Origin: Sphagnum compactum
Lineage: Eukaryota
DNA: 64,000 nt
Direction of reading: 5' to 3'
Assembly: GCA_965153455.1 (NCBI GenBank)
Contig: OZ234493.1
Location: 8,608,213 to 8,672,212 of the forward strand
A program made the position numbers and the translations under genes. This document shows, one piece after another, positions 1 through 64,000 of the stretch (position 1 is its first letter; the number at the start of each line of letters is the position of its first letter). The notes beneath the pieces were generated by a model. That model was not told where the DNA came from. It saw only the letters and a program-made list of their open reading frames with translations, and made no database searches.

Positions 1-3000
1 GTTGAAAATTACCAAGTGAGAAGTTTTAGGGTTGAATGGTTCCTCTGCAGCTATGTTTATTTTGTGCAAAGATCCCGAGTTTGAATATGTGTTCAAGATT
101 TTTGTTTTTTTTGAGACTTCTAGGGTTAGAAAGTGGTTAGCACTTTTTGATAGTGGCTCAGCAGTTTTGGTCCTGTTGACTTCTTTGTTAGCTTTTTATC
201 CTGAGTGCAAGCCAACATCATGACTAAATCTTCACAGTAATTCTACAAGTGCAACAAAAACTTAGGATGCAAATGTTTGTATGATGGCTTTTCCAAAAAA
301 ATTAGCAGATTATTGTATATGTATTTAGTGGAGGTAGGCCTGAGGGCTCAAAACGCAATCTAAATTTTCAGAGTGCCACATGGCATCATTTAAAACACTT
401 TCAAAGGAAAGCTGAAGGTGACCAACCAGTCATCAGTGTAGGTGCCGCAAGTTGGCCAGGGTGAACCAGCACCCATGTTAGTACCTTGACCTTTTTGAGT
501 GAGGCCTCTTAGTGGCCATCTTAAGCCCAAAAAATGTTAAATCTGAACTCAGACACCCTGATTTAGTCTTAGCATGGGATATTTGTAATGTTTAGAAATA
601 ATTTAAATGGACTAGCTTGGGTTCACCCAAAGCTCTCAAGTCACTGTGCCCTTGTTGGCTGATGGAATATCATTGAAACTACTTAATAGCAAGATGGGAA
701 TTTGAAAAAGTTTCTCAGAGTCCACAATTTTTTTATAAAAACAATCAAGGCATTGAGGCTAGTGTTGCCCTGTTATTGGGGAATTGTTTTTAAATAAATA
801 TGTTGGGTACTAATAAAGGGCACAATGACAGGCTATTGCAACCTACATGCCGGTTCTCACTAGCAGCAATATTTATTTTGGGGAAAAAAAAAAGGTGAGC
901 TAGAGTTGCACAAGAAGTCCAAGACCATATAATTCACAGGGCTCTTGTGAAAATCCCCTCCGATCTCATTTGTATCATTAAATCCATCAGAGACATGTCT
1001 GTGGACATCAGTTGCAGAAAGCGTCCAGGTGCTGAAGAAGACTTATGTATGCCAGTGATTTTGCAGCTGCTGCTGGCTTGTTTATCCCCCCCCCCCCCCC
1101 CCCATGTAGTAGGCTAAGTAGTATTCAGTTTTCTGGGCAGCTTGGTCTACAACGTTAGAGAACAACAGTCTGTTAAGATCCTGTAAATAGTTCAACTGTT
1201 CCAAATTAGTACTGTTCTTTTTTCCAAGTCTCATACTGTGACTAGCAATCATTCACTGTGTTTGTAGTTGCTGGAAACAACAGGCTATGTGAAATTTTCG
1301 AAGTCCTCACCTCTTCTTAATAGGTAATGACTAGGTAATATTGCAGAGGAAGAGTGTAATATCATCATCCGCTCTGTCTGTGTCGACTCTCTCTAGTGAC
1401 CCAAGCTGACAACGTTTAGGTTTAGTGCTGCAGGAGCAGTATTACTCTACTTGAGAGAGAGACGGACGTAGTCAATAAAAGACAGCCATAGGCCTACCTC
1501 CACTCCAGGTCCCAGAAGGGACCAACTAGTTTATGAATTTCAGGAGCTGATTAAGTCTATAATGAGTCACAGCAACTTGTCATTGCTATTTGTGCTATTT
1601 ATGGTGAAGGTGATGGTCTCACACTAGACCAGCAACACGCAAAAGGTTATGACTGCAATCATTGCCATGTTACCTTCAAAGTTTCTTTGTGAAGTTTTCT
1701 TTGCAATTCATTGACATGCAATTCTACAGGAAACATGACGACATATTCATTTGTTGTTGGTGTCTTGTTTGCCATTCAATCCCTTCAACTTGATTGAGCA
1801 TCTGGTGGTTGATTTGTCAAAATAAAAGGCTTGCATCTTATGATGCCATGTTTGGTTATATGGAAGAAAAAACTGGGCAGCTTGTCATGTACCCCTCATT
1901 ATTGAATATGTTTAAACATGCAATACCTTCATCTATATGGATATTTATGGAATCTATCACTGTTAGCAGATTGTGTAATATCTTATATCTCTACATACCT
2001 TGAATGTGTCAAAGTGTGCAATACTTTCATACTGTTGCAAACCCTAATATTAGTATGGAAAAATGGGTAATACTTTCATTGTTTCCTGCAATGTTGATAT
2101 TTCAATGTGAAACTTTCAATTTTTTTGTGACAAAGCATGCAATACATCCATTTTGATGTTGAGCCCTCACAATTGGGTGTGTGAAAATGGGCAACACCTT
2201 CATTTTGTAACAAATCTTTGTACTTGTGTAGGTAGATTGTTCTTCATACGGAGTATGGCGCAATGTGATACCTGCATGGATGTCTATTAACCATTCTACA
2301 TACTACAGGATGACTTTTATGTTCTTGTTTATTAATCCCTAGGCACATTTTTGTAGATGATTTCACTTATATCACAAAGTTTCATATCCATGTGTAGTTG
2401 ATGAAACAAGATACATAGAACATAAACTACTGCCAACATGATAGATGCCAACATTAGAATTCATCAATTGGTATGCAAATAATGTTACAAAAGTTTTGAA
2501 TCACACACATGCATGATATGGATACATGAACTGATGATCTTAAGAAATGGGACATACTCAAGTCTAGAATTCTATAAAGACATCATCCCCAAATTTCCAA
2601 AGTCATTGAAACTGCAATCTATTAAAATAGTTTTAGTTTCATTACCATATTTGACTGGTGAAATTTAATGTGATCGTCTAAATTTTGCATTCCATATTGT
2701 AAACTCCTAGTCTTAGGCTTGAAAATGCTCGATACAAACTAGAGGGTTTCTCTCCCCTCAACTCTCCCCCTCAGCCACAGCTTCCATTCTTAGTGCATAA
2801 GCATGATTCAAAATGGGTGTGTTCCAACTCCAATGCAAAACAATTGTAATCAAATTCTTTTGGATTTGTTTACTAAGACCTTTGACATTACCATTAGTTA
2901 CTGTAGCATGTCATTTTGTACCACACAAGTTTAGACAACGTATGGTGGTTGTGGAAGCATCATCCATAAGTGAAATGATGTCAACTATAGAGATTGACTA

Positions 3001-3571
3001 GCTTACATGTCAGTATGCTTCCCAATCAGAGTAAAAAGAAGGACGACATAAGTTTTGGTAATGTTTCCCCAAAGTAACAAATGACATGTAAAAATGAGAA
3101 ACAGGTTACGTGTCTTCAGATATGAACCTTGAGTCTCTCACTCTCCTTTAGGACGACTTGGAATTACAAACCCAACTTCAGTTTCCTGCAAATACGTATT
3201 GGTTTGGTTCACCACCAGAAGATGCTCTTCGAAGTATTTCACCTAACCAGCTATGTATTTTTGTGTTTCAGACAGCTCAATTTTGAGCAAATAAATAGAA
3301 AGGAGATGATTCTGTATGTGCCAAAAGAGAGGATGAGTGTCTGATACCCACAGTTCCTACAGACCAGAAATAGACCTTATACCAACCAACACAGGTTACT
3401 GTGCAGGACATCCCCGATCCTTGCCTCAAGGCTCTGACACAGTTTCTAAGGACTATTGAGAACTAATACATTGCATTTATATGGTAACTTTCAAGAATTA
3501 AGCAATTATGTAGACATGGTTTGCCAAAGGACTCAAACCTGGTTTATACAGTTCTTCTGATCACATATCAC

Positions 3572-6500
3572 TCAAGAAAAGCAGAGTCTTTCATTAACAA
3601 ATCTTCCCTTGAGCCTGCAAGTGTTCCACTCCAGGACTATGGTATCCTTGTGGCATTGACCAAAGTAGTGGTGGTTAGCTCTGGTGCTTGGTGAGCAGAA
3701 CAATGATGGCTGATGGCAGCGAGCAATTTGCACTACTCTCAGTGCTGAATATCTTGTGTTCTGGATACAATCCAGGAAAGAAAGGTCAAAAAGGAACCTA
3801 GTTGCCTAAGAAACAGATATTAAATACCTGAAAATAGCTTTGTAAGTACTGACAATTTCTCCACACTCAAGCCAACCTGAAAATAATTGAGAGATGACTG
3901 GATAATAAGGTTATGATAAATCAGATTTGACCACACCAACCAATCAGCAAGCATAAAAAAGGAAACCCAACCCCAAATAAAGGAGAAAACAAGACCAAAA
4001 ACAAAGCTGAGGAGCAGTTTGAATGACAGCAACCGTCATATGCATGTTCAGGAATCTTCAACAGCAACATATAGAATTGAGCACCTAACATAACATCCCC
4101 ACTCAATTCATCAGCTCCCAGCAATAGGTGGATGTTAAATGTCAAACATTAATTAACTAACATACTGAGTCGAAGTCTCAAGAGTCAAAGTAAAGGGTTA
4201 GCAACCTGACAAATCAAAACCATCACAACTAATAATAGAATTGCAGTCATATAATGGGATAACTGTGGCCTCTTGTCCAATACAGCATACTAAAAGGCAG
4301 GTTAATTCAAAATGCAAACAACACCAATCACCCACTCTTGAAGAAAATAAGTATAGAAAACTTACTGTAGGTTTATTGAAGAGTTTTTCCACGCTATCAC
4401 ATGTGTCCAAAGCAAGCTTTTGCAACAAAGGTAGCTGCCAGCAATAAAGACAATCTTCTGTTAGCAGCTGAAATTCAAATCCAATTTCAAAGTTGCAAGA
4501 AAAAGGAAGGAAGAGGGGCCTATGTAAACTCACATGCATGGATGAATCCTGTATGAAACTGGCAGGCAGTCCCTTACCCTGAACACAGAGAGCAACATAC
4601 ACAGTGACTGCCTTGATAATGACTTACTGACTTGCAAGCACATACCTTTTAAAACCCAGGCACATTATCAAGGCAATTGCAGAGGCCTTTCATTTCAAGA
4701 ACAGGACATTGGATGTTTCAGTCAGACTGGTGTCAGGGACCTTATCACTGGTTCATGACTTGATAAGTCAAGTTTGCATTTTTGAGAATCTAAGATCAAC
4801 AAAAACTTAGATCAACAAAAACTTGGATCAAATATTGAGTTTTGGCATTATGTTTCCTGTTCAAGAAGTGGTGACCCTAGATGAATCATCAGTTACCAAT
4901 GACAAGGTGGAAACAACAGTCCTGCATAGATACAGGGAGAAAGTGGGAAATTACAGTGTGGCGCAAGTGGAGCACTTGCAGGGCCTGACACCCAAGTAGC
5001 AGACATGAAGCTCCATCCATTGTTATCTGGTAGCAGTCCTGCATGTATGTGGAATTTACTAAGTATTTATGAACATGAAAAAAGTATCAAGGTGGTCCAG
5101 GAGACCTTCCCAAGTAAGAAATCCATCAAATTTGCCACTAGCAAATGTTTAGATTTGAGTTTCCTATTTACCAACTCCAGAGGTGCATCAGGTCTAGGAT
5201 TGGGATATCATGCACAACACAACTCTTGCCAAAGATGAGATAAAAACACAAAACACAGACGAATGGAACCAAAAATTCCTTGACATATGTGTTTTTGTGT
5301 TATTGCCTCTTGCTGAAAACTATTGCTCAACAGAGAACATGAGCATTATAGAGATACCTCTAACTTGAGCTCATACAGGCCATGCCACTTGCTTGCAATA
5401 ATCCTCAGAGAATCTGTCATGCAACCTCCTCATCAGATAAGCTTGTCAATTGTGACTTGATAAAACACTCAAACCAGGGAACAGCAATATAGATGGATGT
5501 GACTAGACATTAGTGTGGCAGGAGGTTACTGACAATGTCACACTATGGCAAAGAATATCCTATAAGAGTATGTGGTGGCTAGAGCTAGTTTAAAGAAATA
5601 ATGTGACTAGGTCAGAGCAGAGTGCACAAACAGAACTGTGAACCTCACAGATCAAAAGGCTACTTTATTTTGCTGGGCTATCAAATACATCTGCTGGATT
5701 GGTATTTATCCCGTGAGAAGATTTGAAAACCGGCAAAATTACAAAAGATGTGTCTTTCAACAAGAACAGGATGGCAGACATTTAAGAGGAAAACAGGACA
5801 AGGCCAGAAAACTGGGAGGTCTACAAGAAGTCACTCCAAAACATGTCCAACACCTGAATTGACCTAAAGTTGGCATCTACATTCAGGATTACATTCAATA
5901 CGTCAACTATTTACATAGAATGAGCAATATGAAACCCGCATGAGATGATATTGACATTTCACTCACCACTGGTCAGGCATTGACATCCTACAAAAGAGAG
6001 ATGACAAAGGCCTGGGCAAGTACTGCTCAAAAGCAATACATCACTATCCTCCATCCAAGGTGTAACTCTCTCCAGTCTGAGGCATGTTAGATTGAGACCA
6101 CACCCTCCTTTAAACATCCTAATGCTCTCACGAGAGATCTGTCCAAGACAGTGCCGGAGCTCCAGTGTATGTAAGCCCTTTAGCTCTTGGAGCATACTCA
6201 TCATTCCTTCATCAGATATTACCTGCCAACACACCCAGAAAATTTGAGATATCAGGCATCCAAGTAAGCCATGGTTGAAACTAAGAAGAATGTTTTCCAC
6301 AATAACCCATGCTATATTGTTTTTGCTGCTCGGAACCTTGGGTGAACTTGATATCCAACACCTGCTTTAGCCACAGCACTTGGTGGTCCAAAGAGACAAC
6401 TTGACATTTTCTTTCGCATCAACAGTTGAAATCCTTCATAAGTTAACCAGGGAGTCAGTGCCTGGATAGGTAGGTACTTCCTCATACTTCACTTCGTTCA

Positions 6501-9500
6501 TTGATGTCAACAAACTGGAAACAAGTCTAAGGAAGAGTAGTCATATTTGTCACAGTTCTCATACAGTTTTACAATGTCTTCATGAACTTGAACCCAACTG
6601 CTGCCAGCTGCTCTTGAGGTACTGCTTTGCAGTTTGAAGTTGTCATTCTAGCATGGGACAGGAGTGAAGATCATGAAAACCACACTTGGACTGTAGAGAA
6701 AAAATGAGCCACCATTTGATATGCAACAACGAGCAGGAATTGATAGAGGACAAATCAAGGACTTTGTGTACAATGACCAAACCCAGATGAGGAATCTCTT
6801 GGGAGCACCACATTTCACAGCACCAGCAATGAATGTTCTTACATCCGAACCTGGAAGCAAAGAGAAATGTGCTTGAAAGTTGAGCTTATATGAGACAGGC
6901 TTCTCAATGTGGTGTTGCTTACTGTACCCCCAACTCCTACAGTAAGGCTCTGAAGCCTACAACTTCCAAGGCCCATGGATTTAAAGGATGAGTCTGACAA
7001 ACCCCAGCCCATTATCACCTCCTCCAACTGAAAACTTTTTCCATCACATTGAAGCTCTAAGTTGTTTGTAGCCATTTGAGTGCAACCTCTTGTATTGAGA
7101 ACCTTCAACCTTGAGTTCTTTGCCATGATGTGTGTGACAGCCCTCCTTGACACCTGTTAGGTACAGAGCAATCATGAGTATCCTCAAGGCGGATGGAGGT
7201 GTTCTTTGGGCTGAAGGAAAGCAATAATAATGAATTCCAAATGTTGTGGAAAGTGTCTTGTCAATCATCTCTAAAGGGACCAACAGCAGCTCTTTCAAAA
7301 CAACAAGATTCATTCTCAATAACACAGAAACACCCTGCATTGCAAGCATTGGAGAATACATCTATGAGACCGTAGAGAAAACTCCACAACAACACTTTAA
7401 AGATAACACAACAGTGAGTGTGTTGGAGAATAACAGTTTCTCACTCCTTTACCATGGAAACCATATCAACTAGTGGAGTATAGATATATGCCCTTTACTG
7501 AACCAAAAAGGGATCATACAAGAATGTTTTGCTTGTGAATTCCAAAGTTAAGAGTACCCAGCCACCTGTGTTTCTCTGAGATTGAGATGCAGTAGATCTG
7601 TTCCAGAAAATGCAAATAAAGCAGTGTCACTGACACAGGTGTAGGCCATGGACAAATAAGCAAGGAAAGGCTGGTATTTTAACAACTGAATTAGATGTTT
7701 CTCCTCCAAGCCTGCACAGAAAAATTCATAAAGTATTAGGAGTCACTCTTCTAGCTCATTGCACTTCTCTAATCCCTGTGGTCTAAAAGTACAGTTTCCA
7801 ACCAGCTGCTGCATAACAAAGGGAGCAGTCTCACATCCTCTTCTTTCAGAAAAGCAAAATGGACAATTAGAAAACACTTCCATGTTGAGCAGCTGATACA
7901 GTTATACAGGATTACATGATGCCCACTATAAAGTCTACCATAATGACCCTGCTGCTCATGAATTTCTCTTCCAATTGCATGGGATGGTTGTACACAACCA
8001 TCCAGTAAACAAAAAATCAAAGCTTCAAGACATCCTGTATGTAGGAACATAACGAGTGAAGGGAGCAGAATGAGAATATTCCTTTTCAGTATAGAAAACA
8101 GAGTTATACATCAAGTTGCAGGAACACCAGCGCACATCAGTAAACCCAGCAGCAAATTTCCTTCTTTAAATTTCTCTATAGGTGCAAAACACAACTGTGG
8201 AGAATATACCAAAGCATTTGTCCAGGTCCAAAGTTTGAAGGGCATGGTTCTTGGAGATGCTGGCTACATCCACAGGGACAGCATGCAGAAGAGCTCTGGA
8301 GGAAGCGGGCCCAAAGGAAGTGCCTGCAGCCCGGAAATCCTGGAACAATTTTCAAAATAGAGCAGAGCCACACAGACCCTCAGAAAGTGGTATGACCAAA
8401 CCTCAAAGCTGCACAGTGCCAGAAACAGTGCTTGAACATTACATCATGGACTAACAATCCCAACTGCAAACCACCTTTCTTAAGTCTAGATTTGAGAAGA
8501 GCAAAGATGATAATCCACTCCAAGGGTATGACTTAATGTTGAGAACAATAACACACCGACATATACAGCTGACATACCTTAAAACAGTTAGGGTAAAGGT
8601 TCAGGAAAGTTGCAATGCCTGAATCAGTCAGTTGTGAACAGCCACTAATGTCCACTGCCTGAAGGGCTGGACATTTATGCCCAAGAGAGTTGAACATTGC
8701 ATCTGATTGCACCATAACAAACATGCCCTCAGGTAACAAGCAGCTTCAAGGTTAGAAGAAACAGGGCAAGTGCTTATCAGGATGTGTGGCCCTACAAGTG
8801 AAAACAATTATCCAGACATCCAGAATGATGCAATAATCTTGATCGCCTCACCTCATAGAGAATGGGAACCAAAAAGAGATGCACAATCAATGCCATTTCA
8901 TGTATGTTCCACCATATTCCTTGGTAGATTGTGAGAGAGAACATCTCGAGAGGAAAGAACTCACCAGACAACTCTGAGCGCCCACGTAGAGAAAGCTCCT
9001 TTAAATTTTGAAGTCCATCTGACTTGTTATACGACCCATGAGTCACCGGATATACCACTAGAACTTGAGACTTCTGCACTGTTACTGCCCCCTCCATCTC
9101 CACAATCTCTTCAGTGACAGATAAGTCCAAAACTTCCAAAAGTGGACAACAAGCTGATAAGCTTATGTATATTGAGATGGCTAGCTGTGGGCAATCCTGA
9201 AGTCTCAGAATCAACAGTTTTGGGCAGGCTGCTGCAAGCCATTCACATAAATCTTCTTCTTGTATTCGCCAGCACTGAGATAAGGTGAAAGTTTTCAAAT
9301 TTTCAAAGCAAGGAATGTCAGGCCACAGTGGCTTATGAGGAAACAAAGGATTTGACATTCGACTGGGCTTGGAGAGCTCCAGATTGCACACTGCTGATGA
9401 CCAAAATAAGAGTGGACCTGTTACCTGTTGGCAACCAGATAGATCCACTTCCTGCACACAAATTACCATAAAAATCAGAATACAATTTCTCAGCATAGAC

Positions 9501-12500
9501 TTCATATCAATACACCACACATTCAACCTAATACTTATGCTCAGATCCGTCTCCTTTGCTCATAATTCTTTCTTTTCTCATGCTGAAATTTCCCTTCTGG
9601 TGTGTATTGTCCTGACATATACAGATTGGCAAGATGAGAGCAGATTTGGGTTCATCCCTGCAAGTTTCCAGTCATGGAGCCTGTGCACTAATAAAGACAT
9701 GATAGATGCTGATTGAAGCTAGTGAAACAAATAGTTGTATGTTTGGGAGCTATGCAACAGACCTGGGAGTGTCGAGTGAGGCGTATAGCAGGCTTGCCCA
9801 CCCAAGATTTCTGGAGAAATTCCAATGGAGACTTCAAAATAGATGCAAAGCAATATTCTAGTATATTAGCTCCAGACAATGACTCTTCCCCCATCGTTCC
9901 AACTTCAAAAATCTCCAGTGGATATTTTGGAACAAGCCGCCCTGCAGGTTAAACCTCACACAAGTTTCTCATATATTCACTCAAATCTGTAGCCTACCAT
10001 TTCACTGAGAAGATGGTAACCAAAAGATGGAATTACATTGAAGAAAAATAGACCTTTACCATCTCCTGATACTCCCCTCAAATCAAGATAGCCCCATGCA
10101 ATGTGGGGACAGGGAAGTGTGCATGGGACACAATATATGAAAACATCCTAAATAATTGAGGAAAAATGCAAGAACAAAAATTATGCAAGAAACATTCGGT
10201 GCAACCATATCAATTGAGGGCAAACACTGTACTCAACAACTTTCGTACCCAAAGATAAGCAAAGCAATCATAAGAGGTGATCAGCAGTTGCATATGGAGG
10301 GCACAACAAAAACTACATGATGCAAACAGGGCTCACCTAGAATAAACTCAATAGGCAGCAGACTCAGCTGAATCTGCTCAACACAAATGTCCCAACCAAC
10401 CAGAGTTCCTTCATCAGTAGATTTAGTGAAGGGCTGTCTTTGCTAGATCAGAAACCGTCAGACCCCTCAAAACAACAGAAAAGAGCATGAGACGGATGGT
10501 TAACCTTCTTAAAAATGCTTGTGTAACCTTCACGAAGATGTTTAGTCAGCTCTGCCAATCGCAACTCTTCTGTTTGGTTCTCATACCATCGCAAAAGGGC
10601 ATTGCATAGTTGCATCTCACTGCACAGCACAATCAAATGTTACTTCCCCACATCAAAAACTTTGAGACATCGAGTTTGAGTCTTGATAAACAATTGGGGA
10701 GTCTGCCATTTGCATTGATGCCAATTCAGTTCTCCTCAACATTTTGCAGATTTCGCCTTCAAGAGACACTGGTGGATGATTCAAACTTGATGCTGATCAA
10801 GGTCATTGTCACATCTGATGACCACAGAACCTTTAGAGATCTTGTGACTTAGTATGCAGCCAGCTGAAGACAGTCTTTCTTCATCATAGTAAGTTTCTGG
10901 CCTTTGAGGATTCTTGAATTTTCAAAACTTTTGTGAATTACTGCAAACTAGTTATTTCTGGTGCCAAATTTGTACATGCCATCAGAGAATTGTGGGTATC
11001 CATGCCTACCCTCTTAATTCCATTTGGAAACAGTTCTGAGATACACTTCACAATTAAATCCCCCGTAGAAACAGGCAAATGAGGTGATTGGGCGGGCCAG
11101 TTGGGGGGGGGAAAGGGGGGCTATACATACCTGTGAACAGTGAGCTCAGGATGATCGACACATGCCCAAAGAAGCAAGAATGGAATATCAACAAAGCCCT
11201 CCCACAACACAGCTTCTGCCTATACATCCGAGACAAGTTCAAAACTGACTAAGAAACTCTTCTTTGATTTCATTGATTCTCCTTTTTCATCTCAATTAAG
11301 TAAGCTCCATTCTTGCTCTTTCTTCTTTCCTTCCCATCTGGAGACATGTAATCCTCAATCTTTGCAGAATGCAGCACCCAGGTCAATGACAATATCTCTC
11401 ATAAGAATAGAGAAATCTCCATTCTCACGATGAAGAAGAAACAGCAAGGTTTACTCTTTCTCAGGAAGCCACAGAAAGAACCAAACAAGGGAAGACAGAA
11501 ACAAACACAAAACAAAAAACACACACCGGTATGAACAAAAGTGCCAATGAACATATAGACAAATGCTGACAGATAAGGGTATAATAGGAGCCTACAAAGT
11601 TGATGGCGAGACCTTTGGCACAATGTTCCATGATTGATGTGACTCCTTCACCCCAAAAGCAATCACAGCAATGAGTTGGGAATAAAATATTCAGATCCAG
11701 TTGCTGATCAGTAATGAGCAGATACCAGCAGAAAACTCCAATCTCAACCATGAGTAATATGCTTCTTGTACAGGAATAATAAAGAATGTCACATGGTAGA
11801 TATTTAAATCTGGTACAGAGATCTTCATACCTGTGTCTGATGCAGTGGTCCAAATTGAAGGAAGGCAGACAAGAATGTTGTCATTGCTCTGGTTGCTTCC
11901 TGTATGGAACATAGAAGCTACCCAATCTTCACATGCAGAGATTGCTGACTCCACCCCAAAGAACACCGCACCCTAGTATGACAAAATTGTAAGAGCTCAA
12001 ATAATAAGCCTGACTGTGTCAAGAATGATGTCACTTCTAATCAGGAAAAATGGGTCTAAATCTCAAGCTTCTTCAGCAGTTTAGCATTCTCCTAGAGTAT
12101 GTTGTTAACACTAGGTCACCCAGAATGCTTTTAAGGGTGACATCTTGCAATCTCACCACCCTAATGATGGCATTCTCATGGCATGATCATAGCATGAAGA
12201 AATCAGACCTACAAAGATTGGGAGTTGTTCTTTCCCTTGAATGGAAAGAGAATTGATGAGTACCTGCAACAATGGTGCAACCATGGATGAAGATAAGCTA
12301 AGGTTGAAGCCATGCATGCACTGCAAAAGCATGAATATTGTTGGTGTGTCCCACTTCACTGTTATACGCTCATATCCTGCTTCTCTGGACCAATCAAAAT
12401 TGTTTATGACATCAGCATCCACCAACTACTTTCCTAGGAGAGAGCTTCACCTGCAGTTTCCTCTGTCCCTCTTCACAAAGTCTCTCCAAAAAATACTGAG

Positions 12501-13724
12501 AGACTTGCTTCTTCCATACCTGAAATTGCTGAATATGGATCGAAAGTATGTTGACTGCTTCACAAGCCTGGAAAAACACACATCCCCAAGAGTTTCAATC
12601 AAACATCACACGCACATGACACACATGCAACCCAACATTGACGTCCATTGACATGCATCTCGAACTTTTGAAATGAGAATAAGTCAATTCTATGTCACGC
12701 ACCAACAGAGCTCACAAAACTCAGGATGGAATCAATTCCTTTAGAAGATTGCTCATGCATCAAGCCTCTGCTGGCAGTGTCACTATCCCATCTCCATGTT
12801 GCTTCAGCATCAAGTGGCCAATTCAAGTCATTGTTGTTAAAAAACAATTTCCTCCTGAACTCCCTGGCCATTGGTGCTGAACCTATTTAGTCTATTACTT
12901 GTATGACTTCCAATCATATTCCACAGAAGACTGTTGACATGACAAACTGTGGGGTTTAGGAGTTTTGGGTCAAGAATTAATGAGCAAAATTTAGGGTTGA
13001 GGATTGAGGCATGTCTGTGGTTCCAAGGCAATGCTTGCAAAGTATGGCATACAAGGTATCAGGTTCAACATCAGAATTTCAACTGTGGTTCAAATGTGCC
13101 ACATCAAGATTAGGATTGACAAGTGATTTGAGATGCGGCAACCTGGAATTAAACCCCAGCTGAATCTTCCACAGTAGTCTACTTGAATTGAAGGTGATGA
13201 AAATGAACTGGAGTTGTCTCGGGTTGAAAAATGACAGATCTGCTTGATGTCAATTTCTAATCTTTTTAAAGTCAGTTTTGTTCTCTTTGATTCTGCTCAA
13301 AGACCCTCAAAAGATTCAATCACAAACCTCTCTGGACAGTAGATTCCCAACCAACACCAATTTGTTGGCCTACTACTACCATGCAATTGCCCCAATTATC
13401 TTGACATGCTCCTGAGTTCAAAGATCTTTGTGAGGAAAACAGACAGACAGTCAGTCAGTCAGATGATGTTGGCATAATATCAACTTACAATTCCTTGTGC
13501 ACACGAAAAATGAGGCCAATCCGCAAGTTCTCAACCTCAGCTACCAGGCCCTTCCAGTCTTCAGATGACAGAGTCCCTGCCTCAATAATCTTTTCTCCAT
13601 CACAACATTCAAAGCCCACCTCTAGCAACACAGGTGTTGATGCAGCAGCAGCAGCAGCAGCAACAACAGATGATGACATTATCTCCCCTTCCAACAAAGC
13701 CACTTCATGACTCCTATCTGCCAT
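3572..13724 (-). CDS. FBL11: BTB/POZ domain + leucine-rich-repeat protein (FBL11-like), 20 coding exons, about 968 aa
   Basis: Exons read by hand, all GT-AG with consistent phase: 13724-13489, 12567-12520, 12384-12264, 11972-11831, 11645-11596, 11219-11131, 10619-10505, 10373-10337, 9941-9763, 9451-8965, 8702-8578, 8339-8210, 7711-7566, 7153-6851, 6222-5967, 5413-5358, 5038-4955, 4578-4534, 4434-4366, 3760-3572. Total 2907 nt, ending in TGA. The protein has a BTB-type 'FRVHKELLVKQSTYFRSIF', a BACK-like 'HPELTVHSEMQLCNALLRW', many cysteine-containing LRRs (VDLSGCQQVT, LRLQDCPQL, VDISGCSQLTDSG, LSFVGCQCLT) and the C-terminus 'HKDTIVLEWNTCRLKGRFVNERL'. This matches my recollection of plant FBL11. 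Confidence 0.9.
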
Positions 13725-15049
13725 AATCTATCTCTCCAGAAAATGAGAGGGAGAGAAAGAGAGGAACCAAGGGGAAATCCCCCCACAATCACTCTTCTTT
13801 GAAAGGGAATGTTGCCCTAAAAACATACATGAAACAGCTTGGTCCAAAAGTGTAAGGCTAAGGGAACATTTCCATTGAGTAGCTGCAAATTCGCCTTTGA
13901 TTTCCAAAGTGCTTTCTACATGTCAACCACTTATGTTGTTGCTTATGTCAAAAGTAATGAAAAGTCATGTGAAAGTAGAAAAACTAGGCAAATTCATTCC
14001 ATCCCCCTTTCAAGTTTTTGAAATGGTTATGGGTGAAGCTTTGAGTTCATCCTCCTTTTGATGATTTCATGTTGTTAGTTTGTTAGTATTGGGATAAGTC
14101 TTTTATGTAATATACCTATGTCACAACAAACTTATGTCTCATTTTAATTATGAAAGTGTTCACATGAGCAAATGTATGTTTTTGGTGAGTGATTTTCATT
14201 GAGTAAGGTTTCTAAATGTGTGTGATGACATCCCCATTGGATATAACCCACACAAAGACCAAGTTTTAATTGCACGAGTGATTCTAGCCCAAAAACCATG
14301 AAAGTTTCACCTTTGTGTATCGTGAATATGGGGTATAAGTGTTGTATGTGAATTCAATTTGTTGTAACTTTCTTATGTGCTAGTATGGATTTAATTAAAA
14401 ATTAATTCTCGGAGGTCTAGACCTATCCTAGGTTACATTTTTTGTTTCATTGTTAGGATTTATATTTTCGAAAAATCAATGTTTAGGATGCAACAAGTGG
14501 ACATGTTACCTTTGCTATGTATTTTACTTGTGAAACATATGGGCATGGGCATACTTATGTCAAGAGTGTGACGAACACAACCAAGAAAAGGAAATTGAAG
14601 GCCAATAGAATTAACAAGGGGAAAGGATGAAATTCTAGGGGGAGAAGACTTTATGGTGGAATGGCTTGTGTAGGCAATTAAGTCTTTAAACACTTTAACA
14701 ATTTATATGAAATATGATAGAGTTTTTGAAAGGGAGTATCAAAGGTTGCAAAGAAGGAAAAACAAAAACAAGTTCAAATCTAAAAGGTAATAAAAACATA
14801 ATAAACACAAGAAGAAATCTAAACCACAAAATGATTTACCTTAACCACAACATAATAATGTATGGATAACTTTATGGAAGCCATGTTTTCAATATAAGTA
14901 AAAAGTTGAAAGTTAAATTGACAATAATACACAAAATGAATTTTCATCAAAATTTAGTAGAAAATTGTGATCCTACTTTCATTATTCAAATGATGCAATC
15001 CAATGATTTTTTTCTTTTTACTTGTTATAACTTACACACGACTCTTGTG

Positions 15050-18000
15050 AATTGTCCATGTTTTCATAATGATATGAAATGAAATTATTTTGTCAATATT
15101 TTGATGGTCTAAACCAAATGTTGGCTAGTTATACAAAAAAATTTGAATATACATCCAAATACTGGTTAGATATGTATAAATGCATATTTGGATTTTTGAT
15201 TCATTTTGATATTCGACTCTATACATAACCACAATATGCCTAACACAATATTTTCATTATGCATGACTTTATCAAGACCAACACATCAGGATAGAATAAA
15301 TATCCGTGGAGGGTGTTTTGATAATCTAGATATGTATTAGGTTTAGGTTTATGTCATTTAGGTTTTAAATGTTAGGAATTAGGGTTTTGTAACATTAGGA
15401 ATGCAATTGAATGTTTGTGTTGCGCACTTTGCAAGTTTTTTTTAATACACTATGCATGCGCACACATGGATTCCAACTCGCTTTATTTTCTTTGAATGCA
15501 TCTAAATACCACTTGGAGCTTGGAAGTTTCATCGTTTTTATTTATATAAGTGCACAAGTGCGCATTTTGTAGTTTTGCAAAAACAATTGTTAGAGAACTT
15601 GGCATTGTTGTTGTGCCTTATGTGTGAATTTAGCATCGACGTTGTATGGATGTTCATTGTTCAACATCGACATTGTGCACAACTCACTGCTTTCTTTGAG
15701 TGCATAGTGCACAATGCATAGACGCACATGGATATAAATTGCTTTGTTTTTTTTAAGCGCATTTGAATGTGTGCACACTTTGTAGCTTTATAGATTTCTT
15801 TGTTGGCGAATTTGGCCTTGGCATTGTGCATTGTGGGGGAGTTTGGTATTGGTGTTGCACACATGTTCAATGAGTTTGGTGTTGAATGCGTGCTTTGGCA
15901 AGTTTGGTGTCAATGTGAATCTATTCGATGAATTCATATTAAACGAATAAAAAGAAATAAGCTCCAAACTTTTAACTTTCTTTATGTTTGGGAGCTTGAT
16001 TTTTTGTGTTTAATGTTTTAATGTGTTTAGTTTTCTATTTAGGTATTTGTCTTCAATGGTTGAAAAACTTCAAAAACCTTATTTTGGGTAGAGTGTCAGG
16101 TTAGGGTTTTGTGTGTGTGTTTTTTGGTTTAGGTCAATGGATGAAAAGCTTCAATAACTTTATTTTGTCGAAAGTGTAGGTTTAGTGTGTTTATTTTGTT
16201 GATTTTTTAAAATGTCTTTAATGGTCAAAAGGCTTCAACAACCCTATTTTGTTGAAAATGTTGGTAAAGTTATTGAAGATGTTGCGTCAACTACCCCCAT
16301 GCTAAGATCCAAACTTCATCATTCTTAGATGTTAAAAATGTGTATGTGGAATTTGGCAACACATTGTCAAATGTTGATGCTTCATAGCTTGTGACTATAG
16401 AAGCAAAAGTTGTGGATTGGAGACTTCACAATTGCATGTTTAGATATGTTGGGGATTTTTTGTTATCAATGATGGCCTACATGTCAATTTGGTGAATCCG
16501 CAAATGTTACAGTGTATAATATGTAGATTTGATGTTTTGGCTCAAATATCTACTTTACACAAACGTTTAATTAAATATAGCAAAGTTAATGGGATAATTC
16601 CCATGACTATTCATGTGCAAATTGCCCATATGAAGTTGTTTGCCTTTAATAAGCAACAATTAAGTGAGGTGGCAAAACTTGTTATTGTTCATGTTCAATA
16701 ACCAAGGAAGAAAAGTCCACGTCCTTATAACTATGCAATTACTGGTTTTTGGGTGCCACAAACCTATACAAAAAAAATGATGAACAATGACAACAATTTT
16801 CGGAAGATTTGGTGCTTTATATTTGCACTGTTTACATGCCTTGTCTAGTTGTGAAATTTTTTAGTTTCAAAGGTTAGTTCTACCCAACGCTCACATGTTC
16901 AATTTCCATCTCGATCTTTTTTTGTGAAAGAAATGTTGCCTACCATGGTCAAAAAGACCATGGACCAACATGTTGTGTCAAATCTTGCATCTACAATAGT
17001 AGTATCCACTAGTTTTGATATGTGGATGTCTCATAACGATGTGGATACTTTCAGTTTTTGTTATCAATTTTCTGAGTGACACCTAGGTCCCCATGCATAT
17101 CACTATGAGGTTATTTGAAATGAATGAAACAACTGGGTAGTCCATGGCTGCACAATTCTAGTCTTTGTTGGCGAAGTTTAGTTTGTTACATTGGGTGATC
17201 ACCTTTGTTAAATATGAGGGCATTAATTTTGTAGCAGGTTTACATTTTATCATTGATTGTGAACCATTGAAGATCCTTAGGGTTTATGAGGGCACATGCT
17301 TTGAGCATGTGATGTCTAAGGCCTATAAATGTGCTACAAATGATGACAAGGTTTTTGTTGGGTTGGAACATGTGAGTGTGAAGGATGCCTTAAGTTGGTT
17401 TACATAAAACTATTACTTGGACCAAAAAGTTTAAAATAGGGAGGCAACGATGGGAATGGGCTTGTGCTAAAGTGGGATGCAACATTAAAAATAAAAAAAT
17501 CATGTGAAGACTATATTTGCTAACAAAGTCATTATGTTTGAAGAGATTTTTAAGTTTAAGAATGTCATTATTCTTTATTATGGAAGGAAAAAATCCATGG
17601 CTTTACAACATAAAGTATTTAAAGCCCAAGTGTGGGCTATTGCTGAGGTAGTCACGTCTACCTTGAATTTTGTTGTTTCAACATGTGTGTTAAATTAATC
17701 TAGGGGCCATTGGTTGTTGTTAGATGCATTGACAAAAACTATCACATTGATTGTGAATGTGGAAATTAAGTTGTTACAACTTTTTAGCCCATCTAAAAAT
17801 TTTGACCTTTTTGAAATTGCAATCCTACTTCTGCATACAAATGTGCAACTTGAGATTATAAAGGTGATCAAACTTTTTTTGGATTTCTTGAAGTCTTTTG
17901 ATGCATGACATGTTCATAACATGATGGTTATTATGTTGGATCCACACTTCAAGGCTTTGCACATTGTGCAAAGTTTGGTGTGACATAGGAATGCATGCAA

Positions 18001-18931
18001 TCCAATTAGCATTTTGAATGGTTGACATTTGTACACCATTGCATTTGCTACAACAATTGATGATGCAGGATTGGAGCTTGAAAAAATATGTTTGGAATGG
18101 AGACCTCAATCGAGGAATCTTCTCAAGCATTAGTCATTGGAAAGTTGTTTTTGTTCATGAGGTTGTTTATTTCTTCATCTCCATGTGTAGATCCACTAAC
18201 TTGGTGGTGTATGCATGAAGGCTAGTTTCAGAAGGTGAATTTTTTTTAGCAAAATATATTCTTGGAATCCCAAGTTCATAAATAAAAATTGAATGGGTTT
18301 TTAGTTTTGTTGGTGTGTTGACAATTTTAAGGCGTTGCAACTTGCAAGTGGACAACATGGACTGGATTATTATTAGTGTGAAGAATTGACTTGATGATCG
18401 ACAAGTCAATTGCAAGCCAAATTTAGGCTTCAAACAATACTTAAAAATAGAGAAACTTTTGGCAAAGGATAATTGCAATTTGATTGAAGAGCATAATTTT
18501 TTGAAGAACCCCAAGTTGATGATGACTAACTTTTGTGGGTTGGGGTGGGTTAGTGTGTGGGGTGTGGTTGGGCAAGGAACTTGTGCTGCAATTGGGGCAG
18601 AGTTCTTCATAGAATTGGGGTTCAATTCCCCCACAAGTTTTGGTTTGGGTTCTAGGAGCTTAGGTTCTTTGTTCTTTGTTGCACTTTTTTTAAAACAATA
18701 AAATCAAAAAATTGATATCCATAATCTTTGTGCATATTTGTCATTTTTTGAAAAATGAAAATTGACATATTCATAACCAACAACTTTTGTAAGAAGTAAA
18801 ATAATGTGTAACCAGATGGTGCAGTAGATTTCAGATTTCAAAAAATACATATCCTTCTTCATAAAAAATTGAAAATACACTTTATTGATATCCGCAGAAG
18901 AGGCCTATATTGTGATAACTGGACAACACTG
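15050..18931 (+). mobile_element. Decayed hAT (Ac-like) DNA transposon with transposase pseudogene at about 16250-18530
   Basis: Fragmented frames give a BED-finger-like 'PQMLQCIICR', catalytic-region motifs 'TSFDMWMS', 'FVKYEG' and 'MLDPHFK', and a hAT dimerisation domain 'CVDPLTWWCMHEG*F...LGIPSS*IKIEWVFSFVGVLTILRRCNLQVDNMD'. Many stops and frameshifts. Right terminus ...CAACACTG at 18931; left boundary is approximate. Confidence 0.8.
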
Positions 18932-20180
18932 GTCTGGACCCTTTTGTTGGCTACATACCATCTTCCTCCCCCTCCTTCCTTCCTTCCACATTTTTAAAAC
19001 ATGGCTTCCCTCCAATGATAAAAGTTTTCTAAAGTATGAATAAATTGAGTCAAGTCTGAAAAATTACAACTCCATTTGGCCCCTTAGAGACTCTATTTGA
19101 CTCTGGAAATGTTAAAGCTGGATTCCAGAACCCTAAACCCATTTTGAGTTGGGCCAGTTCTTGCTTCCTTCCTAATGTACAGTGAGCCTAAGCCCACCCC
19201 CCTTCCCCAACTCAAGGACTTACAGAAAGCATGCAACAGGCTTATTGTTCACTATAAAAAACAAATGTTCCAAGAACCACAGAAGGGAAATGAAAATGAG
19301 TTGATGCATTATGCCAAAGAAGACCAACAATAAGAGAAGGTGAAAGAAAGAACAAATTGGCTTCTTGTGAGAAAAAAGACTAACACTAAAAAGAAGATGA
19401 AGACACCAAGAAAGAAAGCAAGTGTCTGAGACAGAAGAGATTTCTCCATCAATGTAAGAGCTCAGAACACCAAACCTCCATTTGTTGAAAGGAATAAATG
19501 AACAAACCCACAAAGGATTCAAATGGAGGTGGACAGGCAGGGTGGATGCTGGGTTCTACACCCTCTAAAGACCTGCCAAAAAAATCTCTAGCTTTAGGGA
19601 AGGGCAGGTTCTAAATCAGAATTTTACCTCAGCAAAATTTTGTTTCTCTGTGGAGGGTTCTTCCAGTTAGGGTTATATAACTAAACTTTTATGTATGATG
19701 GTTTATAGCCAGATTTGGCTAAATCTTCCTAGGGATGATCATCACTTTTCCCACACATATGGATGATTGTCACTTTGGCTACAAACCAAAATTCCTTGAA
19801 AAAACACTGGTGATGAACTACCTAAGCACACTGGGTGGTACTGAGGCCAGTACTTACTACTTACTCAAGGACTGAAAATTGAAGTACCTACCAACATGTT
19901 TTGTTTTAGATTTAGGGTGCTTTTCAGTAGGTACTTGCAACCCACTAATCATTTCAACTACCATTCTAGGAACCTTGTACATAAACAAGGATAGAAATCC
20001 AGCCACAAAAAGTACAAGGCATGTTGAAGCAAATGTAAACACACAACAAGGTAAATGTACCATTGGTTTGTCAATGATGAAAGAACCAAGGAACCCACAG
20101 CAGCCTGCAATCTGATCCTGACACATGAAGCAAGTCCTGTTTGGTTTTTCCCAGTTTTTGGGTCAGGCAAAGCCCCTGGT

Positions 20181-20215
20181 TAGGGTAGGGTAGGGTAGGG
20201 TAGGGTAGGGTAGGG
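20181..20215 (+). repeat. (TAGGG)7 pentanucleotide microsatellite, G-quadruplex-capable
   Basis: Seven perfect TAGGG units read directly. Confidence 0.95.
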
Positions 20216-20629
20216 GCATTCTCAAAATAATGGGGCCAGACAAGGCAATGGCTGACTCCAGCCCCACATATTGGGAATGTCCCTCTCCAGTGAGCTTTAC
20301 CCATCGACACAAATGAGATGAACATTACTGTAATACTTTGGCAGATTCCACACTAATTATTATTATTTTCAGAACTGTTGAAAATTTCAAAAAATATTTT
20401 TTTTTTCCAAAAAAAGTTTTGTGAAAGAAATTATAGTATCTTTGTGAATATTAGAAAAAAATCATATTTTTTAAGCACAGAATCTTCAAAATTCATTTAA
20501 TTATTCAATAGACATGTGTTGAAGTTACCATTGTATTATGATATCACAAACCTGAACATACATAGTCCATGATTGTCTCTACACGGGAGAGAAAATTTCC
20601 ATGGGGTCCTCATGTGCTTGGTGTTACTT

Positions 20630-21003
20630 CAATGGCCAGTTCTTCAAATAATAAGTTTTGATTCCAGGTTTCAGTCTTTTAAATCAGACTTGGTTCTAGT
20701 GTAGTCTCAAGTAACCTGGACTGGAACCGACGATTAACTACCAAATTAACCTCTGGTTAGTCTCAATTCTAGTCTTTTTATTTCAAAGAATTTATTTTTG
20801 TTTCAAAACTCTGGGTTCCAGTTCTGGTTCCACACATAAATGGAACTTAGAATCTGATTTTGAGTCCAGTTCTTCAAATATATACATTCCAGTTCCAGTT
20901 TTGGAATTGGTTCCAAAACCCCAGTTTCAATTTGGTTTTTTGTAGTGGAAACTGAAAGGGGTGCTTTTAACCCTGCAAACAAAGTAACCACCACCCAACA
21001 CTG
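20630..21003. mobile_element. Short non-autonomous hAT-family fragment
   Basis: Ends in CCACCCAACACTG, the same terminus as the 41.7-45.0 kb hAT, and contains repeated GGTTCC/CCAGTTC subterminal motifs. Left end is uncertain. Confidence 0.5.
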
Positions 21004-22893
21004 GTCTTGTTCAGCATTTGTTTTGAAAATTTTGTGATGTTGCTCAAGTGGCGATGATCTATAAGATGATTTAGCCAGAATTGGTGATAAGAAAATATAA
21101 AACTAAAAATTCTAGCATCTTTTTATATTTTGGCTACCTGTTGGTACTTAGGATAGAATCTGGCTTTCTTTTTTAATAGTTTTTTTTTCCAAATTTGGCA
21201 ACTTAAAAATTCGAAAGCAAATTTTTTTTTTGCCACTTTGAAAAAAAAAAATCACCATCTGGCGAATTTTTTCCCCACACAAAAAAAAGGGAGAAAGTAT
21301 ACAAATAGATGGTTGCACAACTTTGTTGACAATGCCATGGGCTTTCAGTGGATTTTTTTGTGTTCAAGCTTAAATCTGAGGATTTATCAGAGTTGGAGAC
21401 ATGTCATGTGCCTTAGGTTCTCTCCAAAGTGACCAACGTCCCAAATCTCATGTAAGTGATAGTTCAAAATCACTTGTTAGATCTTGGGGTACAAGAAAAT
21501 GGAGCTTCACTTGGTTGTAACGAAGACTTATGATTCACAAAATAATTGCAATTGTTTGCTAAATTACACCAAAGTGCACATGGAAATTAAAATGCACATC
21601 ATATGAAATGAGCTGGAATGGTGGAATTACATCCAATTAATGAGTTCACTTGTAACAAGTTACACCAAGTCCTAAAGGTAGCAATATCAACTTTGGTGGC
21701 GAAGATAATGTTGAGGAACATGTGGGCTTTGACGACAATGTGCCAATTTCGACAAAAATAGCTTCATTTGTGAAGTAGAAAATAATGAACTTTGAATAAA
21801 GCCCTAAAGTTCCCACAAGAAGGGGCCTTGGATGATGCACTAGTTGACTCCAAAAAGCATGCGCACATGAAAACATTCATTCAATTGGAAAAATGTGTTA
21901 TAACAACTAGGCTTCTACTCCGCTCAAAAAGGTCGAAGTGCAGGCTAACTTGCATATGTGAATAATTGCATTATCCCTCCTCTTTTCTAAGAGGCTAAAA
22001 TAGAGGCACATGCGAGGCATAGATGGGCTTGATTCAATTGTGTGCCCCCTTAGAGTCTAGTCTCACATTTTGGAAAGGTCTTTCTCACAAGTGGACTTTG
22101 TCCATTGTACAACAAGAGGTGAGGTCATATGAACCTAAACATATGAAAATTATGAGGCATAAGATGAAAAAGGTTTTTAATTTCTAACCCTTATTCTTTA
22201 AAGCATTTGAGATCCCTCCCACTTTCAAGGAATAAATATATTATCCCTCTTTTCTTCTAGAAGGCCAGAATAATGGCCCATGAGAAGCAAAGTTAAATGT
22301 GGGTTCAATTCGTGTCAAAATATTTTATTGAGCATAAAGACCTACTCCAATTTTTATTTTTTTTCCCATGATATTTAGTGGGTAGCCAATGGGTGTCACA
22401 AACATATTTTCCATTGTTAATATTCACAGTGGTATACACGTTCACTTCTTAGATTAATAAACTAACTCTTTGATTGCATGAATAAATGTGTGCTCAAGTC
22501 ATTTGTCTTTTTTAAAAAATTATTACCACTATTTGTTGTTGGTACTTCATAAGAGTTAAAGTGTAAAATTTTCAAGTTCTTGCCTTTTGGATCAAAGAAG
22601 CAGCATCAATCTTTCTCCAAATGGTCTCCTAGGAAAATATTGACTCAAAAGATGAGGCGGCCATGCTAGAACCAAATGTTGATGATGAAACTAAATAACA
22701 TGAAGAGGATGAGGAAAAGGATGATGGAGAAAATGAGGACATTGGAAGAAGCAATGAATCAAGGAAAAGTGCAATATTCTTAATTAAATCTTGATTGGCT
22801 AAAGGAGGGGAAACATCAAAGAGGTCCCCTTGTAACCTTCAAGAGAGACATGTGAGAGCAAAATATGATCAATTGGTGAGAGGAATAATGCAT

Positions 22894-23466
22894 TGTTAAC
22901 CCAATTTTTCACTCTTTATAAATAATAATCAATTGTTATCAATAGGTAACTGGCGAAGCATTATCATTTTGAAAATCCATTAAAGTTGTTATTAGGCAAC
23001 ATGTAATTGGTCTTCTTAAGTTAACCAATAACAAGTTTGTTGAAATAATAGGTAACATGTATGGTATGTTAACCGGTGTATTGATAGAACATGTTTGTTA
23101 AACAACCTATGGCCAGTAGCCATTTTAGTTTGATTGTGAACCATTAAGTTATTGTATCAACTAGTGATTGTTTGACTTGAAACAACATTTTGTTTTGGTA
23201 TAACTAGTTGATACTTAGCAAGAATAAGGGAGGATGAATATTGGAGATGGATTGGAAAAAAACTTTTTAAATCTAATTTTTTGATTTATTCGGAATTTGT
23301 CTTATAACTTATACATTTGTAAATATGAACATCTTCATGCTTCTGATTTGCTTTTCTTATTCTCATATCTAAGTTAAAACATACATGCTAATGTTTATAT
23401 GCAAATAAGATTTTGCAAGTAGGAATATTTTTGTGTAATTTGAAGGCATAGAAAACACCCTTAACA
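22894..23466 (+). repeat. 5' LTR (573 bp)
   Basis: Starts TGTTAACCCAATTTTTCACT, ends GAAAACACCCTTAACA, and is collinear with 29701-30235. Confidence 0.9.
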
Positions 23467-25012
23467 TTTGGTGACCATGCAATGGATCCAAATTGTAAAC
23501 ATTCACATTTGTAATTTATGGTTTTAGAAAATTGTTAAAAAAAAATTTGCCATACAACTTTTTGTAATTATTTTTATGATTTTAGAAACAATTTTGTTAA
23601 GATTTCATTTGTTCTTGATATAGTCTTAGTTGTATATTAATTATTCTTTAAAACTTTTTTTATTACTTGTATTTTTTTCAAAGAAACCCGATTGGTTTTT
23701 GAATACAAGAACATGTTGATCAAGTAGATTTTGAGGAGATTAATATTTGTACATGTTCAAATATGTCAAAAGTAATTATAAGAGGCTTTAAAAGCTAACT
23801 AGAAATGGTTGCACCATAGCAATATGTGTTTGAAATAATATAATTGTTAGAACAATAATGTTTTCAAGTTGAGGGAATTCAACCAATTGATGTTCGCATC
23901 ATTGAGCTTCAATAGCCGGTGACAATAAAAATACCTCTTCATAGATACCAATAGAGCAAGAGGAATGGAAGAATCACAAGTACTTTCAATCAATCGCTTT
24001 TTGACACCCCAACATTCATCCTAACAACTGAAACCAAATGCACAACTAGGTGGACATCACATCGCACCTATTCAACATGTTGTTGAAGTAACTTCTGCAA
24101 GCCGGAGGTGGCAATTTGTAACACCTAGCTACCACATTCCCAGAACTATTCTATGATCACAATTAACACCTATTGTTGGGTATTACACTTTTGAACCAAT
24201 TCCTACTTTGAATCCAACCACAACATATTCAAAGTTGGAACACAACCAATTTATGAACTGGTTGGAATAATGACGTAATTTGGAATAAAAACCTTCACAT
24301 CGATCTAGTTTTTAACCACATTTTAAAAACTAATGGAAGTAGACACAGTACTTATTGTTATTCAACAAACATAACCATTTAACCAAAATGTTTGGCCAAA
24401 TGTACTTCTTATGGGAATCATTGAATGACTAGTTCTTCAATGAAGTATACCGATTCTAAACATACATCTGACCATTGAGATTGCATTATCATGTGCATAT
24501 TGCAACAAGTTGGACATGAGTTTAAAAATTGTCCTTTTGTGGATGATAAACTAAAGTGATTGATGAAAGAAGAGTTCATAACTATTTTACAACCTATTGT
24601 ACCAAGCACATCAACAATACATACCAGTGTACTTGTGCAACAACCTAGACCACAACCGGGTTTGGTCAATAACTCAATACCAATTAGTCAACATCCAAGT
24701 TGGCAATAACCTATTACACCACTCATAGCAAGACAACCTAGGGTTGTACCTTATCCACCATATCCAATATGGTATAATATTTTACAATCTTTTGTACCTA
24801 TGGATCTTTGCCACCTCAACTACCAAGAGGGTTAACCCACATCCACAACCGAATGGAAAAGTGTTTAGAGAATCATCTAACATAGGATCACCGAATAAAA
24901 ACCCACTTGGAGGACCGCCACCTAATCCACATGTTGGACTTTACGAATGGCCATCACCCGATTCAAAAATATTCATGCCACCATGGTATCCACCAGTTGC
25001 AATTCAATATTG

Positions 25013-26145
25013 AAGGGACGTAATGACCTCAAGACCTTGCAAAATGATTAGGACTGATTAATAAAGCATACATGAAAATGGAAGCTATTAATGTTCAACA
25101 AGAAACACTACAAGAATTTTTGGTTTTTCAAACAATCCAAGTTGACTAATTGGTCTTTCTTAATTAGTGAACATGTACATTTTGACTAGAGGTTAGGGGC
25201 ATGAATGACCTGTATCTTTTGACCAATCAACATGGTTGATATGACCTATTTGATTATTTGTTAACTTGGACATCTAGTCAAATTGGACCAAAAATTGACA
25301 AACTTGGTCAAAATGGCCAATGACACTTAGTCAAATGGAATATCTAGTGAAGTTGGAAAGAAACACATAACATTTTTAGTCAAAATGGCCAATGAAATTT
25401 TAGTCAAATAAAACATTTAATCAAGATGGCTAATGTTATTACTACATACCTACCTCCCTACATAGTATACCCACGCATTGACCTATTACAACATACTTAC
25501 CCACCTACCTACCCACCTACCTACCTATCTACCTACCAACCTATTATAACCTACTTACCTACCCACGTACTTATTAACTATTACCCACCTATTTACCTAT
25601 CTACCCACCCATTCACCCACATACTAATTACCTACTACAACCTACTTAACCACCCACCCACCCACCTACTAATGTACCTCATAGTCTTGTAGTAATGTGT
25701 CGAAATAAACATGAATTAAAAAATTAACAAAAGTTGAACACCTTTTGATGGTGTGGTCCATTTGTTAAGGACTTGGTTTATCATTGGGGAGGTAAAGGAT
25801 TCAATTCCTAATAGTTGTAGCATATGTACATGTTCAAGGGGCTGAGGTAGGTAGGCTAGGTTAAATTAATTAGGTTAAGTTAAGTTAAGTGAAGTAGGTA
25901 GGGTAGGGTACCACCTACCTACTTGCATTTTTATGACCTACCTACCTATTTGCTTACAAAAAAATATTTTTGATATTTTTTTTTAATTTTTAAAAATAAT
26001 TTGACTAGTCGAATGGTCCATTATTCACTAGTCAAAATGACTAATTAAGTGGTCTTTATTTTTCTAGTGAAAAAAACCACCCCAATCACATTAAACATGT
26101 TAAAATTGAATTGTCCAAAATGACAAGGGGTCTTTTTGGCCCCTG
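25013..26145. mobile_element. Non-autonomous TIR element nested in the LTR element; same family as the element at about 58036
   Basis: Weak inverted ends (AAGGGACGTAATGACC / reverse complement CAGGGGCCAAAAAGACC), many TTGACTAG/CTAGTCAA subterminal motifs, and an ACCT-rich tract at 25440-25680. Bases 25700-26145 are the reverse-complement homolog of 58036-58520. Confidence 0.65.
25747..25815 (+). other. tRNA-derived (SINE-head-like) A-box/B-box sequence, degenerate
   Basis: GATGGTG TGGTCCATTTGTTAAGGAC ... GGAGGT AAAGGATTCAATTCCT has a D-stem GTCC/GGAC and a T-arm AGGA-TTCAAT-TCCT at tRNA-like spacing. There is no proper acceptor stem. Confidence 0.55.
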
Positions 26146-26877
26146 TACTAAAATTTCCAATTTGAAAAACCAAAAATTCTAGTAGTGAAAAAACTTTCGC
26201 TACTTTGGAACAAACTTGCCAACAACAACAAGAGCAGTTGATGATTATGAACATGGAGTTAGAAAATTGCACTCATGAACTACGAATTCAAATTCAAAAT
26301 CTAAAAGATGAAATGGAGGCAATGTAAATATCACCCAATAAGAATTCTCAAACCTTATATATGGACAACAAATTGAAATTTGAACAATTGTTATTGGATA
26401 ATGCTTTATTCAAAGTTCAAAACCAAGCATTAATGGACATGAATTCGAAGGGGAAGGAATGGTGGAAGACTATGCAAAAAATTGCAAAAGAGATGATTTA
26501 AGATAACCTAGAGATTGGGTGTGCCAATGAAGAAGCATACCTATCCGAATTGGTAACTTATAAAGTACAATTTCCAGAGTATAGGTATGACCAATAAAAT
26601 TCAAAACTATTTGAGATTAAAAGAGGTGTCGGAGTATCCCAAATAACTACCTTTGTGGAACTAGTACCAACATCTATAGGTATTCATAGTGAACTAATTG
26701 TTACTATTATTGAAGTGCCAACACAAATGCGAGGCGGATGATTTTGCTATTGTACCCTACTTTGCCTATGATGCCAATAATATTTGTTGATTCATTCGCC
26801 ATAGTTGTAAACATCCAAGTAGGAGGTTTGCAGATACTTGTTACTCTTAGGATTGTACCATTATTAATAGCTCATAT

Positions 26878-29433
26878 CATTAGTAGAAATTGGCCAAAAT
26901 GTAACCACTTTATTTGCGACTACATGTGATTATTAGTCATTTGCAATCACCTTTGGACATTTTTGCAACCATTTCTAGTGTTTGTCATATTAGTGACTAC
27001 ACTACAACTAGTTTGCTACTATTTTCGTTTTCATTTTTCCATGCAAATAACATATAGTTTGGTTTTCATCCAAGAAGATTAACTTAGTCCCATTAATTGC
27101 AAATGTGACCAATTTAGTTATAGCTTAATGAGTATACAAAAATGTATTTTGTGTACTATAAAGATTATAGTTGGGTATATTAAAATTTACAAATGCATAT
27201 TTTGAATGTATATGAACCATATTACATGTGTATTAGAATATCATTATTAAAATAAAACGCTTTGATATTATAGTTACACTAGGTGTATATTTTGAGTATA
27301 TTAAAATTTAATGTAAGATATTTCCTAAATATATTGTGCTCATATTACAAGTTTATCCAATCTATCTTATTATTTTTTTTAAATTATTACAAATGACACT
27401 TATTATTATATAGAAATAATATAATATAATATCATATCATATCTTAATTACATACAATGAAAAAATAATAAGGAAAACAAATTGACTAAACTTTTAAATT
27501 TTTATTATTTTAATACATGATGATGATGATATTAGCATGATAGGAAAAATGATAATATAATTCCTGGAATTAAAACAATTATGCCTACTAAAATTATTAT
27601 CATCATTATTATTGTTTGATATTTATAATTTACAAAAGGTATAAAACTTGACTTAATAATAAAAATAGAAATAAAAAAATAATTAACCTAAGTTAGTTAT
27701 TTTTTCCAATAATAATTTTATTATATTTAATATTTAGTATCTGTGTATTTATTTAAACAAATTACTGAAATAAATCTAAAATTTTATTACATTATTATTA
27801 AATTCCTTTCAAAGGACTAATGTAATTATTAAGAATTAATTTTATATTAATTTAAAAGTTTAAAGTTAATTATAATAAATCATAATAGGTCTAACATGTG
27901 ACATAGTAATATATAATAATAATAAAATAGCTAAACTAGGCTACCTAAAAAATACATTATTATTATTATTATTAATCAATTATGAAGTATTACTACATAT
28001 AATAATTACTGAAATATTAATATATAGTTTTAAGTTCTTTATTTCAAATTTACAATTAATATTTATTAAGTATGAATTGGAAAATGAATATAATCAATAC
28101 TGAAATGTAATTTGTTTTGCAATTTTATTATTTTATAGTAATTATTGTAGTAGTTAGTTAGGAAATCTAATAAATAATTATACAAATGCAGAAATGATTT
28201 TCAAAGGAAAAATATATGATTAAAAATCAAATATTTTTTTTGTAATAGTTTACAAATAATTAAGTATTTCATTAGTGAAGTAATAATATTAATAATAAAA
28301 ATAAAATAGTTAGCCTAGGCTAGGCTTTAATTATATTATTATATTTATATTAATTATTTATTTATTTATGAATAATTAGCTAATTATTTCAATATTAACC
28401 AATTACTAGTTAATTAAATTGGTTTATAGATCATTATAGTGAATATTGAATGAAAATTTATTATTATTATTATTATTATTAGTTAATAATATTTAATAAT
28501 ATTTAATAATCACCTAAGTAATATAATTAACTTATTTATTATTTATTATGTAATTTTAACAATACTAATGATTGTTGCTATAAATAATTAGTTAGTTGGT
28601 ATATGGTTTTATTAGTGAATTAATTACTTTCTAGTGTAATTATTTATTAATTAATTAGTGATCTTATTAGTTAATTAGTTAATTAATTAATTTGTTTGGT
28701 TAGTTACCTACTTACTTATATAATTTACAAAAATTAAAATGAAGATGAAAATATGGGATAAATTTTTAGTTGCACAAGTAATTTGCAACTAAAATCATAT
28801 AGTCGCAAACTATTTGCAACTAGAAAGTTTATCCAATATGTTTTGGCTTTCATTCTCATCTTAAAAAATATATAAACAAGATGTTTTGTTTTATATTTTC
28901 ATATTTAAAACATGGGCATATGGGATGAGCCAATAAAAAAAATTTAACCCAAAATAAAATATAAATATTCATGTACTTACACTTAACTACCTACCTCCTT
29001 AACTTACCTACCTACTTAAATAGGTATTTGGCCTAAGTAAATACTTAATTTGAACTATATACCTAAATATTAATTTAAATTTAATTTGGACAAATTCAAT
29101 TAATATGCAAGGTGACAAATTGTTATTGCACCATGTGTCACAATCTAAAACCATCCAAACATAAAAATTAAACGTCTTAAATTATTTCAAAATTATAACA
29201 AAATTATTTATAATTATTAAAAGTTGGGACCCGTGGCAACACATAACTTGTTCCCAATGTTCACCAAAAAAGTCGCATCTTAGTTGCAAATGAAAATACG
29301 TATATGACCAATTAAAGGATGGAAGAGTATTTTGTTGATTTTTTCTTTCATCCAAAATTCATTGATGTTTGCGACTAATGTCACATGCGACTTGTTGAAG
29401 GGCCAATTGCAAAATGGCCATTTTCTATTAATA
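26878..29433. mobile_element. Non-autonomous CACTA (En/Spm) element with a very AT-rich interior
   Basis: Left end CATTAGTAGAAATTGGCC; right end reverse complement TATTAATAGAAAATGGCC. Clustered TAGTTGCA/TGCAACTA/GCGACTA subterminal motifs. TSD is not preserved. Confidence 0.7.
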
Positions 29434-29700
29434 TGGAGTCTTACCGTCTAGCCGTTGGTAGCTTGTGTAAAAATTACTATGATAGATATTGTTCTACACG
29501 CATTAAAAACTTTTACAACATGAATAACAATTTTAGTGAACACGTTTATTGTTGAAAAATTAAAACTAGAACATGGTCTTTTGATTGAATCTACTATTAA
29601 ATCGATTATAAGTCATGTTGATGAATTAATAGCAAGAGTAGAGCAAGTAGATCTTGATGTTTGATTTCAAGGATGAAACCTGGTTTTCAAGGGGGGGTAA

Positions 29701-30235
29701 TGTTAACCCAAATTTTCACTTTTTATAAATAGTAATTGGTTGTTACCAATAAGTAACTAGTGAAGCATTATCATTTTGAAAGTCTATTAAAATTGTTATT
29801 AGGCTATGTGTAATCAGTAACAAGTATGTTGAAATAACATGTAATTGGTTTGTTATGTTAACTAATTTGTTGACAAAATGGGTCTGTTAATCATGTGGCT
29901 AGGAGTTATTCTAATTTGATTTTGAACCACTAAATTGTTGTACTAGCTAATGATTGTTTAACTTGAAACAACACGATGTTTTGGTATAAGTAGTTGATAC
30001 TTAGCAAGAACAAGGAGATGAAAATTGGAGATGGACTGGAAAAAAACTCTTCTAATATGATTTTTTGATCTATTTGGGATTTGTCTTATAATTTGTACAA
30101 TTTCATGTTTTTTTTTTTTAAAATAAATAATCAGATTCATGTCAAAACATACTTATTGATGTTTATATGCAAGTAAGATTTTGCAAGTAGGAAATAATTT
30201 TGTGTAATTTGAGGGCATAGAAAACACCTTTAACA
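29701..30235 (+). repeat. 3' LTR (535 bp)
   Basis: Starts TGTTAACCCAAATTTTCACT, ends GAAAACACCTTTAACA, preceded by a polypurine tract and followed by the TSD. Confidence 0.9.
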
Positions 30236-30332
30236 TGCATCAACCTACAATTTATCAGAAACCTCGAGTTAAGCAAGGTGTTCGATGACAACATTTTGAG
30301 AATGAAATTGATTTTGATGATTCCATTTAGAA

Positions 30333-33322
30333 CACTAAAAGAAATCTTATAATATCTAACCATTCTTTTTGCAACTACATGCAACTATGTGTTGGTTGTG
30401 AATATATTTGATTTTTTTAGCAACTAATTATCAATAATCACACTTTATATGGTGAAATGTCATTATGTTACGACTACCATGTGACTATTGACATATTCAT
30501 CTTTTCATTTGGACGACTTTTGATATTGTTTTCATCCAAAAATAGGTTCATATGTTCCATTATGCATTTATGACCAAAATTAATCGCAACCATATGCCAT
30601 ATACATAGCCCTTTCCTGTACATTAGAGTGTATTACAATTAAATTTGGGGTACATTTCTACAATGTACTAGGGTTCCATTAAGGTATATTTTAAAAGTTT
30701 ATTAGGAATACATATTAATTATGGGTAGATTAATTACATATTGTGAACATATTAAAGGTTTTATCAACATGGTTTTTGTGGTGAATTTTTACCATTTGGA
30801 AATATATATATATAAACTTTGTTTTCATTTTGATATTCTCAACACCCTTCTCACCTGTTTTTTGTCCTTGACACAACAAATCTATTGTGACACCCTTGTT
30901 CCATGACAAAACAAATACAATGATTACAATGTGAGATGCAATGGCATATGCCATTCATACCCATTACACCCATTTTTTAAAAACTTCAATTTGAATTTCA
31001 AACAAGTTATATGAACTTGAAATCAATTCATATTTCTATTTTGAAAATTGTTATTTTGAAACGGAAAACTTATACTTGAATTTTGAATATTTTTATTTGA
31101 ATATAAATGTTCATATCTCAATTCTGAAATTTATTATTTCAATCTAAAAAACTGGTTTTCAATTATGTAAATTATTATATGAATTTGATTATCTTTTAAT
31201 CTAAATTTTGTTATTTAAATTATGAAAATAAATCTTTGAGTTCAAAAACTGTTATTGGAATCTACAAATTGTTTTTTGCATTCTATAAATTAATATTTGA
31301 ATCTTAAAAATGATATTTGGATCTGAAATAACTATTTCTATTCTGAAAATTGATATTCCAGTTCTAGAACTTGAAATTTTAAATACGAAAATTTCATTTT
31401 CATTTTAGAACTATTAATTGAATCTGAAAATTGATATTTGAATTCTGAAAATTGTTGTTTCAAATCTGAAAAATACTCCATATCTCCATTTTTCAATAAA
31501 ATCAAATAATTTTTTTTAGAATGGAAATATCAAGTTTCAAATTCAAAAAAAACTTTTCGAATTCAAATGCAAAATTTTTAAATTAAAATAATAATTTCTA
31601 AAATCAAATAACAATGTTTGAATTCAACTGAAAATTCTCAGAATTGATATATCAATTTTCAGAATCAAATAATGAGTTTTAAAATTCAAATAATATTTTG
31701 AAAGCTCAAATATCAATTTCTAGATTCAAATAATAATTCTTAACATTCAAATTACAAATTTTGAATTCAAGCAATAATTTTCAGATTTTAGATATGAATT
31801 TTCATAATCAAATAACAGTTTTTGGAATTGAAATATCACTTTTCAATTGCAACTAACAATTTTCAGAATAAAAGTATCAAATTTCATAATCAAATAACAA
31901 TTTTCAGGATTTAAATATCAATTTTCAGATTCAAATAAACATTTTCGGAAATCAAATATCAATTTTGAGATTGAAATATCAATTTTTGAATACCAAAAAG
32001 AAAATAATTCAAAATTGAATTTCTGAATTCAAATAATAAATTTTAGATTTGAAATACCATTTTTGAGATTTTAATAAGAATTTTTAGAAGTGAAATATCA
32101 ATTTTCATAATCAATTAACAATTTTTCAATTGAAATATCACTTTTTAGTTGCAAATAACAATTTTCATAATTCAAATAAAATTTTTCAGCATTGAATTAT
32201 TAATTTCCAGATTCAAATAATTTTTTTCAGAAATCAGATATTAAGTTTCAGATTGAAATAACAATTTTCAGAGTTGAAATATCAATTTTAGAATGAAATT
32301 TGTGAAATTTCGTATTGAAGTTACAATTTTGAGAATTGATAAATTAATTTTCAGAACTTAAATGTCAAATTTCATCTTCAAACAATTATTCTTAGAGTTT
32401 AAATATCACTTTTTAATATTAAAATAAAAATTGATACTTCAAATAATTGTTATGTGGAAAGGTCATGTGAGGTGGGAGGATTAACATATATATAATTGAC
32501 ACATGAAAAAAAGGAACAAAAGATAGGGAATAATTTTTTTAGTCACAAATTAATATGCGACTAAATTGTGACTAGAAATTTATCCAATATTTTTTGTTCT
32601 CCATTTCAATCTTGTAAACTATATCATAAGATGCATTTGGAAGATTGAGAACACGCATTCAGGATGAGCCTATGAAAAGGCTTAACCATAAAGGCTAAAC
32701 CTAAAATAAAATTAAAAAATCTATCTAACTACCTACTTACCTAATCCCTACCTACCTAAATATTTAATTTAATATATTTTGATAAAATGTTAATTAATAT
32801 GTCATGTGGCAAATTGTTATTATGCCACATGTCACAATCTATAACCATCCAAAATGGATGATGCGGATTTAATTTATTTTGTCAGTTTAAGTTTTTTCAA
32901 AATTCAATTATCATGCCACATGGCTAAAATCAATTGGATCATGTGGATCAATTTAAGACCATCAAATATGGACAATTGAAATTATAAATTTCCTAGAAAA
33001 AATGATTTATGTATTATTTCATTTCAATTTTTCAAAATGCACTACTTGTGCCATGTCACAACAAAAGGTTGGTGACCATTTTAATTGCAATTTTGAATAA
33101 ATAGTCACAAGTTGCATATGTATAATAAACAGATGAAGACACATTTGTTGACCATATGTTTCATTCATGGCATGTGATGATATAAGGAATGATACCATCA
33201 TTTGCAATTGTATGTTGGATGCTACTTTACTTATGCAACTAATGATTTTTAGTTGTATAGGTGGGGTACAATTAATTTATAGTCGCAAAGTTTAGTTGAA
33301 AATTTATACTTTTCTTCTAATA
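30333..33322. mobile_element. Non-autonomous CACTA element carrying an inverted tandem array
   Basis: Left CACTAAAAGAAA; right reverse complement TATTAGAAGAAA. A 3-bp TSD GAA lies on both sides (30330-30332, 33323-33325). Bases 32520-32860 resemble 28750-29160 of the neighbouring CACTA element. Confidence 0.8.
30985..32450. repeat. Degenerate AT-rich tandem array (unit about 20-22 bp) in two opposite orientations
   Basis: Left block repeats TTCTGAAAATTG(A/T)TATTTGAA. From about 31500 the right block repeats its reverse complement TTCAAATA(T/A)CAATTTTCAGAA. Confidence 0.8.
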
Positions 33323-34051
33323 GAACCCAAGAAGGAGAAACCAAATTGCCTCCCTCAAGTTTCACTCCCAATAGAGATAGCTCAATCAAAGATGATATTA
33401 TTGCAATAAACATTGGTGGGCACATGTTTGGCCTATCACACCCTAAGGAAATGAGCTTGAATAAAAGGAATACATAGAGAAATGTATTGTGTTTATGAAA
33501 TATGTACAAAGTGTGATTATTCATGATAATTTTATTCCCATGATTTCGATGCTATAATAGTTTTTCCCACTGAGTTTTTGCTTTGACAAAAGTCTTGTGT
33601 AAATAAGGTATACTTCCACACTATTAGGAAATGCGTCCTAGTTCATTATGGGTTTCACTAGATTTTTGAGTGAATTTGGACAATTTTACTAGGTGAAATT
33701 GTTTAACCCCCTAATGAACGGGGACCAGTTGCTACGGACAATGACTTGTTTCACTAATAACTAATGAAATAAGGTTATTCTCAAGTGAAATACAAATTTA
33801 CCAAACCATTCACTTGCTAGTTAATTAACTAACCAGTATGGAAATTAATTAAATTTTAATTATTTAGTATATAATACTATTGATAATTTCATGATTTTTA
33901 AAGCCTATTATTTATTGACACGTGTCACTACTTATGCTAGGTTAAAAACCTAGCCTAAGTAGGTAGGTAGGCCACGTAATCAACCTAGGCACCTAACCTA
34001 GGAATTCGATAGGAGAATATTCGATCAACATACCATGTTGACCGCACACAA

Positions 34052-34123
34052 CACCACCCATGAGGTTTGATCCCCTGACCTTTGGAATGGGGGCAAACAC
34101 CTTTACCATCAAACCACCCCACT
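34052..34123 (-). other. tRNA-derived A-box/B-box-like sequence, degenerate
   Basis: Reverse complement GTGGGG TGGTTTGATGGTAAAGG TGTTTGCCCCCATTCCAAAGGT CAGGGGATCAAACCTCA gives A-box TGGTTTGATGG and B-box-like GGATCAAACC at tRNA spacing. Confidence 0.45.
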
Positions 34124-34227
34124 TGTTGTGATAATATGTTACATTACATTTTATTTATCAAATACTTCATTTTGAACATTACAAAAATATAAACTTTGAA
34201 AATTGGCAATCCTAAGCAATTATAATA

Positions 34228-35420
34228 AATGGCTATTGGTTGTTTTTTTATTAGTGCTATTGGTGGTTATTAATGGCTATTGGTACCTATTCTATTTGTG
34301 GCTATTAATGTTTTTTAGTGGTTATTCTATTAATAGTTATTGGTGGTTATTTTAATAATGGCCATTAGTAGTTATTCTATTGGTGGCTATTCTATTAATG
34401 GCTACTGGTGGCTATTCTATTAATAGCTATTTGTGATTAATGTATTAATGGCTATTGGTGGTTATTCTATTAATGGCTATTGGTGGCTATTTTATTAATG
34501 GTTATTCGTGATTAATTTATTGATGGATATTTGTGCCTACTCTATTAATGGTTATTGGTGGCTAATATATTAATGGCTATTTATGATTAATCTATTAATG
34601 GCTATTGGTGGCTAATATATTAATGGCTATTGGTGGCTATTCTATTAATGGCTACTGGTGGTTATTCTATTAATGGTTATTGGTGGCCATTCTATTAATA
34701 GCTATTTGTGATTAATGTATTAATGTATATTATGAGTAATGTATTAATGGCTATTGTGGTTATTTTATTAATGGCTATTCGTGATTAATCTATTAATGTA
34801 TATTATGATTAATGTATTAATGGCTATTGTGGTTATTTTATTAATGGCTATTCGTGATTAATCTATTAATGGCTATTGGTGGTTATTTTATTAATGGTTA
34901 TTCATGATTAATCTATTAATGGATATTGATGGCTATTCTATTAATGGCTATTGGTTGCTAATCTATTAATGGTTATTTGTGATTAATCTATTAATGACTA
35001 TTTGTGATTAATCTATTAATGGCTATTTGTGATTAATCTATTAATGGCTATTTGTGATTAATCTATTAATGGCTATTGGTGGCTATTCTATTAATTGCTA
35101 TTGGTGGCTATTCTATTAATGGTTTTTCGTGATTAATCTATTAATGGCTATTGGTGGATATTATATTAATGGTTATTGGTGGTTATTCTATTAATGGCTA
35201 TTGGTGGATATTATATTAATGGTTATTGGTGGTTATTCTATTAATGGCTATTGGTGGCTATTCTATTAATGGCTATTGTGGCTATTCTATTAATGGCTAT
35301 TGGTGGCTATTCTATTAATGGCTATTGGTGGCTATTCTATTAATGGCTATTAGTGGCTATTTTATTAATGGCTATTGGTGGTTATTTTATTGGTGGTTAT
35401 TGATGGCTATTTTATTATGG
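34228..35420 (+). repeat. 25-bp minisatellite array (about 45 units)
   Basis: Units GGCTATTGGTGGCTATTCTATTAAT and variant GGCTATTTGTGATTAATCTATTAAT, interspersed. Confidence 0.95.
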
Positions 35421-38400
35421 TTATTGTATTATAAGTTATTGTTGGTTATTATATGTTATATTACAACTATTGGTGATTATTGTATTATAAATTATTGTTT
35501 GATATTTTACGTTATAATATCATAGGCTATTGGTAGTTATTAAATTGTAGGGTATTTAAAATTATTTTTAATAGGTTATTATTTTCTATTTTAAGTTATT
35601 TTTACCTTAGGCCATTATATTATGTTTTAGATTATTTTTAAGTTATTATGCTTAGGATAAAATCATTTATAATAACATTAAGTAGAATGACCTTGAATAA
35701 TTTAAAGTATAACTTGAAATAACATACATTAATTTAAAATAAATAACCTGAGGTATAGCCTAAAGTTAGTTGAATAATTTAATTTTAAATAATTTAAAAG
35801 CTTATAATAAACTAGTTAAGATACTTTAAGGTAAAATAACATATAATAATTTAGGGTACAATAATTTATAATAGCCTATAATAACATAAAATATAAGTTA
35901 AAATAACTAAAGTAGCTTAAAATAATATAGGGTATATCATAAAGTAACATAGATAGAATATTTTTAAAAACATAGAAATAAACCTATTTGCTATAGTAAA
36001 TTGTAATAGTGAATTATGTTAACTAGAAATGAAGCATGATGTCTACATAGTGATATTATACTGAAATAACTTTCACTATGTGAAATCAGTAAAATGCAAT
36101 GAAGTTATTTCACTGTTAAGGTCCCATAGTGATTTAAGCTAGTAAACTACACCCCACTTTGGTAGTAGTGCCACTTCTAGTAAATATATAAAATTGAGCC
36201 TTTACAAGTATTCAAGGTAAAGTTCATGGAATCGGTTTCTTAATGAAATTTCATTTATTGATAGTAATTGGGATAGGTAACGTAGATTGTTGTATTGAAA
36301 TCAAGCAGTGACCCAATTCTAGAATCCTAATTGAAATGGTGATAGATGTTTACACATTAAGCTTTAAAGATCGGTTGCCATTTGATACTTAATTCATAAT
36401 GTATACAATGTTCCTAGATTTTGGAGATATGGGAATTAGGCGGCTGTCCATTATTACAAAATGTGGGTGTCGTTCACATTTACTAGATTAGTGAATTCAC
36501 TCAAAATCTAGTGCAATTATTTTGCATATAGGGACACCATTTGTTGTAGTGGCCTGATTTTCAAATTTTATAATTCATGAAATATTTTCAGCTTGTAGAT
36601 TTATTGGGATTGGGTGGTTGCTTGATTCTATATCCTTCACATGTCATTATTTTTATGTTGCTTAACATTAATTGTTGTGAACTTGATTCGATGTTTTATA
36701 AATAAAATTTTAAAGAGGTTGCAATTTTTGTATTTATTATCTCAAATTTTGGATGGGCATTGAGATTGGTTTGCCTAATAAAATTAGTTTAGATTTATTG
36801 AAGTTGTGGTTAATGTGGTTGAAAATTGGGGCAAAGAAAACAATCTCATTCGTACAAATGCAGAATAAATAGTTATGGTTGTTTATTCTACATTTATATG
36901 GATGAAATTGTTTTCTTTGCTTTTCGAGGCCTTTACTTTAAAATTTGTGCTCAAGTAAAATTCTAGATGGTGAAACATAGAACGAGGGTCCTCTTGAAGA
37001 GGCAAAGTTTGTTGGTTTAGGGGAGGGAATGCGAAAGTGCAGCCCCAAGGTGTGAGCTGAAATGGAATCTCTTGACGAAGATGTTCATGATCGGCCTTGC
37101 AGAAACTCTAATGATATTATGAAAGTTATGAAACTAAATGTGATTATGAAAGATTGTTTGGAACTAAGGATGGTTGGGGATAAATAAGATTGATTATGAA
37201 AATTATGGAAATCCTAGGAACCCTTTTGTAGAAGAGTTGTTCTTGCCAACAAAGGGCCAACACTTGCCTTTGATATGCGTGGTATCTAGGTTTCTATTGC
37301 CATAACCTTGTTCAATGTCTGAAGTTGCTAATGTTGTGAAAAGTGAGAAATTCTCAAATAATATCTCATAATTTAAGCTACTCTGTGAAGACAATAAGGG
37401 TTGAAAGGATCCAAAAATGGGTATTTTGCTAAATTTCAAATGTGTTCAAACAATAGTCAAGCTTGAGGTGAGTCCACAAATTGAAATTTTCTTGGTTACT
37501 ATAAAGGGTGTTATTATAGGAATTGATTCTTTTTATGTGTTATATGCCAACACTACACGATATAGAATTTTTTATTTTGTTAGAAGTAAGATCGGTTACA
37601 TGTTTCCACATGTTATTCAATAATCTCCAATTATATACATGACGAACATATACCAAAGAATGTTATATTCCGTAGGGTTATGGAAGATGTGGATTCTTTA
37701 GCAAGATTGTAGTATATGGATGAAGAAGTTAGATTGCCTTCATCTTCAAGTCCTTTACTTGGTTCGTAATGTCTTGAGGTGAGTTGTTTTAATAGTATAC
37801 TTGACTTAAATGGAATTCTCGTGGTGCAAGCTTTGAGACAATTCAAAAAATAGAATGTTACCCAAAATTCTGTAATTGGTGACCTAACAAGTTATTGGAC
37901 ATAACATGTGACAAAATTTAATCGAACATTTGTTGGTGTTGCTCAAGCCTCAACAAATTCCAAATGTGGTGTGAAAACAATTGATTTGAAGGTTTCCAAT
38001 CAATGTGACGAAGTTGCTTTGACTTGTTGATAAGTTGGATCCATTCCGTTTCCAAATTAATGCGTACCAAATCCATGTTCGGGCTTGGTTGTGGTTTTTC
38101 TAAACCAACAAAGATTGCTAATTGGTGTAGGTACACCTATTATAGGTATGAAATACATAGGAGTTGTTGAACGCCATTGTTGTTGTATGGAGACACCCTC
38201 ATCAAATTGTTGAATAGGTTCATGATTGCCACCATTGTGAACATTCACTACCTATGGTTGGGTTGATGTTTGTGGTGTCACTTGGTGAGTGGTTGAGGTA
38301 CTTGTGGTTTCCTTTTGCATAATTGGTTTGGCTACAACTTGATGTTGTTCATTGGCTTCTAATCTATGTGTTGCATCTATATTTGCTGCATTCATCGGTT

Positions 38401-39059
38401 CATCTCCATAGGTTATACTTGTTGTTCGTCTTGCATTTGTGTAAGTTATGAAACAAGTTAATGTGTAGCCTATCTTAATTGTTTTATGAAACTTTTGGTG
38501 ACTATTCTTGACATCTTTTGAAATTAGCAAATTCTAGAAAAGTTTTTACATTATTTCTAAAGATAAAATTAGAACAATTCCTCCTACCAATTAGGAATTA
38601 AAAAATTTATTTTACAGATCGGATGCCTAATTTCCTTTAGAAACTTTTACATTAATTTCCACCTATCTTCTAATGGTCTTTTTTTTCAAAATAAATTAAT
38701 AAATAGAACCTTTTATCTTAAAAATTACACAAAACGATTAAAAACATGATACAAACCAAAATTTACAAATGCTAGGGCTTTTCAATTGTGATCCACTAAA
38801 TAATTAATCTAACAATATTTTTTAAGCATGATTGCTTATAAATTCTGATCTCGATTGTGTGGTAGCCAAATGTTAACATGTTTTTAAATATTCCTTTTAA
38901 TTTTTTATTTCTAAAAATTTCAACAAGTTTTGAAAATAACAATGGGTACATATGAAAATCAAAAGTATATGTATAATTCTTACAAAATGTCCTCATATTA
39001 TTACAACTTTTAAAAAAAAATTTGAAAAAATAGTTATTTCATTGCTCAAAATAGAAACT

Positions 39060-39746
39060 AAACATTTTTAGTTGCAAACTACTTACAATTAAAAAGTTTA
39101 TCCCATATATTTATCCTCATTTAAATTTTTGTAAATTATATAATTAAGTAGGTAATCAACTAATTAACTACCTAAAAAATTAACTAATAAGATTAATGAT
39201 TAAATAATGAATCAAATATAAACTAATTAATTCATTTTAAATTATCAAACTAACTAATTATTAATAACTAATTAATTAATACTTCGTAACCAAATAAATT
39301 AATATAATAACTGAAATATATTCAGTGATTATTAATTATAAATATTAACAATTAATTTAAAAATCTAATCATATAATTAGAACCTAGCCTAGGCTAACTA
39401 TTTTATTATAATTATTTCCATTTATTTTTCAGTTTTATAACTAATAATAAAAATAATATTAATATTTAACAATAAAAATAAAATTAAGTGAATTATTATC
39501 ATAGCCCTATTTGTATACTCATAGGCTTGCAATTAAATTGGTCACATTTGTAATTAATGGGACATAAGTTTTTTTTTGGATGAAAACCAAACTAAATGTT
39601 GTTCATATAGAAAGATGAAAACCAAAATAGATGCAAACTAATTGTAGTGTAGTTGCAAGTATAACCAACACAAGAAATAATTGCAAAAATGTCCAAAGGT
39701 AATCACAAATGACTAATAGTCGCATGTAATCCAATTTCTACTAGTG
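39060..39746. mobile_element. CACTA element end, an inverted and internally deleted relative of 26878-28790
   Basis: Terminus TTTCTACTAGTG at 39746. Bases 39500-39746 are the reverse complement of about 26880-27140, and 39060-39240 of about 28640-28790. Left boundary is unresolved. Confidence 0.7.
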
Positions 39747-39749
39747 GAT

Positions 39750-39935
39750 TTCATAGAGCACATGTTTGTAAGTGAGGTTGAATGTATCTTGGGGTGAGAC
39801 AAATTAGACAAACAAGCAAGCAATACCTTGTCAAGTGGAAAGGGTGCCACCATAAGGAGTCCTAATGGGTAAAACCAGGGCACTTAGACCATCTACTAGA
39901 AATGGTGGAAAAGTTTCAATTAAAAAGGGTCCACA
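39750..39935 (+). mobile_element. Chromodomain relic, probably the integrase C-terminus of a chromovirus-type Ty3/gypsy element
   Basis: Frameshifted 'EVECILG/RQIRQTSKQYLVKWKGCHHKES*WVKPGHLDHLLEMVEKF' carries the YLVKWKG chromodomain signature. Confidence 0.7.
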
Positions 39936-41750
39936 AAATAGAGATGAAGATTAAAAGGAACAAGCACAAAGCTCCTAAGTGTTGTCAATAGGGACATTGA
40001 CCTTCAAAACTGAGGGTGAGACCTTGAAAAACCTCAAGCTTCAAAGAGGAAGCACATTTACACCACAACATCCAAATGTGATGAAAGTCAGGTGGTGTAA
40101 GGCAAATCATTAGAAGGACAAAGTGGAAAGGGGATTGAAACAATAACAATCAATGGAAATGAACCTTGGGGTTGGATTCAAAAGAAAAACCTCAAGGGTT
40201 TGGCTAGGTAAGGCCAAGGTAATGGTTCATGTAGATTAAATAATATGCTTCTAAACTGAAAAATAAGTTTGTGGGAGCGATGTTTTTAGTGCATAGTGTT
40301 GTGAACCATGTCCATAAAAGGGTAAAGGAGGTCCTAGTTGTGTAAGCCCATCTTGACACTATTTATTGACTCATTTAAGAGCTTATTCCCTAAAGTGGTG
40401 GTTGGGGTCACCAAAAGAAAAAAAACCTAAACATAGGATCAACCTTCGAATGAAGGAAGCCCAAAATAGGAGGATGACACCATAAGGGTGTACACATGAG
40501 GCATTAAGTTGCCACAAAGGATGGTGTAGATGGACATAAAAAATGTTTAAGATCCTCCCAACGACAAAGCATAAACGTTCGCATGAATGTAATTAAAGCC
40601 AAGAATTAGTAGCTACTTTGAAATAACTTGTGGTGAGTGGGTGACTAATTAATAAAGGTGCTCATCATAAAGGGGTGACATGTTCATTGAATGTTAATGA
40701 GGATGTTGACCTCTTTAGGGTGGGGTTGAGTGACATGCCCCTTTGGGTGAAATATTTGTGTGAAGTAGGTTTCATGTCAAGACTTCCATGGTGGGGCACC
40801 ATGGTGACATGGGAAGGTTTACAACAACATGGTGATTTGGGGTTTGACTCCCCAATTGTTTGGGTTGACAGGGTCGCGAGCTTGTGAGTGTGGACCCAAA
40901 GGCAAATGGGGCTCACCTTTGGGTGTGCTAACATAAGGATGGGCACCAACATGATGTGGCTGGTACGAGCAGGAAGATGGTTTAAGGTTGTTCCTAGAGG
41001 TACATGAATAACCCTGAAGTGGGTTCAACATTTGGTGTAATTTCGAAGTGGCTATTGGATTCATCTTGGAAACCTTCTCCCAAAAGGGGACAACATTTGG
41101 TCACCCTAAACCCTAAATCTTTAAGAATCACCTTTAAGTCACCCCGAAATGACTTAAGAACCATCATGGGAGATTGAGTGTCATGGGCACTTCGTAAAGT
41201 AATTCCGCATGGGTTTAGAGGAACTCACACGTACTAAGTTGTAGTCACTTAACAGGTCTAGGATAGTTAGTGAGTCTAATTCGGTTAGGCCGAAAGGCTA
41301 ATCTTAACGTTGTGTGTGTGGCATGCATAGGTAATTAAGAGTTGAGAAGACGAAGTAACTAGAGGAGCTCAATGAACACGAATGCATGAAAGTTAGATGA
41401 AGAAAGATGTTACAAGTAATCATCATGATATATCATTACAAAATCAGCACCATCCAAAAATCAAAATATTCAAAGTGGAGAGAAGGTAACCTTTGAAGAC
41501 ATCTTTTCTATATGGAGCACAAATTGGAGTTCCTTACACTAAATAATTTTTCAATCTAAGAGGGCATAGTGAACTAGCACCCACTAATGCACCATACACT
41601 GGATGCCCATCATTACTTGATTGTGGATGAACCCAAATTGAGTTAATATTTGGTTTCACCTTGGTAACCAATTCTATAAGAAATTGGTTTCATATATGGG
41701 TAAATAGGTACACAAAATAGGTAATTACCAAGTAAGTAGATGGTTTATAT

Positions 41751-44700
41751 TAGTGTTGGGTAGTTCTTTGATTTTTCAAAAAATTGCCAACTCCAAGTAG
41801 TTGACCTTTTCAAATTTCAAAAAACCTACCAATTTCGGGTTTAAAAAAATTTTCAATTTCAAAGAATTGACCGGTTTTGATTGTTTAAAAACTTTTAATT
41901 TGTAAGAACTGGCCGATTCCATGGGTTTGGACAATTGGAGGGAACATTTTTATAGATCGATTTTTTGGGAAAAAATCAACTAGTTATGTCAATAGGTTTT
42001 TAGTTGAAACCCCTGACAAGCCTATAGTTTGTTGGTTTTTTAATTCAAAAGGCAGTTATTTGATCTAGTTCTTTGATCCAATTTTATCCAAATGATAATT
42101 TTTTGATTTAGTTTTTCAAAGGCAAGCCCGGTTATTTCAATTGTGACCCTATGTCTCTATGATTTTTTTAATGGAAGTTTCATCACTACATTTACACTAT
42201 GGAGGCATTTGAAATCAACCTTTTTTTACGCTTTTACAAATAAATCAATGTTATGTCTTTCAACCAAGGCATTTAAAATTTAAAACCATGCCTTAAAATC
42301 AGCCATGGACAACAAATAACAAATAATGAAGCCATGAGATAAACAACTCAAATGCACCTTGAACCAAGGCACTTAAATTAAGTAGTTCAAAATCTAAAAT
42401 TTTGTGCAACCATGAAGGGGGAACAATTCAAATGCATCTTCAACCAAGGCACTTACATTAAGTAGTTTAAAATCCAAAATACAATGTAGCCATGAAGAAA
42501 AGCCTCAATGATCCAAACTAAAAATCAATAAATGATAAAGATAAAAAAATTTAGATTTGTTCCCAGACTTGTAATAGAAGATCAATTTAATTAGACCTTT
42601 CCATTGATTCAACCTTGTTGACAGAATTAACACAAAAAAAAAAAAAAATTCAAAAATTAATTGTGGTTCAAAGACATGGAGAAAATATTTAATTGAATAC
42701 TAACTGTTGTGGAACAAAGAAAGATATTTAAAATGGAAAATGCCAAACCACAAAACATAAAAGGTTACAGATTTGAAACATATTTTGTTATTACTGGCGT
42801 GTTCAAGTTGTGAGGGATCATACCAAAATCCACACACGCCTTCTCCCATGGTTGTCTCCCCTTGCTAGATTTCTTCGACCATGTGATGCATTTATGAACG
42901 TTGATTGAGTAAACTTTATTGATGCATAATGTGATTCACGATTCACCTTGTCATCCGAAGTGGCATATTAACATACTTTTGATAATGCATGCCTAAAACA
43001 GTAACCATAAAATGGCTATGTCATGCCAAGCCATCACAAGACACAATTGAGTTGAAAACCATTGCACAAGTTTACAAATTGAACCCCTCGTCCTTGACAT
43101 AGGCCACAATATTTTGTGTGAATGAAAATTTATCAAAGATTTGTTTCAACTTCATAACCATGGCAACACCACTAGTATCGTTGGCTTTAAACAACCCAAT
43201 AGTAATGTGTTTTAGCTCCCAATTGCTAGAGAAAAAATTAACAACCACCACAAAATATATCATGAGCCCCTTTTGACATCCAAAGATCAAATGTGCATGT
43301 GGCTGACAAGCATTTAGCCAAGGCAAGTTGCACATGTTCTACCAATGTTTTATTCACCAATGTAAGAAGGACTTCCTTGTTAAAAACCTTTTTAGATCCT
43401 TAAGCGTAATTGAATAGCTAATTTGTAGAACTAAATAGACTCAACAGTCCTTAGTGGTAGAAAAACCTTTGACCACAAACAACATGATGTCTTCCAAAAA
43501 CCCCTTTTGCATTTCATGGTTTTTCAAAAATGGATTTGAAGAGGAAAAAAATCCAAAGATGGCACTAGGGGTAACATTCTGTTGCTTAGTAGCTAGTTCT
43601 CGATCAAAAAGATTTCAAGGATGTAGTACATGTACCTTCTCTATATACCTTTTAAATAAAATAGTGTGATTTTGTTCCACATGTTTCTTCAAGGTTGATA
43701 TGCCATGAAATTTGTTATATGCAATGAGGCCTTTGCGGTATCTTGTGCATAAGGCCAGGATCTCGAGGCCAAGGGTCTCAACATGACAAACAATGCGTTT
43801 CATGACCTAACTTGTTTTAAATCAATAGGTTGGTTGTTGTTCACTTTAAAGAAAACCCATGTGTTTGAAACCCTTTAACAAGGCCTCCAAAACTTTGCTT
43901 GTTTTTTCAAGTTCTCTAGCAATGCCTCTTGGATTATAAGATCATTAGTGTCGACCTCGGATGGGGCCTCCTGCTTTAAGTTGTTCACAATGTTGTTATT
44001 GTTACATCCTGCCAAACACCCAACAACACAAAGGGCATTAGGTTCGGTTTACACACTAGCATTGGTTTTTGGAGTTGAAGATTCCATGGTAGTGGAGCAA
44101 AGAAATGGTGGGGAAGTGTAGTGAGAGAATTGCCAAAAGCAGTGGTTTGAGAAGTAGGGGTTTGAGAAGCAAATAAAACACATGTAGGTGGTGGCAACAT
44201 AAGTGAAGCACAAAAAAATTGCAATCACATACCACACATTGAACTTGTTGATAGAGGAAAAGGAAAAGAAAAATAGAAAAACACATGAGCAACAACAAAA
44301 CAATAAAAAAAAAAAATTGTTTTATGTTTTCTCACCTTTGTCTAATGCATCTGATGAAATCACCACACCATACTTAAATAAAGCTTGAGTAATCTGTAAC
44401 GGAGCAACAAATGTTGCCATTCCGAGGTTGCATTCATGTAGCTCACAAAAAATGGAGGTGTTGAACAATCTGATTCGTCCTTTCTCCATCGCAGGAAACC
44501 TAAAACTCAAGAACCTCCATAGAAAATGCAAGGCGATTTTGGGAAGATTGGGTTTTTTTGAGAAAACCTTGAAAACACCGAGAGACTTTGAAGTTTGGCA
44601 AAGCTCAAGTTTCTATGAAAGAACCTCATGAAAACACAGGTGGTTTTCACAACTTGCAAAGGTTGGGTTTCTATGAAAGAACCTCAAATTAGCAGTTTTC

Positions 44701-45024
44701 AAGGTCGGGTTTCTGTGAAAGAACCTTGGCAGTGAGACGGTTTTCAAACTTGTCCAATGTCAGGTTTCTTTCAAAGAACCTCCATGCATTTCTGGGTGTT
44801 GGGGCAGAAAGGGGGCCCGGATCTTAAAAAATTTGTCTGCTGGGTTGGAGGTGGGGGGCGGGTACGAATCTTCTGAAAATTGCTGGGTCAGTCAGTGGTG
44901 AGAGTGAGGGTTTCACAAAATGAGAACCGCCAATCATACATATAACCGCTCTAAAAACTGGCTAGTAACTGACGACGGACGGATTTAAGAACCACCCAAC
45001 ATTGGTTTATGTAACCCAACACTG
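41751..45024 (-). mobile_element. Decayed hAT transposon with TIRs, 8-bp TSD and truncated transposase (about 42790-43950)
   Basis: TIRs TAGTGTTGGGTAGTTCTT and reverse complement CAATGTTGGGTGGTTCTT. TSD GTTTATAT (41743-41750) versus GTTTATGT/GTTTATAC. Minus-strand fragments include BED-like 'RCIVCH...GISTLKKHVEQNH', 'FDLWMSKGAHDI' and 'NWELKHITIGLF...AYVKDEGFNL'. Subterminal TTCTATGAAAGAACCTC repeats lie at 44600-44790. Confidence 0.88.
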
Positions 45025-47398
45025 GTTTATACATAGGTAAGGGCTGTTCTTATTACCTACCTACTAACAACCCACAAGCAACCTGCTTGGGGGTAGGTAG
45101 TAAAAAAAAAGCAACTGAGCCAACCATCACTGTTAGCTAAGGAGCTGGAACTCAACAGAAAACTGTTTCCTGACCACTTACCATCCATCCTCCATGGTAA
45201 CAACGTGGGTGCTGATTCACCCAAGGCTATTAGAATCCATGCCAAGAACAAGAGCAGTCAAAAGTAATTATTCTTACAACCAAAGCATTTTCAATATGCC
45301 ACCCCTCCCACACCCAACCCTAAAAAAACAAAAAAAAAACAAAACACCCTAAAATGAAACAGGAATGGTGTAAGAATGAGGAGAAAAGTTGGAGAATCCA
45401 ACTCCATTAGATCACCACTTAAATAACTTCTTCACACTGGCATCACTACAATTGCTTGCTGGAGATGTAGCTTTTGAAAGCCTAGTTGAAAGCATTTCTA
45501 TAGTAGTTAGTTGCTCCTGATTAGTTTTTGTAGTCTGAGTGCCCCAGGCTGGACTCCTGACCACCATCCCCTGGGACCAAAAAATAATAATAGCTGCCAG
45601 CCAATGCTCGTTATGATGTTCCGAGAAAAAAAAGGGCCTTTGCTGTGTTGCAGGCCAGAATTTTTAAAGAAGCTGTAATTACTCATAGCAAGTAGTACTT
45701 CTGTCCCAGTGTTTTTATTTTTGGCAAATTTACAATAGAAAATGCTAAAAAGAAGCATTCTATGGATTTTTTTGGGGTAAAAAATAATTGGGACAAATCT
45801 TATTTTCAGTGTAATTTCAAATAAGTTTTCTCTTTTTTTTAATCTGGAAAATAATCGCCAACTTCTGGACCTCACCAAATTGGAAAAAAATCCCTAGTTC
45901 TTAATTGCCAGATTTTTTTGATTTTTAAAAAATATTGTAGGAATTGTCAGATGTCTAAATTTGGTTTCAGTACATTAGCCAGCAATAATAGAAGGATACT
46001 TCACTTCATTTATTTTCATATCTCCTTTGTAACCAAATTTGGCTGAATCTTAATACTGAATGTGTTCCTATTGAATTCCCAGAGAATTCTTTGAGATGTT
46101 CCCAATAGCATCACACTTTTATTCCATATGCTTGGCCAAAGTTGAACTTTCATATTACTATGCAATAGGGTTGGTATTTTGGTTTCTTGGCCAGGGTGAA
46201 TCCCCCTTGGCTTTGCGGTGTACCTTTTCTCTTTGCAATGGACTTGTCCCTTGTGTAATTTTTGATTTTTTTCTAGATGTTGGACCTTCATGTATATACA
46301 GTATAAATGGGAGAGGGGGCGCCAAAGCCAAGCATCTGTATGCTTCTATGTTGGGGAGTGCCCAATATTTCAAAAAGATTGTGATGGGCCAATCAAAGTG
46401 GCTCCTTGATTTTATTTATTTTGAGTGCACCCATAATTAATTTATAGAACCAACAATAACAATAGGTTTGGTGCACAATGAGTAGGGTAATGGAGGAGTG
46501 TGTGGGTAAAAGCAGAATCAATTCTGAAAAACATAATAAAAAATGGTAAGTCTTATAAAGAGTAGAGGAGTTATCCATAAAGTCACCCTTATCCCCTCTT
46601 TCAGTGGCATCCGCAAAGTAAGGAAATTTTGTTAAATCTCATTATGAAATGCTATAACTCAACATATTTAATGCACAAGGTTCGAGAGTCATTATAGTAG
46701 TTGTACAGGTAGGAGCAGTGAAAATATATATATGGAGGAGCAGTGAAGGCGCTCAGGAAAAAGGAAAGACATGATGAAAATTCAGCTTACCGCCAAAATT
46801 GGTGGAAAAACTTGTTTGGATCCCAGTTTATTTCTCGTTTTGTAAAATTTTCATGCCCGGTTAACCATTTGATGATGCCCTGTAATGTCGAAACTGGCCG
46901 TTCTCGCCCCCTGATCGCGTGACTTTACTAATAATAACTCTAGTGTCTAGTGTTTTATTCCCTTTGATGGGGGAGTGGGGCCAATGGTGGGAATATGAAA
47001 CACCCCATATTCAGACACCCAGAACCTTTAAAGAAAAAAAAACCCACCTGCAATAAAAAATGTGTACCAATCACGAATCAATTTCAAACCAGACGGGGCA
47101 GTGATTGCTTGTATGCCGACCAATTCAAAAGATCAAGGAATCCCGAAACACACATCTCCCACTACAATGGGCGTCGTCTAGCCAAAAGTTCAATCCTTTT
47201 TTTTGTCTTTTTCTCATGATACCCCCTATCATTGGGAAAAAAAGAAAAATAGCAAGGCATTTCGAAAAACAGAATGCCCACTTTTGATAGGTGTTGCATT
47301 TTTAAAAATGTCCTCCAAACAATTATGGAGGGAAATTATGTTGGGTAACATACCCTTCTTATGATCACACGACTTTACACTAAATATGAGTAAGTTAA

Positions 47399-47720
47399 GG
47401 GCGAGGACTTCAGACGAGGGTCCAAAGTCCAGGGATCACTGAATTCAAGCAATTTTTTTATTGGTCGAAAGCTTTAAATTGGTCCCAAGGCCTTTAGACA
47501 AGGGTCATAGACCAAAAAGTGGCAAATTGAGGCTAAACCTACATGGCACCTGTTTTGGAGGGAAAATCAATCAGGTGCTAAAAAGAGAGCACCTGATTTG
47601 GAGACCCAAGAGTCAGTTTAGGGACCGAGGTACAGTCCACCTCAAGGATTCAATTTGCTTCAAATCAGTCCAAATTGGTTCTTAGGAAATTGGACCCTGG
47701 ACCCTCGTCTAAAGTGAGCC
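47399..47720. mobile_element. Tourist-like (PIF/Harbinger) MITE, 322 bp
   Basis: TAA flanks both ends. Inverted termini share ACTT(C/T)AGACGAGGGTCCA and start with GG. Confidence 0.75.
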
Positions 47721-49699
47721 TAAGTATCTTCTCAAAAGTAAATTTCAAACCTCACATCTAAGTCATGAAACCAAATGTAGATAGGGGGAAATATTTCTTT
47801 GAATTTAGAACATACATGAATAAAAGTATAAGATCTCATATATTCATCGTTGGGTAAAAATTATAATTTAATTAATTTTACAATAAGATCATAAAACTCA
47901 ATATGTAATTAAACTAAATATGTTTTGACTTCTATATAAATATAACACATGTATTAAATATGTTAAATATATATTATTAGTAAGTTCAGTTAATAAGTTA
48001 GTAAGTGAACTAATATCATTAAATGAATTAATAATAAGCTTGCAAGCATGTGAAGTGACATTTAATGTTAGATTTTCTTTCCGGACTTGTAACCAATAAG
48101 GTTGCAACAAAACAATTCTTTGAATGTTGCATCACATGAAGCTTTTGTTTGTTGTCTTTTATGTTTCGTGCCATTTGTAATTGTAGTTCAAAAGAACTTG
48201 ACATCTTCAAGATACAATGAGTTATTATGAAAAAAATTAGTGAGAATATGTGCTTTCTTGTTATCAAGGTGCATTTCTCATCTAAACCAAATCAAAATTC
48301 ATATATACATATTTGAATTGTTGACCATACATCAAATGTCACATGTTTTAAATATTTGAAGATTTTTCAATTAATAATCAGAACACATCTAAAACCCTCT
48401 AACATTTGTGAGAACATAAGGAAGAGTGAGAATTACACCTCCACCACCACCATCAAATTGTAATGAAAACCTCATTGTTCATATGGGATTCCAATATTAT
48501 CGTTCCATGTCTACTTTTTAAATGTATGGTGTCATGTGAGAACATGGGAACACGGTATAGGTTATAAAAGGGTCAACTTATTTTTTTTGTAAACCATCTT
48601 ACACAACTTGTCTGTTGGGAAGGAGCCATTTTTTAATAAAAATTTGGGGACTTGATTCACAATTTAACATGTCACTCCAAAAAAATTATGCATACCTACA
48701 AGTTTAATCATTTGAAAGATTTTTTTATTCATAACATTTTGTTGTGACATTAGTGTTTGCTTCAATTTCATTCCTTCTATTCTACTTGAATGTGTTAAAA
48801 AAAGTCAATGTGACAAACAAATGTGCTAACTTTTTTTTAATACTTCGAAACCATTAATTGTTGAATTTTTTTCAAAAAATTACACCTTAGATAAGAATTT
48901 TTCTCTAGCACCTCCCAATTATCTAGTTGAAAAATATGTTAAGTGCATATGGTATATTGAAAAAGTAATAACTTTCTCACATCATCTTACAAAATTCAGT
49001 TGCATCCTCATTACTCTTCACAACTTCAAGTACTAAAACTAAAATATGAAATAAATATAATGTATCAATATTTGATGCAAACTTATATATATCCTTTTTA
49101 ATAAAACCCGATTATGCATAGGTGATAATGCATGTCAATGCCAACCTAACATTGTTCCTAAACTACAAAAGCTTTCATAAGACCCTAATAATTCCCTCCC
49201 CTTCTTGTTATACAAGAAGTGGGTTCAGGGCTTTGAATTACACCCTGCCCAACCCAATGACGAACATGGTGACATGTAATGACTTGGTGAAAGTCTCAAA
49301 CAAACGGGCAAAAAGGAAAGAATGCCCATGATTGTACCATCGATTGAAAAAAAGCACAAATGGTCGCTTTTAGTTAGAGAGAAAATCTAAAGGTGAAACA
49401 CAAATGATTTGGGCACCAAGCTTTTCACCCCATGTGCATGGAAGTATCACAACAACTGAACCTTCCCCCACAAAAGCTCCTCACACTTCAACCTTTTCAG
49501 CCCCACGCCCCCCCCACAACAATCACAACAACAATGTGATTTGCATCACCTAAGAAGATTCATGAATAAAAACATCACCATATTCAAACAAAATTTCATG
49601 GACTTCGACATAATTTTTTTGAAAACAATAAACTCAAAACCCTTGAACTCAATCTTCATTACAACTTCAACTTTGAGGGGCATGATTAGGATCAAACAA

Positions 49700-50210
49700 G
49701 GGTTTTAAATGGTTTTAATGTTCATTTTAAACAACCATGTGGTGTAACATTACAGAGGCTATCATAATATTAGAAAATAGGGATAGTCCCATTCCTTACA
49801 ACAATTTTGAATCATTGCAAATGGTAAATTGAAAATCATCAAAACATCTATTTGCGTCTTTCCTAGTTGATCCTCCATCATTGCAAAATGAGACTTTTTT
49901 TTGAAATTTTTGAGTTTTATGGACTGTTTGGACAAAGCAACTCCATTTACAATAAGTGTTGTTGGCAAGTAGATAGTACCTAGGGTACAATGAACCATGC
50001 ACTTTGAAGCTGAAGCCATGTCCCTTACATGTGAGCATTTCCTTAACAAGGGGGGGGGGGGAGCTATCTAGCATATTGATATCATTGTTGCCCCAGGAGA
50101 AGGCCAAAAAACACATGTCAAACCCATAAGGATTGAGCAGCAAAGGCTTCAAGAACGATGTTCATGTTACCATCCTTGTTTTGAAGTTGACCTTGCAGAT
50201 GAAGTTCATG
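49700..50210 (-). mobile_element. PIF/Harbinger DDE nuclease pseudogene fragment
   Basis: Minus-strand pieces 'QGQLQNKDGNMNIVLEAFAAQSLWV*HVFFG', 'GNNDINMLDSSP', 'YPRYYLLANNTYCKWSCFVQT', 'TRKDANRCF' and 'NIMIASVMLHHMVV' follow the plant PIF/Harbinger transposase motif order. Confidence 0.8.
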
Positions 50211-52300
50211 ACGAATGCCAGAACTTTCAACTTCAAAGTTTGTTTGTGTTGTGAGGAGAGCTTTGCAACACTTAACTTTTGTGTGGGTAGTGGCATGGTG
50301 TGTAATGGCCAGTAGGCTCTAAATGTGTGGATGTGAGGCTGCATTGTAGAGAATGGGTGGGGGCTTGAGCTTGCCTGAATCATTGAACCAGAACCACCCT
50401 CACCAATTCAAGCCCACCACTTTGTTCGTGATCACAATCCTATGGGTACTAGTGTTCATGGCCATGGGTGGAGACCCTGTTAAGATGCAAAAGAAACCGT
50501 CTGGAGAGTCGAAAACTAAAACCCAAACCAAACAAACCAACCCAGCCGATCCTACCCACTACCTCCCTGTTTCTAGGACTGGAGAGGAAAAAGGAAAAAA
50601 ATTAAAGACACCAGGAGGCTGAGATTGAAGATGTGAGTGAGTTCGATGATTAGCTTTATAAGGACACGATACTACCTATTAAATTGGTTAAGGGCAGTAA
50701 GTACTTACCCAAGTCCGTAGCAAGTACTTACCTCCCTCACAACAAGAAGAAAGAAGAAACCCATACATTCTACTACAGAAACATACTACCCCATGGTAGT
50801 CTTTGGCCATAAACATTCTTCTGATTTTTTGAGGCCCAGCAGCGGCGGTAGGTATGCAGGTCCTTGCCCTTGCCTTCTTTACCCGAGGAAAGAGTCCATA
50901 TTTGGAGTCAAGGGAATTAATATGCAGCGGCCGGTTAGACGAGAACACCCACCCGGTGGCGCCAGGGGACGCTGCTAAGTTCCTATCGTGTTTTTCCGTC
51001 CCGACAGAGCTCGCGCGAGATAGATAGCTTTGCTTTTGTTTTGTAGTGTTGTTGTTGTCGTCCGATGATGCGGTTTGAACGGATAATGCCTGCCTCGCCT
51101 CGCCTGCCTGCCTGTTCGTTCTAGCAGGCTTTTTTTTTTTTTTTTTTGGCTGACTATAAAAAGCCAGAAACATATATTAATTATTAGAAAGTGCTGTAAT
51201 AAAGTGCTTAGCCAGAAATATAGAAGCATGTTTAGATATTTTACTTTCATATTTAGCATGTAGCCAAATCTGGCTAAATGTTCCTGTGGACTATAGCCAC
51301 TTTGGCTACATCTCAAATTCCCCCCCCCCTCCCCCGCCCCCCAAAAACACCGGGGCCCTACTGTGTGTGGGGGGGCCCGCCTGCCTTTCCGCCAGAGTTG
51401 AAAGTGAAAGATGTTCGTGAGCAACGGACGCAGCTATGGGAGAGGTGCTTCGAGAATCCCGACCTCTTTTTTCTCCTCCTCTTTCTCCTCCTCCTCCTCC
51501 TACTTGTGTGTTCTCCCTTTGCGTTTTTCCTCCTTTCATCACCTTCTCCTACTACTTTGCTTCTTTCAGGAGCGTTGAAAGATGGTGAATAGGTAGAGCT
51601 TTTTCAGATTGGTTGTCTGTCAGTTTGTGCTCTCTGGCTCTGAGAGAAGAGAGAGAGAGTTGAGAAATAAATACACACGGAGTTGAGAGAAACACAACCT
51701 GTAGACAAGAGGTGCTTTATGAGGAGATCCGGATCTGAACCAGACGAGCTTCTGAGGAGAACTGATGTTGGGCAATACACGCGGTAGCTGTGTTGTTTTA
51801 TGATGTGAGAATAAGGGACTGTCGGGCCCCGGGGAGAGAGAGGAGAAAGCCAAAAAAGCAAAAAGAAAACAGAGGTTCAGGGATCATGGCAGATCACAAA
51901 GACTTGTTGTATTGGAGCTCGGAATCATCCAGGAGTGGGACGGACAAGCAGCAGCGACAGAGGATTGGAAGCAGCTGTAACTGTTGGACGGACAGACAAA
52001 CCTTTTTGTCGATGGGAGAGAAGAGGACCTTAAGGAGGGGAAAAACTTGGTGAGACGGAGGTGCTGCCTGCAAACCAAGAATTCTGTAGGCGAGAAGCAG
52101 ACGCAGATTGGCGCAATCTGGGTGCGTCCGCTAGTTGATTTTCCGAGGAGGAGGAAGCTGCTGCACACAGAGACACAGACTGAGACACAGAATCGCAGCA
52201 TGTCCCTGTGGAAGACTGAACGAGGAATCCTGGAGCAATGGTAGCAGAGAGCCTTTTGTAAGGGATCAGCAGAAGAGCTGCTGCTACAGCGTTTTTACAC

Positions 52301-53593
52301 ATGGGATTGGGAGGAAGGGCCAAGGAGCTGCTTCCTCCTTCTCCACCACCGACTTTCAGCTGTGTGATGTCGTTACAGGTTCGAGTGTTGGCGCTCACAG
52401 TTTTGACATCAATTACAGTTTTGTCAATCTTTTGGTCGCGCCTCCAAGTCTCGCAAGTGAGCTTCCCAGCGATAGAATGGACGATACGCAGCAATTCTCT
52501 GTCTAGAGGATTTTGCTCACTGGAGAGTAGTAGTAGTAGTAGGCTGAACGAGACGCTGTTCCAAGTGGCAGCGATCGATCCACCTGATGCGCTTATGCGG
52601 AAGCAAGTAGCAGAGATACTAGATGCAAGAATCTCCAACGGATATGTAAGGCGAGCACATGTGTCTGCATTGAGGGATCCAGATCGGCTCCTGTTGGCAC
52701 AGATCTCCACTCCAAAGCACATTCCCTTATGGCCACTGTTCAAGACAAAGGTGAGAGAATGGACTGACAACAAGAGGTTTGATCCACAGGAAGCCATGCA
52801 CAGTTTGGTCACGGAGATCAAAGACCCCATCGTCCGCCACTACAACAACAAGGAGCTCCCACCAGAGAACTCCAGCAGCAGCCTGAATCAGACACAGGAG
52901 AAGAAGAGCAAGTACAGAAAATGTGCCGTGGTGGGGAATAGTGGAATCCTGCTCAGACAGTCTTACGGAAGCTTTATCGACTCTCATGACATGGTCATGC
53001 GCTTGAACAATGCTCATATCTCTGGCTATGAGAGGTTTGTAGGATCCAAAACCACCATCTCTTTTATGAATAGCAACATCCTCCATCGCTGCTCGAGGCG
53101 AGCTGACTGCTTCTGCCATCCATATGGCATGAATGTTCCCATTGTCCTCTACATCTGTCAAGTGATTCACATCATGGATGTTGCTGTATGTCGAAAGCCA
53201 CAAAGAGCTCCATTACTGGTGACAGATCCACGGTTTGACGTCCTCCTTGCAAGGCTTGTCAAGTGGTACTCTGTGAAGGAATTCATGGAGAAAACAGGGC
53301 AGTCTTTGGATAGATGGCATGCTGTGCATGATGGGGAGAATTTCCATTACTCTTCTGGCATGCAAGCTGTGATGCTCGCACTCGGCATCTGCGAGGAAGT
53401 GGATCTTTTTGGGTTTGGTAAATCAGATATGAGCCCGCATCACTACCATACCCGCCAGAAACAAGAGCTTGGACTTCACGATTATGAGGCAGAGTACCGA
53501 ATCTATGAAGACCTTTCTCAAAGGTGTGCCAAGTCCATGCCCTTTCTCAACCAAACTGGGTTTGACATTCCACCTTTGCACATCTTTTTGTGA
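52301..53593 (+). CDS. GALT29A: GT29 sialyltransferase-like protein, beta-1,6-galactosyltransferase GALT29A-like, single exon, 430 aa
   Basis: Intact ORF with an N-terminal TM anchor (VLALTVLTSITVLSIFW). Sialylmotif L (CAVVGNSGILL...IDSHDMVMRLNNA...VGSKT), motif S (YSSGMQAVMLALGICEEVDLFGFG), motif III (HHYH) and motif VS (HDYEAE). The 'NSNILH.C.RR..C.CHPYG' and 'TDPRFDV' segments match my recollection of Arabidopsis GALT29A. Alternative start ATG at 52367. Confidence 0.93.
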   Translation: MGLGGRAKELLPPSPPPTFSCVMSLQVRVLALTVLTSITVLSIFWSRLQVSQVSFPAIEWTIRSNSLSRGFCSLESSSSSRLNETLFQVAAIDPPDALMRKQVAEILDARISNGYVRRAHVSALRDPDRLLLAQISTPKHIPLWPLFKTKVREWTDNKRFDPQEAMHSLVTEIKDPIVRHYNNKELPPENSSSSLNQTQEKKSKYRKCAVVGNSGILLRQSYGSFIDSHDMVMRLNNAHISGYERFVGSKTTISFMNSNILHRCSRRADCFCHPYGMNVPIVLYICQVIHIMDVAVCRKPQRAPLLVTDPRFDVLLARLVKWYSVKEFMEKTGQSLDRWHAVHDGENFHYSSGMQAVMLALGICEEVDLFGFGKSDMSPHHYHTRQKQELGLHDYEAEYRIYEDLSQRCAKSMPFLNQTGFDIPPLHIFL

Positions 53594-55559
53594 CAATGAT
53601 CCCAGAGTGAATGCTGCAAGGTGATGATGATCAATGCAAAACTCACACACAGATACATGTCAAAAGTGCTGCAAGGTGAAGGTTGTGAAACGCACACAGA
53701 GGTACAAGTCTACTTCTTGTAGAACAGAACCTAGCTAGTGTCTTCCATCTTTCTCTGAAGAAAATTTAGTTTTATGAATTGAAGCGATTCTGGTCGATCT
53801 TTGCCCATTGAATCAATGTTGCCTTCGCTTTGAGAAGGACGGTTGTAACAACACCATTCTTTTACCCTGATATGAACAACAGACTTAGTGGATCACATTT
53901 TAGGGTTTCTATAATACGGAAGCGAGAGTCTGCTTAGTGAGTTGGAGCAATTTGTGTCCCTCCCAGCTCCCACCTCAGTGCATGACCAGGTTGACCTAGT
54001 CTGCAGTTATATATTGTGCACAGCAGAAGTAGGAACAGTGCCCACAGTAGGAAAGTGGGTGGACCTGGGAACTGCGGTTGGAGATGATAAGCTCTCAATC
54101 AAAACTGGCTTGGACCAGACTCTTCTCAATCATTTCCTGCCTTTGCAAGCACATGAACCTCATTCACCCTTCCAGTGGAATTCTTTTCAAAATGATTTTG
54201 TGGGGGGCAGGTAAGATGAAAGTGTAGGGTAACAGCCTCAGAGCAGGGTGTTCCCAAAGTAAGCACCCCTCAAGGTGGACCTGAGGTAAAGTAAGGTGTT
54301 TATTTTCACTTTCCCCCATGATACTTGGCGAATAGTGAAAAAAAAGAGGCAGCAATTTCAGAGAACAAAACACCTAAAACACCCCCAGGGTCAGGCTTTT
54401 TGACTTTTGAAATGGCCCACCTTCTGCATAGGAAAAATTCCATTGAATATGGTGCTTTGCAAATACACTAGGAAATTTCTGCTGGTGCTTCATGTCTCCC
54501 CAAGTCCTGAACTTCTTGCTGTTCCTTGAATGGAAAGGCCCAAGGCCAGTCAGTGGTGGAGATAGTTGACATGTACATTATGGTTTTGTTGTTTTGAATG
54601 GGCTCTGAGGTCATCATGGACTTTGTTCAATATTGTAGGTGTAAGATTTCTGGAGTCTGTGGCTAGTTTTCATCTGTTGCTAATGTAATCTGGAGTAAGT
54701 AGCTAGTAGTATTGACCTGGAGCCCATGCAATCTATCAAGCTGAAACAATATTTACTTGCTTTCGAATTTTTAGCAATATTTTGCAGAGGAGAAGCTTTG
54801 CCTGTGAGGAAAAAGTGAGGCACATGCAGATGCACTTCACAATTCCTGTGATTCAATTTTTGGTAGTCATCTTTGAGTAGTCAGTGAGCAACAAGAGTAA
54901 ATGAAACCAATGCTGGTAGTGCCAAAAAAAAGGCTGATAATGTGGAAATTTTGTTTGTCATCCATACCTTATGTTTGGATTTTGTGTCTACAAATCCGGG
55001 TTTAAATTATGGTATGCAACTTGCCTACTCAGGCACCAGTGCACTGCCTCACTGTCATGCTATTATTATCGTGACAGATATGGCCATCAAACCACTGAGA
55101 ACAAATGATGAGCCAACTCTCATTTACATGCAAAAATGCATGCAAGCCTTTCAGCTAGGTAGAAAGCAAGTGAAATTAAGCACCCTTAATTTCCATACTC
55201 TTCTATGCCTGACATTTCCTGGGGAGGATTGCAAACTTCTACCAAGCTGAAACTACATACTCCACTTTTTTCAAATCGTGAGATTAAAATTGACTATTGT
55301 CATATGTGATTCATTTGTTTACATATGTTTGACAAACCTAGAAAAACCCTAATCTCATCTAACCCTAAACCTAGAAAATCCCTTATCTTACCTGGTATTG
55401 GGTGAATACAAAGTTTGGAGGCCTTGTCTAGAAGTATGTTGGGGCCTATACTTCCAACAAAGCAAGTCAATGGAGCAGGTCATCAGATGGGATCAAATTA
55501 AAAAGGAGATCTATGGTTGTTCGTTCTTATTATAGCCTATAGGGGCCAATAGTTACAAG

Positions 55560-56570
55560 GCTACCTCCATTTCAAGCTTACATGAAATTGGTGTGTGACC
55601 TTTTTTTTCCTTTGGTAGTGGAGGCTTACATTTCTCCTTTTGAACAATTTTTAAAGAGAGGAATTGATTGTCTTCAAGAAAACATTCCAAAAAGTTTACA
55701 TGAACATTTTTTTTTCAACATCACTTTTAACATGTCTTCTAATCCTCATCATGTTTGCTTAATATCATATGCAAGCTTGAATTTGGGTGTTGAGTTCTCT
55801 ATTCATTTAGTCATGTTCTCATTTCATATGGCTTTAAACATTCATTTTTCAATAATGTGCATTAAGTTGGGCTTTTTCCAGCCAACATCTTGTGACATGG
55901 CTTATTACATTTGTGATCAAACTATAAACTCAATGGGGAACCTTTTTGTTCAAGGTTCTTATGGGGGAAATGCATTATAACCCATGATGATTGTTTGGAA
56001 TTTTTTGTTTTTATTGTTATAGATGTTAAGTTTCATATTTTGCATGAGCAAACACGTCTTCCCATCATCTTCTGAATCTTCATGTCATAGGTTAATATTG
56101 TGTTCACCACAAATGGGTTCGCATTCTATTTAAGTCAACATTGTCAATCCCTTTTGAGCAAGTTTAATTTTGCAAGTTACAATTTATTGGGGAATGGTTG
56201 CAACAATTACATTCCAAGCAAAGGACAAGCTATACCATGATCAACATCCTAAAACATGTTTATAAATTTTTTGCGGTAAAGGTATTTGGATAGTTGCACC
56301 AAGAAATCAATGATTTTTTTCATCAATGTGTTAACATGGTGTGGTCAGCCAAGGGCTTTTGAAGTGCTCCTTTATATTAGTTTTGCATTCATTTTATAAG
56401 TAAATGTTGTCACTGATTCTACAAAAACTTGAAGTTCAAATTGCTTCCATTTTGAGGTGAACCGTTTCTATTACAGAAACCTTTTTAAACTTGGTGTTCT
56501 TTTAGGATTTTCAACCATCGTTTTTGTCTAATCTACTTCATGCAACAAATGAAAGTTTTAAGACTTAAGT
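55560..56570 (+). mobile_element. Decayed non-LTR retrotransposon 3' region (CCHC + restriction-like endonuclease, CRE/R2-type)
   Basis: Fragmented translation 'IKLGFFQP...YICDQTINSMGN(H)LF..SYGG...THD', 'RLILCS/VNIV', 'ATITFQAKDKLYHDQHP', 'AVKVFG*LHQEINDF.HQC' and 'SLILQK' follows the order of RLE-type elements. Confidence 0.55.
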
Positions 56571-58419
56571 TTTACCCCATTTGACAAGTCCCTATTTTTC
56601 TTTTTGTGACCTCTATTCGAGTGTTCGTGTGTTTGTGCTTTTGGTTGTTATTTCTTGGTTTGATGTTGGTCCTCTCTTGTTGTTCCTCCATTTTGCCCTC
56701 CAAATGGGTGTTTCTTTCTTTTATTAAATTTGGTAAAGCTTCATAAAAAAAAGAACTTATTGTGGTTTTCTTTCATTTGAACTATTAAAAGTTGAAACAC
56801 ATGGTGTTTATGTTAAAAAATCATGCAAAATTCATTCATAAATTTGTACATTTCACGCATTGATAGTGTGCATTGAAAAACACATTTGGCACACAGATTT
56901 ATAAGAAGATGCAAAATTCATGTGACATTTGTTCATTCATAAGTTTATACTTTATTCGTCAACACATTTATCCATGTGTCAAATGTGTTTTCTATGCATG
57001 GTATTCGTGTGTAAAATGTATGAACTCATGAATGAATGAACTTCTCATGATTTTCATTATTAATTCATTGCATGCTAAATTTGTGGAATATCTGATGTTG
57101 GTGGTATTTTTATGGGACGGTGAATGCAGTTCGGCTTCAAGGGCTCAATTTTTGGCACTTTCATGTCAGGTAGTGCGGAGGCTTCATGATACATGTCACG
57201 TTCCCATCCCTCTTTTGCCATTACCATCCCATGATGATTGAATGTCATTTTTTCAATATGTTAAAACTTGTTTTGGATTGACATTAATAAACATATATTT
57301 TCTATCTTGCAAAAATTCACTACCTAAAAGCTTGTGGACATGCCCACCTATAACCTCTCAGAAACAATGCATAACATATGGCTTTAGCAATTGGGGAAAA
57401 GGGGAGTTTTAGTTATATGCTACACCTTCTAATGACTATGACGAACTTTCAAGCAATCAACATTATATTACCAGTTAAAAGAAGGTGGCCCATTAGGGCA
57501 AGGACTTAATAGGAGTGAGCCTCTACTATGTAAAACATCCCAATATGGCGATTGTAAACAAAATTTTGAATAATCTTTAGGCTTATATTTCACAACTATA
57601 ATTGCACACTTAGAAGGGGAGGAGACCTTTGGTTCTTACAAGCAGAACCAAATTTACCTCCACGATCATATGGGAATTCAAATTGGCATGATCGTGTCAA
57701 TTCCTTTTGCCTAATGTTGACACCTAAATTAAAAAAATTAAATGTGCATACAGAACGGCCTAATCAGTATGAACATGTGGATATCACCAATGAAGGTGTT
57801 GAAGTCCTAGAAGCTCCATGCGAAGATGGAATGTGGCATATAGAACGATATCCCCCTACCTCGCATGTCTAATGTTTAACATTGCAGAAAACCAACTAGC
57901 ATTATTGTACCACAAGGATAATTGCCAAGTCTAATTCCATTAGTTTTCCTGCCCTTATTTATTTTGGTCTGTCCTCATTATTCCAATTCATGGTTTTTTC
58001 GATTAGGTTTTCTAGTCAAAAAATACCAAAAAGTGACAGGTGTAAAAAAAAACCACTGTCAATCTGGACAAGTCGTTTTGTACATGTCCAGCGCGACTGG
58101 GCAATCAAATTGGACCTTATCATTTTGACTGGTGGAGTGATTGATTATTTGACTTACTATTTGACTAGTGGATAATGAACCATTTGACTATGTCAATTTT
58201 ATACTTAAATTAAAATCATTTTTGGAACTATTATTTTAAAAATTAATAAGTAGGTAGGTAAATGGGTAAGTAGGTAATAAATTGATTTAAGTAGGTCGAT
58301 AAAACACTTAGGCAGGTAGGTGTTAGCCTAGCTTAGCTTAACCTAGCTTAATTTCCAACTTAACTTAACTACCTTAGTTTAACCTATGTACCCTGACCTT
58401 CTCAACATGCACATAGGTT

Positions 58420-58490
58420 GTAAGTATAAAAAATTGAACCCCAAACCTTCCCAATGGTAAACCAAGTCCTTACCAATGGACTACATCATC
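58420..58490 (-). other. tRNA-derived A-box/B-box sequence, degenerate
   Basis: Reverse complement GATGATG TAGTCCATTGGTAAGGAC TTGGTTTACCATTGG GAAGGT TTGGGGTTCAATTTT gives A-box TAGTCCATTGG, D-stem GTCC/GGAC and B-box GGTTCAATT. Confidence 0.6.
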
Positions 58491-58546
58491 AAAGATGCTC
58501 AACTTTTATCAAGTTTTTTATTTCACATGTTCATTATCATTAAACA

Positions 58547-60075
58547 TAATGGCTGAACCCTAAGAGACAACTAGTGGCTAAATTTAGTGATTTAAAGTAA
58601 TGGTTAAACCTAGGTGACAACTAATGGCTAAATTTAATGATTTAAAGTAATGGCTTAACCCAATGATTTAAAGTAATAGTTAAACCTGATGGCTAAATTC
58701 AATGACTTAAAGTAATAGTTAAACCTAATGGCTAAACTCAGTGACTTAAATTATTGGTTAACCTAGTAGCTAAATTCAATGACTTAAAGTAATAACTAAA
58801 CCTAACGGTTAAACTCAGTGACTTAAATTATTGGTTAATCCTAATGGCGAAATTCAATGACTTAAAATAATAACCAAACCTAGTGGCTAAACACAATGAT
58901 TTAAAATAATGGTTGAACTTAGTGGCTAAACTCAGTGATTTAAAGTAATGGTTAAACCAAATGGCTAAACATAATGATTTAAAATAATGCTAAACCTAAT
59001 GGTTAAACTCAGTGACTTAAAGTAATGGCTAAACCTAATGGCTAAACCCAATGGTTTAAAGTAATGGCTAAACATGCTGGCTAAACTTAGTGACTTAAAA
59101 TAATGGTTAAACCTATTGGTTAAATTCAGTGTTTTAAAATAATGGTTAAACCTAGTGGTTGAATTCAACGACTTAAATTAGTGGTTACACTTAGTGATTA
59201 AATTCAGTGATTTAAAGAAATGGCTAAACCTATTGGCTAAACTCAGTGATTTAAAATAATGGTTAAACCTAGTGGCTAAATTCAATAATTCAAAGTAATG
59301 GTTAAACCTACAGGCTAAACCCAGTGACTTAAAGTAATGGTTAAACCTAGTGGTTTAAAGTAATGGCTAAACTTAATGGCTAAATTCGATATTTTAAACT
59401 ATTGGTTCAACATAATGGCTTAAAGTAATGGCTAAATTTAGTGGTTAAATTCAGTGATTTAAACTATTGGTTAAACTTAGTGGCTAAATTTAATGATTTA
59501 AACTAATGGTTAATCCTAATGATTAACTCAATGACTTAAAATAATGGTTAAACCCAATGGTTAAATTTAATGGCTTAAAGTAATGGCTAAACTTAGTGCT
59601 TAAATTTAGTGATTTAAAGTAATAACTAAATTTAGTGTCTAAAGTCAATGACTTGAAATAATGGCTAAATTTAGTGGTTAAACTTAGTAGCTTAAAGTAG
59701 TGGTTAAATTTAGTGATTTCAAATAATGGCTAAACTTAATGGCCAAATTTAATGACTTAAAATAATGGCTAAACCTATTGTATAAACTTAATGACTTAAT
59801 GTAATGGTTAAATCGAGCGGCTAAATTTAATGACTTAAAGTAATGACTAAACATAATGGTTGAATTTAGTGGCTAAATTTAGTGATTTTAGGTAATGGCT
59901 AAACCTAGTGGCTAAATTTAATGACTTAAAATAATGGTTAAATTTAATAGCTAAACTTAGTGACTTAAAGTAATGGCTAAGTTTAGTGGCTAAATTTTAG
60001 TGAATTAAAGTGATGGTTAAACCTTGATTAAACCAAGTGATTAAACCTAATGGCTAAATATAGTGAATGAACTTG
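58547..60075 (+). repeat. 39-bp tandem array built from three 13-bp subunits
   Basis: Consensus GGCTAAACTCAGT-GACTTAAAGTAAT-GGTTAAACCTAGT, about 39 units, with occasional loss of 13-bp subunits. Confidence 0.93.
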
Positions 60076-62269
60076 GTTGATAAACTTAATGGTCTTCTTT
60101 TTCTCAACCCCAACCAAGGACAATAGAATATTGTTCTTATGATCGAAACATTCCATCAATGTAAATGAAATAAGATTCCCATGTGGTTTGTATATTTTGT
60201 ATACTTGGCAAAAATAATTTGTCCATGTGGTAAGAATATTTTGTCTACATAACAAGAATATTTTAAGAAGATTTTATCATGCTCACAATAGTCAAGCTCA
60301 CTGCTCACGTTCACATGCTCATAACTCACGTTCATGCATTCACTTGGTAACTACATTGTTTAAGTAAGTAGGTTACATAGGTTACATAAGTCAAATTAGG
60401 TAGGTTAAGCTACTACCTACCTACCTACCTTTTTCGGCTTACTTAGACCTACCTACATATCTATTTATTTTTTATTTTTATAATAATCCGAAAAAACAAT
60501 TTTAATCTGGGTGTAAATTCGAGTAATCAAATGGTGAGTTGTTTACCAATCATATTATAGTAATTCATTATATGACACCTTAACATTACATATGACTTGT
60601 CCTTTATGACTATAAATATAATGACTATATACATTTTATGACTAATCATATCACATCGAATATTTAATGACTTTTTGTCCTTTGTTGTTTGTTAGTTACA
60701 ACGAAAGGCTTTTAGTCATATAATGTCCGGTATGACTCCAAAATTAATCATATATGGAGTCATAGACAATAAAAATTTCTTTTAATGTGCTTAACCAAAA
60801 TAATAATTTACATCTAAAGGCCAAATTGTAGCCTTGGAAATGTTGAAAAAAACAAGAAAAAACATGTGTTTGATAAATTAAGATTCATTTGGATTACAAT
60901 GTCAAATGAAAAGAAATTGTAATCACATTTACTTTATTATTCGTGATTCATGATCACATACATACATTATTGAAAAGGTAAGTGCAAATTTGCACCAAAA
61001 AAAAAATGTTCCATTGCCATGTCATGTGCAGTCACTACAAATGTAAAAAGAAGTAACATAATTGAATCTTCAAATGAACTATAAAGCGTAAAAAAAACAC
61101 ATGAATATTTAAATGCATTATGTAGTGTAAAAAATACAATGGGAATGTTTGTGGTCATTGAAGTTAGCCTCTTCAAGTTCATATTCATGGTCATCCAACA
61201 ATTCCTCTTCAACTTTGAAAAACTCCTCCATTCCTTCAACAACAAGAGAGTAGCCAATCCTTACATTGTTCAACTAGTTCTTCAAAATCATCATGAACGT
61301 GTCCAAGTTCTACATTTGGGTTATTAAGCTTGTATGGGTTCCCACATTCTTTTAATGGATGTGGGAAGCATTGTCTTCCTTTCATTTCCCTTTCTATTCA
61401 CCATCACCACCTTCTTTTGCCACCCTCCTTTGCTTTTTGTACCAAACCAAAACAACCTTTTGTTCATTCATAACTTGTTTTTTTCATAATAGTGATGCCA
61501 TGTGTAGGGTTGTAAGAAAGCAGACCTTTCTTAGATCACATAATGTTATTATTACTTGAAGATTGACTTGTGGGGTGACACATGACACACTTCATCACCT
61601 AAACAACTTGAATGTGGATTATTGCAGATGGAGAATTGAACAAGAAGAATGCCCAAGCAAGGGAGGTTTGATGATGTAAGAGCTAAGACTTTTAGTTCTT
61701 TTGCAATTTGGCAAAATAACACCCCAAGATGTTTATTGACCATAATGCCTTCGATCACCAATTTTGCAATTGGTTGTTTCATCCATGATGCCAATGGGTT
61801 GTTACACCAATTCACTAGTAATGCTAATAACTGTAAGCTTTTCAGCCTCCTCATGATTTGTTTCACAAGTAAATGAAAAATAAGATTGTGTAAATGTCAT
61901 TGTAGAAGTTATAAAACCAACTGAGAAAGATGATGAAACATGAAACCCTGAATCCTTCTAACATTCAACACTTTGTGTTGTCTTGTCTTTTTTCACCCTC
62001 ACACATTGCGACTATTGTTTGATTTGACTACATTTCAACTACATTTGGGCATCTTAAGTTTGCAAGTGGCTTGTTGCACTAATTAATGGTCAATATTATT
62101 CATAATTGTTACGTTCACCATGTTGTTCACTTATGAATATAATTTGGATTTTATTTAATTATTTAGTAATTTCAAATTGTTGATGTGGAAATTGAGGTAA
62201 CCTTTAACTTTATTTACACAATGCATTATAATGGGTAAGTGATTTTTTTGACATTTTTAAAATTTTCAA

Positions 62270-62900
62270 CATGGTACATGAGTTGAACTATTTATTTTTA
62301 ACATGTTGAAACCATTACTTAGTAGTTGCATTTTACACTTACCATAATTTATTACAACACATGCAACAATTTCAAACCCTACATTTGTATTGGAAGGAAT
62401 TAATGATTATCTTCACATCTTTTCAATTATTAAAGTTGAACCATTCATTTTTAATATATTAAAACCATTATTCAAAAATTATATTTTTCATTTATTATAA
62501 TATATTAAAACACATGTAATTCAATATATTGCAATTATATTTGAATGGTTTACTGAATTTTTTCACATTTATTGACCTATCAACATTTTTATATGAGTCG
62601 AATCATCCACTTTGAGCTTATTGAAGTCATTATTCAAATATTACATATTGCACTACTAATATTTATTGAAACACATATAACAACTTAATGTCTCACATTT
62701 ATATTTGAATGGGTTAGTGATTTTTTTTGTATCTCTTGAACTATTGAACTGGGCACATGAACTGAGTCATTCACTTTGAATAATGTTAAATCCACTATTC
62801 ATGAATTGCATTTTGTATTCATTAGAATTTTTTTAAATAGATGTTTAAAAATGTGCGAAGTCTCACATTTATATTTGAATGCGTTAATGATTATGTTAAA
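62270..62900 (+). repeat. Diverged tandem repeat, unit about 155-162 bp, about 4 copies
   Basis: Anchors GAGTTGAACTATTTATTTT (about 62280), AAGTTGAACCATTCATTTT (about 62434), GAGTCGAATCATCCACTTT (about 62595) and GAACTGAGTCATTCACTTT (about 62759), with recurring CACATTTATATTTGAATG. Confidence 0.7.
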
Positions 62901-64000
62901 ATGTTCTGCATGCAAAGTTTAAGATGCTTGTAAATTTTTAATTATATATTTTTCATATATTAAATTGTTGTAAATTTATGTAAATTAGAATGTATATTCT
63001 TCCCCTAGTTTGTTTTAGGCACCATGGACAAATTTATTATAATGAATGTTCATGATGTCACACCAAAAAAACCCCCTAAAATATTCCCTAAAATCCCCCC
63101 CTCCTTTTTTTCCTTGGTGTATGAAAAAAAATCCATGTTAAAAAAATGAATTAAAAAAGTTAAATATTATTATTATGAAAATTTATCAATATTTTATACT
63201 TATTATTTTTATTTTAAACATGGTTGATCAAAATTTCAAGCTTGTTTTATTACAAGTTTATGTTTAAATATTTGGAGATGAATTAAAAAATTTCATTTAA
63301 AAATTAAATAAAAATAAATAAATGGTAATAATAATAATGACATTGATGATGTTTTTATTTTTTTCAATTTTGTAAAGTTTTTCAAGATCATCCATAAGAA
63401 AATTTCACCATGTTTTGGTTATAAGCCATATATGGAACTACAAATTTGTTAAAATATTGTTGTATTTTAGCTACAAGTCCTAAATACTAATGTAAAATTA
63501 TATCATTAAAAAAATATAAATATATAAAAAGAATTTAAAAATGTTTTGTTGATGTTGATGGCCTTTTCTTATGTTTGCAAAATGGTGGAAATTCATAAAA
63601 AAATAAAAATCAATTACATCATTAATATTTATTTTGAAATCAAAAAAATGGAACTTAAACATTTTCAAGTAAATTTGATGTTGGATTTTTTTGTGTGTTT
63701 AATGTTTTAGTTATTAAAATTAATTTTAAACTTTTACTCATTAGGAATAACCTTTAAAAAAAAACTTTATGATCTCAAACTTTTTGTTCTTGTTTACATT
63801 TTTCTTAACTTGCACTATTTTTTTTTCATTTTTTCCCGAACAAGAATTGCCAAGTTAAGAAAATTTGAAACCAAAAAAATATGTTGGTTTTTGGGGTGGG
63901 GAGGTCCAACTATTTAAGCCAAAATTTCACCAAATTAATTTTTTTTTAAAAAAAAATTAAAAGGAAAAAATGTGAAATATATTCTTACATCATCAAAAAA

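What the first reader, a model, noticed from the sequence alone, without database searches (positions are those of the whole stretch)
58420..60075. Recurring 'tandem array + tRNA-like Pol III head + TAGG tract' module in non-autonomous DNA transposons
Seen in sequence: three elements (25013-26145, 33619-36551, 58036-60787) each hold a degenerate tRNA-like sequence (25747-25815 +, 34052-34123 -, 58420-58490 -). In each case a tandem array lies about 60-110 bp 5' of it and a TAGG/CCTA-rich tract lies 3' of it. The array differs: ACCT/CCAC tract, 25-bp unit, or 39-bp unit. The GTCC/GGAC D-stem is intact in two diverged copies despite heavy decay nearby. Established: A/B boxes recruit TFIIIC/Pol III and can act as chromatin barriers or fork-pausing sites. 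Inference: these TIR elements carry a captured tRNA/SINE head that may drive transcription, insulate the element, or create a local hotspot for satellite expansion. I do not know a description of this architecture.
Basis: partly seen in the sequence, partly recalled or inferred. Interest (0 to 1): 0.72.

Follow-up and report, generated by a model that had tools for sequence, protein, structure and literature searches.

The report
tRNA promoter relic in moss transposons
Many small cut-and-paste jumping genes of this moss carry, a few hundred bases inside one end, a worn-out piece of a transfer-RNA gene that has kept mainly its two promoter boxes, which may help the elements spread, although no activity has been shown.

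Summary
The three tRNA-like sequences are real. All three elements are non-autonomous CACTA transposons of a moss genome, each in a family of hundreds of copies. The sequence is a decayed tRNA-gene relic: A and B boxes 43-44 nt apart, with anticodon and acceptor stems lost. In 15 family or subfamily representatives it points outward; where an end was found, it lies about 400-620 bp inside it. It occurs with three unrelated types of CACTA end, so it has been shuffled between families. No free SINE-like copy was found. A/T box positions vary about 1.6-3.7-fold less than matched neighbours in six copy sets, a modest sign of selection; C/G box positions decay normally. The array link is not supported: elements 1 and 3 are sister families, element 2's array lies 178-253 bp away, several families have none, and most TAGG tracts (31 of 38) have no head. 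No transcript was seen. The best reading is a captured TFIIIC docking site kept by selection on the element (about 50%), against a passive passenger (35%). The scan noted similar modules in DNA transposons of other genomes (unchecked notes).

The parts
57976..60065 (-). Element 3, family A non-autonomous CACTA: 3' terminus at 57976, subterminal repeats, TAGG tract, head, AT-rich spacer, 13/39-bp satellite. The usual other arm is missing.
   Evidence: Family consensus ends in TAGTAGTG at this place; full-length relatives; no ORF of 150 aa or more inside.
58420..58490 (-). tRNA-derived head of element 3. A box 58473-58483 canonical; B box 58430-58440 damaged (C61 and C62 read T).
   Evidence: (26.6 bits).
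58547..60065 (.). 13/26/39-bp satellite array, a family-A trait, 57-81 bp upstream of the head
   Evidence: TRF; an array within 300 bp in 30 of 30 family-A loci.
58250..58410 (-). TAGG/CCTA-rich tract downstream of the head
60360..60787 (+). Headless 3' arm (TAGG tract, subterminal repeats, decayed CACTA end) of a sister subfamily, opposite orientation; flanks do not form a TSD with 57976
   Evidence: 74-76% identity over about 430 bp to the region downstream of the head in L259, L231 and L262.
25106..26187 (+). Element 1, family C non-autonomous CACTA, complete, TSD AAA/AAA
25747..25815 (+). Head of element 1. A box 25754-25764 (G18 reads T) and B box 25798-25808 (G53 reads A) are both damaged in this copy.
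   Evidence: (16.7 bits).
25448..25670 (+). CCTA/CCCA microsatellite-like tract, the left-arm mirror of the TAGG tract at about 25845-25950
33619..36551 (-). Element 2, family B non-autonomous CACTA (young, copies 96-98% alike); CACTA/TAGTG ends, flanks CCA/GCC do not match as a TSD in this copy
34052..34123 (-). Head of element 2. A box 34106-34116 non-canonical (G at position 14); B box 34063-34073 of the A54 type seen in initiator tRNA-Met.
   Evidence: (14.9 bits).
34302..35426 (.). 25-bp satellite array of family B, 178-253 bp upstream of the head

Best explanation
The elements are non-autonomous CACTA (En/Spm) transposons, moved in trans by the genome's own CACTA transposases. One or a few times an ancestor captured a piece of a nuclear tRNA gene with its flanks. 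The resulting module is an AT-rich spacer, an A box, a B box 43-44 nt on, and a TAGG tract. It was inherited by daughter families and exchanged between families with different ends. It no longer encodes a tRNA. It most likely persisted as a DNA site: A and B boxes in a CpG-free form that TFIIIC can bind, pointing outward 400-620 bp inside one end, which made copies that kept it slightly better at being copied, probably by keeping that end accessible or less silenced. Shown: CACTA identity, tRNA-type boxes, position, orientation, shuffling and modest box conservation. Inferred: capture route, TFIIIC binding and benefit to the element. The arrays are ordinary internal CACTA repeats, not caused by the head. 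After insertion each copy decays, and two of the three window copies have damaged boxes.
For: CACTA ends and 3-bp TSDs: 7 of 9 family-C loci with both ends called, of 30 examined; 9 of 37 metagenome loci with both ends called, many left ends mis-called. 153 Transposase_21 matches in the genome, many without stops. A-B spacing 43-44 nt in 15 of 15 representatives; distant families are only 51-69% alike over the head. D and T stems pair above slid controls (77% vs 35-52%; 69% vs 37-67%), anticodon and acceptor stems do not (53% vs 35-60%; 57% vs 40-62%). Head 396-620 bp from a TAGTG end in 11 of 12 representatives tabulated, the 12th cut off by the locus edge, with three types of subterminal repeat. 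Module and end similarities are discordant: B/F196 end score 22, module 98; F196/L242 end 95, module 17; L242/D113 end 19, module 59. In 37 family-A copies chosen by the terminus, not the head, A/T box columns show 4 changes against 14.8 expected from context-matched neighbours (P 0.001). The direction is the same in five other sets: 3/7.8, 3/7.0, 8/13.6, 3/8.0, 7/11.2.
Against: C/G box positions, which include G18, G19, G53, C56 and C61, decay as fast as neighbours (0.166 vs 0.164). Only 11 of 37 terminus-selected copies keep both boxes. The transversion-only test shows no effect in 2 of 5 sets (ratios 0.94 and 0.84). The sets are not independent, and the box columns are few (6-12). Diverged families were found with box-weighted profiles, so conserved boxes and spacing between families are partly built into the search. 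The family-B A box is non-canonical in 30 of 30 copies, yet B is the youngest family. Many CACTA ends have no head: 14 further ends scanned, none convincing. No transcript start or pile-up at the family-B head. No binding data exist.
Confidence: 0.5

Rival explanations
1. Passive passenger. A tRNA-gene fragment was captured once, as Pack-CACTA elements capture host DNA, and rode along without function. Boxes look conserved because they are what the searches detect, and the low A/T variation is small-number noise or local mutation bias.
For: No excess conservation at C/G box sites. Within families the flanks are as conserved as the head: A vs C 93% upstream and 87% head; B vs F196 73% upstream, 69% head, 75% downstream. 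Most copies have lost a box. Headless CACTA families are common. Host-fragment capture by CACTA in this genome is noted in e1-7226117 (unchecked).
Against: Lower A/T variation at boxes defined in advance, in head-independent sets and in the same direction six times. Both boxes are lower than all 81 other windows in the terminus-selected set. Same polarity and distance across three unrelated end types.
Confidence: 0.35
2. Nested SINEs. The heads are 5' ends of tRNA-derived SINEs that inserted into several CACTA families independently and were then amplified, as in the human MITE MER6.
For: Heads lean to different tRNAs: B and F196 to initiator Met, H195 shares 15 of 16 nt with the His anticodon arm, A and C score alike with His, Val, Lys and Glu. 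Precedent in PMC6887750.
Against: No free copy: upstream spacer homologous in 94 of 98 and downstream 55 nt in 92 of 99 copies found by the head motif alone, with one borderline on both sides. No internal TSD or A-rich tail seen. Random SINE insertion would not give one polarity and position. Isotype scores are too close to prove several origins.
Confidence: 0.08
3. Active Pol III transcription unit. The head makes a short outward RNA of about 170-190 nt, ending at the first T run in the TAGG tract, which acts on silencing or mobilisation.
For: Canonical boxes in the A and C consensus. AT-rich upstream spacer, and CAA within about 10 nt upstream in B, F196, E148, L265 and H195, as described for plant tRNA genes (PMC13578239). 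First T4 at a median 168-192 nt from T8.
Against:: 6 of 11.9 million poly(A) reads laid on the whole 791-bp family-B stretch, no place where many molecules begin or end, and RNA contigs spread evenly at low depth. This is a weak test, since poly(A) selection loses Pol III RNAs and the sample may be another species. No conserved fold.
Confidence: 0.05
4. One reading: the Pol III site stalls replication forks and seeds tandem arrays just upstream.
For: Arrays within 300 bp upstream in 30 of 30 A, 29 of 30 C and 27 of 30 B loci, against 320 of 2340 random positions.
Against: These counts are copies of three families, two of them sisters. 8 of 12 other copies lack a TRF array within 300 bp, though several have CCTA/TAGG-rich DNA there. 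Internal arrays near one end are known in CACTA elements without any Pol III site (PMC8978399).
Confidence: 0.02

Closest known systems
CACTA elements carrying 5S rDNA-like sequence (Triticeae; Wicker et al. 2003, seen only as cited in PMC5688495, passages read; the paper itself was not held)
   Same: CACTA superfamily element holding a fragment of a Pol III gene
   Different: There a 5S (type 1) sequence; here a tRNA-type A/B-box relic at a fixed polarity and distance, shared by families with unrelated ends
CACTA elements with internal satellite arrays near the 3' end (Jozin of Chenopodium, PMC8978399, passages read)
   Same: Tandem arrays inside CACTA elements, close to one end
   Different: No tRNA or SINE-derived part reported (0 occurrences of either word in the main text)
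MER6, a Mariner MITE that contains a nearly full-length SINE (PMC6887750; abstract and part 1 of the Discussion read)
   Same: Non-autonomous DNA transposon that amplified a tRNA-derived sequence
   Different: One insertion of a known free SINE into one family; here no free SINE is found and many families carry the module
Cassandra TRIMs with a 5S promoter (review PMC10946416, passages and section 11 read)
   Same: Non-autonomous plant element that keeps Pol III promoter boxes under selection
   Different: A retrotransposon needs its RNA, a DNA transposon does not; 5S rather than tRNA boxes
pearl / DTC84 / DINE-1-type elements (PMC3879986, passages read)
   Same: Modular build: internal tandem repeats plus a tetranucleotide microsatellite between inverted repeats
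   Different: [quoted passage not shown]

Membership tests
CACTA (En/Spm) non-autonomous element | Termini CACTA...TAGTG | tested here: met
   Elements 1 and 2 directly; element 3 by family consensus.
CACTA (En/Spm) non-autonomous element | 3-bp target site duplication | tested here: met
   Element 1 AAA/AAA; 7 of 9 family-C loci with both ends; L016 (family A) AGT/AGT; L164 (family B) AAT/AAT. Not matched in window elements 2 and 3.
CACTA (En/Spm) non-autonomous element | Subterminal repeats in both orientations | tested here: met
   Three motif types counted in the last 280 bp of 12 representatives; two decayed ones score 0-1.
CACTA (En/Spm) non-autonomous element | No transposase of its own; an autonomous partner with the same ends | tested here: inconclusive
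   No ORF of 150 aa or more in the elements; 153 Transposase_21 matches in the genome. The one TnpD locus read for 9 kb showed no head, no match to the families and no end.
tRNA gene | Cloverleaf with acceptor and anticodon stems | tested here: not met
   ARAGORN 0 and Rfam none; acceptor and anticodon pairing at slid-control level.
Type 2 Pol III promoter (tRNA type) | A and B boxes at tRNA spacing | tested here: met
   Families A and C: median 26 bits, spacing 43-44 nt (genome tRNAs 42-45). Family B weak, with a non-canonical A box.
Type 2 Pol III promoter (tRNA type) | TFIIIC binding or Pol III transcription | tested here: inconclusive
   Only a poly(A) run and RNA contigs, on family B: nothing specific to the head. 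Binding is not testable with these tools.
tRNA-derived SINE | tRNA-related 5' head | tested here: met
tRNA-derived SINE | Independent insertions with their own TSD and 3' tail | tested here: not met
   Flanks shared with the CACTA family in nearly all copies. Of 7 heads in a random 600 kb, 5 sit in CACTA ends, 1 is cut by the locus edge and 1 has no end identified.

The most novel reading that the evidence does not exclude
Moss non-autonomous CACTA elements have co-opted a tRNA-gene promoter as an exchangeable cis module. A CpG-free TFIIIC docking site near one end protects that end from silencing or keeps it open to transposase, and thousands of such sites spread through the genome could act as chromatin barriers. 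If the unchecked scan notes on other genomes hold, this is a recurrent strategy of DNA transposons, which have no need of an RNA intermediate.
Probability: 0.3. Interest if true: 0.75.

Novelty: new variant of a known kind. Interest (0 to 1): 0.47.

Why it matters
Pol III promoters are expected in SINEs and Cassandra elements because these need an RNA. A DNA transposon gains nothing from one unless the site acts on chromatin. A box pair kept at one polarity across many CACTA families offers a testable case of a transposon using TFIIIC against silencing, and a large natural set of candidate barrier sites in a plant, where such a role is mostly extrapolated from yeast and animals. If the module is a passenger, the result is an annotation note: these are CACTA internal sequences, not tRNA genes or SINEs.

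Tried and rejected
tRNA or Rfam match of single copies: none. Folding of the three heads: not better than shuffles. Pair counts on alignment A2 (67% paired, 0 of 500 shuffles) included three real tRNAs and were redone on heads alone; only the latter is used. Assigning the source tRNA failed: for A, His 60, Val 58, Lys 58 and Glu 57 against a shuffled mean of 37; for B, iMet 46 against mean 33 and maximum 45; for H195, Asn 64 despite a His-like arm. The reference set lacked several nuclear isotypes (the Rfam genome search scored 63 of about 26,500 candidates). Autonomous partner: 9 kb beside one TnpD gave nothing; tblastn of its ORFs hit three loci, none inside a head-bearing element that I could delimit. 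Hidden heads at 31 other TAGG tracts and 14 other CACTA ends: mean best score 10.8 vs 9.8 reversed, 4 vs 0 above 16 bits, none resembling the families. My automatic end caller missed most head-bearing ends (1 of 16 called ends had a head), so that ratio is not used as a frequency. RNA runs with a small share of words are not taken as evidence of expression. Papers PMC2836005, PMC5753468, PMC9659126 and bioRxiv 10.1101/2022.05.17.492078 (passages only) held nothing on this architecture.

Full report
Setting. The window lies on contig C1 of a 382-Mb genome with 702 contigs. Earlier scan notes call it a peat moss and run labels include moss metagenomes; I did not test the species.

Observation. 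The three sequences are present as described. None is called by ARAGORN or Rfam, and none folds better than shuffles. An A/B-box model trained only on the genome's tRNAs scores 30 family-A and 30 family-C copies at a median of 26 bits (real tRNAs 31). The reversed control over 664 kb has no site above 21 bits, against 8 in the real sequence. Family B scores 14.9, which noise reaches. In alignments to the genome's tRNAs with C-to-T and G-to-A decay allowed, A and C exceed all shuffles (58 vs maximum 49-50) and B barely does (46 vs 45). The source isotype cannot be assigned.

The elements. Searches of the genome with each head region gave 485, 546 and 445 candidates (lower bounds; 40 scored each, 30 loci cut each). 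The consensus of each family runs to a TAGTAGTG end. Element 1 is 25106-26187 with TSD AAA. Element 2 is 33619-36551 with unmatched flanks. Element 3 starts at 57976 and ends in the inverted, headless arm of a sister subfamily at 60360-60787. 3-bp TSDs match in 7 of 9 family-C loci where both ends were called. There is no ORF of 150 aa or more inside the elements, and the genome has 153 Transposase_21 matches. These are non-autonomous CACTA elements. Full-length family A reads: terminus, subterminal repeats, CCTA tract, 13/39-bp satellite, AT-rich spacer, head, TAGG tract, subterminal repeats, terminus. Family C is the same without the satellite, so elements 1 and 3 are one observation, not two (93% upstream, 87% head). 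Mean divergence from consensus in the head region is 7.7% in A, 5.7% in C and 1.1% in B.

How general. In 60 arbitrary 10-kb stretches (600 kb) a profile found 7 heads at 29 bits or more, with a reversed-control best of 9.2. The profile was trained partly on these hits. By arithmetic this is about 4,500 per genome (Poisson range roughly 1,800-9,200). Five of the 7 lie in CACTA ends, one is cut by the locus edge and one has no end that I could identify. A metagenome scan with a 27-nt head motif returned 120 loci, 100 after removing duplicates; their flanks gave 6 more heads of other families. Across 15 representatives the A-B distance is 43 or 44 nt. Where an end is found, the head points toward it from 396-620 bp away. 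Three unrelated subterminal repeat types carry it, and similarity of modules does not follow similarity of ends (B/F196: ends 22, module 98; F196/L242: ends 95, module 17), so modules or ends were exchanged between families. In a separate search by the family-A terminus alone, 19 of 40 hits were copies already known to carry the head; of the 21 new ones 19 had it (one half-deleted) and 2 showed satellite in the stretch fetched. No free copy appeared: the upstream spacer is homologous in 94 of 98 and the downstream 55 nt in 92 of 99. Many CACTA ends and 31 of 38 TAGG/CCTA tracts have no head, so neither the tract nor the head is required.

Is it under selection? Boxes were defined beforehand as 11 nt from T8 and 11 nt from G52. 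In 37 terminus-selected copies (the 2 headless and the half-deleted copy left out), A/T box columns carry 4 changes against 14.8 expected from neighbours matched for G/C context, after dropping columns with a variant in 15% or more of copies (P 0.001). The 18 new copies alone give 3 vs 7.8 (P 0.049), family C 3 vs 7.0 (P 0.08), and B box only in three metagenome groups 8 vs 13.6, 3 vs 8.0 and 7 vs 11.2 (P 0.08, 0.04, 0.13). Against this: transversions alone show no effect in two of five sets; C/G box columns decay like their neighbours; only 11 of 37 copies keep both boxes; the family-B A box lacks A14 in all 30 copies; and the sets overlap in ancestry. Across families the D and T stems keep some pairing while the anticodon and acceptor stems are at control level, which fits a DNA element reduced to its boxes rather than an RNA. 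The consensus heads contain no CpG. That this spares the boxes from CG methylation is my inference, and CpG loss is expected in any old repeat.

The arrays. Arrays lie within 300 bp upstream in 30 of 30 A, 29 of 30 C and 27 of 30 B loci, against 320 of 2340 random positions, but these are copies of three families. The 60-110 bp rule holds in 11, 19 and 1 of 30, and 8 of 12 further copies have no such array. Arrays near one end of CACTA elements are already described (PMC8978399, passages). I find no support for a causal link.

Expression. On the family-B end (window 33500-34290) 6 of 11.9 million poly(A) reads were laid, with no start or end pile-up; three RNA contig sets cover the stretch thinly and evenly, as DNA carry-over would. 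This is a weak negative.

Mechanism. Shown: a tRNA-derived box pair, fixed in polarity and distance, shared and shuffled among non-autonomous CACTA families, with modest conservation. Established: A and B boxes are read by TFIIIC (PMC13578239, section 20 read); barrier activity of TFIIIC sites is known from yeast (seen only as reference titles in that paper and in search listings). Inferred: the module was kept because TFIIIC binding near an end favoured copying (0.5). The main rival is passive carriage of a captured fragment (0.35).

Comparison. Known parts: CACTA with 5S-like inserts (cited in PMC5688495), CACTA with satellites (PMC8978399), a MITE with a SINE (PMC6887750), Cassandra with a 5S promoter (PMC10946416), and pearl-type modular elements without complete boxes (PMC3879986). 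Ten full-text searches found no description of a tRNA-box module in CACTA elements or in moss transposons. The library lacks most subscription journals, I read no supplements, and repeat databases could not be searched, so this is not proof of novelty. Scan notes describe tRNA-like modules just inside DNA transposon ends in other genomes; these are unchecked and are leads only. No note on this module turned up for this genome or sequence.

Verdict. A real feature and a new variant of a known kind. Interest 0.47.

Noticed in passing
L230 (as oriented: about 5166 and 5581): Two diverged heads in tandem, 415 bp apart, same orientation, each followed by a TAGG tract, inside a longer element with a third type of subterminal repeat.
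   Followed up: partly
L092 (G000:C11:9012309-9015471): A family-C right arm and a family-A element lie back to back, heads pointing away from each other, forming a composite with CACTA-type ends on both sides, much like window element 3.
   Followed up: partly
L206 (G000:C2:7682400-7682800): The only head among 19 genome matches of the pattern that still has a CpG in its B box; the other 18 are tRNA-Glu and tRNA-Gly genes.
   Followed up: partly
L172:589 (-), L158:8866 (+), L155:1523 (+), L144:9443 (+), L164:4341 (-): Other A/B-box-like sites scoring 20-28 bits outside the families studied; L172 lies in GC-richer DNA near a (GTCA)n run and could be a real SINE or tRNA pseudogene.
   Followed up: partly
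L195:1328 (-): Head sharing 15 of 16 nt with the tRNA-His anticodon arm, unique in the genome by exact pattern, with no TAGG tract and no clear CACTA end.
   Followed up: partly
window 26878, 30333, 39746 and about 32500-32900: Ends and TAGG/CCTA tracts of further non-autonomous CACTA families with no detectable head.
   Followed up: partly
window 31025-32413: Two adjacent AT-rich arrays of 20-21 bp units in opposite orientation, unrelated to the finding.
   Followed up: no
window 36828-36923: About 95-nt near-perfect hairpin (Rfam mir-590 model 35.6 bits, below its gathering score of 65).
   Followed up: no
window 20181-20215: Perfect (TAGGG)7 run.
   Followed up: no
L209 (G000:C14:7424100-7433100): An intact-looking TnpD region followed by more than 4 kb of what look by eye like host gene fragments, with no element end in 9 kb; possibly a large Pack-CACTA.
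   Followed up: no
L061 (G000:C563:28602-31673): 13 tRNA genes packed in about 2 kb on a small contig, one with a TCA anticodon; looks like a non-plant mitochondrial genome in the assembly.
   Followed up: no
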